Shown here piece after piece: positions 1 through 64,000 of a stretch of 64,000 nt of DNA. Source of the DNA: Ranitomeya imitator. Lineage: Eukaryota. Each line of letters opens with the position of its first letter. Positions within the stretch are counted from its first letter, which is position 1. Where the stretch lies: NCBI RefSeq assembly GCF_032444005.1, contig NC_091284.1, positions 552,606,001 through 552,670,000 of the forward strand, given 5' to 3'. The position numbers and the translations under genes are program-made. Under the pieces are notes generated by a model that was not told where the DNA came from, did no database searches, and saw only the letters and a program-made list of their open reading frames with translations.

Positions 1-1025
1 GGGGTGTTGCAGGGAGAAGGCACAGGGAGGCCCCTCTCAGGCGTGGGAACCTGGCAGGTGCCTAGCGAACAGAACAGAATGTGATGGAACCGCGCCTGCA
101 CACCCTGCGGCAGTATCCTAAGAAAGAGACACGAAGGGAAGGATATTGTGGAACCGTGTAAACGAGATCAAGCACAAAGGAGAGCCAGTTAGAGTTGTGC
201 CGAGAGAGAGAAAGGCAACATCTTACTGAGGCGCGTTGTCAGTGGCTGGAACACCGTAGGAGTAACTGACTTCAGGCCTTACTTCAATCTCCGCTGGACA
301 GTCAGTCATAGGTTGGCTGTCTACCTTCTACACCTACGAAGACATAGGGGGCAACATTGGGAGAGGGGCGTCTCTAGGGTCCCGGAAGACCTCCAAGCCT
401 TCCCGTCATCGGGTGGCGTCCAAGCCATAACATACCTGGGGGACGTTAGAAACTAGTAACATCTGGAACCAAAGAATGAGAGAGAGGTGTAGAGAACGAA
501 CGAACGAGAACAGCAGTTGTGAGGACTATTCCGAATGCTCAGCAGGATAGAACTACAACACACCGGCGCTAGTGGTAGGCAACGATTTCCATCTGTGAAG
601 GAAACTCTGGATGTGCCCATCGGACCGGCCGGTCTCTGATAGCCCTGTTAAACGTACTCTGGATAGAGGATCTTGAAGCCTTCAGTAAAGAGGTAAAGAG
701 ACTGCAACCTTGTGTCCTCATTATTGACTGTACATCACACCATCACCATCCACCTTACTGGGAAGCCTTGGGGACATACTTCACCTGTGGGAAGGTATAC
801 CATCCAGCTGCCATTCCATCACCCCTGTGGACCCCATAGCAGCGTCGCTCACCCTGACCGAACACCACAGGTGGCGTCATGAACCCTTGACAGACTGCAA
901 TACTACTTTCATTGGACGCCCCTTAGCTGGGTCGCAGACCGTGTCTTGCCACCGTGACCACCTCAGAACCGAACCAGAGAGGCCCGGTACCGAAACGCGT
1001 GGCCCTGTGTCTGGGGGGATCCACA
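1..1025. mobile_element. LTR-like segment (start outside window) inserted into the tandem repeat of a hAT-type element
   Basis: Non-coding, GC-richer than its flank; ends ...GGGGGGATCCACA (CA terminus) directly before the 135-bp repeat. No second LTR or TSD in the window, so family and orientation are unresolved. Confidence 0.45.
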
Positions 1026-1595
1026 CAGATTTGCCAATATTAATCTCCCCTTTTTTATATGGCAGACTAGTGAATAAATCAGGCCCACTGTATTACAGTA
1101 TAGTTTCTGTGGCAGAAAATGACTGACAGATACCACAGACAGGACTGGCACAGATGCTCAGATTTGCCAATATTAATCTCCCCCTTTTTTATATGGGAGA
1201 CTAGTGAATAAATCAGGCCTACTATAATACAGCATAGTTTCTGTGGTCAGAAAATGACTGACAGATACCACAGGCAGGACTGGTACAGATGCACAGATTT
1301 GTCAATATTATTCTCCCTTTTTTATTATATGGGAGACTAGTGAATAAATCAGGCCCACTGTATTACAGTATAGTTTCTGTGGCAGAAAATGACTGACAGA
1401 TACCACAGACAGGACTGGCACAGATGCACAGATTAGGCAATATTAATCTCCCCTTTTTTTATATGGGAGACTAGTGAATAAATCAGGCCCACTGTATTAC
1501 AGTATAGTTTCTGTGGCAGAAAATGACTGACAGAGATACCGAAGACAGGACTGGCGCAGATGCACTGATTGGCAATATAAATCTCCCTTTTTAGG
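1026..1595. repeat. ~135-bp tandem repeat, ~4.3 copies
   Basis: Unit CAGATTTGCCAATATTAATCTCCC...ACAGGACTGGCACAGATGC recurs at about 1026, 1161, 1295, 1428 and 1564. Confidence 0.92.
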
Positions 1596-2120
1596 TGTGG
1601 GACAGTGCAGAAAAATACAGGCCCACTGTTTTACACTACACAGTTTCAGGGGCAGAAAGTGGCTTGAAGATATATATAAAAAAATGGACTGTACTACAAT
1701 TACTATCTCCCTACAATAATCTCAGAAAAGTATGGCAGGCAGCAATAAAAAAAGACTGCTGTACACAAAAGTGTGGACAAACAAACAAGATAGCTGAGCA
1801 GAAAGGAAGCAGTTGGTTTGCACAGCGGCGTACAAACAGCAATGCAGCTATCAGGGAGCCTTCTAGGGCAGCCCAATAAGCTACAGAGCTGATGAAGAAA
1901 AATCTAGCCTCCACTGTCCCTGCAAAGAAAAGGTGGTGTTGGACAGTGGAAATCGCTACAGCACAAGCGGTTTGGGGGTTAATGTACCCTGCCAAACGCT
2001 ATCCCTTCTTCTGATGAAGCGGCAGCAACCTCTCCCTAGGCTCAGATCAGCAGTAGTAAGATGGCGGTCGGCGGGAACGCCTCTTTATAGCCCCTGTGAT
2101 GCCGCAGAAAGCAAGCCAAT
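1026..2120 (-). mobile_element. Non-coding fragment of a hAT-type DNA transposon (tandem repeat plus promoter-like region)
   Basis: Tandem array next to a CpG-rich block with a minus-strand TATAAAG (~2085) and a CCAATC motif; layout resembles the other two hATs here. No terminus visible; assignment is by resemblance. Confidence 0.45.
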
Positions 2121-3690
2121 CAAGCCAAAGTGTATGGGCTGGCAAACATTTACCTCTGGGGGGTAAACATGAACGTACAGTATAACAAATTTTGTTTACT
2201 GGCATCATAAACATAGAATTTTCATCTGATGATTGGGTTCAAATATGGTCGATAAGTATGGATACAATAGTACCGAGATTCCCCTGATGGATGATCTTGA
2301 TAGTGCAATCCCTTTAGAGATCATGGTATAGACATTATTATTTGATGGGCGATTATATATGATGGGTGTCTATTGGAGACTGACATTTGTTTATGGATTT
2401 TGACCTTACAATATTTCTGTGCTTATTCTCCATGCTGCTGTATGTTTCATTATTTGAATTCTAGGGTCTGTGTATTGATGTGTTATGCAGGTGTGGCCCT
2501 TTAAGGAAAAAGGAAAAATTATATAAGATATTTCTTATTGTGAAAATCAATTGCACTATATAATATACTATTGGTTTCGACAGGTGAATAATATTAGATT
2601 AGATTGTTATCTTGTACATGGGATGTATTGTATAGGCGAGAGCGCACTGGGATATCCTTATGGGATATTGTCCTTGTTATTAGTTTTAAGGGGGTTTAGA
2701 ATAGAGATTAATCTAGTTTATTATGACTTAATTGTTATATTTAATCTTTTGAGGATTACCCGCTGTGCTCTGGCTTCTTATATTACATAACATTGTATGT
2801 ATGTATGAGCCTGGATAGGTCTGTCTCTGTATTAAACCATATGTGTTTTGTACTACTGTACAATGAGAGTTGAAGACCGTTCATTTAGTCCTAGAGGTAT
2901 AATACTAATGGGATAATGAAGGGTTAAGTTGGATAGAAAGTCACGATAGTTTATGTGGAGATTAAGGGTTATACATTATGCATAGGGCTGTCTTTTTTGG
3001 TTTGCATTTTTTGCGTACGCTGATTACATTGTAATGCTGGTTGTATACTAGGCATAGGGTTCCCTTTTGTCTGCGCTACATGCATATGTGATTATGCTGT
3101 AGAGCTGGTATCTAAATGAATGAAACATTCTGAATCCAATCAGAGTGAGATGCTGAGGCATGCGCAGTACCTAAATGACGTAAGCCGGTTTACAACTACG
3201 GTAATCAGAAGGAGACGCTTGAGTCTGCGCAGGATAGTACATACGCCGATTGACTGGAGGAAATAACTGGGAGGATCGAGAGGACAACCAAGACAAGTAT
3301 TGTTATGACGACGTAAATGTGCTGCAACGATTGGTTACAACTGTGTTGTTGTTTGATAGAGGCCGTGGACTTTTTTGGCTCTGATGATTATTATAATGTC
3401 TGGATGGATAATTGGAGGGGGCGGTTTTTCTATAAAAGAGGTACTTTGTGGACATATAATCATTTGGGGTGTTTTTAAGCTTGATATATGTGTATATTTG
3501 TAAAATTGTATTTGCTCTTTGATTTGTGGTGATTCATGAAGATGTGGTGATTATAGTATTTAAGGGGAGTTATTTTATTGTACTGTGTGCTTGTTAAAGA
3601 TCTTGTAGGATCGAAACGTCGCAACAAAAGGCAGAATAAAGAAGATGTAAATTCACCTACTTGTGGAGTGCTGTCCCTACTTTATTACTG
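2121..3690 (+). mobile_element. Penelope-like element 3' fragment (pseudo-LTR region)
   Basis: AT/GT-rich 3' region ending in a hammerhead-like motif (3590-3622) then AATAAA (3635); weak GIY-YIG C-terminus-like peptide VYGLANIYLWGVNMN at the left edge. Confidence 0.55.
3588..3623 (+). ncRNA. Minimal hammerhead-ribozyme-like motif (degenerate core)
   Basis: TGC-TTGTTAAA-GATC ttgtag GATC-GAAA-CGTC-GCA: stem I TGC/GCA, stem II GATC/GATC, GAAA, self-complementary ACGT, GTC site. First core box deviates from CUGANGA. Confidence 0.5.
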
Positions 3691-3694
3691 GAGG

Positions 3695-4202
3695 TTCTCC
3701 TGTGGGTCAATTGATCAGTCAACTACCTGTGTTACTATTCTTACATTTTTCTATCAATAGGAGTCTATAAACTGATGTTTGTGCCATCTGAGTGTGACTG
3801 GAATAAAAAAAATAAATACAAATTTGGAGGTGTTGCATGACATGTGAGGTCTCCCAGCTGAGAAGGCTTGCACTGCTCCCTTATCCATCAGGCTCTTATT
3901 AATACTTCAAATTCAAGTGGTTAATGCTGGGCCAGACCCTTATACCTCATGCATGGCCTCCTGCTGCTGTGCCATTTGCATATTTCTACTGTGGGTCAAT
4001 TGATGCCACTTTTCCTGATATCTGCCTGTAATTTTAGCGGTTTGGGAAGCTTTTTGTCTTAAGGTGTTGTCTATGTATTTGGTTTTGCCTCCTAAATCTA
4101 ACAGGGTTGAGATATGTTTGTCGAGCCGTCGGCGAACGTTTCAGAAAACTGATCTCCTTTCTGGGAATCCGAACCTAACCTTGAAAGGTTTGCTTATCTC
4201 TA
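3695..4202 (+). mobile_element. hAT-type transposon 3' end fragment
   Basis: Homologous to 16250-17161 (TGTGGGTCAATTGATCAGTC... block); ends GGTTTGCTTATCTCTA, the reverse complement of a TAGAGATRAGC-type terminus. Confidence 0.7.
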
Positions 4203-4204
4203 GT

Positions 4205-4950
4205 TATAACAGGATGAAGGACATTATTACAGGATGGAGGTGAGGTTGGAGGATATTATTACAAGATGGGGGCCAGGATGGAGAAAATTATTCCAGGATA
4301 GGAGCCAAGATGAAAGACACTAATGCATGATGGGGCACATTATTACTGGATGGAGGCCAAAATGCTGAACTTAATTAGTTTATGTTGCATTATTACTTTA
4401 TCAAGAAAAATGGGGGAGATAATTACTAAAGGGGCCAATTGGGGTATATTTCAACTATACTGGGCCAATTCTGGGGAATATTATTACTGCATTGAATCAA
4501 TGAGATTACATGATTAATAAATCGATCCAATTGGGAGAAAATATTACTGTTTTGGGACCAGAATGGTGGATACTATTATTTCACGAGGATATTAATATTT
4601 CCTGTCGCAGCTCATACTTAGTTATTTATTTATGGAGCAACAATATAGAATTTTCCATCTACATCTAGACAAAAAAGAGGTGGATGCTATTACTGTATGG
4701 GGCAGAAATGGTGTATGATACTACTGTATTTTTGCCACAGTAGATGGGGTTTTATTGTTGGATTTGACCACAAAGACAGTCACTAATACTGTATGTGGGT
4801 ATAAAGAGAGATGCTAATAGTGTATGGGTGCTATAGATAGAGACATTTCGACTCTGAGGTGGGACATAAAGGGAAACATTATTACTGTAATATATTTAAC
4901 TTTTGAGGATACTGTTGCTAAATGAGGTTAATGGTACTTTGCAGGGCACC
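4205..4950. repeat. Highly degenerate minisatellite (GG-ACATTATTAC-AGGATGG-like motif)
   Basis: Recurrent ATTATTAC / GGATGG motifs with irregular spacing. Confidence 0.5.
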
Positions 4951-5509
4951 AGGGCAGTACTATTTCACTTTTTTCATCATCTGGCACAGTGTATACGTGG
5001 GTAAAAAACTGTGGAGAATGCTGTAGAACTGATCACTCATAGACGTATGTATATTACTTTCTGCTAAATGTGTCATGGCTGGAAGAATTTGTAGCAGTCT
5101 AAAGTGGAGTGAGTGGAGAAAAATGAAAAATAATTATTTCAATTGGAGACCTAAATCCAGTCTGGTGGGATCAGATATACTGCTGTATATAGTAGGCACA
5201 GAGTACATTATTAGGACTATGGCTGCCAAAGCAATGCATATGCACCCGATCATGCTATGGGGTGCCAATGGTCAGACAGAGTGAGCAATCTCTCTTTGTT
5301 GAAGTTTATACATGTACGGTTAGTGCAAGTCATTGCATATGGCACCAGCACATGTATGGAATAACGAGGTAAATTACAATTCACCATTACGTACATATCC
5401 AGCAGGGTACCCAAAGGGGTTAATCAAATAGCGACTCACAGGCTTTACCATAGGTATGAGCCCTAAGTAAACAAAAAAACAATATTTTAAATTAATATCA
5501 GAATTTAAA

Positions 5510-5697
5510 AATATTTAGAATTGAGAGTCCTCAGTGGTTGACACCTTTTAATGGCTAACTGAAAAGATGGTAACAAATTGCAAGCTTTTACCATCTTTTC
5601 AGTTAGCCATTAAAAGGTATCAACCACTGAGGACTCTCAATTCTAAATATTTTTCTATCTACTGGCTAACACGGTACCAAGATATTTATCTTTCCTG
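5510..5697. mobile_element. Short hairpin-forming insertion, probably a Penelope-like fragment, with 14-bp TSD
   Basis: Flanked by direct repeat TATCAGAATTTAAA (5496-5509 and 5698-5711); inverted arms of ~65-68 bp around loop CAAATTGCAAGCTT. Penelope assignment is by resemblance only. Confidence 0.65.
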
Positions 5698-6714
5698 TAT
5701 CAGAATTTAAAGCTTTTGAAACAAAGTTCTTAAAATGTTTGTTATTGTCTTTATTTTTTCTGAAATGCGTGTTCTGCTTGCTAAAATTGTGTCTGATGGC
5801 CTTAGTTAGAACATCCTGCAATTATTATCTAAAAAACAACAACTTTGTAACCTTTCTTTGTGACGTGCATTAAATGAGGATGCTTGCAAACGTATGTCAA
5901 GGTATTAAAACAGCATTTTCTATAAATTAATTTTTGATATACGCTTAATGGCTTCTGTAAACACTTTGCAGTGTAAAGCCCTTGAATATCAATTAACCTT
6001 ATAGCGCACTGGAATAAGAGCCAGCATTTCAGTATATTATTACTGGTAGCGAATACTCATTTTTGCTCTTATTCCAGGATAAGTAATATTTTTGTGCACT
6101 TGTAATAAGAAAATAAACTAAATAGTATTATTACAAAGTGCTTGTTTTATATCTTAAAAATAAGCAAATAGCATATTTTTTCCCATGAAATAATCATATT
6201 CAAGTAAACTTATTGACTGGACAAGAGTATCAACTACAAACTTTCACTCATGTGTTTTATGGTTCAAGTATGGATCATGATGTACAGATCAGCGATGGGT
6301 CTTCTGACCCAAACTCATAGGGATATATAAGGTTTCTGGTCAAGAGACTCATGACCAACTTTTCATTGCAATATGTACTCAGACTGCAGTGTGCAGATGT
6401 GTGAATCCAGCTTTAGAAATCCAGAGGTTTCATAGCAGATCATCCAGTTATAGAGAATAACATCCAAATCTTCACTTAGTACTGATTACACAAGTTGCAT
6501 CATATCACAGGGAAGACAGAAAGGCAGCAAACACTTTTACTGGGTTGTTCATACAGACTGTGTATTGGTGTAAAGAGAAAACATAAGGAGAAATCACAGA
6601 TTCCTAGGCATCAATGCCAGGTTTTAGGGGTATGACCAATGAAAAAATAGAGAAGGAATCTTGAAGTTTAGTTTAACTTTTATAATTGGGGGTAATAACT
6701 AATATTTAAAAATA

Positions 6715-7140
6715 TTTATTTTCTATGTAAGATATCTTTTTTGTGCAAGCCTAGTTAGGTCTACTAGAGTATTTCATGTAAGATATCTTTTTTGTCAAGA
6801 TTTTATTTCTTTATCCATATCACAATTTGAATTGTTACATTATTATTAATGGTCTTCAGCTCCAACTCTAGCCATGGCGACATAATGGATGAACACTCTG
6901 TAGGAAGATCGATCTTGCGCAAGCCTAGATAGGTCAAGTAGAGTCTTCCATGTCAAGTTGAGTCTTCCATGAAATATATATTTTTTCATCAATAATTTAA
7001 TTTTTCATACATATCATAATTTGAATTATTATATTATTATAAATGGTCTTCAGCTCAAACTCCAAACATGACGACATCATGCATGAACGCTCTGTAGGAA
7101 GATCGATCTTGTGCAAGCCTAGATAGGTCTACTAGAGTCT
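6715..7140. repeat. ~175-195-bp tandem repeat, ~2.3 copies
   Basis: CAAGCCTAG at 6746, 6920, 7114; GGTCTTCAGCTC at 6851 and 7045. Confidence 0.8.
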
Positions 7141-7405
7141 TCTCCGCCATTATTTTGATTGTATCAAGCCATCAGGTTACTGGTCATGGTCTTCACCTTG
7201 TTCCTTCTATTCTTTCGACCATGATGTCCTTCTTCACTGATTGATTTATTCATATGATGTGTCCAAACTAGACAAGTCATATCTTGGAGATCCTTCCTTT
7301 GACTGACACATCTGGCTTGATTTGTTCCAAAATTGATTTGTTTATTCTTGCCATTCATGGTATTGATAACATTCTTCTCCAGCACTACATTGTGAAGGTA
7401 TTGAT
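7141..7405 (-). pseudogene. RTE/BovB-like LINE, 3' piece
   Basis: Minus strand reads ...INTFTM*CWRRM, matching the RTE post-RT AFEMWCWRRML motif; joins in frame to the piece at 17162 once the TSD is removed. Confidence 0.75.
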
Positions 7406-7949
7406 GAGCTTGTTTGGAAAACATTCGCCAGTCTCAAATTTGGCATGAACATAGCACATTCGGACTTGTGCTCGCTTTCACAAGCATTTTTACTCAAAGT
7501 CATCAAAATTTGGTCAAGTTTGGTAAATCATCGCTTTTCCGCTAACAGTTTGGTTATTACTTTGGCTAGGATAGTGGTGCTGAATTATGAGAGGGAGAGG
7601 GCAGGAAGACATGTTTGATGAGGGGAGGGGGTGTGCAGAGGTTAGAAGAGCGTGTGGACAGGTTAGAGGAGCAGAGTGCTCTTTTTGTTTTCCCTTGACG
7701 TTATGCGTGTTGATTCCAATCAGTGCACAGACACCAACCACAACATTATGACACAAGGTCTCCTGTGACTGGTTGCTGAAGTCACAAGTCTCTGGCCATA
7801 TAAAAAGCGGACATCTTGTTTTGCTGGCGCCATTGTCTCAGTTTCAAAGTGCAGAGAGGTCACTCCTGAGCTAGTGCTGCTGCTGCAAGTGATCTTGTCA
7901 GTTAAATAGATAGAATTGTGTCCTGTGTGAAATCAATCTTCCAGCATCA

Positions 7950-8407
7950 AAGTAGATTGTGCAAAAACTGTGTGGCAGTCTCCGTAGGCACCATTTGCTA
8001 CTCCAAATCATTTGTGCTAAAACTGTTTCAGTGGCAAATCAAAATGTCAGATTTCCACTTAAAAATTGGCCTAATATTGGGGTGCAGCCATGAGGTCCAG
8101 TTAGCTATTTCAAATCATTTGTGATAGAACTGTGTTACAGTGGCAAATCAGAAGGGCAGTTTTCAACTTATAAATAGTTAGGCCTTATGTTGGGTTACAG
8201 CCACGAGGCCCAAATAGATATTCCAAATCGTTTGTGAAAAAATTGTTTGTGATAAAACTGTGTTTCAGTGACAAATCATGAGGCCAGATTTCCCCTTCAA
8301 AATCATTATGCCTAATATTGAAGTGTAGCCTGGGTGCCGATTAGCTAACCCAAATCGTTTGCAATAAAACTGTGCTTCAGTGGCAATTTAGAAGACCAGA
8401 TTTTCAC
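7950..8407. repeat. Degenerate ~110-125-bp tandem repeat in the hAT 5' region
   Basis: AAAACTGTGT...CAGTGGCAAATC...CAGATTT motif recurs at about 8020, 8128, 8254, 8367. Confidence 0.7.
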
Positions 8408-8411
8408 TTAA

Positions 8412-8614
8412 CCCTGCTGTTCTGTTGGTCAAAAATGACCGACTTTGAACTTCAATATTCTTTAAAATATTCAAGATGCGGCTCTGAAACCCGTGGCCGA
8501 CCGACCCATCCTCATTTAAGTCAATCAACCACAAGTTTCAGAACCGCATCTTGAACACCCCAAAAAATACCAAAGTTCAAAATAGGTCTCCCCAGACCGA
8601 ACAGAACAGCAGGG
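8412..8614. mobile_element. 203-bp piggyBac-like MITE
   Basis: TTAA at 8408-8411 and 8615-8618; TIR CCCTGCTGTTCTGTT(C)GGTC at both ends; further internal inverted matches. Confidence 0.85.
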
Positions 8615-9119
8615 TTAACCCCTTCTCGACCTGTGACACAGCGTATGCATCATGAACGTTGGTGCCAATCTGACCTGTGACGCACATGCTGTGTCACAGA
8701 AGGATTGCGTTACTGCGGTCCGGTGACCGGGGTTAATGAAAGGTTACCGCAGGTGCAGGGGGACCTATACTTGATCCCAGGTTGGGTGACTTTGCCCCCC
8801 GGGGCTACGATCACTCCTGGTGACCTTTTTGTCACCCCCCAGATCTGATTGGAGCTAGCTTCCATGTGACGCTAGCCCTCAAATCAGATGTGATGGGGTG
8901 GAAAAAACAATGTCTGCCTCACTCCTCAGCGTCATTCCATCCGTGGAAGCTGAGGAGCAAGGTGCCTGACTGCTCACCTGCCCCCCAGACACCGCGATCG
9001 CCGCCGCTGCACACCTCTTCACAGCGCTGCCGCTGCCTCCTCCACTGCCACTGTCAGCACCACCGCTGCTGCTGAGGACAGGTGCCTCCCCTCTCCTGTC
9101 CTCCACTCCCCCCAACCTC

Positions 9120-11280
9120 TGCTCACTCCCCCCTGGACCCCCTAGTCACCCCCTGCTCCGGTGATTACCCCCTGCCCCCCTTTATCACCTGCTGCTGCTC
9201 TGTTTTCTCTTCTCCTACCGTCCCCTGCACCTGTCAGCCCCTCCTCCCCTGGTGATCACCCTCTTCAGTGATCACCCCTAATCACCCCCTGCCCCTCTGA
9301 TCGCCCTCTGCCCCCCTGATCACCCTCTGACACCCCTGATCACCTTCTGCCCCCTGATCACCTCCTGGTCACCCCCTTGACCCCCTTTATCACCTGCTGC
9401 CGGCTCCATTTTCTCCTCTCCTAACCACCTGTGCCTGCCAGCCCCTCCTCCCCTAGTAGTCACCCTCTACATTGATCACCCTTAATCACCCCTGACCCCC
9501 TGGTCACCCCCTGATCCCTGATCACCCCCTAACCCCCCGATCACCACCCGCCCTCTGATCACCTCCTGCACTCCTTTATTACCTGCTGTTGCCACCTGCA
9601 TTTGTTCCTCTCCTACCCCCCTGCGCCTGACAGCTCCATCCTCCCCTGTGATCACCCCCCAGTGATCACCCCAATCACCCCCGGCCCCTGGTCACCCCTT
9701 GCCCCCCTGATCACCCCTGATCACTCCCTGATTACCTGCTGCCGGCTCCATCTACAGCTAGTCCTCTGCTTCCCTCCTCCCCCCCGTGCTTGACAGCTCC
9801 ATCCTCCCCTGGGGATTACCCCCTGGCCCCCTAATCACTTCTTGCCCCTGAACACTCCTGGTCACCCCCTGATTACCTGCTGTCGGCTCCATCTACAGCT
9901 CGTCCTCTGCTTTCCTCCTCCCCCCTGCTTGACAGCTCCATCCTCCCATGGTGATCACCCCCTGGCCCCCATAATCACCCCCTGCCCCCTGATCACCCCC
10001 TGCCCCCTGATCACCCCCTGCCCCCCTGATCACCCCCTGCACTCCTTTATCACCTGCTGATGCTGCCTGCATTTGCTATTCTCCTACCCCCCTGCGCCAG
10101 ACAGCTCCATCCTCCCCTGGTGATCACCCCCCAGTGATCACCCCAATCACCCCCGGCCCCCTGGTCACCCTCTGCCCCCTTGATCACACCTGATCACCCC
10201 CTGATTACCTGCTGCTGGCTCCATCTACAGCTCTTCCTCTGCTCCCCTTCTCCCCCCATGCTTGACAGCTCGATCCTCCCCTTGGGATCATCCCCTCTGC
10301 CCTCCTGATCACCGCCTGCCCCCCTGATCACCCCCTGCTCTCTGATCACCCCCTGATCACCTGCTTCTGCTGGCTCCATCTGAAGCTGGTACTCTGCTCC
10401 TCTTCTGCCCCCCCCTGCGCCTGAGAGCCCCTGCTCCCCTGGTGATTACCCTCTTCAGTGATCACCCTTAATCACCCCCTGCCCCCCCTGATCACCCCCT
10501 GTCCTCCTGATCACCCCCCTGCCCCCCTTTATCACCTGCTGCTGGCGGCTCCATTTTCTCCTCTCTTACCCCCCTGCGCCTGTCAGCCCCTCCTCTCCTG
10601 GTGATCACCCTCTCCAGTGATCACCCCTAATCACCCCCGGCCCCCCTTGTCACCCCCTGCCCCCTGATCACCCCCTGCCCCCTGATCACCCCCTCATTAC
10701 CTGTCGCTGGCTCCATCTACAGCTTATCCTCTGCTCCCCTCCTGCCCCCATGCCTGAAAGCTCCATCCTCCCCTGGTGATCACCCCCCAGCCCCCCTGAT
10801 CACCCCCTGCCCCCCAATCTCTAATCACCTCCGGCACTCCTTTATCACCTGCTGCCGCCTCAATTTGCTCCTCTCCTACCCCCCCTGCGCCTGACAGCTC
10901 CATCCTCCCCTGGTGATCACCCCCCCAGTGATCACCCCAATGACCCCGGGCCCCCTGGTCACCCCCTGCCCCCCTGATCACCCCTGATCACCCCCTGATT
11001 ACCTGCTGCCGGCTCAATCTACAACTCGTCCTCTCCTCTGCTCCCCTCCTGCCACCCCGTGCCTGACAGCTCCATGTCCCCCTGGTGATGTGATCACCCC
11101 CTGGCCCCCCTAATCAACCCCTGCCCCCCCGATCACCCCCTGAACCCCTGATAACCCCCTGCCCCCCCGATCACCCCCTGCTCTCTGATCACCCCCTGCA
11201 CTCCTTTATCACCTGCGGCTGCCAGCTCCATTTGCTCCTCTCCTACCCCACCTGCGCCTGACAGCTCCATCCTGTCACCA
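9120..11280. repeat. C-rich hierarchical minisatellite (CCCCCTGATCAC subunits within ~140-210-bp units)
   Basis: Dozens of TGATCACCCC motifs; about 13 unit heads of type TTTATCACCTGCTG or GATTACCTGCTG. Confidence 0.9.
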
Positions 11281-11324
11281 CACCACACACACACCAACCT
11301 GAGACGTACACTATATGACACCAC

Positions 11325-12088
11325 TAGTGTTGAGCATTCCGATACCGCAAGTATCGGGTATCAGCCGATACTTGCGGTATCGGAATTCCGATACCGAGAT
11401 CCGATACTTTTGTGGTATCGGGTATCGGTATCGGATCAATAGGGATGTGTAAAATAAAGAATTAAAATAAAAAATATTGATATGCTCACCTCTCCGGCGG
11501 CCCCTGGACATCACGCTGGTAACCGGCCGGCTTCTTTGTTTAAAATGAGCGCGTTTAGGACCTGCGAATGACGTCGCGGCTTCTGATTGGTCGCGTGCCG
11601 CTCATGTGACCGCCACGCGACCAATCAGAAGCCGCGACGTCATTCTCATTCACTAAACTCCTAATTCTAGGAATTAAGGACCTGCGAATGACGTCACGGC
11701 TTCTGATTGGTCGCGTGGCGGTCACATGAGCGGCACGCGACCAATCAGAAGCTGCGACGTCATTCGCAGGTCCTAAACGCGCTCATTTTAAACAAAGAAG
11801 CCGGCCGGTTACCAGCGTGATGTCCAGGGGCCGCCGGAGAGGTGAGCATATCAATATTTTTTATTTTAATTTTTTATTTTACACCTCACTATGGATCCCA
11901 GGGCCTGAAGGAGAGTTTCCTCTCCTTCAGACCCTGGGAACCATCAGGATACATTCCGATACTTGATGTCCCATTGACTTGTATTGGTATTGGATATCGG
12001 TATCGGCGATATCCGATATTTTTCGGGTATCGGCCGATACTATCCGATACCGATACTTTCAAGTATCGGACGGTATCGCTCAACACTA
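11325..12088. mobile_element. 764-bp hAT-type MITE with a large internal palindrome
   Basis: Perfect 8-bp TSD GACACCAC (11317-11324, 12089-12096); TIR TAGTGTTGAGC; subterminal GATACC/GGTATC repeats; palindrome 11447-11884. Confidence 0.92.
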
Positions 12089-13538
12089 GACACCACACAC
12101 CATCCTGATGTGATGTACACTACACCACATACCAACCTGACATACACTACATACTTTCAATACGCGACGTGTCCTCTAACGTTTGGAGCTAATATTCCAT
12201 TCAAAAAGTTATATGGCGCTCCTTCCCTTCCGAGCCTTGCCGTGCGCCCAAACAGTGGTTTACCCCCACATGTGAGGTATCAGTGTACTCAGGAGAAATT
12301 ACCCAACACATTTTAGGATCCAATTTATCCTGTTGCCCATGTAAAAATTAAAAAAATTGAGGCTAAAATAATTTTTTTGTGGAAAAAAAGTACTTTTTCA
12401 TATTTATGGATCAATTTGTGAAGCACCTGGGGGATCAAAGTGTTTACTATGCATCTAGATAAGTTACATGGGGGGTCTAGATTCCAAAATGGGGTCACTT
12501 GTGGGGGAGCTCCAATGTTTAGGCACACAGGGGCTCTCCAAGCGTGGCATGGTGTCCGCTAGCGATTGGAGTAATTTTTCATTCAAAAAGTCAAATGGCG
12601 CTCCTTCCCTTCCAAGCCCAGTCGTGTGCCCAAACAGTGGTCCCCCCCCACATATGGGGTATTGGCGTACTTAGGACAAATTGTACAACAACTTTCGGGG
12701 TCCAGTTTCTCCTTTTACCCATGGGAAAATAAAGAAATTGTTGCTAAAAGATCATTTTTGTGACTAAAAAGGTAAATGTTCATTTTTTCCTTCCATGTTG
12801 CTTGGCTTCTGCTGCTGTGAAGCACCTGAAGGGTTAATAAACTTCTTGAATGTGGTTTTGAGCACCTTGAGAGGTGCAGTTTTTAGAATGGTGTCACTTT
12901 GGGGTATTTTCAGCCATACAGACCCCTCAAACTGACTTCAAATGTGAGGTTGTCACTAATAAAAATGGTTTTGTAAATTTTTTTGCAAAAATGAGAAATT
13001 GCTGGTCAAATTTTAAACCTTTTAACTTCCTAGCAAAAAAAAATGTTGTTTCCAAAATTGTGGTGATGTAAAGTAGACATGTGGCAAATTTTATTTATTA
13101 GCTATTTTGTGTCACATAACTCTCTGGTTTAACAGAATAAAAATAAAAAATTTGAAAATTGCGAAATTTTCAAAATTTTCGCCAAATTTCTGATTTTTTC
13201 ACAAATTAACACATAAATTATCGACCTAAATTTACCACTATCATGAAGCCCAATATGTCACGAAAAAAAAATCTCAGAATCGCTAGGATCCGTTGAAGCA
13301 TTCCTGAGTTATTACCTCATAAAGGGACACTGGTCAGAATTGGAAAAAATTGCCAGGTCATTAAGATCAAAATAGGCTGGGTCATGAAGGGGTTAAAAAT
13401 CGTTGGGTATCACAGTGTTGTTCAGGCACACTATCTGAGAAAATAAATAGTGATTGTTCATTTAGTGACAGATGACTGACAGCTGTGGGCTTATGGTTGT
13501 GAAACAGCAGGTTATAAGAGGGGAAGGCTACTTACAAC

Positions 13539-15940
13539 ATGAGTGGAAAACAAGGTCATGGAAGAAGGGGGAATTGGCTTGATGTTCGATGTGTATGTGG
13601 GTTAGGTGTTAATGTGTATGAAAGGTCAACTGAACTAACATTGTCTTATCCTATCCAAAGACCACAGACAACATCTGTTACTGGCCAGGCTACTCGTCTC
13701 CCTTTCTTTGGCAGCCACATGGTGGTACGCATTGCAGATGAAGCTCAGAAAGAGCATGTGCTCGAGTGGATGGCAAGCGCTGCATCAAGTGGCCTCTTCT
13801 CTTCTTCGTCCACCTTAATGTCACACACAGTAAAATCCTCAGAGGTGGCACCAAAATGCCCAACTGACTGTGGGGACCCTCAAATGGGCCATTCTGCAGA
13901 GCTTTTCACACACACTATTCCATGGGCATCAAAGGTCTGCTCCGAAGAATCACAGAATGCAAAGAAGGAATGCATCTGTGCCGATGCCCCAAATTTTTTC
14001 ATATTGGATCCAGAGCCGGAAAATGTTGGCAGCAGAGTCCAAACCCTCGTCATCAGTAATTAACCACCAAGGGGGAGGTGATCCTGATAAGACCTGATAA
14101 GACTCAGATACCAAATAAGCAGACTGTACTGTGGTTTCAGAGCAGGAATAGGAGAAGTGTGACTCTCAGGGTGACTCTCAGGGTGAGGAGTGTGAGAACA
14201 GAGAGGAAGATGAGGTTGTAGATCCCACTTGGTGTGAGCTCAGTGGTAAGCAGCTGAGTAGCTCAGCAGAGGAGGAGGAGAAGGAGGATGATGAGAAGGT
14301 TATGTTGCAGGTTCCCACACAGACACGAAGTGATGCAACCATGACAAGAACTGAGTCCTCAGTCCCAACTCTATCTGGTTGTGAGTATGCAGTTCGCAGG
14401 GGTGGCAAGGGCTGCATAGACCACAAAGTATTACCCAACACACATTTTCTGTCAAATTTGCAAAGAAAAAACACAGTAGAGGCAAAAATTACAATAGTTT
14501 GACAAATACATGCATGAACCAGAACATGTATAAATATGCCTTAGTGTGGGAATCTCACTGCCTAAAAATACAGACTTTCGGACTTCGCCAACAATAGGCC
14601 TTCCTATCAACTTCATCTGCTGCTTCCTCCTCCTCCTTAACTATGACAAGTCTTTTCACATAGGTCACTGGCCACAGAAACTACACCTGTTTACCACCTA
14701 TAGTCTGATTACGTAAGAGCCCATCAGCTGTTGCGGAAGTTGACATGACTGCTGATTTTCTGTCACCTAGCGCAACACATATTTCTTAATATACCATAAC
14801 ATCTCTGCCTGCACCTCACTCGCAGTCCAGTAGTTTGTTCTATTCTCCATTCTCCACCCTCTATCAACACAGCAGCCAACACTCGGTCCTGTAGTTGTGC
14901 TCATGCAAAAGAATGTTTCCTCCTACACATGCCAACGCTAAGAGCTTGAATTTCACAATCTCCAATCTGTTGGCGACGGTAATGCTGCCTTTTCACCTTC
15001 TGATTACAAACAGTTTCATAAAGTTAATGGTCATTGCAGTCCCCCAGTACTAGTTGCTCAGTTGCCATTACTTCTCTAAGAAAGCTGTGCCTGTGCTACA
15101 CCAGCATGTCGCCAACAACATCACCCATTCCCTGAAAAAATCTATGTCCGCCAGGGTGCATATCACCACTGACACCTGGAAGAGCAAACATGGGCAGGAG
15201 CATTACATCTCACTGAATTGGGCACTGGGTGACTCCACAAGTCTTTGAATCCCCAAGACAAACCTCTGTATGTAACACTTCCTCCACTGCTTCTGGCTCC
15301 TCAAGCTCCTCTAGGGCCTCCACCCGTTCCCTCAACCTTTTCCTTAATTCGACACAAGTTCCAAAAGTGCAGATAGAATCCCCCCACTTCAAAACTGTGC
15401 AGCCATAGCAAACTGCAATCAGGCAGTGTTCGAATTAATATACCTGGAGATCACAGTCACGCAGCTTAAGAGTTCTGGACAGCTGAGCAAGCTGTGTTAG
15501 AGCAATGCCTATCTCCATTGATCCTGGGGCCAGGGAAGGACATGTTCAATAATGGTGCAAACCTGGTGGCAGACCTACACAGGGGCAATCTCACACACGT
15601 GCTTTGCACGGCTCACTTGCTCAACCTGGTGGTACAACAATTTCTCTGCCACTATCCAGACCTAGATGCACTGCTACATAAAGTACGGTCGCTGCGTGCT
15701 CAGTTCCGATGATTGCAGCCCACAGTTCATCAAATTGCATTGCTACAGAGGTCATTTGACTTTCCGGTTAACCATGTGATTTGTGATGTTCCGACATCGT
15801 GGTATTTTACTTTGCACATGTTGCCACAGCTGTGGCAGCAGATATGAGCCCTGGTGCAGCATGTCCTTCTGCATAGCCTGGGCCAAACGCTTGTGGAGTG
15901 GATACAGAGGAAATACCAGGAAAGTTCAGAGAAGCCCAGC
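13539..15940 (+). pseudogene. hAT transposase pseudogene (C-terminus lost)
   Basis: Fragments ITTDTWKSKHGQEHYISL and HVLCTAHLLNLVVQQFL are typical hAT catalytic-domain motifs; many stops and frameshifts. Confidence 0.85.
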
Positions 15941-15944
15941 GCCT

Positions 15945-16247
15945 GCACACTGCAGTACGTTGCACTGCCCTCAGCAGGGCATATAAAGTCCGCCTGCGTA
16001 GGAGCCATGACAGGAAGCAAGGAAGTGGACGTCATAGCATGAAGATGGGAGGCGCCAGACCCGTACCGCGATGCCCATCAAACCGAACCGCACCGGACCG
16101 CCCCCCCGGGTGAGTATAATCTAACTTGTTTTTATTATCTTTCAGGTTACATCAGGGGTTTATCTACAGCATTACAGAATGCTGTAGTTAAGCCCCTGAT
16201 GGTGGTGGCCGAAGCTTATATACGAAAAATTAGGTGACAGATTTCCT
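15945..16247. mobile_element. T2/Kolobok-type MITE fragment (one terminus)
   Basis: Ends GGTGACAGATTTCCT-TTAA (TTAA 16248-16251), same terminus type as the MITE at 23733; left boundary approximate. Confidence 0.65.
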
Positions 16248-17161
16248 TTAATTGAAACTTCAATTCAAAGCTCTAAATGTTAGCCCAGACTCTGATATCT
16301 CAATCATAGCATATGGATGACCTGCTGTGCCATTATCAAATATCTACTGTATGTAAATTGATGCCACATTTCCTGTTGTCTTCCCCTTTTGGAAAATATT
16401 TGTATTTCAAGTTTTGTCTCTTTCATATGTGGTGCCTGTTGCAGTATGGCTCCCAGACCATTTTAGTCAACTATCAGTGTTACTATCCTTATATTTTTTT
16501 CTACCAATAATAGTCTGTTAAACTGATGTTTGTGCCACCTGAGTGTGGCTGCAAAGCTAAAAAAAATTTGACCTGTTGAATTAGGCAAACTCCCAGCAAA
16601 GAAGATTTACACCGCTTCCTTATCCACCAGGTCCTCAATGAAACTTCAATTCAAAGCTGTAAATGCTGTCCCAGACCCTGATATCTCATGTATTGCACAT
16701 GGCTGACTGCTTCTGTGCCATTATAAAATGGTGTACTGTGGGTCAATTGATCAGTCAGCTGCCTGTGTTACTATTCTTACATTTTTCTACCTATAGTAGT
16801 CTATGAAACTGATGTTTTTTCCACCTGAATGTGGCTAGGAAACTAAAAAATATTCTGCTGTTGCATGAGGTATTAAGTCTTCCAGCTAAGAAGGCTTACA
16901 CTGCTACCTTAACCACCAGGTCCTCATTGAAACATCAATTCCAAGATCTAAATGCTGGGCCAGACCCTGCTGCCCCATGCATGGCCTTTGGCTGTTTGGG
17001 TAGCTTTTTGTCACCCCATAAGGTGTGGTGTATACATTTGTTTTGTCCTCCCATTGAATCTAGTGACTTTCAGGTACGTTTGTCAAACTGTTCAGTGAAC
17101 ATGTTTAGGGAATGTCACGTTTGGTGAATCTACCAAACCTTGAAGGGTTCGATCATCTCCA

Positions 17162-17576
17162 GTGTTGATTCTTCTTTTATCTTGTTTCTTTATAGTCAAG
17201 GTTTCACATCCATATTCTACTGCAGAAAAAAAACAGACTATGTACGAGCCATGGTTTTGTTGCCAGTGAAAAGTTCCTCGATTTGAGGACCTTTGAGAAG
17301 TGACTTCTTTGTTGATTTGCCCATGGCTATTCTCCTATTGATGTCTGTTGTCATCGCTGCATCTTGAGAGATCACTGATCTGAGTAGATTGAAGTTCTTT
17401 ACAACTTCCAGTTCCTTGCCATTCAAATGTGTTCCGGTTGTACCTCGGAGTTATCAATATCTTTGTTTTCTTTGTATTGAATAGGAGTCAGATGCTTGAA
17501 CTTTGTGTCTTGACATGCCATAATAAGTCCTTCATACCATCTATGCTTGATGCTATCAATGTTGTGTTGCCTGCGT
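17162..17576 (-). pseudogene. RTE/BovB-like LINE, middle piece (C-terminal RT)
   Basis: Minus-strand peptides NTTLIAS, GKELEVVKNFNLLRSVISQD..DINRRIAMG and AVEYGCETLTIKKQDKRRIN. Confidence 0.85.
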
Positions 17577-18535
17577 TAGATATGGGCGGACACCGGGATG
17601 TTCGGGTCCAGTGGGTTAGACCGAACAGTTACAAAATGTTTGGGTTCGGGTACCTGAACAGTATCCGGACCCAAACCCAAACCCGGACCCCATTTACTTG
17701 AATAGGGAGGCCTGAACATACAGTGTTTGCCATGCTGTCATTTGCATGACAGTGCGGAAAACTCTGCTTCTGATTGGCGACAAAATCATCCCTGTCAGTC
17801 AGATAGCCGCATTCCCACGTTGTCTTTTGAGCATGCAGCTGTGATTGGAGGTAAAAAATTTACCTCCGGTCACTGGTGTCAGCTAATGGAACTACAGCTC
17901 CCATAAGCCAATGCCTGCTGTCGTTAATAATAGCGAGAGCAGGATCATATGATGGGTGTATTCATTAGCCGGCTCCTGCACAGTAAATAAATAATTAAAC
18001 AAAATTGAATTTTTGAGAACCAGCCAGACAAAATTCACAGCTGAGGACTGCAACCCTCAGCTGTCAGCTTCAGCAAGGCTGGTTATTAGGATTAGAGGGG
18101 TCCCAACGCCGTATTTTTAAATTATTTAAATGAATAATTTAAAAAACCTGCATGGGGTCCTCCCCATTTTTGACAACTAGCCTTGCTAAAGCAGACAGGT
18201 GGGGGCTGGTATTCTCAGGCTGGTAAGGGGCCATGGATATCGCCCCCAGTCTAAAAATAGCAGCCTGCAGCTGCCCAGAAAAGGCACATCCATTAGATGC
18301 ACCAATTCTGGCTCTTTGCCCAGCTCTTCTCACTTGCCCTATAGTGGTGGCAAGTGGGGTTAATATTTGTGGAATTCATCTCACTTTTGTATTGTCCAGT
18401 GACATCAAGCCCACGGCTTAGTAATGGAGAGGCGTCTATAAGACATCTATCCATCACTAATTCTATAGTTGTATGGTAAATAAACACACACTCAAAATAA
18501 AGTATTTTATTTGAAATAAAACAAAACTCCACTAC
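17577..18535. mobile_element. hAT-type MITE, left arm
   Basis: Starts TAGATATGGGCGGAC; 17720-18000 is the inverse complement of 45490-45780; degraded 8-bp TSD GCCTGCGT / GTCTGAAT. Confidence 0.75.
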
Positions 18536-18539
18536 ACTG

Positions 18540-19215
18540 GAGGACTTAATAATGGTGTCCACTCGCATCGATCTTCGGCATGCCGAACGAAGATTAGAGC
18601 GAGCTCAGTGTAGACCAAGGGTTCTGTTAGCCCCAAATTTTTCCAACCCTTTGGAATCTCCGGCTCAGATTAACGAGCCTGTGGAGTCCATGGAGGTATC
18701 TTGAGCAGAACCTAGGTCCCAGTCCATTTGTCCATGCCTGACCTGCTATGTTTGTAGGCAGGTGGGTCAATATGCTTATAAGTGTCCCAAGCAGCAGGGA
18801 AACGGCTGTGTCTAGTTGCTATCGGTGGAGGCTCACTAGACACGGCAGAGGTGTCCTCCAAATTAACCTTTAAGGTGACTCTGTCCTATGGATCGACCTC
18901 TCACATTATGAAGGCTTGCATGGATTCCAGGGCTGAGGGTAATTTTATGTCTTCAACCTTCGCTCAACAGCATGCAATACCCCTGGTGATGCTCACTAAG
19001 CCAGTTACCATCCAAGTGGTTAATGGTTCCGCGCTATCCTCTCAAATCACTCATCAGACCATTCTGCTTACTCTCGTATTTTCTCCAAAACGCCAGGAGA
19101 TAATCTCTTTGTTGGAGGGAATTGATGAGTTACTGTTAGGCATGCCTTGGTTGCGTCACGACTCACCTCACATTGATTGGGCTACTGGGAGCATAAAGGG
19201 ATGGAGTAGGTCCTG
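18540..19215 (+). pseudogene. gag-pol: Host Gypsy (family B), piece 1: gag end and protease; 5' LTR missing
   Basis: Degenerate zinc knuckle CYVCRQVGQYAYKCP, GGGAAAC at 18797-18803, gag stop at 18813-18815, protease MDSRAEGNF and LLLGMPWLRHDSPHIDW in the -1 frame. Confidence 0.85.
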
Positions 19216-19978
19216 TGTTATGATCTGGTGGCCTAGGAGCAGCATGAGACGTACGCTGGAGAAGGTGGTACCTTTACCGACCGCAAACCCTGAACTAGCA
19301 GCGCAACTAGAAGTAGCTGTGGGGGGTACCTAACACTCCCTAGACCCCTCGACACAGCCTAAGAACTAACTACCCCTAAAGACAGAAACGGGAAAACTAT
19401 CTTGCCTCAGAGAAAATTCCCAAAGGATAGACAGCCGCCCACAAATATTGACTGTGAAAGGAGAGAGAAATAACATACGCAGACATGAAATCAGGATTTA
19501 GCATAGGAGGCCATACTAGCTAAAAAGGAAGAATAGGACAGACTACTATGCGGTCAGTATTAAAACACTAGAAAATATCCACCACAGAAAATACAAAACA
19601 CCACATCTGACTAAAGACATGGAGGGTATATCTGCATCTCCAGAGACACAGCTAGGCTGCAAAAAATCCTTCACAGACAAAGCTGGACAAAACAAAACAA
19701 GAAAATGCACAGAATATAAGGTCCACAGCAGGTGGACAGCAAAAACAAGGCCAGAACTTATCTTTGAAGAAATGAACAGCAGACCAGGAGAGACCAAGTA
19801 TGGATGTGAATCCTCCAAAAACAATGGCCAACTGGCACTGACTAAAGGATAAAGCAGGACTTAAATAGCCCAGCCCAAATTGCAAAAAATGGATACACCT
19901 GATAAATGCTGCGATCCAACTACCGCAGCACTACCACTCATAACCACCAGAGGGAGCCCAAGAGCAGAATTCACAACA
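19216..19978 (-). repeat. 3' LTR of the minus-strand chromovirus
   Basis: TG...CA ends; follows the PPT on the minus strand; about 15 differences by eye from 24489-25249. Confidence 0.95.
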
Positions 19979-22900
19979 GTACCCCCCCTTGAGGAGGGGT
20001 CACCGAACCCTCACCAGAGCCCCCAGGCCGATCAGGACGAGCCAAATGAAAGGCACGAACCAAATCGTCAGCATGAACATCGGAGGCAACAACCCAAGAA
20101 TTATCCTCCTGGCCATAACCCTTCCATTTGACCAGATACTGAAGCTTCCGCCTCGAAAAACGAGAATCCAAAATCTTCTCAACCACATACTCCAACTCCC
20201 CATCAATCAACACCGGGGTCGGAGGATCAGCAGAGGGAACAACGGGCACCACATACTTCTGCAACAAAGATCTATGGAAAACATTATGGATGGAAAAAGA
20301 GGCTGGAAGGGCCAAACGAAAAGACACTGGATTGATAATCTCAGAAATCCTATAAGGACCAATAAACCGAGGCTTGAACTTAGGGGAAGAAACCTTCATA
20401 GGAACATGACGGGAAGACAACCAGACCAAATCCCCAACCCGAAGTCGGGAACCAACACACCGACGACGGTTAGCAAAACGCTGAGCCTCCTCCTGAGACA
20501 ACACCAAATTGTCCACCACATGAGCCCAAATCCGCTGCAGCCTGTCAACCACTGAATCCACACCAGGACAATCAGAAGGCTCAACCTGCCCTGAAGAAAA
20601 ACGAGGATGAAAACCAAAATTACAAAAAAAAGGCGAAACCAAGGTAGAACTAGCCCAATTATTAAGGGCAAACTCGGCCAATGGCAAGAACGCCACCCAA
20701 TCATCCTGATCAGCAGACACAAAGCATCTAAAATAAGTTTCCAAAGTCTGATTAGTTCGCTCCGTCTGGCCATTTGTCTGAGGATGAAATGCAGAAGAAA
20801 AAGACAAATCAATGCCCAGCCTAGCACAAATGGCCCGCCGAAACCTAGAAACAAACTGGGAACCTCTATCTGACACAATATTCTCCGGGATGCCAAGCAA
20901 ACTAACCACATGCTGAAAAAACAACGGAACCAAATCAGAAGAGGAAGGCAATTTAGGCAAAGGTACCAAATGAACCATCTTAGAAAACCGGTCTCAAACC
21001 ACCCAGATAACTGACATCCTCTGGGAAACAGGAAGATCTGAAATAAAATCCATAGAAATATGCGTCCAAGGTCTCTCAGGGATCGGCAAAGGCAGAAGCA
21101 ACCCACTAGCACGGGAACAGCAAGGCTTAGCCCGCGCACAAATCCCACAGGACTGCACAAAAGAACGCACATCCCGTGACAAAGAAGGCCACCAAAAGGA
21201 CCTACCAACCAAATCTCTGGTACCAAAAATCCCAGGATGGCCAGCCAACACAGAACAATGAACCTCAGAAATCACTTTACAAGTCCATCTATCAGGAACA
21301 AACAGTTTCCCCACTGGACAGCGGTCAGGTTTATTAGCCTGAAATTCCTGAAGAACCCGTCGTGAATCAGGGGAGATGGCAGAAAGAATCACCCCTTCCT
21401 TCAAAATGCCGACCGGCTCAAGAACCCCAGGGGAATCAGGAAAAAAACTCCTAGAGAGGGCAACCGCCTTAACATTCTTAGTACCAGGAAGGTACGAGAC
21501 CACAAAATCAAAACGGGAGAAAAACAGGGACCATCGAGCCTGTCTAGGATTCAGTTGTTTGGCAGTCTCGAGGTAAATCAGATTCTTATGATCGGTCAAG
21601 ACCACAATACGGTGCTTGGCCGCCTCAAGCCAATGACGCCACTCCTCAAATGCCCACTTCATAGCCAACAACTCCCGATTGCCGACATCATAATTGCGTT
21701 CTGCAGGCGAAAACTTCCGAGAAAAGAAGGCACACGGTTTCATCAAGGAACCATTAGAATTCTTCTGAGACAAAACGGCTCCTGCCCCAATCTCAGACGC
21801 GTCAACCTCAACCTGGAATGGAAGAGAAACATCCGGCTGACGCAACACAGGGGCAGAAGTAAATTGGTGTTTACGCTCCTGAAAGGCAGAAACAGCCGCA
21901 GAGAACCAATTCGTCACATCAGCGCCTTTCTTCGTCAAATCAGTCAGAGGTTTAACCACACTGGAGAAGTTGGCAATGAAACGACTTTAAAAATTAGCAA
22001 AGCCCAAGAATTTCTGAAGGCTCTTCACAGATGTGGGCTGAATCCAATCATGAATGGCCTGAACCTTAACTGGATCCATTTCTATAGATGAGGGAGAAAA
22101 AATGAAGCCCAAAAAAGAAACCTTCTGCACTCCAAAGAGGCACTTCGACCCCTTCACAAACAAAGCATTATCACAGAGGATCTGAAACACCATCCTGACC
22201 TGCTTCACATGAGACTCCCAATCATCGGAAAAAATCAAAATATCATCCAAATATACAACCATGAACTTATCAAGATAACTCCAAAAGGTATCATGCATGA
22301 AGGACTGGAACACAGATGGGGCATTAGAGAGTCCGAATGGCATCACTAGGTATTCAAAATGGCCTTCGGGCATATTAAATGCAGTTTTCCACTCGTCACC
22401 CTGTTTAATACAAATAATATTATATACCCCTCGAAGGTCAATCTTAGTAAACCAGCTAGCCCCCTTAATCCTAGCAAACAAATCAGTAACCAAAGGCAAA
22501 GGGTATTGAAATTTGACCGTGATCTTATTCAAGAGGCGATAATCAATACACGGTCTCAAGGAGACATCCTTCTTGGCAACAAAAAAAAACCTGCTCCCAA
22601 TGGTGAAGAAGATGGCCGAATATGCCCCTTCTCCAAAGACTCCTTAATATAGCTCCGCGTGGCGGCATGTTCTGGCACAGACAGGTTGAAAAGTCGACCC
22701 TTAGGGAACTTACAACCTGGAATCAAGTCAATAGCACAATCATAGTCCCTATGTGGTGGAAGGGAACTGGATTTAGGCTCCTCGAATACATCCTGGAAAT
22801 CTGACAAAAACTCAGGAATTTCAGAAGAGGGGGAAGAGGAAATCGACATCAAAGGAACGTGATCATGAACCCACTGACAACCCCAACTAGTCACAGACAT

Positions 22901-24372
22901 GGATTTCCAATCTAACACCGGATTATGTAGCTGTAACCATGGAAAACCCAGCACAATATCATCATGCAAATTATGCAACACCAGAAAATGACAATCTTCC
23001 TGATGGGCTGGCGCCATGCGCATGGTCAGCTGTGTCCAAAACTGAGGTTTATTTTTAGCCAACGGTGTAGCATCAATCCCCCTTAAAGGAATAGGGTTCT
23101 GCAAAGGCTGCAAGGGGAAACCTCAATGTCTGGCAAATTCTAAGTCAGAGCGGCGCCTGAATCCACAAATGCCATGACAGAAAATGACGATAATGAGCAG
23201 ATCAAGGTCACAGATAACAGAAATTTTGGTTGTACAGTACTGATGGTAACAGAACTAGCGATTCTCTTTGTACGCTTAGGGCAATCAGAAATAACATGAG
23301 CAGAATCGCCGCAGTAAAAACACAACCTATTCTGACACCTAAATCCTTGTCGTTCAGCTCTAGGCAAAATCCTATCACACTGCATAGGCTCAGGGCTCCT
23401 CTCGGAGGACAACTCCACAGTGTGCACAACTCTGCGCTCGCGCAAGCGCCGATCAATCTGAATGGCCAGAGACATAGAATCAATCAGACCAGCATGCGTG
23501 GGGATCCCCACCATAACATCTTTAACGGATTCAGAAAGACCCTTTCTGAAAATTGCCATCAAGGCATCCTCATTCCATTTAGTTAGTACAGACCATTTTC
23601 TAAATTTCTGGCAATACGATTCTGCCGCTTCTTGACCCTGACACAGGGCCAACAAGATCTTCTCAGCTTGATCCACAGAATTAGGCTCATCATACAATAA
23701 CGCCAATGCTTGAAAGAAAGAATCAACATTAAAGGGAACCTGTCACCTGAATTTGGCGGGACCAGTTTTGGGTCATATGGGCGGAGTTTTCAGGTGTTTG
23801 ATTCACCCTTTCCTTACCCGCTGGCTGCATGCTGGCCGAAATATTGGATGGAAGTTCATTCTCTGTTCTCCGTAGTACATGCCTGCGCAAAGCAAGATTA
23901 CCTTGCGCAGGCATGTACTATGGAGGACAGAGAATTAACTTCAATCCAATATTTCGGCCAGCATGCAGCCAGCGGGTAAGGAAAGGGTGAATCAAACACC
24001 TGAAAACTCCGCCCATATGACCCAAAACTGGTCCCGCCAAATTCAGGTGACAGGTTCCCTTTAAGCAAAGCAGGATTGCCAGATTCCAGGGAAAATGCCC
24101 AATCCTGTGGGTCACCACGCAGCAAGGATATGATGATTTTAACCTGCTGAATGGGATCACCAGAAGAACGGGGTCTCAATGCAAAAAACAGTTTACAATT
24201 ATTTTTGAAACTCAAAAATTTGTATCTGTCACCAAAAAATAAATCAGGAGTGGGAATCTTAGGTTCTAAGGCAGGAGTCTGAATAATAAAATCTGAAATA
24301 CCCTGTACCCTAGCAGCAAGCTGATCCACATGAGAAACTAACTCCTGAACATTCATGTTAATACTAGGTTCC
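19979..24372 (-). pseudogene. gag-pol: gag-pol of the minus-strand chromovirus (gag-PR-RT-RH-IN-chromodomain), frameshifted
   Basis: ORFs 23898-24518, 23140-23706, 22556-23113, 21987-22559, 20994-21959, 19971-20978 tile the domains in order. Confidence 0.93.
23733..24060. mobile_element. 328-bp T2/Kolobok-type MITE inserted in gag
   Basis: TTAA at 23729-23732 and 24061-24064; near-perfect full-length inverted repeat starting AGGGAACCTGTCACC; removal restores gag NPALLNVDSFFQAL. Confidence 0.95.
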
Positions 24373-24488
24373 GTAGCCACCCAGAGATTAAGAGGGAAGA
24401 GAACACAGAATAGACTGGGGAAAAAATGGCTCAAGAGCTTCCTTCCCTTGTTCTGAGATGCATTTAACTCATTGTTGGCCAGTTGTAC

Positions 24489-25249
24489 TGTTATGATCTG
24501 GTGGCCTAGGAGCAGCATGAGACGTGCTCTGGAGAAGGTGGTACCTTTACTGACCGCAAACCCTGAACTAGCAGCGCAACTAGAAGTAGCTGTGGGGGGT
24601 ACCTAACACTCCCTAGACCCCTCGACACAGCCTAAGAACTAACTACCCCTAAAGACAGAAGCGGGAAAACTATCTTGCCTCAGAGAAAATTCCCAAAGGA
24701 TAGACAGCCGCCCACAAATATTGACTGTGAAAGGAGAGGGAAATAACATACGCAGACATGAAATCAGGATTTAGCATAGGAGGCCATACTAGCTAAAAAG
24801 GAAGAATAGGACAGAGTACTATGCGGTCAGTATTAAAACACTAGAAAATATCCACCACAGAAAATACAAAACACCACATCTGACTAAAGACATGGAGGGT
24901 ATATCTGCATCTCCAGAGACACAGCTAGGCTGCAAAAAATCCTTCACAGACAAAGCTGGACAAAACAAAACAAGAAAATGCACAGACTACAAGGTCCACA
25001 GCAGGTGGACAGCAAAAACAGGGTCAGAACTTAACTTTGAAGAAATGAACAGCAGACCAGGAGAGACCAAGTATGGATGTGAATCCTCCAAAAACAATGG
25101 ACAACTGGCACTGACTAAAGGATAAAGCAGGACTTAAATAGCCCAGCCCAAATTGCAAAAAATGGATACACCTGATACATGCTGCGATCCAACTACCGCA
25201 GCACTACCACTCATAACCACCGGAGGGAGCCCAAGAGCAGAATTCACAA
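24489..25249 (-). repeat. 5' LTR of the minus-strand chromovirus (outer 2 bp missing or mutated)
   Basis: Direct repeat of 19216-19978; TATTTAA box at 25134-25140 on the minus strand. Confidence 0.93.
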
Positions 25250-25436
25250 TTGTCCTCTGAGGGACAGTGTCTTAGGGCCCAAGATAAGATTGGACCATCT
25301 GAGGTCGCTTCAGATCTTACTCCTCTTCCTAAGCACTATTGACAATATGCAGAAATGTTTTCTAAAAAGTCTGCGAAGACTCTTAATCCTCATCGCCCCT
25401 ATAATTGCCCCATAGACCTCATTCCAGGGACAGAAC
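25250..25436 (+). pseudogene. Host Gypsy (family B), piece 2 (PR-RT linker)
   Basis: Reads LPKHY*QYAEMFSKKSAKTLNPHRPYNCPIDLIPGTE and continues PPHGRVYHL after 41117. Confidence 0.85.
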
Positions 25437-26201
25437 TGTTGTGAATTCTGTTACCGAACTCCCTCCTGTGGTCATGAATGGTACTTCGGCGAGTTCTGTC
25501 CATGGACTCCCTCTGGTGGCTGTGAGTGGAGCTGCTGCTTCTGAGGTTCCTTCCACAGGTGACTTGGTTTATTCTTTGGCTGGCTGCTCTATTTAACTCC
25601 ACTCAGATCGTTACTCCATGCCAGCCGTCAATGTTCTTGTACTGGTTCAGTTCGCTCTTGGATCTTTCTGGTGACCTGTCTACTCCAGCAGAAGCTAAGT
25701 CCCTGCTAGTTAATTATTTGTTCATTGTTTTCTTGTCCAGCTTGCTATCATGATTTTGTCCTGCTAGCTGGAAGCTCTGGGATGCAGAGTGGCACCTCCG
25801 CACAGTGAGTCGGTGCGGAGGTCTTTTTGCACACTCTGCGTGGTCTTTTGTAGTTTTTTGTGCTGACCGCAAAGATACCTTTTCTATCCTCAGTCTGTTT
25901 AGTAAGTCTGGCCTCCCTTTGCTGAAACTTGTTTCATTCCTGTGTTTGTGACTTTCATCTTAACTCACAGTCAATATATGTGGGGGGCTGCCTTTTCCTT
26001 TGGGGAATTTCTCTGAGGCAAGGTAGGCTTTATTTTCTTTCTCTAGGGCTACTTAGCTCTTAGGCTGTGAAAAGGCATCTAGGCAGCGTTAGGTACGCTC
26101 CACGGCTATTTCTAGTGTGTGTGATAGGATTAGGGGTTGCGGTCAGCAGAGCTCCCACCATCAGGTCGTTCCAGGTGCTCCTAACCACCAGGTCCATAAC
26201 A
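25437..26201 (+). repeat. Array LTR1 (765 bp)
   Basis: TGTTGTGAATTC...GGTCCATAACA; TATTTAA at 25590-25596. Confidence 0.95.
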
Positions 26202-26338
26202 GTACAGCTGGCCCAAAGTATTAATGCATCTCAATAGAGGGATAAGAGAAGTTCTGAGACCTATTTTTTTTTCTCTGCAGTGTGTTTTGTCTTTCTTTTC
26301 CCCTTAACCTCTGGGTGGTTCAGGACACAGGTGTAGAT

Positions 26339-29300
26339 ATGGACATTCAAGGTCTGTCCTCTTGTGTGGATCATCTCACTGTAAGGGTACAAAACATTCA
26401 AGATTTTGTGGTTCAGAATCCGATGTTAGAGCCTAGAATCCCAATTCCTGATTTGTTTTCTGGGGATAGATCTAAGTTCCTGAATTTCAAAAATAATTGT
26501 AAACTGTTTCTTGCTTTGAAACCCCGCTCCTCTGGTGACCCCGTTCAACAAGTAAAAATCATTATTTCTTTGTTGCGTGGTGACCCTCAAGACTGGGCAT
26601 TTTCCCTTGCGCCAGGAGATCCTGCATTGCGTGATGTAGATGCGTTTTTTCTGGCGCTTGGATTGCTTTATGATGAACCACATTCAGTGGATCAGGCAGA
26701 GAAAATCTTGCTGGCTTTGTGTCAGGGTCAGGATGAAGCGGAGGTATATTGTCAGAAGTTTAGAAAGTGCTCTGTGCTTACTCAGTGGAATGAGCGTGCC
26801 CTGGCGGCAATTTTCAGAAAGGGTCTTTCTGAAACCCTTAAGGATGTCATGGTGGGATTTCCCACGCCTGCTGGTCTGAATGAGTCTATGTCCTTGGCCA
26901 TTCAGATCAATCGGCGCTTGCGGGAGCGCAAAGCTGTGCACCATTTGGTGGTATTCTCTGAGCATAGGCCTGAGCCTATGCAATGTGATAGGACTTTGAC
27001 CAGAGCTGAACGGCAAGAACACAGACGTCAGAATGGGCTGTGTTTTTACTGTGGTGACTCCACTCATGCTATCTCCGATTGTCCTAAGCGCACTAAGCGG
27101 TTCGCTAGGTCTGCCACCATTGGTACGGTACAGTCTAAATTTTTTTTGTCCGTTACTCTGATTTGCTCTTTGTCATCCTATTCTGTTATGGCATTTGTGG
27201 ATTCAGGCGCTGCCCTGAATTTGATGGACTTAGAGTTTGCCAGGCGCTGTGGTTTTTTCTTGAAGCCCATGCAGTATCCTATTCCATTGAGAGGAATTGT
27301 TGCTACGCCTTTGGCCAAGAATAAGCCTCAGTACTGGACTCAATTGACCATGTGCATGGCTCCTGCACATCAGGAGGATATTCGCTTTTTGGTGTTGCAT
27401 AATCTGCATGATGTGGTCGTTTTGGGGTTGCCATGGCTACAGGTCCATAATCCAGTATTGGATTGGAAATCTATGTCTGTGGCCAGCTGGAGTTGTCAAG
27501 GGGTACATGGTGATGTTCCATTGCTGTCAATTTCGCCTTCCACTCCTTCTGAAGTCCCTGAATTTTTGTCGGATTACCGGGATGTTTTTGATGAGCCCAA
27601 ATCCAGTGCCCTACCTCCTCATAGGGATTGCGATTGTGCTATTAATTTGATTCCTGGTAGTAAGTTTCCTAAGGGCCGACTGTTCAATTTATCGTGCCAG
27701 AGCACGCCGCTATGCGGAGTTATATAAAGGAATCCTTGGAGAAAGGTCATATTCGCCCGTCGTCATCACCGTTGGGAGCAGGGTTCTTTTTTGTGGCCAA
27801 GAAGGATGGTTCTTTGAGACCTTGTATTGATTACTGCCTTCTTAATAAGATCACAGTCAAATTTCAGTACCCTTTGCCGCTGCTGTCTGATTTGTTTGCT
27901 CGGATTAAGGGGGCTAGTTGGTTCACCAAGATAGATCTTCGAGGGGCGTATAATCTTGTGCGTATTTAACAGGGCGATGAATGGAAAACAGCATTTAATA
28001 CGCCCGAGGGCCATTTTGAGTACCTGGTTATGCCATTCGGGCTTTCTAATGCTCCATCTGTATTTCAGTCCTTTATGCATGACATCTTCCGAGAGTACCA
28101 GGATAGATTCATGATTGTATATTTGGATGATATTTTGGTCTTTTCGGATGAATGGGAATCTCATGTAAAGCAGGTCAGAATGGTGTTCCAGGTCCTTCGT
28201 GCGAATTCCTTGTTTGTGAAGGGGTCAAAGTGTCTCTTTGGAGTTCAGAGGGTTTCATTTTTGGGTTTCATTTTTTCCCCTTCTACTATCGAGATGGACC
28301 CTGTTAAAGTTCAGGCCATTTATGATTGGACTCAGCCGACATCTGTGAAGAGCCTGCAGAAGTTCCTGGGCTTTGATAATTTTTACCGTCGCTTCATCGC
28401 TAATTTTTCTAGTGTTGCTAAACCGTTGACTTATTTTACCAAGAAAGGTGCTGATGTGGTCAATTGGTCCTCTGCGGCTGTAGAGGCTTTTCAGGAGTTG
28501 AAGCGTCGTTTTTCTTCTGCCCCTGTGTTGTGCCACCCAGATGTTTCGCTCCCTTTTCAGGTCGAGGTTGATGCTTCTGAGATTGGAGCAGGGGCTGTTT
28601 TGTCGCAAAGAAGTTCTGATGGCTCGGTGATGAAACCATGTGCCTTCTTTTCTAGAAAGTTCTCGCCTGCTGAGCGCAATTATGATGTTGGCAATCGAGA
28701 GTTGTTGGCCATGAAGTGGGCATTCGAGGAGTGGCGACATTGGCTTGAAGGAGCCAAGCATCGCGTGGTGGTTTTGACGGATCACAAGAATTTGACTTAT
28801 CTCGAGTCTGCCAAATGGTTGAATCCTAGACAGGCTCGATGGTCGCTGTTTTTCTCCCATTTTGATTTTGTGGTTTCGTACCTTCCGGGCTCTAAGAATG
28901 TGAAGGCTGATGCCCTGTCATGGAGTTTTGTGCCTGACTCTTCGGGTGTTCCTGAGCCAGCGGGTATTCTCAAAGAGGGGGTAATTTTGTCTGCCATCTC
29001 CCCTGATTTGCGGGTGCTGCAGAAGTTTCAGGCTGATAGACCTGACCGTTGTCCAGCGGAGAAACTGTTTGTCCCTGATAGATGGACTAGTAGAGTTATC
29101 TCTGAGGTTCATTGTTCGGTGTTGGCTGGTCATCCTGGAATCTTTGGTACCAGAGATTTGTTGGCTAGATCCTTTTGGTGGCCTTCTTTGTCACGGGATG
29201 TGCGTTCTTTTGTGCAGTCCTGTGGGACTTGTGCTCGGGCTAAGCCCTGCTGTTCTCATGCCAGTGGGTTGCTTTTGCCCTTGCCGGTCCCAAAGAGGCC

Positions 29301-30396
29301 CTGTACGCATATTTCCATGGATTTTATTTCAGATCTCCCTGTCTCTCAAAGGATGTCGGTCATTTGGGTGGTTTGTGATCGCTTCTCTAAGATGGTCCAT
29401 TTGGTACCCTTGTCTAAATTGCCTTCCTCCTCTGATTTGGTGCCATTGTTTTTTCCAGGATGTGGTTCGTTTGCATGGCATTCCGGAGAACATCATCTCG
29501 GACAGAGGTTCCCAGTTTGTTTCGAGGTTTTGGCGGTCCTTTTGTGCTAAGATGGGCATTGATTTGTCTTTTTCTTCGGCTTTCCATCCTCAGACAAATG
29601 GCCAAACCGAACGAACTAATCAGACTTTGGAAACATATCTGAGATGCTTTGTTTCTGCTGATCAGGATGATTGGGTGTCCTTCTTGCCTTTGGCTGAGTT
29701 CGCCCTTAATAATCGGGCCAGCTCGGCTACTTTGGTTTTGTCGTTTTTCTGTAATTCTGGTTTTCATCCTCGTTTCTCTTCAGGGCAGGTTGAGCCTTCG
29801 GACTGTCCTGGTGTGGATACTGTGGTGGACAGGTTGCAGCAGATTTGGACTCATGTGGTGGACAATTTGACATTGTCCCAGGAGAAGGCTCAACGTTTCG
29901 CTAACCGCCGGCGCTGTGTTGGTCCCCGACTTCGTGTTGGGGATTTGGTTTGGTTGTCGTCTCGTTATGTTCCTATGAAGGTTTCCTCTCCTAAGTTTAA
30001 GCCTCGTTTCATTGGTCCGTATAAGATTTCTGAAGTTCTCAATCCTGTGTCATTTTGTTTGGCCCTTCCAGCTTCTTTTGCCATCCATAATGTGTTCCAT
30101 AGGTCGTTATTGCGGAGATACGTGGCGCCTATGGTTCCCTCCGTTGATCCTCCTGCCCCGGTGTTGGTCGAGGGGGAGTTGGAGTATGTGGTGGAGAAGA
30201 TTTTGGATTCTCGTATTTCGAGACGGAAACTCCAGTACCTGGTCAAGTGGAAGGGTTATGGTCAGGAAGATAATTCCTGGGTTTTTGCCTCTGATGTTCA
30301 TGCTGCCGATCTAGTTCGTGTCTTTCATTTGGCTCGTCCTAATCGGCCTGGGGGCTCTGGTGAGGGTTCGGTGACCCCTCCTCAAGGGGGGGGTAC
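26339..30396 (+). pseudogene. gag-pol: gag-pol copy 1 (inactivated)
   Basis: CCHC knuckle CFYCGDSTHAISDCP, DSGA, YLDD, RNase H, integrase, chromodomain; frameshift ~27693, TAA 27967-27969, frameshift ~29455. Confidence 0.95.
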
Positions 30397-31161
30397 TGTT
30401 GTGAATTCTGTTACCGAACTCCCTCCTGTGGTCATGAATGGTACTTCGGCGAGTTCTGTCCATGGACTCCCTCTGGTGGCTGTGAGTGGAGCTGCTGCTT
30501 CTGAGGTTCCTTCCACAGGTGACTTGGTTTATTCTTTGGCTGGCTGCTCTATTTAACTCCACTCAGATCGTTACTCCATGCCAGCCGTCAATGTTCTTGT
30601 ACTGGTTCAGTTCGCTCTTGGATCTTTCTGGTGACCTGTCTACTCCAGCAGAAGCTAAGTCCCTGCTAGTTAATTATTTGTTCATTTTTTTCTTGTCCAG
30701 CTTGCTATCATGATTTTGTCCTGCTAGCTGGAAGCTCTGGGATGCAGAGTGGCACCTCCGCACAGTGAGTCGGTGCGGAGGTCTTTTTGCACACTCTGCG
30801 TGGTCTTTTGTAGTTTTTTGTGCTGACCGCAAAGATACCTTTTCTATCCTCAGTCTGTTTAGTAAGTCTGGCCTCCCTTTGCTGAAACTTGTTTCATTCC
30901 TGTGTTTGTGACTTTCATCTTAACTCACAGTCAATATATGTGGGGGGCTGCCTTTTCCTTTGGGGAATTTCTCTGAGGCAAGGTAGGCTTTATTTTCTTT
31001 CTCTAGGGCTACTTAGCTCTTAGGCTGTGAAAAGGCATCTAGGCAGCGTTAGGTACGCTCCACGGCTATTTCTAGTGTGTGTGATAGGATTAGGGGTTGC
31101 GGTCAGCAGAGCTCCCACCATCAGGTCGTTCCAGGTGCTCCTAACCACCAGGTCCATAACA
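30397..31161 (+). repeat. Array LTR2 (shared between units)
   Basis: Preceded by a PPT; nearly identical to LTR1. Confidence 0.95.
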
Positions 31162-31298
31162 GTACAGCTGGCCCAAAGTATTAATGCATCTCAATAGAGG
31201 GATAAGAGAAGTTCTGAGACCTATTTTTTTTTCTCTGCAGTGTGTTTTGTCTTTCTTTTCCCCTTAACCTCTGGGTGGTTCAGGACACAGGTGTAGAT

Positions 31299-34200
31299 AT
31301 GGACATTCAAGGTCTGTCCTCTTGTGTGGATCATCTCACTGTAAGGGTACAAAACATTCAAGATTTTGTGGTTCAGAATCCGATGTTAGAGCCTAGAATC
31401 CCAATTCCTGATTTGTTTTCTGGGGATAGATCTAAGTTCCTGAATTTCAAAAATAATTGTAAACTGTTTCTTGCTTTGAAACCCCGCTCCTCTGGTGACC
31501 CCGTTCAACAAGTAAAAATCATTATTTCTTTGTTGCGTGGTGACCCTCAAGACTGGGCATTTTCCCTTGCGCCAGGAGATCCTGCATTGCGTGATGTAGA
31601 TGCGTTTTTTCTGGCGCTTGGATTGCTTTATGATGAACCACATTCAGTGGATCAGGCAGAGAAAATCTTGCTGGCTTTGTGTCAGGGTCAGGATGAAGCG
31701 GAGGTATATTGTCAGAAGTTTAGAAAGTGCTCTGTGCTTACTCAGTGGAATGAGCGTGCCCTGGCGGCAATTTTCAGAAAGGGTCTTTCTGAAACCCTTA
31801 AGGATGTCATGGTGGGATTTCCCACGCCTGCTGGTCTGAATGAGTCTATGTCCTTGGCCATTCAGATCAATCGGCGCTTGCGGGAGCGCAAAGCTGTGCA
31901 CCATTTGGTGGTATTCTCTAAGCATAGGCCTGAGCCTATGCAATGTGATAGGACTTTGACCAGAGCTGAACGGCAAGAACACAGACGTCAGAATGGGCTG
32001 TGTTTTTACTGTGGTGACTCCACTCATGCTATCTCCGATTGTCCTAAGCGCACTAAGCGGTTCGCTAGGTCTGCCACCATTGGTACGGTACAGTCTAAAT
32101 TTTTTTTGTCCGTTACTCTGATTTGCTCTTTGTCATCCTATTCTGTTATGGCATTTGTGGATTCAGGCGCTGCCCTGAATTTGATGGACTTAGAGTTTGC
32201 CAGGCGCTGTGGTTTTTTCTTGAAGCCCATGCAGTATCCTATTCCATTGAGAGGAATTGTTGCTACGCCTTTGGCCAAGAATAAGCCTCAGTACTGGACT
32301 CAATTGACCATGTGCATGGCTCCTGCACATCAGGAGGATATTCGCTTTTTGGTGTTGCATAATCTGCATGATGTGGTCGTTTTGGGGTTGCCATGGCTAC
32401 AGGTCCATAATCCAGTATTGGATTGGAAATCTATGTCTGTGGCCAGCTGGAGTTGTCAAGGGGTACATGGTGATGTTCCATTGCTGTCAATTTCGCCTTC
32501 CACTCCTTCTGAAGTCCCTGAATTTTTGTCGGATTACCGGGATGTTTTTGATGAGCCCAAATCCAGTGCCCTACCTCCTCATAGGGATTGCGATTGTGCT
32601 ATTAATTTGATTCCTGGTAGTAAGTTTCCTAAGGGCCGACTGTTCAATTTATCGTGCCAGAGCACGCCGCTATGCGGAGTTATATAAAGGAATCCTTGGA
32701 GAAAGGTCATATTCGCCCGTCGTCATCACCGTTGGGAGCAGGGTTCTTTTTTGTGGCCAAGAAGGATGGTTCTTTGAGACCTTGTATTGATTACTGCCTT
32801 CTTAATAAGATCACAGTCAAATTTCAGTACCCTTTGCCGCTGCTGTCTGATTTGTTTGCTCGGATTAAGGGGGCTAGTTGGTTCACCAAGATAGATCTTC
32901 GAGGGGCGTATAATCTTGTGCGTATTTAACAGGGCGATGAATGGAAAACAGCATTTAATACGCCCGAGGGCCATTTTGAGTACCTGGTTATGCCATTCGG
33001 GCTTTCTAATGCTCCATCTGTATTTCAGTCCTTTATGCATGACATCTTCCGAGAGTACCAGGATAGATTCATGATTGTATATTTGGATGATATTTTGGTC
33101 TTTTCGGATGAATGGGAATCTCATGTAAAGCAGGTCAGAATGGTGTTCCAGGTCCTTCGTGCGAATTCCTTGTTTGTGAAGGGGTCAAAGTGTCTCTTTG
33201 GAGTTCAGAGGGTTTCATTTTTGGGTTTCATTTTTTCCCCTTCTACTATCGAGATGGACCCTGTTAAAGTTCAGGCCATTTATGATTGGACTCAGCCGAC
33301 ATCTGTGAAGAGCCTGCAGAAGTTCCTGGGCTTTGATAATTTTTACCGTCGCTTCATCGCTAATTTTTCTAGTGTTGCTAAACCGTTGACTTATTTTACC
33401 AAGAAAGGTGCTGATGTGGTCAATTGGTCCTCTGCGGCTGTAGAGGCTTTTCAGGAGTTGAAGCGTCGTTTTTCTTCTGCCCCTGTGTTGTGCCACCCAG
33501 ATGTTTCGCTCCCGTTTCAGGTCGAGGTTGATGCTTCTGAGATTGGAGCAGGGGCTGTTTTGTCGCAAAGAAGTTCTGATGGCTCGGTGATGAAACCATG
33601 TGCCTTCTTTTCTAGAAAGTTCTCGCCTGCTGAGCGCAATTATGATGTTGGCAATTGAGAGTTGTTGGCCATGAAGTGGGCATTCGAGGAGTGGCGACAT
33701 TGGCTTGAAGGAGCCAAGCATCGCGTGGTGGTTTTGACGGATCACAAGAATTTGACTTATCTCGAGTCTGCCAAACGGTTGAATCCTAGACAGGCTCGAT
33801 GGTCGCTGTTTTTCTCCCGTTTTGATTTTGTGGTTTCGTACCTTCCGGGCTCTAAGAATGTGAAGGCTGATGCCCTGTCAAGGAGTTTTGTGCCTGACTC
33901 TTCGGGTGTTCCTGAGCCAGCGGGTATTCTCAAAGAGGGGGTAATTTTGTCTGCCATCTCCCCTGATTTGCGGGTGCTGCAGAAGTTTCAGGCTGATAGA
34001 CCTGACCGTTGTCCAGCGGAGAAACTGTTTGTCCCTGATAGATGGACTAGTAGAGTTATCTCTGAGGTTCATTGTTCAGTGTTGGCTGGTCATCCTGGAA
34101 TCTTTGGTACCAGAGATTTGTTGGCTAGATCCTTTTGGTGGCCTTCTTTGTCACGGGATGTGCGTTCTTTTGTGCAGTCCTGTGGGACTTGTGCTCGGGC

Positions 34201-35356
34201 TAAGCCCTGCTGTTCTCATGCCAGTGGGTTGCTTTTGCCCTTGCCGGTCCCAAAGAGGCCCTGTACGCATATTTCCATGGATTTTATTTCAGATCTCCCT
34301 GTCTCTCAAAGGATGTCGGTCATTTGGGTGGTTTGTGATCGCTTCTCTAAGATGGTCCATTTGGTACCCTTGTCTAAATTGCCTTCCTCCTCTGATTTGG
34401 TGCCATTGTTTTTTCCAGGATGTGGTTCGTTTGCATGGCATTCCGGAGAACATCATCTCGGACAGAGGTTCCCAGTTTGTTTTGAGGTTTTGGCGGTCCT
34501 TTTGTGCTAAGATGGGCATTGATTTGTCTTTTTCTTCGGCTTTCCATCCTCAGACAAATGGCCTAACCGAACGAACTAATCAGACTTTGGAAACATATCT
34601 GAGATGCTTTGTTTCTGCTGATCAGGATGATTGGGTGTCCTTCTTGCCTTTGGCTGAGTTCGCCCTTAATAATCGGGCCAGCTCGGCTACTTTGGTTTTG
34701 TCGTTTTTCTGTAATTCTGGTTTTCATCCTCGTTTCTCTTCAGGGCAGGTTGAGCCTTCGGACTGTCCTGGTGTGGATACTGTGGTGGACAGGTTGCAGC
34801 AGATTTGGACTCATGTGGTGGACAATTTGACATTGTCCCAGGAGAAGGCTCAACGTTTCGCTAACCGCCGGCGCTGTGTTGGTCCCCGACTTCGTGTTGG
34901 GGATTTGGTTTGGTTGTCGTCTCGTTATGTTCCTATGAAGGTTTCCTCTCCTAAGTTTAAGCCTCGTTTCATTGGTCCGTATAAGATTTCTGAAGTTCTC
35001 AATCCTGTGTCATTTTGTTTGGCCCTTCCAGCTTCTTTTGCCATCCATAATGTGTTCCATAGGTCGTTATTGCGGAGATACGTGGCGCCTATGGTTCCCT
35101 CCGTTGATCCTCCTGCCCCGGTGTTGGTCGAGGGGGAGTTGGAGTATGTGGTGGAGAAGATTTTGGATTCTCGTATTTCGAGACGGAAACTCCAGTACCT
35201 GGTCAAGTGGAAGGGTTATGGTCAGGAAGATAATTCCTGGGTTTTTGCCTCTGATGTTCATGCTGCCGATCTAGTTCGTGTCTTTCATTTGGCTCGTCCT
35301 AATCGGCCTGGGGGCTCTGGTGAGGGTTCGGTGACCCCTCCTCAAGGGGGGGGTAC
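31299..35356 (+). pseudogene. gag-pol: gag-pol copy 2 (inactivated)
   Basis: Same domains and lesions as copy 1, plus a private TGA at 33656-33658. Confidence 0.95.
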
Positions 35357-36121
35357 TGTTGTGAATTCTGTTACCGAACTCCCTCCTGTGGTCATGAATG
35401 GTACTTCGGCGAGTTCTGTCCATGGACTCCCTCTGGTGGCTGTGAGTGGAGCTGCTGCTTCTGAGGTTCCTTCCACAGGTGACTTGGTTTATTCTTTGGC
35501 TGGCTGCTCTATTTAACTCCACTCAGATCGTTACTCCATGCCAGCCGTCAATGTTCTTGTACTGGTTCAGTTCGCTCTTGGATCTTTCTGGTGACCTGTC
35601 TACTCCAGCAGAAGCTAAGTCCCTGCTAGTTAATTATTTGTTCATTTTTTTCTTGTCCAGCTTGCTATCATGATTTTGTCCTGCTAGCTGGAAGCTCTGG
35701 GATGCAGAGTGGCACCTCCGCACAGTGAGTCGGTGCGGAGGTCTTTTTGCACACTCTGCGTGGTCTTTTGTAGTTTTTTGTGCTGACCGCAAAGATACCT
35801 TTTCTATCCTCAGTCTGTTTAGTAAGTCTGGCCTCCCTTTGCTGAAACTTGTTTCATTCCTGTGTTTGTGACTTTCATCTTAACTCACAGTCAATATATG
35901 TGGGGGGCTGCCTTTTCCTTTGGGGAATTTCTCTGAGGCAAGGTAGGCTTTATTTTCTTTCTCTAGGGCTACTTAGCTCTTAGGCTGTGAAAAGGCATCT
36001 AGGCAGCGTTAGGTACGCTCCACGGCTATTTCTAGTGTGTGTGATAGGATTAGGGGTTGCGGTCAGCAGAGCTCCCACCATCAGGTCGTTCCAGGTGCTC
36101 CTAACCACCAGGTCCATAACA
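35357..36121 (+). repeat. Array LTR3 (shared between units)
   Basis: No difference from LTR2 that I could see. Confidence 0.95.
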
Positions 36122-36258
36122 GTACAGCTGGCCCAAAGTATTAATGCATCTCAATAGAGGGATAAGAGAAGTTCTGAGACCTATTTTTTTTTCTCTGCAG
36201 TGTGTTTTGTCTTTCTTTTCCCCTTAACCTCTGGGTGGTTCAGGACACAGGTGTAGAT

Positions 36259-39200
36259 ATGGACATTCAAGGTCTGTCCTCTTGTGTGGATCATCTCACT
36301 GTAAGGGTACAAAACATTCAAGATTTTGTGGTTCAGAATCCGATGTTAGAGCCTAGAATCCCAATTCCTGATTTGTTTTCTGGGGATAGATCTAAGTTCC
36401 TGAATTTCAAAAATAATTGTAAACTGTTTCTTGCTTTGAAACCCCGCTCCTCTGGTGACCCCGTTCAACAAGTAAAAATCATTATTTCTTTGTTGCGTGG
36501 TGACCCTCAAGACTGGGCATTTTCCCTTGCGCCAGGAGATCCTGCATTGCGTGATGTAGGTGCGTTTTTTCTGGCGCTTGGATTGCTTTATGATGAACCA
36601 CATTCAGTGGATCAGGCAGAGAAAATCTTGCTGGCTTTGTGTCAGGGTCAGGATGAAGCGGAGGTATATTGTCAGAAGTTTAGAAAGTGCTCTGTGCTTA
36701 CTCAGTGGAATGAGCGTGCCCTGGCGGCAATTTTCAGAAAGGGTCTTTCTGAAACCCTTAAGGATGTCATGGTGGGATTTCCCACGCCTGCTGGTCTGAA
36801 TGAGTCTATGTCCTTGGCCATTCAGATCAATCGGCGCTTGCGGGAGCGCAAAGCTGTGCACCATTTGGTGGTATTCTCTGAGCATAGGCCTGAGCCTATG
36901 CAATGTGATAGGACTTTGACCAGAGCTGAACGGCAAGAACACAGACGTCAGAATGGGCTGTGTTTTTACTGTGGTGACTCCACTCATGCTATCTCCGATT
37001 GTCCTAAGCGCACTAAGCGGTTCGCTAGGTCTGCCACCATTGGTACGGTACAGTCTAAATTTTTTTTGTCCGTTACTCTGATTTGCTCTTTGTCATCCTA
37101 TTCTGTTATGGCATTTGTGGATTCAGGCGCTGCCCTGAATTTGATGGACTTAGAGTTTGCCAGGCGCTGTGGTTTTTTCTTGAAGCCCATGCAGTATCCT
37201 ATTCCATTGAGAGGAATTGTTGCTACGCCTTTGGCCAAGAATAAGCCTCAGTACTGGACTCAATTGACCATGTGCATGGCTCCTGCACATCAGGAGGATA
37301 TTCGCTTTTTGGTGTTGCATAATCTGCATGATGTGGTCGTTTTGGGGTTGCCATGGCTACAGGTCCATAATCCAGTATTGGATTGGAAATCTATGTCTGT
37401 GGCCAGCTGGAGTTGTCAAGGGGTACATGGTGATGTTCCATTGCTGTCAATTTCGCCTTCCACTCCTTCTGAAGTCCCTGAATTTTTGTCGGATTACCGG
37501 GATGTTTTTGATGAGCCCAAATCCAGTGCCCTACCTCCTCATAGGGATTGCGATTGTGCTATTAATTTGATTCCTGGTAGTAAGTTTCCTAAGGGCCGAC
37601 TGTTCAATTTATCGTGCCAGAGCACGCCGCTATGCGGAGTTATATAAAGGAATCCTTGGAGAAAGGTCATATTCGCCCGTCGTCATCACCGTTGGGAGCA
37701 GGGTTCTTTTTTGTGGCCAAGAAGGATGGTTCTTTGAGACCTTGTATTGATTACTGCCTTCTTAATAAGATCACAGTCAAATTTCAGTACCCTTTGCCGC
37801 TGCTGTCTGATTTGTTTGCTCGGATTAAGGGGGCTAGTTGGTTCACCAAGATAGATCTTCGAGGGGCGTATAATCTTGTGCGTATTTAACAGGGCGATGA
37901 ATGGAAAACAGCATTTAATACGCCCGAGGGCCATTTTGAGTACCTGGTTATGCCATTCGGGCTTTCTAATGCTCCATCTGTATTTCAGTCCTTTATGCAT
38001 GACATCTTCCGAGAGTACCAGGATAGATTCATGATTGTATATTTGGATGATATTTTGGTCTTTTCGGATGAATGGGAATCTCATGTAAAGCAGGTCAGAA
38101 TGGTGTTCCAGGTCCTTCGTGCGAATTCCTTGTTTGTGAAGGGGTCAAAGTGTCTCTTTGGAGTTCAGAGGGTTTCATTTTTGGGTTTCATTTTTTCCCC
38201 TTCTACTATCGAGATGGACCCTGTTAAAGTTCAGGCCATTTATGATTGGACTCAGCCGACATCTGTGAAGAGCCTGCAGAAGTTCCTGGGCTTTGATAAT
38301 TTTTACCGTCGCTTCATCGCTAATTTTTCTAGTGTTGCTAAACCGTTGACTTATTTTACCAAGAAAGGTGCTGATGTGGTCAATTGGTCCTCTGCCGCTG
38401 TAGAGGCTTTTCAGGAGTTGAAGCGTCGTTTTTCTTCTGCCCCTGTGTTGTGCCACCCAGATGTTTCGCTCCCGTTTCAGGTCGAGGTTGATGCTTCTGA
38501 GATTGGAGCAGGGGCTGTTTTGTCGCAAAGAAGTTCTGATGGCTCGGTGATGAAACCATGTGCCTTCTTTTCTAGAAAGTTCTCGCCTGCTGAGCGCAAT
38601 TATGATGTTGGCAATCGAGAGTTGTTGGCCATGAAGTGGGCATTCGAGGAGTGGCGACATTGGCTTGAAGGAGCCAAGCATCGCGTGGTGGTTTTGACGG
38701 ATCACAAGAATTTGACTTATCTCGAGTCTGCCAAGCGGTTGAATCCTAGACAGGCTCGATGGTCGCTGTTTTTCTCCCGTTTTGATTTTGTGGTTTCGTA
38801 CCTTCCGGGCTCTAAGAATGTGAAGGCTGATGCCCTGTCAAGGAGTTTTGTGCCTGACTCTTCGGGTGTTCCTGAGCCAGCGGGTATTCTCAAAGAGGGG
38901 GTAATTTTGTCTGCCATCTCCCCTGATTTGCGGGTGCTGCAGAAGTTTCAGGCTGATAGACCTGACGTTGTCCAGCGGAGAAACTGTTTGTCCCTGATAG
39001 ATGGACTAGTAGAGTTATCTCTGAGGTTCATTGTTCGGTGTTGGCTGGTCATCCTGGAATCTTTGGTACCAGAGATTTGTTGGCTAGATCCTTTTGGTGG
39101 CCTTCTTTGTCACGGGATGTGCGTTCTTTTGTGCAGTCCTGTGGGACTTGTGCTCGGGCTAAGCCCTGCTGTTCTCATGCCAGTGGGTTGCTTTTGCCCT

Positions 39201-40315
39201 TGCCGGTCCCAAAGAGGCCCTGTACGCATATTTCCATGGATTTTATTTCAGATCTCCCTGTCTCTCAAAGGATGTCGGTCATTTGGGTGGTTTGTGATCG
39301 CTTCTCTAAGATGGTCCATTTGGTACCCTTGTCTAAATTGCCTTCCTCCTCTGATTTGGTGCCATTGTTTTTTCCAGGATGTGGTTCGTTTGCATGGCAT
39401 TCCGGAGAACATCATCTCGGACAGAGGTTCCCAGTTTGTTTCGAGGTTTTGGCGGTCCTTTTGTGCTAAGATGGGCATTGATTTGTCTTTTTCTTCGGCT
39501 TTCCATCCTCAGACAAATGGCCAAACCGAACGAACTAATCAGACTTTGGAAACATATCTGAGATGCTTTGTTTCTGCTGATCAGGATGATTGGGTGTCCT
39601 TCTTGCCTTTGGCTGAGTTCGCCCTTAATAATCGGGCCAGCTCGGCTACTTTGGTTTTGTCGTTTTTCTGTAATTCTGGTTTTCATCCTCGTTTCTCTTC
39701 AGGGCAGGTTGAGCCTTCGGACTGTCCTGGTGTGGATACTGTGGTGGACAGGTTGCAGCAGATTTGGACTCATGTGGTGGACAATTTGACATTGTCCCAG
39801 GAGAAGGCTCAATGTTTCGCTAACCGCCGGCGCTGTGTTGGTCCCCGACTTCGTGTTGGGGATTTGGTTTGGTTGTCGTCTCGTTATGTTCCTATGAAGG
39901 TTTCCTCTCCTAAGTTTAAGCCTCGTTTCATTGGTCCGTATAAGATTTCTGAAGTTCTCAATCCTGTGTCATTTTGTTTGGCCCTTCCAGCTTCTTTTGC
40001 CATCCATAATGTGTTCCATAGGTCGTTATTGCGGAGATACGTGGCGCCTATGGTTCCCTCCGTTGATCCTCCTGCCCCGGTGTTGGTCGAGGGGGAGTTG
40101 GAGTATGTGGTGGAGAAGATTTTGGATTCTCGTATTTCGAGACGGAAACTCCAGTACCTGGTCAAGTGGAAGGGTTATGGTCAGGAAGATAATTCCTGGG
40201 TTTTTGCCTCTGATGTTCATGCTGCTGATCTAGTTCGTGTCTTTCATTTGGCTCGTCCTAATCGGCCTGGGGGCTCTGGTGAGGGTTCGGTGACCCCTCC
40301 TCAAGGGGGGGGTAC
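36259..40315 (+). pseudogene. gag-pol: gag-pol copy 3 (inactivated)
   Basis: Same domains and lesions, plus a private 1-bp deletion at ~38966. Confidence 0.95.
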
Positions 40316-41111
40316 TGTTGTGAATTCTGTTACCGAACTCCCTCCTGTGGTCATGAATGGTACTTCGGCGAGTTCTGTCCATGGACTCCCTCTGGTGGCT
40401 GTGAGTGGAGCTGCTGCTTCTGAGGTTCCTTCCACAGGTGACTTGGTTTATTCTTTGGCTGGCTGCTCTATTTAACTCCATTCAGATCGTTACTCCATGC
40501 CAGCTGTCAATGTTCTTGTACTGGTTCAGTTCGCTCTTGGATCTGTCTGGTGACCTGTCTACTCCAGCAGAAGCTAAGTCCCTGCTAGTTAATTATTTGT
40601 TCATTGTTTTCTTGTCCAGCTTGCTATCATGATTTTGCCTTGCTAGCTGGAAGCTCTGGGATGCAGAGTGGCACCTCCGCACCGTGAGTCGGTGCGGAGG
40701 TCTTTTTGCACACTCTGCGTGGTCTTTTTGTAGTTTTTTGTGCTGACCGCAAAGATACCTTTTCTATCCTCAGTCTGTTTAGTAAGTCTGGCCTCCCTTT
40801 GCTGAAACTTGTTTCATTCCTGTGTTTGTGACTTTCATCTTAACTCACAGTCAATATATGTGGGGGGCTGCCTTTTCCTTTGGGGAATTTCTCTGAGGCA
40901 AGGTAGGCTTTATTTTCTTTCTCTAGGGCTAGTTAGCTCTTAGGCTGTGAAGAGGCGTCTAGGCAGCGTTAGGTACGCTCCACGGCTATTTCTAGTGTGT
41001 GTGATAGGATTAGGGGTTGCGGTCAGCATAGCTCCCACTTCCCAGAGCTTGTTCTGTGTTAGTTTAACCATCAGGTTGTTCCGGGTGCTCCTAACCACCA
41101 GGTCCATAATA
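40316..41111 (+). repeat. Array LTR4 (796 bp, diverged from LTR1-3)
   Basis: Has a 30-bp segment (TTCCCAGAGC...GTTTAAC) absent from LTR1-3 and about a dozen substitutions. Confidence 0.95.
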
Positions 41112-44100
41112 CAGAACCTCCTCACGGGCGTGTCTACCATTTGTACCTTCTGTAGACTCAGGCTATGTCAGAGTATATCAAGGATAATCTGGTGAGGGGG
41201 TTTATTGATAAGTCGGTGTCTCCTGCTGGGGCGAGGTTCTTCTTTATCCAGAAGAAGAACGGGGAATTTCAATCTTGCATTGATTAAAAGGGTTTGAATT
41301 CCATTACCATTAAGAACAAATAACCTTTGCCACTCCTTTCTGAGTTGTTTGACAGACTGCTAGGATATTTTCTAAACTAGATCTGCGTGACAGCTATAAC
41401 TTAATACATATTCAAGAAGGAGACGAATGGAAAACTGCGTTTAATACTCGGGACGGTCATTATGAGTACCTGGTAATGCCATTTGGTCTCTCTAATGCTC
41501 CAGCCATCTTGCAGGATTTCGTCAATGATATTTTCTGGGAGATGTTTCCCACATCCGTAGTCGTCTACCTGGACGACATACTTAATTTTGTCTCCCAATC
41601 TGGATACTCACCGTAGAGATGTGGCCAGGGTCCTTGAACTTTTGCGCACCAACTCTCTCTACGCCAAACTAGAGAAGTATGTGTTTGAGCAAGAGTCCCT
41701 ACCATTCCTTAAGTACATCATTTCACCCCAAGGTTTGGCTATGGATCCTGCCAAGGTGGAATTGGTATTGAATTGGCAGGAGCCACATTCCCTTAACGCG
41801 GTTAAGCGCTTCATGGGGTTTATTAACTACTACCACCAGTTAATCCCCCACTTCTCTACTCTGGCAACTCCCTTCGTAGCCCTCACCAAGAAGGGAGCTA
41901 ACACTAAGCAATGGACTGAGGAGGTCTCCAAGGCCTTTGCTTCCTTGAAGTCCCACTTTGTCAGGGCCCCTGTGCTACATCAGCCTGATGTGGATAAACC
42001 CTTCATCCTGGAGGTGGATGCCTCTTCTGTCAGTATATGAGTTGTCCTTTATCAAAAGGATGCTCACATATGCTAACACCCTTGTTTCCTTTTCTCTAAG
42101 ATCATTTCACTGGCTGAGAGGAATTATTTTATTGGGGACAGGGGGTTACTGGCCATGAAGTTGGCATTCTCAGAGTGGAGATATCTCCTAGAGGGAGATT
42201 GGCATCCCTTCCAAGTATTCACGGATGACAAAAATCTGCTCTATCTGCAGACGGACCAACAGCTGAATTCTCGCCAGGCCAGGTGTTCCTTATTCTTCTC
42301 CCGATTGAATGTCACTTTTCATTTTCTTTCTTGGGAGAATAAACTGTGTGCTGATGCCCTATCCCGTTCCATATTATCATCCAAGGAAAGGGACGAGTCA
42401 CGGCTAATTGTCCCCTCGAAGAGTCTCCGAATGGTGGCTCTGGTCTTGGTCGAGCAGGTGCCTCCGGGCAAATCTTATGTTACAAGCTAACCTGCAGCTG
42501 GAGGTTCTCTCTTGGGCTCACACTTCTAAGTTAGGTGGGCAATTTGGCATCAAGAGGACTACTGAGCTTTTGGAGAGGTCTTAATGGTGGCCGCAGATTG
42601 TGTGTGACGTGAGGGACTACGTTCATGCTTGTGTATCTTGTGCCAGGAATCAGCCTCCCTAGCTGAGACCCATGGGCTTGCTTCGTCATTTGCCATAGGA
42701 TGATAGGCCATGGGAGATGGTCGGGATGAACTTTTTGGTGTACCTGCACAAGTCCCGTAACAACACAGTTATTTGGGTAGTCACCAACCAATTCGTCAAG
42801 ATAATTACGATGAATCCAGCAGGAATGCAGTAAAATCAATTAATTTATTTTTTTATTTAAAAAAAGGAGGGGTTATATCCTATGGTACACCACTTGTAAA
42901 TAAGTTATAATTTCAGCATTATGCACATATGGCAGCGTTCTTCCGATGCGTTTCGACTGACATCTTAATCATGATTAAGACGTCAGTCGAAACACGACGG
43001 AAGAACGCTTTTTTAAATGAAGAAATAAATTCATTGATTTTACTACATTCCTGCTGGATTCATCGTATTTTTCTGTGGACTGAGTGCTCAACTTTTCCGT
43101 TCAGGAACAGATGTGGAACAGCCGATATTCAGGTGAGCTATTTTTTGTTTTTTTTGTGGATTTCTCCAAGATGGTACATCTGGTCCCCCTTCCATGTGTA
43201 CCCTTGGCACGTGCTTTGGCAGTACTTTTCGTGAAGCATATTTTTCACCTTCACAGGATGCCTGACAAGATTGTCAGTGACCGGGGTCCCCAGTTCATCT
43301 CTCGGTTCAGAAGAGAGCTTTGTCAGTTTCTCAATATTGAGATCAATCTCTACCGTGTATCATCCTGAGACAAATGACCTGGTGGAGAGGGCCACTGGTC
43401 ATGTACCTTTGGCATTTTGTCTTTGCCAGGCATGATGACTGGGCATCCTTAGTGCATTGGGTGGAGATTGCTCTAAATAATTCCATCTTCGATTCCACAA
43501 GCCATTACTCCTTAACTATGGTCAGCATCCGCGTGTTCCCGTGCCCATGCCCATCTCATCTTACAACCCTAGGGTGGTGGACTGGGCAGTAGAGGCTCAT
43601 GACATTTGGGACTGCATGAAAGATGCCATTAGGGATTCTAAGGAAAGAATGAGGAACTCCGCCGACGTGCACTGTCATCCCGCTCTGGTCTTCGCCCCTG
43701 GGGATTTATTGCAGCTCTCGACTCATAACATAAGACTGCGTGTGGAGTCCACTAAATTTGGTCCCTGCTATCTAGGTCCTTTCAAGGTCCTGCAACAAGT
43801 GAAAGCGGTAGTCTATTGTCTTAGTCTTCCACCACATCTAAACATCACCGACACCTTCCATGTGTCTTTGTTGAAACCCGTTTATACGACCTGGTCTTCT
43901 TGGACTCCTGCTGGGAGCTCGGATACATCTCTGGACGAATTTGGAGTCAATGCCATTGTCTGATCCAAGGTGGTACGTGGCAAAAATTTTTTGGGGGTGA
44001 ACTGGAAAGGTCATGGCCAGCGGATAGGACCTTGGAGCCTATAAAGCACATTTGTACCCCCAGCTTATTGCGGCTTTCGAGCGTGGTGAACATCCCCGGG

Positions 44101-44119
44101 GGATGTTAGCGGGGGGTAA
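41112..44119 (+). pseudogene. Host Gypsy (family B), piece 3: RT, RNase H, integrase, chromodomain remnants and PPT
   Basis: YLDD (tacctggacgac ~41567), RNase H FILEVDASSV and FQVFTDDKNL, integrase IVSDRGPQF, PPT GCGGGGGGTAA at ~44109-44119; heavily decayed. Confidence 0.88.
42803..43161. mobile_element. Penelope-like insertion with inverted arms and two hammerhead-like motifs
   Basis: Degraded 11-bp TSD TTCGTCAAGAT (42792-42802) / TTCTCCAAGAT (43162-43172); inverted repeat 42806-43067 centred on CATG (42970-42973). Confidence 0.7.
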
Positions 44120-45017
44120 TGTTAGGCTCCAGTTTTCTCCCGCTGCACAGCGTAGATCCCAAGCCTTGCCTGCATCTGCGGTCTCCCATTCAGCTTTGGT
44201 CACTGCAGGTGCTGCTGAGCATAGATCTTGGTCCCAGCATCTTGCTCAGGATCATGCTGTTCATCTGTTTACTTCTGGCTCTTCAGCCAAGCCTATGGTA
44301 ACCAGCGGAAGGCAGTGACAGGCGAACGCTCTGGAGACTAAGTCCAGAAATCACCTTACTGAGCATGCACGTAATGTGGCGATGTCTCATTGGTGGTCGG
44401 TCGTCAGCTGCTCTGGTGATGCGGTAGCTCTGGATTGGTCCGCAAGCAAGGTCCTGTCCAAATGGACATGATCTGAATGTATAAAAGGTCCTATGAGGCA
44501 CATGCAGGTATGCTAGTATCAACCTAACTTCATGTGTGAATGGGACACTGCATCGGTGTGGTCTTTGTCAGCATGTGCTCAGGGTCGGCAGTAAGCCATT
44601 AGAATTCTGGTTCTCCGGGGAGGAGATTGCATGAATTCAGGGCTGGCATTTAGCCCTTAGAATTCTGGCACCTCCGGAGAGGAGTTTTTTGTGTGCTTTG
44701 CTGACTGTGTGACCACTGATTGCGTTTTCCCCATGAGCAGGCTTCCATCCCCTGTGAGGTTAACAGGTATCATACCTAGCATCATACCTTTTCTGTTACT
44801 GTGTGTGTGACACAGTTCTATTTCATCTATTCCGCTTCTGTGTGCGAGTGACACAGCTTCATGTGCTGTTCACTGAGTGATGTTTAACTCAGTGTGTGCA
44901 AGCAATCGCTCACTGTGTGTTCTGTAATTGTTCACACTAGCTGCAGTTTTACATCTCTGCACGGTGGACCCCGGGTTGCGATTGCACTTCTCTATTAAAT
45001 TTATTTAATGCAATCCA
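44120..45017 (+). repeat. 3' LTR of host Gypsy (family B), right end truncated
   Basis: Starts TGTTAGG right after the PPT; ATAAAAG TATA-like box ~44481; no CA terminus or TSD found. Confidence 0.7.
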
Positions 45018-45019
45018 TG

Positions 45020-45460
45020 GGAAATTAGAAGCTGCCATAACCCAATCGAATCTGTTACCTACAGGCGATGATTAGATGACCTGTTTACCTCACTTGCTAT
45101 GAGTGCCGACCATAAGGCAGCGCTCATAGCAATCCAGCATTGACAAACAGAGGTCTCCAGGAGACCTCTGGATGTCATGCCAACCCATTGGTGACCCGCG
45201 ATCACGTAACATTGGTCACTGATAGGCGGATTTCTGGCACGATTGCAGGAAGCGCATGTTAAATGCCGCTGTTAGTGTTTAACAGCGACATTTAGAGGGT
45301 TAATAGCCGTGGGTGGATTGCAATTCCATCTGCAGCTGTTTTGGGCACATGTTAGCTGCTCAAAACAGCTGACATGTGACGGGAAAGATTTGGGCTTACC
45401 GCCGGAGCCCGTTCTAAGGGGAGACATGACATGCGCAGTACTATTATGGCACTATTATAA
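45020..45460. mobile_element. piggyBac-like non-autonomous fragment
   Basis: Similar in inverse orientation to parts of 48767-49100 (e.g. GAGGTCTC..GGAGACCTCT, TTAAATGCCGCTG, CAGCTGACATGTG). Confidence 0.6.
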
Positions 45461-45906
45461 AAAAAATACAGGGGAACCCATGCAATTGTTTTAAAAATTA
45501 TTTATTTACAGTGCAGGAGCCGACTAATTAATACACCCATCAGCCCCATCTGTTATTGCTGTTATTAGCAGCGAGAGTCATCTGATAGGAGCTGCAGTCC
45601 CATTAGCTGATGCCAGTTATTGGAGGTAAACTTTATACCTCCGATCACAGCTGCGCGCTTATGCTGTCTTTTGACAGCGTGTGAATAACGTCTCTCTGAC
45701 CAGTGGGAATGATTTCCCTGTCAATCAAGAGCTGTGTTTCCCATGCTGTCATGCACATGACAGCGTGACAAACACCCGGCGCTTGGGCAGCCAAACCTGA
45801 ACAGTAACACGGACTTCCTGGTGAAGTCCATGTTCAGAATCCATGCCCGAACAGTAGATGTTCGGTATGTATGCCGAACTTTACTGTTCAGGTTCACCCA
45901 TCTCTA
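45461..45906. mobile_element. hAT-type MITE, right arm (partner of 17577-18535)
   Basis: Ends GGTTCACCCATCTCTA; inverse complement of the left-arm sequence. Confidence 0.75.
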
Positions 45907-46205
45907 GTCTGAATATTGAAGACTGTTAATGATTTGTCCAGCAATTTTGATTCTTTCTTATTTTTCAGCAAATACAGCCTTCCTGAAAATAGATTCTGCA
46001 TATAATTTAAAGAATAATGGTGACAGAATGCAGTCTTTTACGACGCCTTGCTCTATTTTGAACCATATTGTGAAACTGTGTTCTGTTGGGATAATTACTT
46101 CTTGGTTGATGTAAAGGTTCCTAATGAGGCTAATCAGATGGTTTGGCACACCCATATCCTTCATTGTTATGGAGTGATCTGGGTTGGAGTAGTGATATTG
46201 CAATC
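45907..46205 (-). pseudogene. RTE/BovB-like LINE, 5'-most piece (RT core)
   Basis: Minus-strand MGVPNHLISLIRNLYINQE...WFKIEQG..CILSPLFFKLYAE, then NSLQY(S)D at the MITE junction. Confidence 0.88.
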
Positions 46206-46403
46206 ACTATGGGCAGCACTGACAGGTACACAAGAAAAGCAATGTAGTTAAATAATCAGCAGGTAGCATAGTCAGGAATAGCCAGGGGTTGGAATATGGA
46301 AGCAGCAATAGATGTTGCAATGAAGGAGCAGGTGAAAGGAAGCTCGACTAAAGGCTGGTAACTCAGTAATCTCACAAGGAAGGAAGTGCAATGCCAGGTT
46401 TAA

Positions 46404-47664
46404 CCTATTTCCCACCTAAGACATATCCATACGTCCCTGTGACCTGGACCTTAATGACCTAGAATGTATGGATATGTCTCAGTGATTTTCCAAGCCCACA
46501 GGCTGTGCATGCATGACCGCCGCCAGGTGTTAGCTGATTTTAACAGCTGGCACCCTGCACTCAGTACTTGGAGCAGTCCTGCACTGCTCCTGGCACTTTA
46601 AACTTCTAAATGCTGAGACTGAACTGGATCGCAGCATTTCAGCAGGAGGCAAAGGAAAGACAGCCCCTTTGCCGTTGTATCGGAGGCTTTGTGACATCAT
46701 CGCAGGTTCTCGATCATTTCCATGGTGGCCCAATGTCATCATGACAAGAAATGGGTCACCAGAGCTAGCAAATTTGCTTTATCATGCTCAGAGCATGATC
46801 AGCATCTGCCTGTCAGTGCAGCGCAGTTATGCTATACAAGCTATCAGCCTGCAAAACACGAAAGTAGGACAAAGTAGTAGGACAAAGTAAAAAAAGTTAA
46901 AGAAAGTTTAAAATGTTTGTACTGTATATATATTGTACCCATGAATAAATATTTTTATGGAAGAAATATTTAAACAATAAAAGTACACATATTTGATATT
47001 GCCATGTCAGGAACGAACTGACCTATGAAACTATCCCACTATTTAACCCAATACATAAATAAATAAAAAACAAGGCAAAAACTAAGCTTTATCATCATAC
47101 CACCTAACAAAAAGTGGAATAAAATGTGATTAAAAAAAAAGAAATTAACATTGTACAGTTGAAAATGTCTTCTTGTCCCGCAAAAAAACAAACCATCATA
47201 CAGCTCCATAAGCGGAAAAATAAAAAAGTTATAGCTTTCAGAATAAAATGATGCAAAAATAATTTTTTCTATAAAATAGCTTTGATTGTGTTAAAGCCCC
47301 AAAACATAAAAAAGATATAAATGAGATATCACTGCAATCATACTGACTCAAAGCATAAAGCTTCCTTATCGAATGTACCACATGCGGAATGACACAAACC
47401 CCCCTCCCCAAACAATTCCTGAATTGCTGTTTTTTGTCCATTCTGCCTCCCAAAAATCGGAATAGAAAGCGATCAAAAATGTTATGTATCTAAAAATGGT
47501 ACAAATAAAGACTTCAACTCGTCCCGCAAAATACAAGCCCATACATGAGTGTGGGCTAAAATGTGGAAAAATTGTAGCTCTTAAAATCTGGTGATGCAAA
47601 AACTATTTTTTGCAATAAAAAGCTTTTTTTAAGTGTGTGACAGCAGCCAAACATAAACCTAATA
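46404..47664. mobile_element. piggyBac-like non-autonomous sequence, left of the Tc1
   Basis: Begins after TTAA (46400-46403); AT-rich subterminal blocks inverse to 51506-52400. Confidence 0.55.
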
Positions 47665-48766
47665 TACAGTGGGTACAGAAATTATTCAGATCACTTTAAA
47701 TTTTTCACTCTTTGTTTCATTGCAGCCATTTGGCAAATTCAAAAAAGTTCATTTTTTCCCATTAATGTACACTCTGAACCCCATCTTGACTGAAAAAAAC
47801 AGAAATGTAGTAATTTTTGCATATTTATTAAAAAAGAAAAACTGAAATATCACATGGTTATAAGTATTCAGACCCTTTGCTCAGTATTGAGTAGAAGCAC
47901 CTTTTGAGCTAGTACAGTCATGAGTCTTCTTGGGAATGATGCAACAAGTTTTTCAAACCTGGATTTGTGGATCCTCTGCCATTCTTCGTTGCAGAATCTC
48001 TCCAGTTCTGTCAGGTTGCATGGTGAATGTTGGTGGACAGCCATTTCCAGGTCTCTCCAGAGATGCTCAATTGGGTTTAGGTCAGGGCTCTGGCTGGGCC
48101 AGTCATGAATGGTCACAGAGTTGTTCTGAAGCCATTCCCTTTTTATTTTAGCTGTGTGCTTAGGGTCATTGTCTTGTCGGAAGGTGAACCTTCGGAAAAG
48201 TCTGAGGTTCAGATTACTCTGGAAGAGGTTTTCATCCAGGATGTCTCTGTACTTGGCCACATTCATGTTTCCTTCAATGACAACCAGTCATTCTGTCACT
48301 GCAGCTGAAGAACACACCCATAGCATGATGCTGCCACCATCATGTTTCACTGTTGGCATTGTATTGAGCGGGTAATGAGCCGTACCTGATTTTCTCCACA
48401 CATACCACTTAGAATTATCACCAAAAAGGTCTGTCTTCATCTCTTCAGACCAGAGAATCTTATTTCTCATAGTCTTGGAGTCCTTCATGTGCCTTTTAAC
48501 AATCTATGCAGGCTTTCATATGTCTTGCACTGAGGAGAGGTTTCCGTTGAGCCACTCTGCCATAAAGGTCCAATTGGTGGAGAGCTGAAGTTAGTTGACT
48601 TTGTGGAACTTTCTCCTATCTTCCTATTGCATCTCTGAGGCTCAGCCACATTTATCTTGGGGTTCTTCTTTACCTCTCTCACCAAGGCTCTTCTCCCACG
48701 ATTGCTCAGCTTGGCAGGATGGCCAGGTCTAGGAAGACTTCTGGTGGTCCCAAATTTCTTCCATCT

Positions 48767-50047
48767 GACCTTGGACGGGATAGTACGTCCAAGGTCAGAT
48801 CCCCTGCTTTGATGCAGGGCTCCGCGGTGAGCCCGCACCAAAGCCGGGACATGTCAGCTGTTTTGAACAGCTGACATGTGCCCGTAATAGGCGTGGGCAG
48901 AATCGCCATCTGCCCGCACCTATTAACTAGTTAAATGCCGCTGTCAAACGCAGACAGCGGCATTTAACTAAAGCTTCCGGCCGGGCGGCCGGAAATGACG
49001 TAATCGCCGACCCCCATCACATGATCGGGGGTCGGCGATGCGTCTCCATAGTAACCATAGAGGTCCTTGAGACCTCTATGGTTACTGATCGCTGGTGGCT
49101 GTGAGCGCTACCCTGTGGTCGGCGCTCACAGCACACCTGCATTTCTGCTACATAGCAGCGATCAGCAGATCGCTGCTATGTAGCAGAGGCGATCGAGTTG
49201 TGCCTGCTTCTAGCCTCCCATGGAGGCTATTGAAGCATGGCAAAAGTGAAAAAAAAAGTTTAAAAAAATGTTAAAAAAATAAAAAGAATATAAAAGTTTA
49301 AATCACCCCCCTTTCAAATCAAAATCAAATCAAAATAAATCAATAAAAAAATATCAAATCTACACATATTTGGTATCGCGGCGCTCAGAATCGCCCGATC
49401 TATCAATTAAAAAAAAGCATTAACCTGATCGCTAAACAGCGTAGCGGGAAAAAAATTCGAAACACCAGAATTACGTTTTTTTGGTCGCCACGACATTGCA
49501 TTAAAATGCAATAACGGGTGATCAAAAGAACGTATCTGCACCGAAATGCTATCATTAAAAATATAATCTCGGCACGCAAAAAATAAGCTCTCAACCGACC
49601 CCAGATCACGAAAAATGGAGACGCTACGAGTATCGGAAAATGGCGCAATTTTTTTTTAATTTTTTTTTTAGCAAAGTTTGGAATTTTTTTTCACCACTTA
49701 GATAAAAAATAACCTAGTCATTTTAGGTGTCTACGAACTCGTACTGACCTGGAGAATCATAATGTCAGGTCATTTTTAGCATTTAATGAACCTAGCAAAA
49801 AAGCCAAACAAAAAACAAGTGTGGGACTGCACTTTTTTTGCAATTTCACCGCACTTGGAATTTTTTTCCCATTTTCTAGTACACGACATGCTAAAACCAA
49901 TGATGTCTTTCAAAAGTAAAACTCGTCCCGTAAAAATAAGCCCTCACATGGCCAAATTGACGGAAAAATAAAAAAGTTATGGCTCTGGGAAGGAGGGGAG
50001 TGAAAAACGAACACGGAAAAACGAAAAATCCCATGGTCATGAAGGGG
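48767..50047. mobile_element. 1.28-kb piggyBac-like non-autonomous element inside the Tc1 transposase
   Basis: Right end GGTCATGAAGGGG-TTAA identical to that at 13392; left TIR lacks about 12 bp; Tc1 sequence resumes at 50052. Confidence 0.85.
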
Positions 50048-50262
50048 TTAAGGATTATGGAGGCCACCGTGCTCTCAGGAGCTTTGAGTGCTGAAGAAAT
50101 TCCCGTGTAACCTTGGCCAGATCTGTGCCTTGCCACAATTGTCTGAGCTCTTTGGCCAGTTCCTTTGACCTCATGATTCTCATTTGGTCTGATATGCACT
50201 GTGACCTGTGAGGTCTTATATGGCAGATGTGTGCCTTTCCAAATCAAGTCTTATGAGTTTAA

Positions 50263-51222
50263 CTAGATGGAGGCCCGATGCTTTCACATCGGGAGGGCGG
50301 TAATGTCACGATGGAGGCAGGCTTTGCAGCATTGAGAATCTCTCCCCCATGTGCTAACTTACCTATCCACTCTCTATTTCCTCATGTGCTGACTTAAAAA
50401 TTGTCTATGTCTGACCGTGTACAGAACATACCACAGCTCCTGGGCAGGGGAGGAAGCAAAAGCAATACTTGACATTACAGCAGAAGATCGCAGAGGATAC
50501 ATTTTGTGAGGTAAAATATTGTTTAAGTATTTTACCTGACAAAATAAATCCTCTGTGATCCCCTACTGTAATGTCAGTATGGTCTTTTTCTTCCTCCCCT
50601 GCCAAGGAGATGTGGTATGCTCCGTACACAGTCAGACACAGACAATTTTTAAAATGAACTTTCATTCATGGGAAAGCCTCTTTAATATGACCGGCTTCCT
50701 CTGCCTGTAGACACGTTTCGCATCTGCTGCTGGGATCAGCCAAATGATTCACTGTGTCTGTGCGGAATTCACGCAGGCACAGTAAATCAGACCGCCACCA
50801 TCTTTGTGCAGACAATTAGCGGCGGTCACATTAAAACTGCACATGCCTTCCTCCTGTACAAAGATGGCGGCGGTCAGTGAATCATTCAGCTGATTCCGGC
50901 GGCAGCGTGTGCGTGACGATGTTCTGCTGGTGGTACCACGCAAGAGGCTGCATATGGCATATACAGTGTGTGTCTGTGTGGTGCGTGTGTGGTGTATATG
51001 GCGTATACAGTGTGTATGTGTGTGTGTATGTGTGTGTGGTGCGACGGTGTTCCGATGATGGTACAGCGCAAGAGGCTGGTACCACCAGCAGTTTCCATAT
51101 TGAGACACCCATCACTTGGGTGTCCCAATATGGTGGTCGGTGAATTTCCACCGCTTGGAATTCTGGGATCTGAACACATCTGGATGGAACAGGATGTGAA
51201 GACATTACAAGGTAAGTATATA
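50263..51222 (-). mobile_element. Helitron-like non-autonomous insertion in the Tc1
   Basis: On the minus strand a 7-bp-stem hairpin (CCCGATG/CATCGGG, 50274-50293) lies 7 nt before a terminal CTAG (50263-50266); A|T insertion site, no TSD; internal TG-rich repeat. A 5' TC is not evident. Confidence 0.6.
50395..50651. repeat. Degraded inverted repeat (MITE remnant, T2-like)
   Basis: TTAAAAATTGTCTATGTCTGACCGTGTAC... mirrored by ...GTACACAGTCAGACACAGACAATTTTTAA; CCTCTTTAA terminus nearby at ~50678-50686. Confidence 0.6.
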
Positions 51223-51505
51223 TTAACATGGCAGGCCTCCAATGAATGAGTAGAACTATCTCAAGGAGGATTACAAGGAAATAGCATGTGACCTAAATAT
51301 GAGTGTCTGAGCAAAGAGTCTGAATACTTATAACCATGTGATATTTCAGTTTTTCTTTTTCATTAAATTTGCAAACATTTCTACATTTTTTTTCAGTCAA
51401 GATGGGGTGCAGAGTGTACATTAATGTGAAAAAAATGAACTGTTTTGAATTTACCAAATGGCTGCAATGAAGCAAAGAGTGAAAAAATTTTCCGTACCCA
51501 CTCTA

Positions 51506-52927
51506 TATGAAGAATTGGTTTTATTTGTTTACGCCGTTCCTCATGCAGTTAAGTGATTAGGTGATTTTATTCTTCAGATTTGTGCGATCAAAGCGATACC
51601 ACATTTATATCAAGTTTTTATGCTTGGCTGTTGTCACACACTAAAAGACGCTTTTTATTGCGAACACTAGTTTTTGCATCACCATATTTTGAGAGCTATA
51701 ATTTTTCCATATTTTAGTCGACAGTCATGTTATGCCTTGCTTTTTGTGGGACGAGCTGAAATTTTTATTGATACCATTTCAGGCACATGACATTGTTTGA
51801 TCACTTTCTAGTCCGATTTTTGGGAGACAGAATGAACAAAATCCAGCAATTCAGGATTTTATTTTATTTTTTTAAACCGTTCCGCATGTGGTAAAATTGG
51901 TAAGGCAGCTTTATTCTCCGGGTCAGTACGATTACATTGATACCCAATTGGTATTGTTTTTTATGCTTTGGTGCTTTTACCCAATAAAAACTATTTTACA
52001 GCAAAAATTATTATGTTTACATCGCTTTATTCTGAGAGCTATAACTTTTTTATTTTTCCGCTGAAACTTTTTTATTTTTCTGCTGATGTAGCTGTATGAT
52101 GGCTTGTTTTTTGTGGGACAAAATGACGTTTTCAGCGGTAACATTTTTATTTACTTTCGTCTTTTTTATCGCTTTTTTTGCACTTTTTGTTCACTGGTAT
52201 GATGATACAGCATTGTTTTTTGCCTCATTTTTTATTTTATTTTTACAATGTTCATTGAAGGGATTAACTAGTGGTACAGTTTTATAGAGCGGGTCGTTAC
52301 CGATGCGGCTTTACCAAATGTGTGTACTTTTATGGTTTTTTTACATAAATGTATTTACTGGAATAATATTTTTTTCTTTTTTTTCTTTATTTTGGAATTT
52401 AAAAAAAATATATTTTTACACTTTAATTTTTTTTTAACTTTTTTACATTATCCCATCCTTGGACATCACTGTACGGTGTCCGATCGCTGATCTGATACTC
52501 TGCACTGCAGAGTATCACTGCGGACTATCACATCAGCATCTGACAGGCAGGGAAGAAGGCATGTCAGCACCTGCTCTCAGCAGACGCTGATAAGCCACCT
52601 TCCCTGCAGGACCCCGCGTCCATCTTGCAGTTGGTAATCTCCATGCAGACCATCAGGACACCACGTTCGCATCACGTTGTCCTGAGGGAAGCGTACAGGA
52701 AACTCATTCCCTGCACGATTCTTGTCTATGTCAATATCACTACTGATAGGGACATCAGAGGGGTTAAATGCCCTCGACTGGTGCTAGCACCGATAGTAGT
52801 CATTGCTGCTGGGGGTCAGCTCCCACACACAGATCTGACACCCACACGAGATCACCGCAGCTCTCAGTGTGAGGCCGCGCGATCGTGCTGCTGCACATGT
52901 ACTCGCAGAGCACATGTCTGGAGGGGC
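51506..52927. mobile_element. piggyBac-like non-autonomous sequence, right of the Tc1
   Basis: Inverse of 46900-47664 blocks; ends GAGGGGC-TTAA (52928-52931). Confidence 0.55.
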
Positions 52928-53199
52928 TTAAAGGAAAGATCAACATCTTTAGAAAGATGGCTAAGAAAGTCCAGTATTCCCCAAAAAATTTTGGGATGTA
53001 GAATGGTACCAGGTTAGACCTCTCGCAGGTCCAGGTTTAGTAAATATCCTAGACAGAGCATCAACCTTGCCATTTCTTGACTCAGGCCAATAAAAAGTTG
53101 TAAAATTAAACCTGGAGAAAAATAGGGCCCAACATGCTTATCTTGCAGACAACTTATTAGTTGTACTGATGATATCTACATTTTTGTGGTCAGTAAGGA

Positions 53200-53690
53200 C
53201 AGTCACCGGATGATATAGTATATAGTATAATACATTCATCATAGTCCTCCATATAGTATAATGCACCCCAAAGTCCTCTATATAATATACTGCACAGTTC
53301 ATAGTCATCCATATAGTATAATACACTCGCCATAGTTCTCCATATAGTATAATACTCACCATATTCCTCCATATAGTATAATAGACTCCTCCTAGACCTC
53401 CATATAGTATAATACACCCCCCACAGTCCTCTATACAGTATAATTGACTCCCCATAGTCCTCCATATAGGATAATAGACTCCCCATAGAGTATAATACAC
53501 TTCCCATAGTCCACCATAGAGTATACTACACTCCCCATAGTTCTCCATAGAGTATAATGCAGTCCCCACATAGAATATAATTCTGACCTCATATAGTATA
53601 ACGCAACCCCACATAGAATATAATTCAGCCCCCCATAGAGTATAATGCAGTCGCTCAGAGATTATAATTCAGTCCTACAGTATTATGGCC
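53200..53690. repeat. ~27-bp minisatellite (CCATATAGTATAAT core)
   Basis: About 17 degenerate units; abuts a ~70-bp minus-strand Gypsy RNase H scrap (VLTDHKN) on the left and the gap on the right. Confidence 0.88.
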
Positions 53691-53696
53691 ACCATG

Positions 53697-53856
53697 NNNN
53701 NNNNNNNNNNNNNNNNNNNNNNNNNNNNNNNNNNNNNNNNNNNNNNNNNNNNNNNNNNNNNNNNNNNNNNNNNNNNNNNNNNNNNNNNNNNNNNNNNNNN
53801 NNNNNNNNNNNNNNNNNNNNNNNNNNNNNNNNNNNNNNNNNNNNNNNNNNNNNNNN
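53697..53856. other. Assembly gap (160 N)
   Basis: Run of N. Confidence 1.
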
Positions 53857-55493
53857 TTTGGGCACCCCTCTTAATCTTAAGCTTAATATTTTATAAAAAT
53901 TGTTTTTTTGGCAACAGCTATTTCAGTTTCATATATCTAATAACTGTTGGACACAGTAATGTTTCTGCCTTGAAATGAGGTTTATTGTACTAATAGAAAA
54001 TGTGCAATCTGCATTTAAACAAAATTTGACAGGTGCATAAGTATGGGCACCCTTATCATTTTCTTGTTTTAAATACTACTACCTACTTTTTACTGACTTA
54101 CTAAAGCACTTTTTTTGGTTTTCTAACCTCATTGAGCTTTGAACTTCATAGCCAGGTGTATGCAATCATGAAAAAAGCTACTTAAAGTGGTCACTTGCAA
54201 GTTGTTCTCCTGTTTGAATCTCCTCTGAAGAGTGGCATCATGGCCTCCTCAAAACAACTGTCTAATGATATGAAAACAAAGATTATTTAACATAGTTGTT
54301 CAGGGGAAGGATACAAAAAGCTGTCTCAGAGATTTAACATGTCAATTTCCACTGTGAGGAACATAGTAAGAAAATGGAAGAACACAGGTACAGTTCTTGT
54401 TAAGGCCAGAAGTGGCAGGCCAAGAAGAACATCAGAAAGGCAGAGAAAAAGAATGATGAGATTAGTCAAGGACATTCCTCAGACCACCTCCAGAGAGCTG
54501 CAGCACCAACTTGCTGCAGATGGTGTCACTGTGCATCGGTCAACTATACAAGGCACTTTGCACAAGGAGAAGCTGTATGGGAGAGTGATGCGAAAGAAGC
54601 CGTTTCTGCAAGCACGCCACATACCGAGTCGGCTGAGGTATGCAAAAGCACATTTGGAGAAGCCAATTTCTTTTTGGAAGAAGGTCCTGTGGACTGATGA
54701 AACCAAGATTGAGTTGTTTGGTCATACAAAAAGGCGTTATGCATGGCGGCCAAAAAACACAGCATTCCAAGAAAAACACTTGCTACCCACAGTAACATTT
54801 GGTGGAGGTTCCATCATGCTTTGGGGCTTTGTGGCCAATGCCGGCACCGGGAATCTTGTTAAAGTTGAGGGACGCATGGATTCCTCTCAGTATCAACAGA
54901 TTCATGACAGTAATGTTCATGAATCAGTGACAAAGTTGAAGTTACGCAGGGGATGAATCTTTCAGCAAGACAATGATCCAAAACACCGCTCTAAATCTAC
55001 TCAGGCATTCATGCAGAGGAACAATTACACTGTTCTGGAATGGCCATCCCAGTCCCCAGACCTGAATATCATTGAACATCTGTGAGATCATTTGAAGAGG
55101 GCTGTCCATGCTCGGAGACCATCAAACTTAACTGAACTGGAATTGTTTTGTAAAGAGGAATGATCAAAAATACCTTCATCCAGGATCCAGGAACTCATTA
55201 AAAGCTACAGGAAGCGACTAGAGGCTGTTATTTTTGCAAAAGGAGGATCTACTAAATATTAATATCACTTTTCTGGTGGGGTGCCCATACTTATGCACCT
55301 GTCAACTTTTGTTTGAATGCAGATTGCACATTTTCTGTTAGTACAATAAGCCTCATTTCAAGGCAGAAACATTACTGTGTCCAACAGTTATTAGATATAT
55401 GAAACTGAAATAGCTGTTGCAAAAATAACAATTTTTTTTATAAAACATTAAGCTTAAGATTAATAGGGGTGCCCAAACTTTTTCATATAACTG
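53857..55493 (+). mobile_element. Near full-length Tc1 transposon (IR/DR type); left tip lies in the gap
   Basis: ~220-bp TIRs each with two GGGCACCC-containing repeats; right end ...CATATAACTG-TA. Confidence 0.93.
54240..55262 (+). pseudogene. Tc1 DD34E transposase pseudogene (341 codons, 4 in-frame stops, no frameshift seen)
   Basis: WTDETK, QDNDPKH and WPSQSPDLNIIE motifs with 34 residues between the second D and E; HTH-type N-terminus. Confidence 0.93.
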
Positions 55494-55659
55494 TATATAT
55501 ATATATCCGTTCGCATTCATTTCTGCTGGTTCCAGTGCAGTCAGACTTGCAGTCAGGTGACAACTAGTGTCCTCTATGTCAGTGAATAGAACACTACAGA
55601 CATGGATGACACTCTATTTGGCACATGACGGCAAGTGTGCAAAGCGCTTCCTCGTGTTT

Positions 55660-56235
55660 ATGCGATATTACATAACCACGATATGTCTGGTATCTGCTCT
55701 ACATATACTGTACATACATATACCGTACATACACAGACATATACCTTACGTGCATACACACATATACCATACATACACAGATACAGTTTTATACACATAT
55801 AGTACACACATACCGTACATACATATACCATACATACACCCAAATACACATACATATACCGTACATACATACATATACCGTACATGCATACACACATATA
55901 CCGTACATACATACAGATACACATACACGTACCGTACATACACACATACAGTATATGCACAGTATACACATACTGTACACACATATACTGTATGTACATG
56001 CACATAAACATACACATATCCATACAAATTTATTGCACATACAAAGATACACACATATACTAAGCATGCATACACACATAGACATACACATATACTGTAC
56101 ATGCATACACACAGCCATACAAATATACCGTGCATACATACACAGATATACACACAGATTGAAACATACACATAGATACACACAGATGCACACATATATA
56201 CATACACATACAAGCACATATATACACACATACTA
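55660..56235. repeat. CA/TA-rich compound microsatellite
   Basis: CATACATATACCGTACATAC-type degenerate repeats. Confidence 0.9.
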
Positions 56236-56889
56236 ATCTTGTATAGGTGATCAGATGAGCCCTGGAGGAGGTCAGTTCAGCAGGAAAGGGCTGCAGAACC
56301 CACTGTGGGGAAAGGGGACACAGAGCAGACAGGACAGATATCATGCCCCCTTGTGCGGCTGTGTTGTCCCGTGCAGTGAGCTCCTCCCCCATCTCTTCAC
56401 AGTGAGGAGATGCTGCAGCCTGCTCCAAATAGAAGAGTGGAGGAAGCAGAAGACACAATGTAAGTCCTGCTCTTAATCCTATGCTGTCCCTGTGTGCTGT
56501 GCGCCCCAGGCCCCTGACTGTAAGTGAGTACTCACCATTGGGATGCGCCATGCATGAGGACAGCAGCCAGTGAGCGCTCTCCTCAGTCTGGTCACGGTAA
56601 GGTGAGGAAAGCATTCATTGGCCAGCGTCTCTCCCTGCATGACATGCCCCCCTTTTTATCTCTGGCACTTCGCACCCCGCTCTCTCCCTGGCACTGGGTG
56701 TTCCATGATTACAGGAGGGAGTGAGAGGGGCCCAATCCTGCATGATACCGGGTCTGCCTGCAGGGACCCTCTCCACCTCTGGGCCCTGGAGCAGTGCCAT
56801 CAGCAGTATGTCCTCCCCTGGCTGGGGGCCCCTAGGGCAGCGGGGCCCTAGGCAGCTGCCTAGTCTGCCTGCCCCTAACGCCAGCCCTG
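56236..56889. mobile_element. GC-rich non-autonomous DNA transposon end (Harbinger- or hAT-like)
   Basis: Ends ...GGGCCCTAGGCAGCTGCCTAG...TAACGCCAGCCCTG, resembling CAGGGCYGG-type termini; partner end not found. Confidence 0.4.
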
Positions 56890-57039
56890 TATAAGAACAA
56901 GGAGGCATTTGATCATCTTCTTACTACAGAACTGCTGGTACTGAGGTAGTAGTTGATCATCACTCTGATGAGAAATCCTGGATACTTTAATTTGTTTGTA
57001 AACACAGAAGGGTTGTGGATTAAAAAACAGAGAATTCCT

Positions 57040-57330
57040 AGAATAACTGGAAATTTTGGAGATTAAATAAGATGAAAACTAACTGCTTCATGATGATTTG
57101 CTTCAATACAAACTTCAAATTCAATTGTCTCGTGAGTAGCAGATTCAGATGATAAACATGATCCATCCACAATTTCCATATCGATTGGCAGGGATTTAGT
57201 CCTACTTGCAATGTTACCATCAAGATCATCAAGTGTGAATTGTAAGTCCATGAAATTTCCTCCTGCTCCAGAATATAACATGGCAGAGCATTGCAATTTT
57301 TTGCTCCCAATTATGACCTGCATGGGAATG
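57040..57330 (-). pseudogene. Isolated Gypsy aspartic protease fragment
   Basis: AMLYSGAGGNFMD (DSGA-type motif, D to Y)...IVDGSCLSS...THET. Confidence 0.75.
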
Positions 57331-57379
57331 ACAAAATGAGAAGATGATTATGAACATATGTGGGATATTGGCGCAGAAC

Positions 57380-57870
57380 AGAGCAGTAATCCAAACATTT
57401 CCTACTGCCTGCTACCAAGCACACACCAGGCCATTTTCCCTGCTGTTTTTGGGGTCAAAGCCTGCCTTCTACCATCCATATTAGTCCACTTAAAAAGGCG
57501 TTTAGTGCCCTATGCCAAGCAGTTGTGTAAACATTTCCTACTGCCTGCTACCAAGCAAGCACCAGACCATTTCCCATGCTGTTTTGAGGTTCAGAGCCTG
57601 GCTTCTGCTGTCCACATTAGTCCACTAGAAAAGGAGCTATGTGCCCTACGCAAAGCAGTAGTCCAAACATTTCCTACTGCCTGCTATCAAGCGTGCACCA
57701 GGCCATTTTCACTGCTGTTTTGGGGGTCAGAGCCTGCCTTCTCCTGTCCAAATTTGTACACTTAAAAATGCGGTTAGTGCCCTACGCAAGCAGTAGTCCA
57801 AACATTTCCTATTACCTGCTTCTAAGCACACACCAGGCCATTTTCCCCACTATTGTGGCTGTGACAACTA
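57380..57870. repeat. ~135-bp tandem repeat, ~3.6 copies
   Basis: AAACATTTCCTACTGCCTGCTACCAAGC recurs at about 57393, 57529, 57666, 57800. Confidence 0.88.
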
Positions 57871-57918
57871 GCTTTGCTTGTGCCATCAACATCTGATAAT
57901 CTGTGATCAAAACCCAAA

Positions 57919-60900
57919 ATGCCAATAAAGCCTGTTGTTAAGGGACATGGACGTAGACGTGGTGTTGTCAGTGGTGCGTGAAAAGGCACTGAGTCTGTGT
58001 CAGGTCAGAAGAATTTTCATGCATCCACTATGTTCCTGGAACTATTTCCTGGTCTGGAACGCAAACATGTGGAAGCCAGAAGAGCAAGAGCAGATTTTTT
58101 CTTGAATACCAGACAAGGCCTCTAAGCATTTGTCAAGCAGCAACAAATTTTCCACGACCACACAGTCTACTGTCGATACACAGAAGGCTGGCCCATCCAA
58201 TCCTGAAGCTGGTTCTCCTTCCTCCTGCCATTCTCAGTCACAGTAGACATATGACCCCAAGCTTGGCCACTCCGAGAATCTGTTTGCTATGTATCCTTTG
58301 GTTGGCTCTGGCCTATCATTGTGCAGCATTGAAGAGGGACATGAGGAGGTGGCGTGCATTGATGCTAAAGTATTTGAGGTCCTACAGCCAGAAGAAAGCT
58401 ACTTGGAGGAACGTTATTTACTGTCTCCAGAGGTGGAGGCTGATGATGATGAGACACAGTTGACATCAGGTCAGCCAACAATGTCAACTGGGAAGGAGGA
58501 TGAGATGGAAGATGAGATGGTCATTGATGAGTCCACTGATCCGACCTGGACCTTTGGCACGCACAGCCATCGCAGCAACACAGAGGAAGATGGATATGTA
58601 ACACCAACACAGGCACCACAGAGTTGTGGTTTGCCCAGAGTGAGAACTGGGTCAACTTTTTCCAAGAGCACCCCTGCTGTGCGCCAAGTCAGGGCAAGAG
58701 GGTGTTCAGCCGCTGTGTGGAATTTTTTTTCTGAAAGTTCTTCAGAGAAAAACATTGCAGCCTGTAGCATCTTCCATACCAAATTGAGCAGAGGCCAGGT
58801 CAAATGCAACCTGAGCACTACCGGTATGCGAAACCACATGGCAATCAAGTGCCCCAGTAGGTGGGTGGAACACCAGGGTACCAAATGGGGGTCAAACCAC
58901 TGCCATGTCACCTGGGCTATGTCTTTCAGAAAGTGCTGCTCAGGAAGGAGGCGATCATACGTCCTGCCCACAAACTGCGGTTGCTCATACACAAGAAACA
59001 TCAGCCACATCCACTTCCTTGTCCCAGCGAAGCATCCAATTGTCCATGCCTGAGATTTTGGAAAGAAAGCGTAAATACTCAGCCACGCACCCACAGGCAC
59101 AAATACTAAACTCGCACATTGTCAAATTGCTAGCTGTGGAGATGTTGCCTTTTCGACTTTTGGGAACACAGTCTTTCTGTGAGCTCTTGACCACGATACA
59201 GTGTTACCAGCCGCCACTACTTTGCCCAGTGTGCCGTTCCTGTATTACACAAGCACATGCTAAACAATCTGAACCATGCTCTCACCAGTGCCATAACAGG
59301 GAAGGTCCACCTAACAAGAGACACCTGGACAAGTTGTTGTGGACAAGGACTATACATTTCTGTCACGGCACACTGAATGAAACTGGTAGAGGGTAGGAAA
59401 AATGCGCATACTGGAACATCACACATCCTACCCACGGCAAGAATAGCGGACCCAACTTCTGTCAGTGTTTCCATCTTTTCATAGTCCACTTCCTCTCTCT
59501 CCTCCTCATCTGCTGAAGTACCCTCCCCATCACTGCCAAGATGTGACCTTTGAAGCAGTGCATTGGCAAAGCGGCAACACGCTCTGCTGAAGCTGATCTG
59601 TTTAGGTCATAAACCACACACTGCAGCACAGCTGTGGCAAGCTTTAAAACAGCAGACCGATCAGTGGCTTTCTCCACTGCACCTCCAACCCAATGGTCAT
59701 CTGCGTTAATGGGTGTAACCTGATGGTGGCTTTAAAGGTTGGCACGCTCGTACACGTGCCATGGATAGCTTATATGCTGAACCTAGTTGTTCAGAAATTT
59801 CTGAAAAGTTACCCTACCTTGCTGTACCTACTTGAAAAGGTGCGCCATATTAGTGATCATTTCCACCATTCCTCTACCACTTTTGCTCGTCTTACAGTGC
59901 TACAAAAGCGCTTGAATTTGCCAAGTCACAGACTCAATTGTGACCTGCCCACGCGTTGGAACTGAACCTATCATATGTTGGCAAGGATTAGTGAGCAGCA
60001 GAGGGCAGTAGCTGAATACCAGCTTCAACATGCCCGTTGAAGCTGGGAGTTGAGAGTCAGCCAACACACATAACAACTGTCAGGTGGGTGGGGATCGCCA
60101 ATATTTGTGAGGTTCTCGAGAACTTTGAGTTCTGCACCAAGCTTGTGAGCGGTGATCAGGCTATTATCAGTATAACCATCCTGCTACTGTGCCTCTTGAA
60201 ACAATCAGTGCATAATCTCAAAGTGGAAACTTTGAGTGCCCAGCATATTGGTGTCGAGCGAGAATTCACAATGAGTGATACTACCCAGCCCAGCCAATAT
60301 TCTGAGGCAACATTGGGTGTTGAGGGGAAGATGAGAACGATGAGGAGGGAAAATTTATTTTTTTTCTGTGCTACCAAGGAGACTGTTAATGCTACAGAGG
60401 GGACACCCAACCCAAGTTTCATGTCTGTGCAGCCTGGATGAGCTGGAGAGGAGGAGGAGGCAAGTAAGCGTGAGGAGAGGATGGGTATTGTTCCTACTGT
60501 AGGGGACACAGAACATGTGCCTTTTTGCAGCTTGGCTCACATGGCACCTTTCATGTGTAAGTGTCTTTGGCAAGGCCCTTGTATGATACACATTTTATCC
60601 AACAACCAATACTGGTTGGCTACCTTTCTTGATCCATGGTACAAGGAGAAATGTACTTCTCTCCTTTTAGAGTCACAAAAGAGTTTTACAATAAAATTGT
60701 TCAAGAGGGTCGTTGTAGATCAGTTGATGAAAACATCACCCTCAGACAATGTTGGTGGCGGAGGTAACAGCTGTTTTCAACACCAAGGGATAATGGGGAG
60801 AGACTCGAACACCAGATTCAACAGAGGCAGACATACTTATAGGGATTCTAGATTGTGAGCCCCATCGGGGACAGTGATGATAATGTGTGCAAAAACTGTA

Positions 60901-61330
60901 AAGCGCTGCGGAATATGTTAGCGCTATATAAAGATTATTATTAGGTGGGGGAAATATGCACACATTGGGCAATGTTCAATAAACCAGTACAACAGCAAGG
61001 GCTATCTGTGCCTGCAACAATGCCAAGGAGAGAGAAATTGTAGAAGATGTTCAAGGGGTACTTAAGTGACCATATGTGCATCCTTTCTGATGCTTCAGTT
61101 CCCTTTAAATATTGGGTGTGCAAACAGAACACTTGGCCCGACCTCTTCTTATACGCCTTGGAGGTGTTGACCTGCTCTGCTGCTAGTGTGATGGCAGAGC
61201 ATGTTTTCAATTCCGCTGCGTCAATTATCACTGATTGGTGCACACATCTCTCCACGACAGACTTACTCTGATTAAATTCAACAAGGACTGGATATATCCA
61301 CGGTTTGCAATCCCTCCAGATGACAGCAAG
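57919..61330 (+). pseudogene. hAT transposase pseudogene (BED finger, catalytic and dimerization domains)
   Basis: AVWNFF...CSIF...STTGMRNHM (BED), HLTRDTWTS, LNLVVQKFL, CDLPTRWN, PFKYW...WPDL...ALEVLTCSAASVMAEHVFNSA. Confidence 0.9.
60844..60941 (+). mobile_element. ~100-bp 3' tail of an L2/CR1-type LINE inside the hAT transposase
   Basis: TAGATTGTGAGCCC...TGTAAAGCGCTGCGGAATATGTTAGCGCTATATAAA followed by an (ATT)n tail. Confidence 0.7.
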
Positions 61331-61409
61331 CCAACCTAAATTCACCAAAAATGCTGATTCATGCTACTGCTGTTAACATCAGCCCCTTCCCTTAGAAACC
61401 CGTTTCATT

Positions 61410-62085
61410 CCTTCATCAACCATGACTCCGTTCATAGAGCTAATATTTACAAACCCTATCCATATTGTGCAGTGTACAAACCAGAACAGTATTCCTACTC
61501 CAGCCTAACTACTATTTGTGATTGGAGGCCCTTGGGATGGAGGCTTGCTGCGTCAACCATGACTCAGCCCATAGAGCTAATTTCTGCAAACCCTATGCAC
61601 ATTGTGCAGTGGACAAACCAGGACAATATTCCTACTCCAACCTAACTACTATTTGTGTTTGGAGGCCCTTGGTATAGTGGCTTCCTGCGTCAACCATGAC
61701 TCAGCCCGTAGAGCTAATTTTTACAAATCTTATGCACATTGTGCAGTGGACAAACCAGGACAATATTCCTTCTCCAACCTAACTACTATTTGTATTTGGA
61801 GGCCCTTGGTATAGTGGCTTCCTGCGTCAACCATGACTCAGCCCATACAGCTAATTTTTACAAATCCTATGCACATTGTGCAGTTAACAAACAAACGAGG
61901 ACAATATTCCTACTCCAGCCTAATTACTATTTGTGATTGGAGGCCCTTGGGATTGTGGCTTCCTGCGTCAACCTTCACTCAGCCCATAGGGATCATTTTT
62001 ACAAACTTTATGCACATTGTGCAGTGGACAAATATTGAATGTAGAGTGGTCCTACCTATGATTTGTCATTGGAGGCCCTTGTGAC
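61410..62085. repeat. ~137-bp tandem repeat, ~5 copies, in the hAT 3' region
   Basis: CAACCATGACTCAGCCC recurs with a 137-bp period (TGACTCA at 61560, 61697, 61834). Confidence 0.92.
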
Positions 62086-63412
62086 AAATGGCATAATACT
62101 ATGACAAACTTATTCCCAGAAACCATATGTGAGTCAGAAATGCATGCAGGCATATTGTCCAGGCTCTCCCCATTCTGTTTCATCACTTTCCCATCCATTT
62201 CAGCCTTTTCCTTAGGCCCTTAGACCCCTTTGTAGGGTCTAGCAGAAAATTACTCGCATTTCCCATTGACTTGCATTGTTCTCACTATTCAGATCAAATA
62301 CGCGATTTTTACAAAGTACTTGTTCCGAGTATAGCGATTACGAAAATTACGGTACTCACTCATCACTAGTCTCCACATCTCTTCCTGTGCAGCTCAGCTG
62401 TCACTGACAGCAGTTGGCATGGAACTCTCACTGTATGTTAACATGCAGTGACAGTTTAAAGTCATGACGGACATACCATGTCATGATACAGAAACTTGCA
62501 GCCATTCATGAACTGTTATGTCTGTCATTCGTGATAAAGTGTTTATAGTAGAAAAAGGCTGTTAGGTATATCAAGAAAGTTTGTAAAGTTTATATAACCA
62601 CTGTTTTTGGATTTTTAATATGATATTAATCATGGATTTCCAAACAAAATAAAACTGTATCTGTATTCTTATGGTAGAGATTGAAATCTTAATAAATGTA
62701 CATAAATATGATTATTCTTCAAAAGATCAAAATTCCTTATACAAGCATTAATAATATATTTAAGCTGGAAAATATATGAAGCATGCCAATATTTTGTGGA
62801 GATAGACAATGATAAAATGCATTGTCGATTGTCTTATTAATTATTAAATAATGGCATTGAACACTTCTACTGTTTTAGAAATAAATATTCATCAAGACAA
62901 AATTTGGAAGAAGTAAATGGATCTATGCCAATCAAGATTGCTTGTCTTGCAGCTGCTTTTCCTAGCCAAATAAAATTGCAATTTTGATTTTGAATCTAGG
63001 AGTTCAAATCAGAGTTTTTTTATTACATAAACTAGTAAATATTTTATTTATTGGTTGCTTCAAATTCCACATCTAATGCTTCTAGTCCTTCTAATAATTA
63101 CCGTATTTTCCTTATGGAAATTTATGTTTGCAGTTTACTGAATTATGAATGCTGGGCATGGGATTGGTTTTTTTTCTGGTTATCAAACAACTTTGACAAA
63201 ACTCTAAAGTGAGTGGATTTACATTAGGTTTTCAAAACATATTTTTTAGATTCAATCATCTTATCACAATTGGCACTGTAGCTAAAATAAATATTTTCAC
63301 TGAATTAAAGTGACATAAAATGGTTCAATGAGGCAGCAGTTCTGCTATAACAATAAATAATATCTACTCACCTTCTGTTTCAGTGCTCTGTCCCTGCTGT
63401 TCCTCACCATAA

Positions 63413-63755
63413 GGGTATGTTTCCACGTTCAGGAAATGCTGTGTGTTTGATGCTGCATAGAGACGCAGCATCAAACACGCAGCGTCCAGATGTTACAGCA
63501 TAGTGGAGGGGATTTAATGCGATTCCGGACATGCAGCGCGTCTTTTTAGATGGCAGCATGTCTGCTTACCTTGCGGCAACGCTGCTCCACCACAAGGTAT
63601 AACACAGAGCCCTATGTGTGGGGTGCGATGATACCGGATGTGTGCAATGAACACATCCAGCTTGATCGCGTCCCCATAAGGGGGCGGAGCTTTGGGGGGA
63701 GCAATTTTGCCGCTCCATCCAAACCGCCGGCCATCCTGAACGTGGACACGTATCC
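63413..63755. mobile_element. 343-bp PIF/Harbinger (Tourist-like) MITE
   Basis: TIR GGGTATGTTTCCACGTTCAGGA vs GGATACGTGTCCACGTTCAGGA; flanked by TAA / TTA. Confidence 0.75.
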
Positions 63756-64000
63756 TTATACTGTTTCCGGTTGCTAATGCTTGAATACTACATGTGATGT
63801 CTGCAGCCAATTACTGGCGTTAGCAGTATACAATCAAAATTGCTGGGTGAACACAAATCAGATGTAATATGTCACAGGAAAGTGAAACGTGACAATTTTT
63901 TTTTAATTGTGGCCTTACATGATTCAGTTTGGAGATTAAAGCCAAGTCGTAGAGTTTAACCTACAGAACCTACAGAACAGGGTATCAATCCCCACCAATA

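Follow-up and report, generated by a model that had tools for sequence, protein, structure and literature searches.

Layout of the locus

The window, by which we mean the whole 64,000-nucleotide stretch of Ranitomeya imitator DNA that we analysed, contains three nested LTR retrotransposons: a minus-strand element, a plus-strand tandem array and a third, older element (Table 1). The array consists of four LTRs and three internal regions with a period of 4960. Its internal units lie 9-10 substitutions apart in about 4197 nt, LTR1-3 differ from one another by 0-1, and LTR4 stands apart by 13-14 plus indels; the two LTRs of the minus element are separated by 14 substitutions in 761 nt. Array and minus element point in opposite directions, with about 180 nt between them, and both interrupt the older chromovirus at its PR-RT junction; the RT segment of this older element is 45% identical to that of the array. 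This older host has no recognisable 5' LTR in the window, and hence no junction at which a self-complement could be sought.

The elements show a number of smaller peculiarities. A 167-nt inverted repeat (96%, arms 2 nt apart) interrupts the gag of the minus element at 23729-24064, and a similar hairpin lies at 11433-11898. The U3 of the array LTR (25437-25540) holds two related units of about 45 nt and the minus element only one; joints with public contigs at 25249-25207 suggest that copies of the minus subfamily elsewhere also vary in the number of this unit. Neither AATAAA nor ATTAAA occurs in LTR1, LTR4 or the minus 5' LTR; the model of fish sushi LTRs given in PMC3601003 has a clear AATAAA. 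Rfam returned no match in 19000-31500, and no tRNA genes were found in the window.

Table 1. Features of the two elements and their older host, in window coordinates
Feature	Position	Strand	Remarks
Array LTR1 (5' LTR)	25437..26201	+	
Array LTR2	30397..31161	+	1 substitution relative to LTR1
Array LTR3	35357..36121	+	identical to LTR2 across 763 aligned nt
Array LTR4 (3' LTR)	40316..41111	+	13-14 substitutions and 31 extra nt relative to LTR1-3
TATTTAA in LTR1	25590..25596	+	copies at 30550, 35510, 40469
Predicted self-primer GCCAGCCGT in LTR1	25620..25628	+	private C at 25626; copies 30580-30588, 35540-35548
Perfect self-primer copy GCCAGCTGT in LTR4	40499..40507	+
Primer-binding site (PBS) ACAGCTGGC, array	26204..26212	+	at +3 past LTR; copies 31164-31172, 36124-36132
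Candidate flanking-helix strand TGGGATGCA	25778..25786	+	pairs with 26225-26233
Coding region, array unit 1	26258..30394	+	gag, protease, RT, RNase H, integrase, Tf2-type SH3, chromodomain; pol in several frames
Polypurine tract (PPT), array	30385..30393	+	followed by TAC and next LTR; copy 40304-40312
Target-site duplication CAGAAC, array	25431..25436	+	second copy 41112-41117
5' LTR, minus element	24489..25251	-	direct repeat with 19216-19978; first two bases AA, not TG
3' LTR, minus element	19216..19978	-	primer copy 19828-19836 has G at nt 9
TATTTAA in minus 5' LTR	25134..25140	-
Predicted self-primer GCCAGTTGT, minus element	25101..25109	-	31 nt below first T of TATA-like box
Primer-binding site ACAACTGGC, minus element	24478..24486	-	at +3, after GT spacer 24487-24488
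Counterpart of candidate flanking helix, minus element	24906-24913 with 24455-24462	-
gag-PR-RT-RNase H-integrase-chromodomain region, minus element	19989..24425	-	several frames
Polypurine tract, minus element	19982..19989	-	followed by TAC and 3' LTR
Target-site duplication GAGGAC, minus element	25252..25257	-	second copy CAGGAC 19210-19215
Older host chromovirus	18851-19215, 25252-25436, 41112-44119		LTR-like from about 44120

Family of the two elements

In both elements we recognise gag, protease, RT, RNase H and integrase, together with an SH3 of the Tf2 type and a chromodomain; every copy has its pol spread over several frames. The order PR-RT-RNase H-integrase, which a Ty3/gypsy chromovirus requires, is present, Pfam SH3_Tf2-1 and Chromo are found in both, and the chromodomain (PF00385) lies at the C-terminus of integrase with E 3.5e-12 in the array and 7.7e-14 in the minus element. 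Among 73 gag-PR homologues, 69 are named as Ranitomeya imitator (best 91% identity), three as Oryzias and one as another fish; a search of the PDB had Ty3 at the top, and none of its matches is named as an RT of the Tf1 group. The elements share 444 of 713 aligned LTR positions, and their RT segments are 86% identical. As judged by sequence, both are chromodomain-bearing Ty3/gypsy retrotransposons of the vertebrate type and form two subfamilies.

A self-complement at the LTR junction

In both elements the longest perfect complement to the LTR is exactly 9 nt long and starts at +3 after the terminal CA. The predicted self-primer begins at a T-G step; the complement stops at GCCAG on its 5' side, and we see no alternative primer site. 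The earlier note had placed the complement about 30 nt below TATTTAA; we measure 30 nt in the array and 31 nt in the minus element, and TATTTAA is the sole TATA-like box that we found in these LTRs. All five motifs which that note described lie where it put them, the minus-element pair being written in the orientation of the element. The complement is perfect in two of the six LTRs of the window: LTR1-3 share one mismatch, and the primer copy in the minus 3' LTR reads GCCAGTTGG (19828-19836), with a mismatch at primer nt 9.

The GT spacer that follows the LTR is mirrored by an AC between polypurine tract and LTR (AC-TG...CA-GT), and this symmetry of the ends places the 3' end of the primer at +3, as with the TGG-type relatives, in which TGG runs from +3. 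Between the subfamilies the TATA box is identical at 7/7 positions and the primer 9-mer at 8/9; the flanks agree at 19/39 upstream, 11/23 between box and primer and 30/60 downstream. The PBS is moreover the best primer site in each leader (-12.7, with the next at -10.4, and -15.0, the sole site among those listed). A further copy of ACAGCTGGC at 46543 was set aside, as it is not beside any LTR.

How often would such a complement arise by chance? We made 20000 dinucleotide shuffles per LTR, taking for the array LTR4 against the PBS of unit 3. A 9-nt complement anywhere in the shuffled LTR, at any offset from +1 to +6, turned up in 532 and 920 of 20000 shuffles (2.7-4.6%), and one starting within TATA+20 to +40, a range picked after seeing the data, in 15 of 20000 for each element.

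Folding of the leader

When the whole leader was folded, the primer duplex had a probability of 0.89-1.0 except at nt 7 in array unit 1, and of 0.01 in the minus element. For the distant loci described below, the values were 0.02 (L004), 0.08 (L024) and 0.75-1.0 (L034), and the rejected locus L039 reached 0.99. Whole-leader folding, as modelled here, is diagnostic neither for nor against the primer duplex. Tf1 is described as needing two helices that flank the primer helix (10.1101/2022.12.06.519325). A candidate 3' helix, of 9 and 8 bp, is found at matching places in the two subfamilies, with 5 and 18 of 150 shuffles as good; for the U5 helix, 105 and 56 of 150 shuffles did as well, as expected by chance.

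The mismatch in LTR1-3 is private

That the array's 5' LTR has lost perfect pairing, another claim of the earlier note, is borne out, and the loss can be recognised as a private change. We compared public contigs from 4 of 23 listed runs over 24400-26290. Position 25626 is T at at least 99.9% of depth in all four (113, 99, 31 and 15 contigs), the runs being labelled with three organisms; since T is near-fixed in the public contigs, the C in LTR1-3 is a private change, and it was carried along with the 5' LTR during formation of the array. The other differences between LTR1-3 and LTR4 (25804, 26052, 26072 and a 30-nt gap near 26157) are likewise minority or private in these contigs, and among 40 of the 215 variants no further change falls within the four 9-mers. 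Run X12, labelled with another organism, has near-fixed differences close by, at 25638, 26220, 25074 and 25122.

With the private C the primer duplex is weaker, at -11.4 kcal/mol instead of -16.1. The three mismatched primers of LTR1-3 go back to a single private mutation, which tandem duplication spread, and they represent one event. Judging from the shared private changes, a unit whose 5' LTR already bore the mutation would have been duplicated locally once the element had inserted, giving the array, and our comparison points to a duplication that came long after insertion.

Self-complements in distant chromoviruses

When metagenome contigs were searched with the gag-PR alignment, 36 loci were found, which fall into 19 clusters; none of the 36 is a copy of the frog family. 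An unanchored scan of 24 of these loci produced many chance self-complements of 9-10 nt; distant loci were counted only if the LTR end was fixed by other features. Three loci carry a self-complement at such an end. L024, with direct repeats and a 5-nt target duplication (CACAG), has one of 10 nt at +3 (49 of 3000 shuffles as good); L004, with a PPT and a 7-nt terminal inverted repeat, has one of 9 nt at +3 (11/3000); and L034, with a PPT and a 5/6 inverted repeat, has one of 9 nt at +4 (4/3000). For L004 and L034 the LTR end was first spotted in the complement scan and confirmed afterwards. The three self-complements are mutually different in sequence and unrelated to the frog primer, and each lies below an AT-rich box; chromodomains are present in L004 and L024.

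Three further loci in two clusters (L021, L031 and L032) have TGG at +3 and no self-complement longer than 6 nt, the LTR ends of L031 and L032 having been set by the TGG motif itself. The other 14 clusters offered no usable junction, L008 being partial: its complement of 9 nt lies at +3 behind a CA, on a contig without an LTR start, and this locus was left out of the count. The self-complement of L039 was rejected, as it has no TATA-like box and its cluster contains TGG-type junctions. In an RT tree of 20 rows, five self-complement rows split from seven TGG rows with 100/100 support, where six of the seven TGG rows are labelled by cluster, eight rows are unlabelled and no named reference is included. 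A pattern scan of viral contigs gave a single match, which we attribute to chance, and an RT scan of the same kind of contig gave two weak loci (28%).

Discussion

Our analysis makes it very probable that both subfamilies prime reverse transcription in the manner of Tf1, from the 5' end of their own RNA, as the earlier note had proposed. Position, geometry, conservation, clade and the distant relatives all support this reading, in which the start and cleavage steps are predicted. By analogy with Tf1, transcription would start at the G of GCCAG, nt 1-9 of the RNA would pair with the PBS some 580-620 nt downstream, and the element's RNase H, the domain for which is present, would cut near nt 9/10 to release the primer. 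RT would then extend the 3' U of the primer across the two spacer bases into U5. Terminal trimming of two bases by integrase occurs in retroviral integration, and the integrase would here trim the two extra bases. Several results count against self-priming. The complement, at 9 nt, is shorter than the 11-nt primer of Tf1 (PMC7175516) and falls below the cut-off in the survey of PMC6317226, which required at least 10 nt of complement; it is perfect in only two of the six LTRs of the window; whole-leader folding gives the duplex a low probability in the minus element, L004 and L024; and of the helices that flank the Tf1 primer helix, the 3' helix is here a candidate and the U5 helix does no better than shuffled sequence.

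Could the pairing be real and yet serve another end? It might have a structural role alone, holding the 5' leader closed for the sake of packaging, dimerisation or the control of translation; or the RNA start or the primer register might differ from the one we propose. Such a reading would sit well with a start that is only predicted, with the length of the leader (about 580-620 nt), with the alternative start sites described for Tf2 (PMC5341516) and with a folding result that disfavours the duplex in the minus element. However, the pairing stops exactly at +3, where the primer 3' end must lie, and at its other end it goes no further 5' than GCCAG, at the T-G step 30-31 nt below the TATA-like box, with no alternative primer site in evidence. 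We therefore regard this reading as improbable, although it is the one that survives best.

Slightly less probable still is that a host tRNA or tRNA fragment primes, either from a TGG at +8 or through internal tRNA sequence at +3, the complement in the LTR being incidental. We agree with the earlier note that neither element has a tRNA-type TGG beside the 5' LTR: none is present within 0-5 nt of it, the span used to define the self-priming group in PMC6317226. A TGG does sit at +8 in both elements, and half-tRNA priming exists, in copia lineages only as PMC6317226 has it. Yet only TGGCC is common to the two elements, the 18 nt from TGG being identical at 8/18, and because the TGG lies at +8 and is unconserved past 5 nt, a tRNA-type primer site appears unlikely from the junctions themselves. 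Moreover, the TGG-type relatives L021, L031 and L032 have their TGG at +3, a primer set at +8 would leave the two ends unequal, with 7 extra nt at one and 2 at the other, and the three distant relatives have different sites, each of which matches its own LTR.

Least probable of the three, and largely refuted already, is that an ancestor shared by both subfamilies had the complement by chance and passed it on: the 2.7-4.6% of shuffles with a 9-mer somewhere in the LTR, the many spurious 9-10-nt matches of the unanchored scan (among them L039, which even folds at 0.99) and the non-independence of subfamilies with 86% identical RT leave some room for it, but it is opposed by the placement relative to TATA box and LTR end, by a 9-mer conserved beyond its flanks and bearing a paired change, by the near-fixation of T in the four runs and by the recurrence of self-complements with new sequences in three distant elements.

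Returning to self-priming, we ask what the difference between the two primers means. The earlier note saw compensatory covariation. One paired change is indeed present, the base pair in question being C-G in one subfamily and U-A in the other; but it is a single pair in two lineages, with a G.U intermediate. By simple arithmetic, the chance that one change in each 9-mer lands on the same pair is near 1 in 9, so the paired change alone is weak evidence. The minus primer on the array PBS pairs at 9/9 positions through G.U (-13.7 kcal/mol), so that a tolerated route between the subfamilies exists; the reverse cross fails to pair at 9/9 (-9.4).

The paired change may have been templated rather than selected. 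Roughly half of Tf1 cDNA retains a complete PBS copy at its 3' end (PMC11042837), and the same paper cites another whose title says that the self-primer is not removed. It is possible, though we would stop short of calling it probable, that each cycle renews the PBS from the primer, in which case a single mutation, not a pair, is enough for the apparent covariation. A C-to-T change in the 3' LTR would pass to both LTRs, the changed primer would be tolerated on the old PBS as a G.U pair, and the plus strand, reading the unremoved primer, would copy the change into the PBS. If the PBS is indeed templated by the primer, it would become understandable that self-primers can change freely within the group and still keep their pairing. 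A very high-copy frog family with diverging subfamilies is a natural data set in which the G.U intermediate might be caught.

How do these elements compare with known systems? They resemble Tf1 and Tf2 of Schizosaccharomyces pombe (and Tj1, Tosmo1-3 and Tcry1) in being chromoviruses with no tRNA site, in having a PBS just past the 5' LTR that is complementary to the RNA 5' end (here predicted) below a TATA box, and in forming tandem copies that share an LTR (described for the yeast elements in PMC7175516, 10.1101/2022.12.06.519325 and PMC11042837). They differ from Tf1 in that the primer has 9 nt rather than 11, that start and cleavage are here predictions, and that of the three-duplex 'pretzel' of Tf1 we have, beside the primer helix, a candidate 3' helix; and the frog array apparently arose by duplication after insertion, not by cDNA annealing as in Tf1/Tf2. 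They are of the same type as the chromodomain Ty3/gypsy elements of fish and amphibians, a group stated to self-prime. Vertebrate chromoviruses are placed in a V-clade, with Amn-san in Xenopus tropicalis (PMC2774666); Amn-san is reported in PMC4131045 as the most abundant LTR family of that frog and as the only elements with a chromodomain in Silurana. For the Tcn1 clade of fungi and mosses, self-priming is predicted in PMC6317226 from the same kind of complement, the differences being the hosts and the at least 10 nt demanded there.

Self-priming has already been published as the distinguishing mark of the Tf1/sushi group, including its vertebrate members (PMC4600332, PMC6317226, 10.1101/2022.12.06.519325; Butler et al. 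2001 as cited there), and what is known of the group itself is unchanged by our results. The literature within reach of our search, which Butler et al. 2001 was not, held nothing on the primer of this frog family. The mechanism has been proven in fission yeast alone and is elsewhere predicted from sequence; our analysis contributes a clean case from an amphibian, and indicates where transcription of an abundant frog family probably starts and how long its primer is likely to be.

Both target-site duplications read as 6 nt and end in AC beside the LTR start, and the gap between PPT and LTR is also AC; each duplication could be a true 6 nt, or 4-5 nt plus a retained cDNA end. The 9-nt primer, possibly together with a 6-nt target duplication, may mark a vertebrate variant. 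In all the distant complements (L004:190-198, L024:5616-5625, L034:4614-4622 and L008:23-31) the first base is an A preceded by a run of pyrimidines (CTT or TTC); in the frog self-primers it is a G preceded by T. A first base that follows a pyrimidine, in distant and frog self-primers alike, fits the initiator pattern.

Follow-up and report, generated by a model that had tools for sequence, protein, structure and literature searches.

Organization of the array

How do three copies of an LTR retrotransposon come to lie head to tail at one site, with a single LTR between each pair of neighbors? The question is raised by positions 25437-41111 of the 64-kb window (the whole stretch of DNA that was analyzed). 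Four LTRs are found here on one strand (+), starting at 25437, 30397, 35357 and 40316, with three internal regions between them. This is an arrangement of n internal regions with n+1 co-oriented LTRs, in which one LTR is common to neighboring units. A scan of the window with 300-nt probes gives recurrences at 25435, 30395, 35355 and 40314, with spacings of 4960, 4960 and 4959, and thus bears out the four LTRs, three internal regions and period described in the initial annotation. There are no further copies of the unit within the window, and the number of three is as given by the assembly. The features of the locus, in order, are:

18782..19215 (+), protease part of the host Gypsy element, which is of another family and lies upstream of the two nested insertions
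19216..25251 (-), neighbor element of a related family, single copy, about 185 bp upstream of the array and in the opposite orientation
25252..25430 (+), host Gypsy, end of PR and start of RT, between the inverted neighbor and the array
25431..25436 (+), left copy of the target site duplication (TSD), CAGAAC; minimal reading GAAC at 25433-25436
25437..26201 (+), LTR1, 765 bp, TG...CA; TATTTAA at 25590-25596, and GCCAGCCGT at 25620-25628 as the predicted transcript start
26202..30396 (+), internal region 1, 4195 bp
26204-26212 (+), leader/PBS-like ACAGCTGGC in internal region 1
26282-27727 (+), gag-PR ORF of unit 1
27694-29550 (+), RT, RNase H and IN zinc finger of unit 1
29069-30396 (+), IN core, SH3 and chromodomain of unit 1, in an ORF that continues into LTR2 and ends at 30556
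30384-30393 (+), polypurine tract (PPT) of unit 1
30397..31161 (+), LTR2, 765 bp, common to units 1 and 2, of the 5'-LTR type
31162..35356 (+), internal region 2, 4195 bp, with private changes at 31920, 33656, 34078, 34483 and 34564
35357..36121 (+), LTR3, 765 bp, identical to LTR2
36122..40315 (+), internal region 3, 4194 bp, with private changes at 36560, 38396, 38735, 39813 and 40226 and a 1-bp deletion at 38965/38966
40316..41111 (+), LTR4, 796 bp (798 if its end is placed at 41113)
41112..41117 (+), right copy of the TSD, CAGAAC; minimal reading GAAC at 41114-41117
41118..44035 (+), host Gypsy continuation (RT, RNase H, IN), decayed, with many stops

On its 5' side every internal LTR abuts the same polypurine tract (AAGGGGGGGG followed by TAC), and on its 3' side the same leader (GTACAGCTGGCC...). 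The internal junctions consist only of PPT to LTR and LTR to leader, with no host sequence or duplication. TSDs belonging to the internal LTR junctions, on the absence of which the initial annotation had made its reading depend, were looked for, and no extra bases are present at any of them. The one duplication that it had reported, (CA)GAAC, is present on both flanks of the array. Its extent is ambiguous, as had been pointed out: it is read either as GAAC, with LTR4 ending in ...TACA (41113), or as CAGAAC, with LTR4 ending in ...ATA (41111). Joining position 25436 to 41118 gives ...NCPIDLIPGTEPPHGRVYHL..., a typical Gypsy RT start, and the host frame is restored by removal of the array, as proposed. 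The host continuation shares about 28-54% amino-acid identity with the array element. The inverted neighbor has 83% nucleotide identity with the array unit and was used as the outgroup for polarizing changes. The two LTRs of this neighbor (19216-19976 and 24489-25249) are 98.2% identical.

Identity and coding content of the element

The domain order of the array element is gag-PR-RT-RH-IN-chromodomain. Pfam matches are found for RVT_1, RT_RNaseH, Integrase_H2C2, rve (partial), SH3_Tf2-1 and Chromo, and the matches to Retrotrans_gag and gag-asp_proteas are both slightly under the curated cut-off of Pfam. The best hits of its proteins carry the names Tf2 polyprotein and Gypsy integrase-like, and the nearest protein relatives, with 88-95% identity, are from Ranitomeya imitator. 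On these domains and best hits it is classed here as a Tf1/sushi-like chromovirus (Ty3/gypsy). It shares with that group the gag-PR-RT-RH-IN order, the Tf2-1-type SH3 domain and the C-terminal chromodomain, but the copy in the array is defective.

Three lesions relative to the outgroup are present in all units: a 1-bp deletion after 27693, a stop at 27967-27969, a position that is read through by Ranitomeya family members, and a 1-bp insertion at 29455. Unit 2 has in addition a private stop (CGA>TGA) at 33656. Owing to the 1-bp deletion at 38965/38966, unit 3 has a chance ORF of 841 residues (37950-40475) in which two frames are joined. This ORF was considered as a repaired pol and rejected, as neither the zinc finger of IN nor the first half of its core is present in it.

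The 506-residue ORF of the window has no exact-sequence match on record, and scans of metagenome and viral contigs with the conserved 26-nt PPT/LTR junction gave no match. The ENA contig L001 has a length of 4960 bp, equal to the period, but belongs to a different family (58% amino-acid identity), and the match in length is coincidental. Its ends overlap by 141 bp, so that the cycle is in truth 4819 bp long; this is how LTR-int-LTR usually collapses in a de Bruijn graph.

No tRNA-type primer binding site was recognized after the LTR on reading by eye. The leader at 26204-26212 is complementary over 9 nt to 40499-40507 in LTR4, located 30 bp past the start of TATTTAA, at a transcript start that is predicted only and that lies at the GCCAGCTGT motif. 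In the neighbor family, a compensatory pair is found. Self-priming, in which the leader pairs with the transcript's 5' end in place of a tRNA, has been described for the Tf1/sushi group (PMC6317226), and the 9-nt leader segment of the array element may be a case of it. A self-priming arrangement appears to fit the sequence better than a tRNA primer binding site. The predicted self-primer carries a mutation of the 5'-LTR type that is common to all units.

Differences among the LTRs

There is a large difference in divergence between the LTRs and the units. LTR1 and LTR4 differ by 12-13 substitutions in 765 bp (~1.7%) and two indels, the extra bases of LTR4 relative to LTR1-3 being 30 at 41039-41068 and one T. 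In comparison, any two of the three units (25437-30396, 30397-35356 and 35357-40315) show only 10-11 differences in 4960 bp (~0.2%). The stronger divergence of LTR4 than of LTR1-3 had not been mentioned in the initial annotation. LTR2 differs from LTR1 solely at 30687 (T for G). The T is found at 30687 and 35647, in LTR2 and LTR3, and G in LTR1 and LTR4, giving one shared-derived site.

LTR1-3 have in common the derived states at 25626, 25804, 26052, 26072 and 26077 and a deletion of 30 bp; at all of these, the ancestral state is still present in LTR4 and in the outgroup. The outgroup aligns poorly over the 5' half of the LTR (43-71% local identity), which makes the polarity weak for 25602-25804; it is strong for 26052-26077 and for the 30-bp deletion. 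The derived changes of LTR4 itself begin at LTR position 166, and none of them is present in LTR2 or LTR3. LTR2 and LTR3 match the 5' LTR in its derived states and in its deletion, as would a recombinant LTR with its exchange point near the start. LTR1 and LTR4 are identical across positions 1-165, which makes the hybrid junction invisible and leaves no LTR4-type marker, and for this reason we infer the hybrid nature of this LTR rather than see it.

Differences among the units

Fifteen of the 16 between-unit differences are private to a single unit, with 4-6 in each (14 substitutions and one indel outside homopolymers in total). Those of unit 1 include 28816T, 28859A and 28921T. CpG transitions account for 7 of the 14 private substitutions, as compared to 6% CpG sites (p = 7e-6), and the ratio of transitions to transversions across all 15 substitutions is 10:5. 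The private state differs from the outgroup at all 13 of the sites that can be polarized (13 of 15). At every amino-acid-changing site, the private state is absent from up to 19 family proteins. Two other sources of the private variants were considered and rejected. Gene conversion by the inverted neighbor is at odds with a private state that differs from the neighbor at every informative site, and polishing toward a family consensus is at odds with the lack of that state, at these sites, in any of the family proteins sampled.

The differences are clustered, 11 of the 16 being located within 28476-29604 (scan p about 0.003, for an interval chosen post hoc). This suggests that the units have been partly homogenized, and 0.2% may therefore underestimate the age of the first duplication.

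Origin of the array

The array is probably a single decayed insertion that was later amplified in place, at the DNA level, by unequal LTR-LTR exchange. The late timing is argued by the split between LTR1-3 and LTR4, the divergence of 1.7% against 0.2%, the shared lesions and the private, CpG-biased changes. The period is exactly LTR plus internal region, and non-homologous duplication, which would not produce such a period, is therefore disfavored. The proposal of the initial annotation that one insertion later expanded in place agrees with the single TSD, the clean junctions, the exact period, the shared lesions and the 5'-LTR states of LTR2 and LTR3.

Three other explanations were weighed against this history. 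Near-identical 5-kb tandem units are the classic setting for copy-number errors, and an assembler might have expanded or miscounted a repeat that in reality has one unit or some other number. Each unit, however, has its 4-6 private differences, mostly substitutions and half of them CpG transitions, a signature of germline mutation that is unlike read error or polishing bleed-through. Moreover, three distinct units are not obtainable from two haplotypes, and an array of 15.7 kb should be within the reach of a single long read. An assembly artefact is accordingly quite improbable. Independent insertions at the same site, or into the ends of one another, can draw on the targeting of heterochromatin by chromodomain integrases, and the host Gypsy did receive two related elements at a distance of about 185 bp. 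Such insertions are expected to leave a TSD inside the tandem junction as well as LTR-LTR junctions. Here a single shared LTR with no extra bases is observed, and copy-specific lesions are common to all units, which makes this explanation extremely improbable.

A multimer formed before integration and integrated once would likewise be flanked by one TSD and have the junctions seen here. The sources of such a multimer that were considered are rolling-circle copying from a circle with one LTR, a switch of template in the course of reverse transcription, and recombination of cDNA; the route has been put forward before (PMC5932611, Fig. 1B). Under it, the four LTRs are expected to be equidistant. 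Instead, LTR1-3 share at least five derived substitutions and the 30-bp deletion, and the differences are split between both lineages. Homogenization could mask equidistance: if whole units evolved in concert and the LTR at the edge did not take part, the pattern of LTR1-3 against LTR4 could be mimicked in part, and the clustering of the unit differences hints at some homogenization. This is an extra process, however, while late duplication explains the pattern directly, and all units have the three disabling lesions as well as the self-primer mutation of the 5'-LTR type. A pre-integration multimer with LTR1-3 homogenized and LTR4 left behind is thus very improbable. Of the two routes offered in the initial annotation, unequal LTR-LTR recombination fits the locus, and the circle-derived concatemer does not unless homogenization is added.

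Late amplification by unequal exchange would have proceeded in the following steps; we infer the mechanism of the exchange, its position and the order of the two duplications. One Tf1/sushi-like chromovirus would have inserted at the protease/RT boundary of an older Gypsy element, producing the one TSD. This copy would have been resident until its two LTRs had diverged by ~1.7%, and its three disabling lesions may have been gained in place or carried in at insertion. Much later, a misaligned homologous exchange between sister chromatids or homologues would have brought together the 3' LTR of one copy and the 5' LTR of its counterpart; homology-guided template switching is an alternative. The exchange point would lie within the first 165-189 bp of the LTR, and the product would be LTR-int-LTR-int-LTR with a middle LTR that cannot be told apart from the 5' LTR. 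Another unequal exchange, between the two 4960-bp units, would have followed soon after to give three units. LTR2 and LTR3 would both derive from the first recombinant LTR, which fits their shared T at 30687 and 35647. Each unit would thereafter have decayed neutrally and independently.

Comparison with known tandem arrays

Ectopic or unequal LTR-LTR recombination is the documented origin of shared-LTR tandems (McGurk & Barbash 2018, Drosophila survey, PMC5932611, Fig. 1A and text), and this origin is also credited to Ke & Voytas 1997, as cited there. The array belongs to this described and common outcome, a well-known by-product of recombination between the LTRs of an element, and is the reciprocal product of the exchange that forms solo LTRs. 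As in other tandems of this kind, there is one LTR between adjacent elements, a single TSD, and a period of LTR plus internal region. Such tandems are usually dimers, in comparison with three units in an amphibian genome here. Moreover, the polarized LTR markers of the array would place the exchange in the first 165-189 bp, well after insertion.

HERV-K108 (PMC4149278), a human shared-LTR tandem, provides another vertebrate case of LTR-int-LTR-int-LTR at one integration site. It is a dimer of an endogenous retrovirus with documented allelic states, whereas the array is a trimer of a chromovirus.

In two-step models, a tandem array of a multi-kb TE unit is the proposed seed stage of satellites (PMC5932611). 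The array resembles TE-derived satellites and macrosatellites in being a tandem array of a several-kb TE unit, but a macrosatellite would have many copies, copy-number polymorphism or spread, and only three copies are present in the window. To regard it as an early macrosatellite is speculation.

The array is a DNA-level amplification of a dead element, with no evident function, and provides a clean, internally dated case of an LTR element that multiplied without transposing. Solo-LTR deletion and tandem multimers arise from the same process of unequal exchange, and here the LTR markers reveal the order of events. Because the LTRs are shared, the assumption behind LTR-pair dating is broken, and pairs among LTR1-LTR3 would give an insertion age that is about tenfold or more too young. 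The locus alone alters no current view; a genome-wide count of shared-LTR junctions would gauge the weight of this route for genome size or satellite birth. That dead LTR elements often undergo recombinational tandem amplification in dendrobatids, whose genomes are giant and rich in Gypsy elements, with this locus as an early stage whose history is still readable, is an idea we consider unlikely. If true, it would mean an appreciable TE load acquired without retrotransposition and the seeding of multi-kb macrosatellites.

Overall structure of the array

The array at 25437-41111 contains four LTRs and three internal regions of one LTR retrotransposon, arranged head to tail. In a repeat search over 24000-43000, 300-nt probes recur at 25435, 30395, 35355 and 40314, so the intervals are 4960, 4960 and 4959, the same period as that given in the initial annotation. 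The three 4.96-kb units (25437-30396, 30397-35356 and 35357-40315) show 10, 11 and 11 pairwise differences (~0.2%) in global alignments.

Features of the array and its flanks
18851-19207, + strand, host Gypsy, protease part
19216-25251, - strand, neighbour, a single-copy chromovirus of a related family, nested in the host Gypsy ~185 bp upstream of the array
25437-26201, + strand, LTR1 (765 bp)
26282-27727, + strand, gag with zinc knuckle, and aspartic protease (unit 1)
27694-29550, + strand, RT, RNase H and integrase zinc finger (unit 1)
29069-30396, + strand, integrase core, Tf2-1-type SH3 domain and chromodomain (unit 1; the ORF extends into LTR2)
30397-31161, + strand, LTR2 (765 bp)
35357-36121, + strand, LTR3 (765 bp)
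40316-41111, + strand, LTR4 (796 bp; one extra T, and 30 extra bases at 41039-41068)
41162-44035, + strand, host Gypsy, RT to IN part

The host Gypsy is of a different family and more decayed than the array element. When 25436 is joined to 41118, the host frame reads on without a break, ...PIDLIPGTEPPHGRVYHL..., and RT motifs come next, so that removal of the array restores this frame as annotated initially. The single (CA)GAAC target duplication is also recovered, with CAGAAC on both flanks (25431-25436 and 41112-41117). As that annotation indicated by its bracketed CA, the duplication can be read in two ways: either it would be 4 bp (GAAC), with LTR4 terminating in CA at 41113, or it would be 6 bp, LTR4 then having TA in place of its terminal CA through mutation. 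All internal LTRs have an identical polypurine tract (AAGGGGGGGG, then TAC) on their upstream side and an identical leader on their downstream side, with no bases between. Only two observations are added here: LTR4 is longer than LTR1-3, and it is much diverged from them.

Judged by domain content and best matches, the array element is a chromovirus of the Tf1/sushi type. In protein searches, its products are 88-95% identical to many Ranitomeya imitator gene models, and only about 50-59% identical to proteins of other frogs and fishes. A scan of metagenome and viral contigs for the PPT/LTR junction motif gave no matches, and an exact-sequence look-up of a 506-aa ORF from the window found no record. 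One metagenome contig (ERZ27260041 k141_2040, ENA) has the length of the array period, 4960 bp, and carries a complete chromovirus of another family (58% amino acid identity). Its ends overlap by 141 bp, the assembler k-mer, so that it represents a 4819-bp cycle, the form to which short-read graphs collapse LTR elements. Its agreement in length with the array period is a coincidence.

Differences among the LTRs

LTR1, LTR2 and LTR3 differ from one another only in a G of LTR1 (25727) that is T in LTR2 (30687) and LTR3 (35647), whereas LTR4 differs from them by 12-13 substitutions and two indels. The neighbour element, 83% identical to the array unit in nucleotide sequence, was used as the outgroup for polarising these changes. 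In a stretch where the outgroup is well aligned, positions 26052, 26072 and 26077 are derived in all of LTR1-3; a weaker indication of the same polarity comes from 25626 and 25804. LTR1-3 also have a derived 30-bp deletion in common; a homologue of the lost segment is still recognisable in the outgroup. LTR4 also has derived changes of its own, beginning at LTR position 166, all of which are absent from LTR2 and LTR3. The original pair of LTRs had therefore long diverged before the 5'-type LTR was copied twice.

Unequal LTR exchange produces a middle LTR with 3'-LTR sequence at its start and 5'-LTR sequence at its end. As LTR2 and LTR3 are of the 5' type, the exchange point would have to lie upstream of LTR position 190, and upstream of position 166 provided that the LTR4 change there predates the exchange. 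Positions 1-165 form the second-longest tract without any mismatch between LTR1 and LTR4. The array has exactly the LTR-to-LTR distance as its period, and its junctions are like those in a normal element. An exchange at homologous LTR positions would produce both, which random duplication or repeated insertions would not.

Differences among the units

Compared with the outgroup, all units share three lesions: one base is deleted after 27693, the codon at 27967-27969 is a TAA stop, and one base is inserted at 29455. In Ranitomeya proteins of the family, neither the stop nor the first frameshift interrupts the sequence. The amplified unit was therefore already defective, which fits amplification at the DNA level.

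The units are told apart by 16 differences, 15 of which are private, each to a single unit. The private state is unlike the outgroup in all polarisable cases (13 of 15), and wherever it changes an amino acid, none of the sampled family proteins has it. About nine of the private changes affect the protein sequence, and six are silent; among them are a stop codon gained in unit 2 (33656) and the loss of one base in unit 3. CpG transitions make up 7 of the 14 private substitutions, with CpG sites at 6% of the unit (p = 7e-6), and transitions and transversions stand at 10:5 over all 15 substitutions. This pattern is best read as three physically separate copies decaying neutrally in the germline. 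In unit 3, the 1-bp deletion and the equivalent of the older 29455 insertion are offsetting indels that open an 841-aa ORF (37950-40475). It is an accident and not a repaired pol, as it has no integrase zinc finger and only the second half of the core.

The private, CpG-biased variants also argue against an assembly artefact behind the three-unit count, which we consider unlikely. Read error would not be expected to leave such changes, two haplotypes cannot supply three distinct units, and polishing towards a family consensus is at odds with private states not found in the sampled family proteins. A concatemer formed before integration and inserted whole would have the same junctions as the array. 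However, it predicts four equidistant LTRs, while LTR4 stands apart, and it would require later homogenisation sparing LTR4; this origin is quite improbable. The internal junctions rule out a double insertion of the same family.

In the preferred model, which we consider likely, a single insertion would have come first, with its two LTRs diverging over a long residence. An unequal exchange between them, near the LTR start, would then have created a second unit with a 5'-type middle LTR, and a second out-of-register exchange soon after would have added the third. The T of LTR2 and LTR3, the only shared-derived site among the differences, fits one mutation in the first recombinant LTR before the second exchange, and the near-star pattern of differences says that the two steps would have been close in time.

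LTR1 and LTR4 have diverged by ~1.7% and the units by ~0.2%, which dates the amplification to roughly the final eighth of the time that the element has been in place. Purely as an illustration, if 1e-9 neutral changes per site per year are assumed, the insertion would have occurred roughly 8 million years ago and the amplification 1 million. The unit differences are clustered, with 11 of 16 in 28476-29604 (1.13 kb, RNase H/integrase region) and its equivalents in units 2 and 3 (scan p about 0.003, for an interval picked post hoc). CpG density does not account for this cluster; one possibility is partial homogenisation outside it. If so, the first duplication would be older than 0.2% implies. 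Pairwise divergence inside the tract is ~0.65%, well under the LTR1-LTR4 value.

A candidate self-priming arrangement

The leader sequence ACAGCTGGC (26204-26212) is complementary to GCCAGCTGT in LTR4 (40499-40507; LTR1 counterpart 25620-25628). Counted from the first base of a TATTTAA box (LTR1 copy 25590-25596), the latter motif begins 30 bp downstream, about where transcription is predicted to start. The neighbour family has a compensating pair, ACAACTGGC/GCCAGTTGT. Self-priming has been described for Tf1/sushi elements (PMC6317226), and the complementarity together with the compensatory pair is a candidate for the arrangement expected of it. A T>C change at 25626 inside the motif creates a mismatch in LTR1-3 and none in LTR4, possibly a further indication that the unit was dead when it was amplified.

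The neighbour element and the rest of the window

The two LTRs of the neighbour show 98.2% identity. Indels of its own break its reading frames, its 6-bp TSD is imperfect (GTCCTG/GTCCTC), and at one LTR end the terminal dinucleotide is altered. A near-perfect 336-bp palindrome (23729-24064, 95.8% self-complementary) is inserted in its gag and absent from the array units; the palindrome has the ends TTAAAGGGAACCTGTCACC..., lies beside a TTAAAGG-like flank and resembles a hairpin MITE insertion. The closeness of two chromodomain-bearing elements, array and neighbour, fits heterochromatin targeting.

Elsewhere, a 160-bp N run (53697-53856), just preceded by a 31-bp tandem repeat (53220-53581), directly adjoins a 199-bp repeat (53857-54052) with an inverted partner at 55279-55477 (94.5%). 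An ORF between the two repeats (54339-54956) has Tc1/mariner-type transposase HTH domains, and the whole is probably a Tc1-like element with its left inverted repeat against the gap. A second ORF (58289-59053, 254 aa), with a BED zinc finger, is possibly a hAT-type transposase remnant. C-rich, strongly skewed degenerate tandem repeats (9127-11276; periods about 141, 204 and 309; GC 54-58%) are followed by a CpG-rich 466-bp palindrome (11433-11898, 93.6%). Three short arrays (1024-1672, 57382-57858 and 61408-62032) have units of 134-137 bp in 4.7, 3.4 and 4.5 copies, with consensus sequences unrelated at sight.

Comparison with known tandem elements

Ectopic LTR recombination yields tandem LTR elements with shared LTRs (McGurk and Barbash, Figure 1A, PMC5932611). 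According to the conclusion of that study, most Drosophila LTR families form such tandems, which are also discussed there as satellite seeds. In the human provirus HERV-K108, which is polymorphic, two units in tandem have one middle LTR in common (PMC4149278). The array is thus of a known kind, and what is new is the third unit and an unusually readable internal history. From its structure, the array may possibly represent an early macrosatellite, as proposed in the initial annotation.
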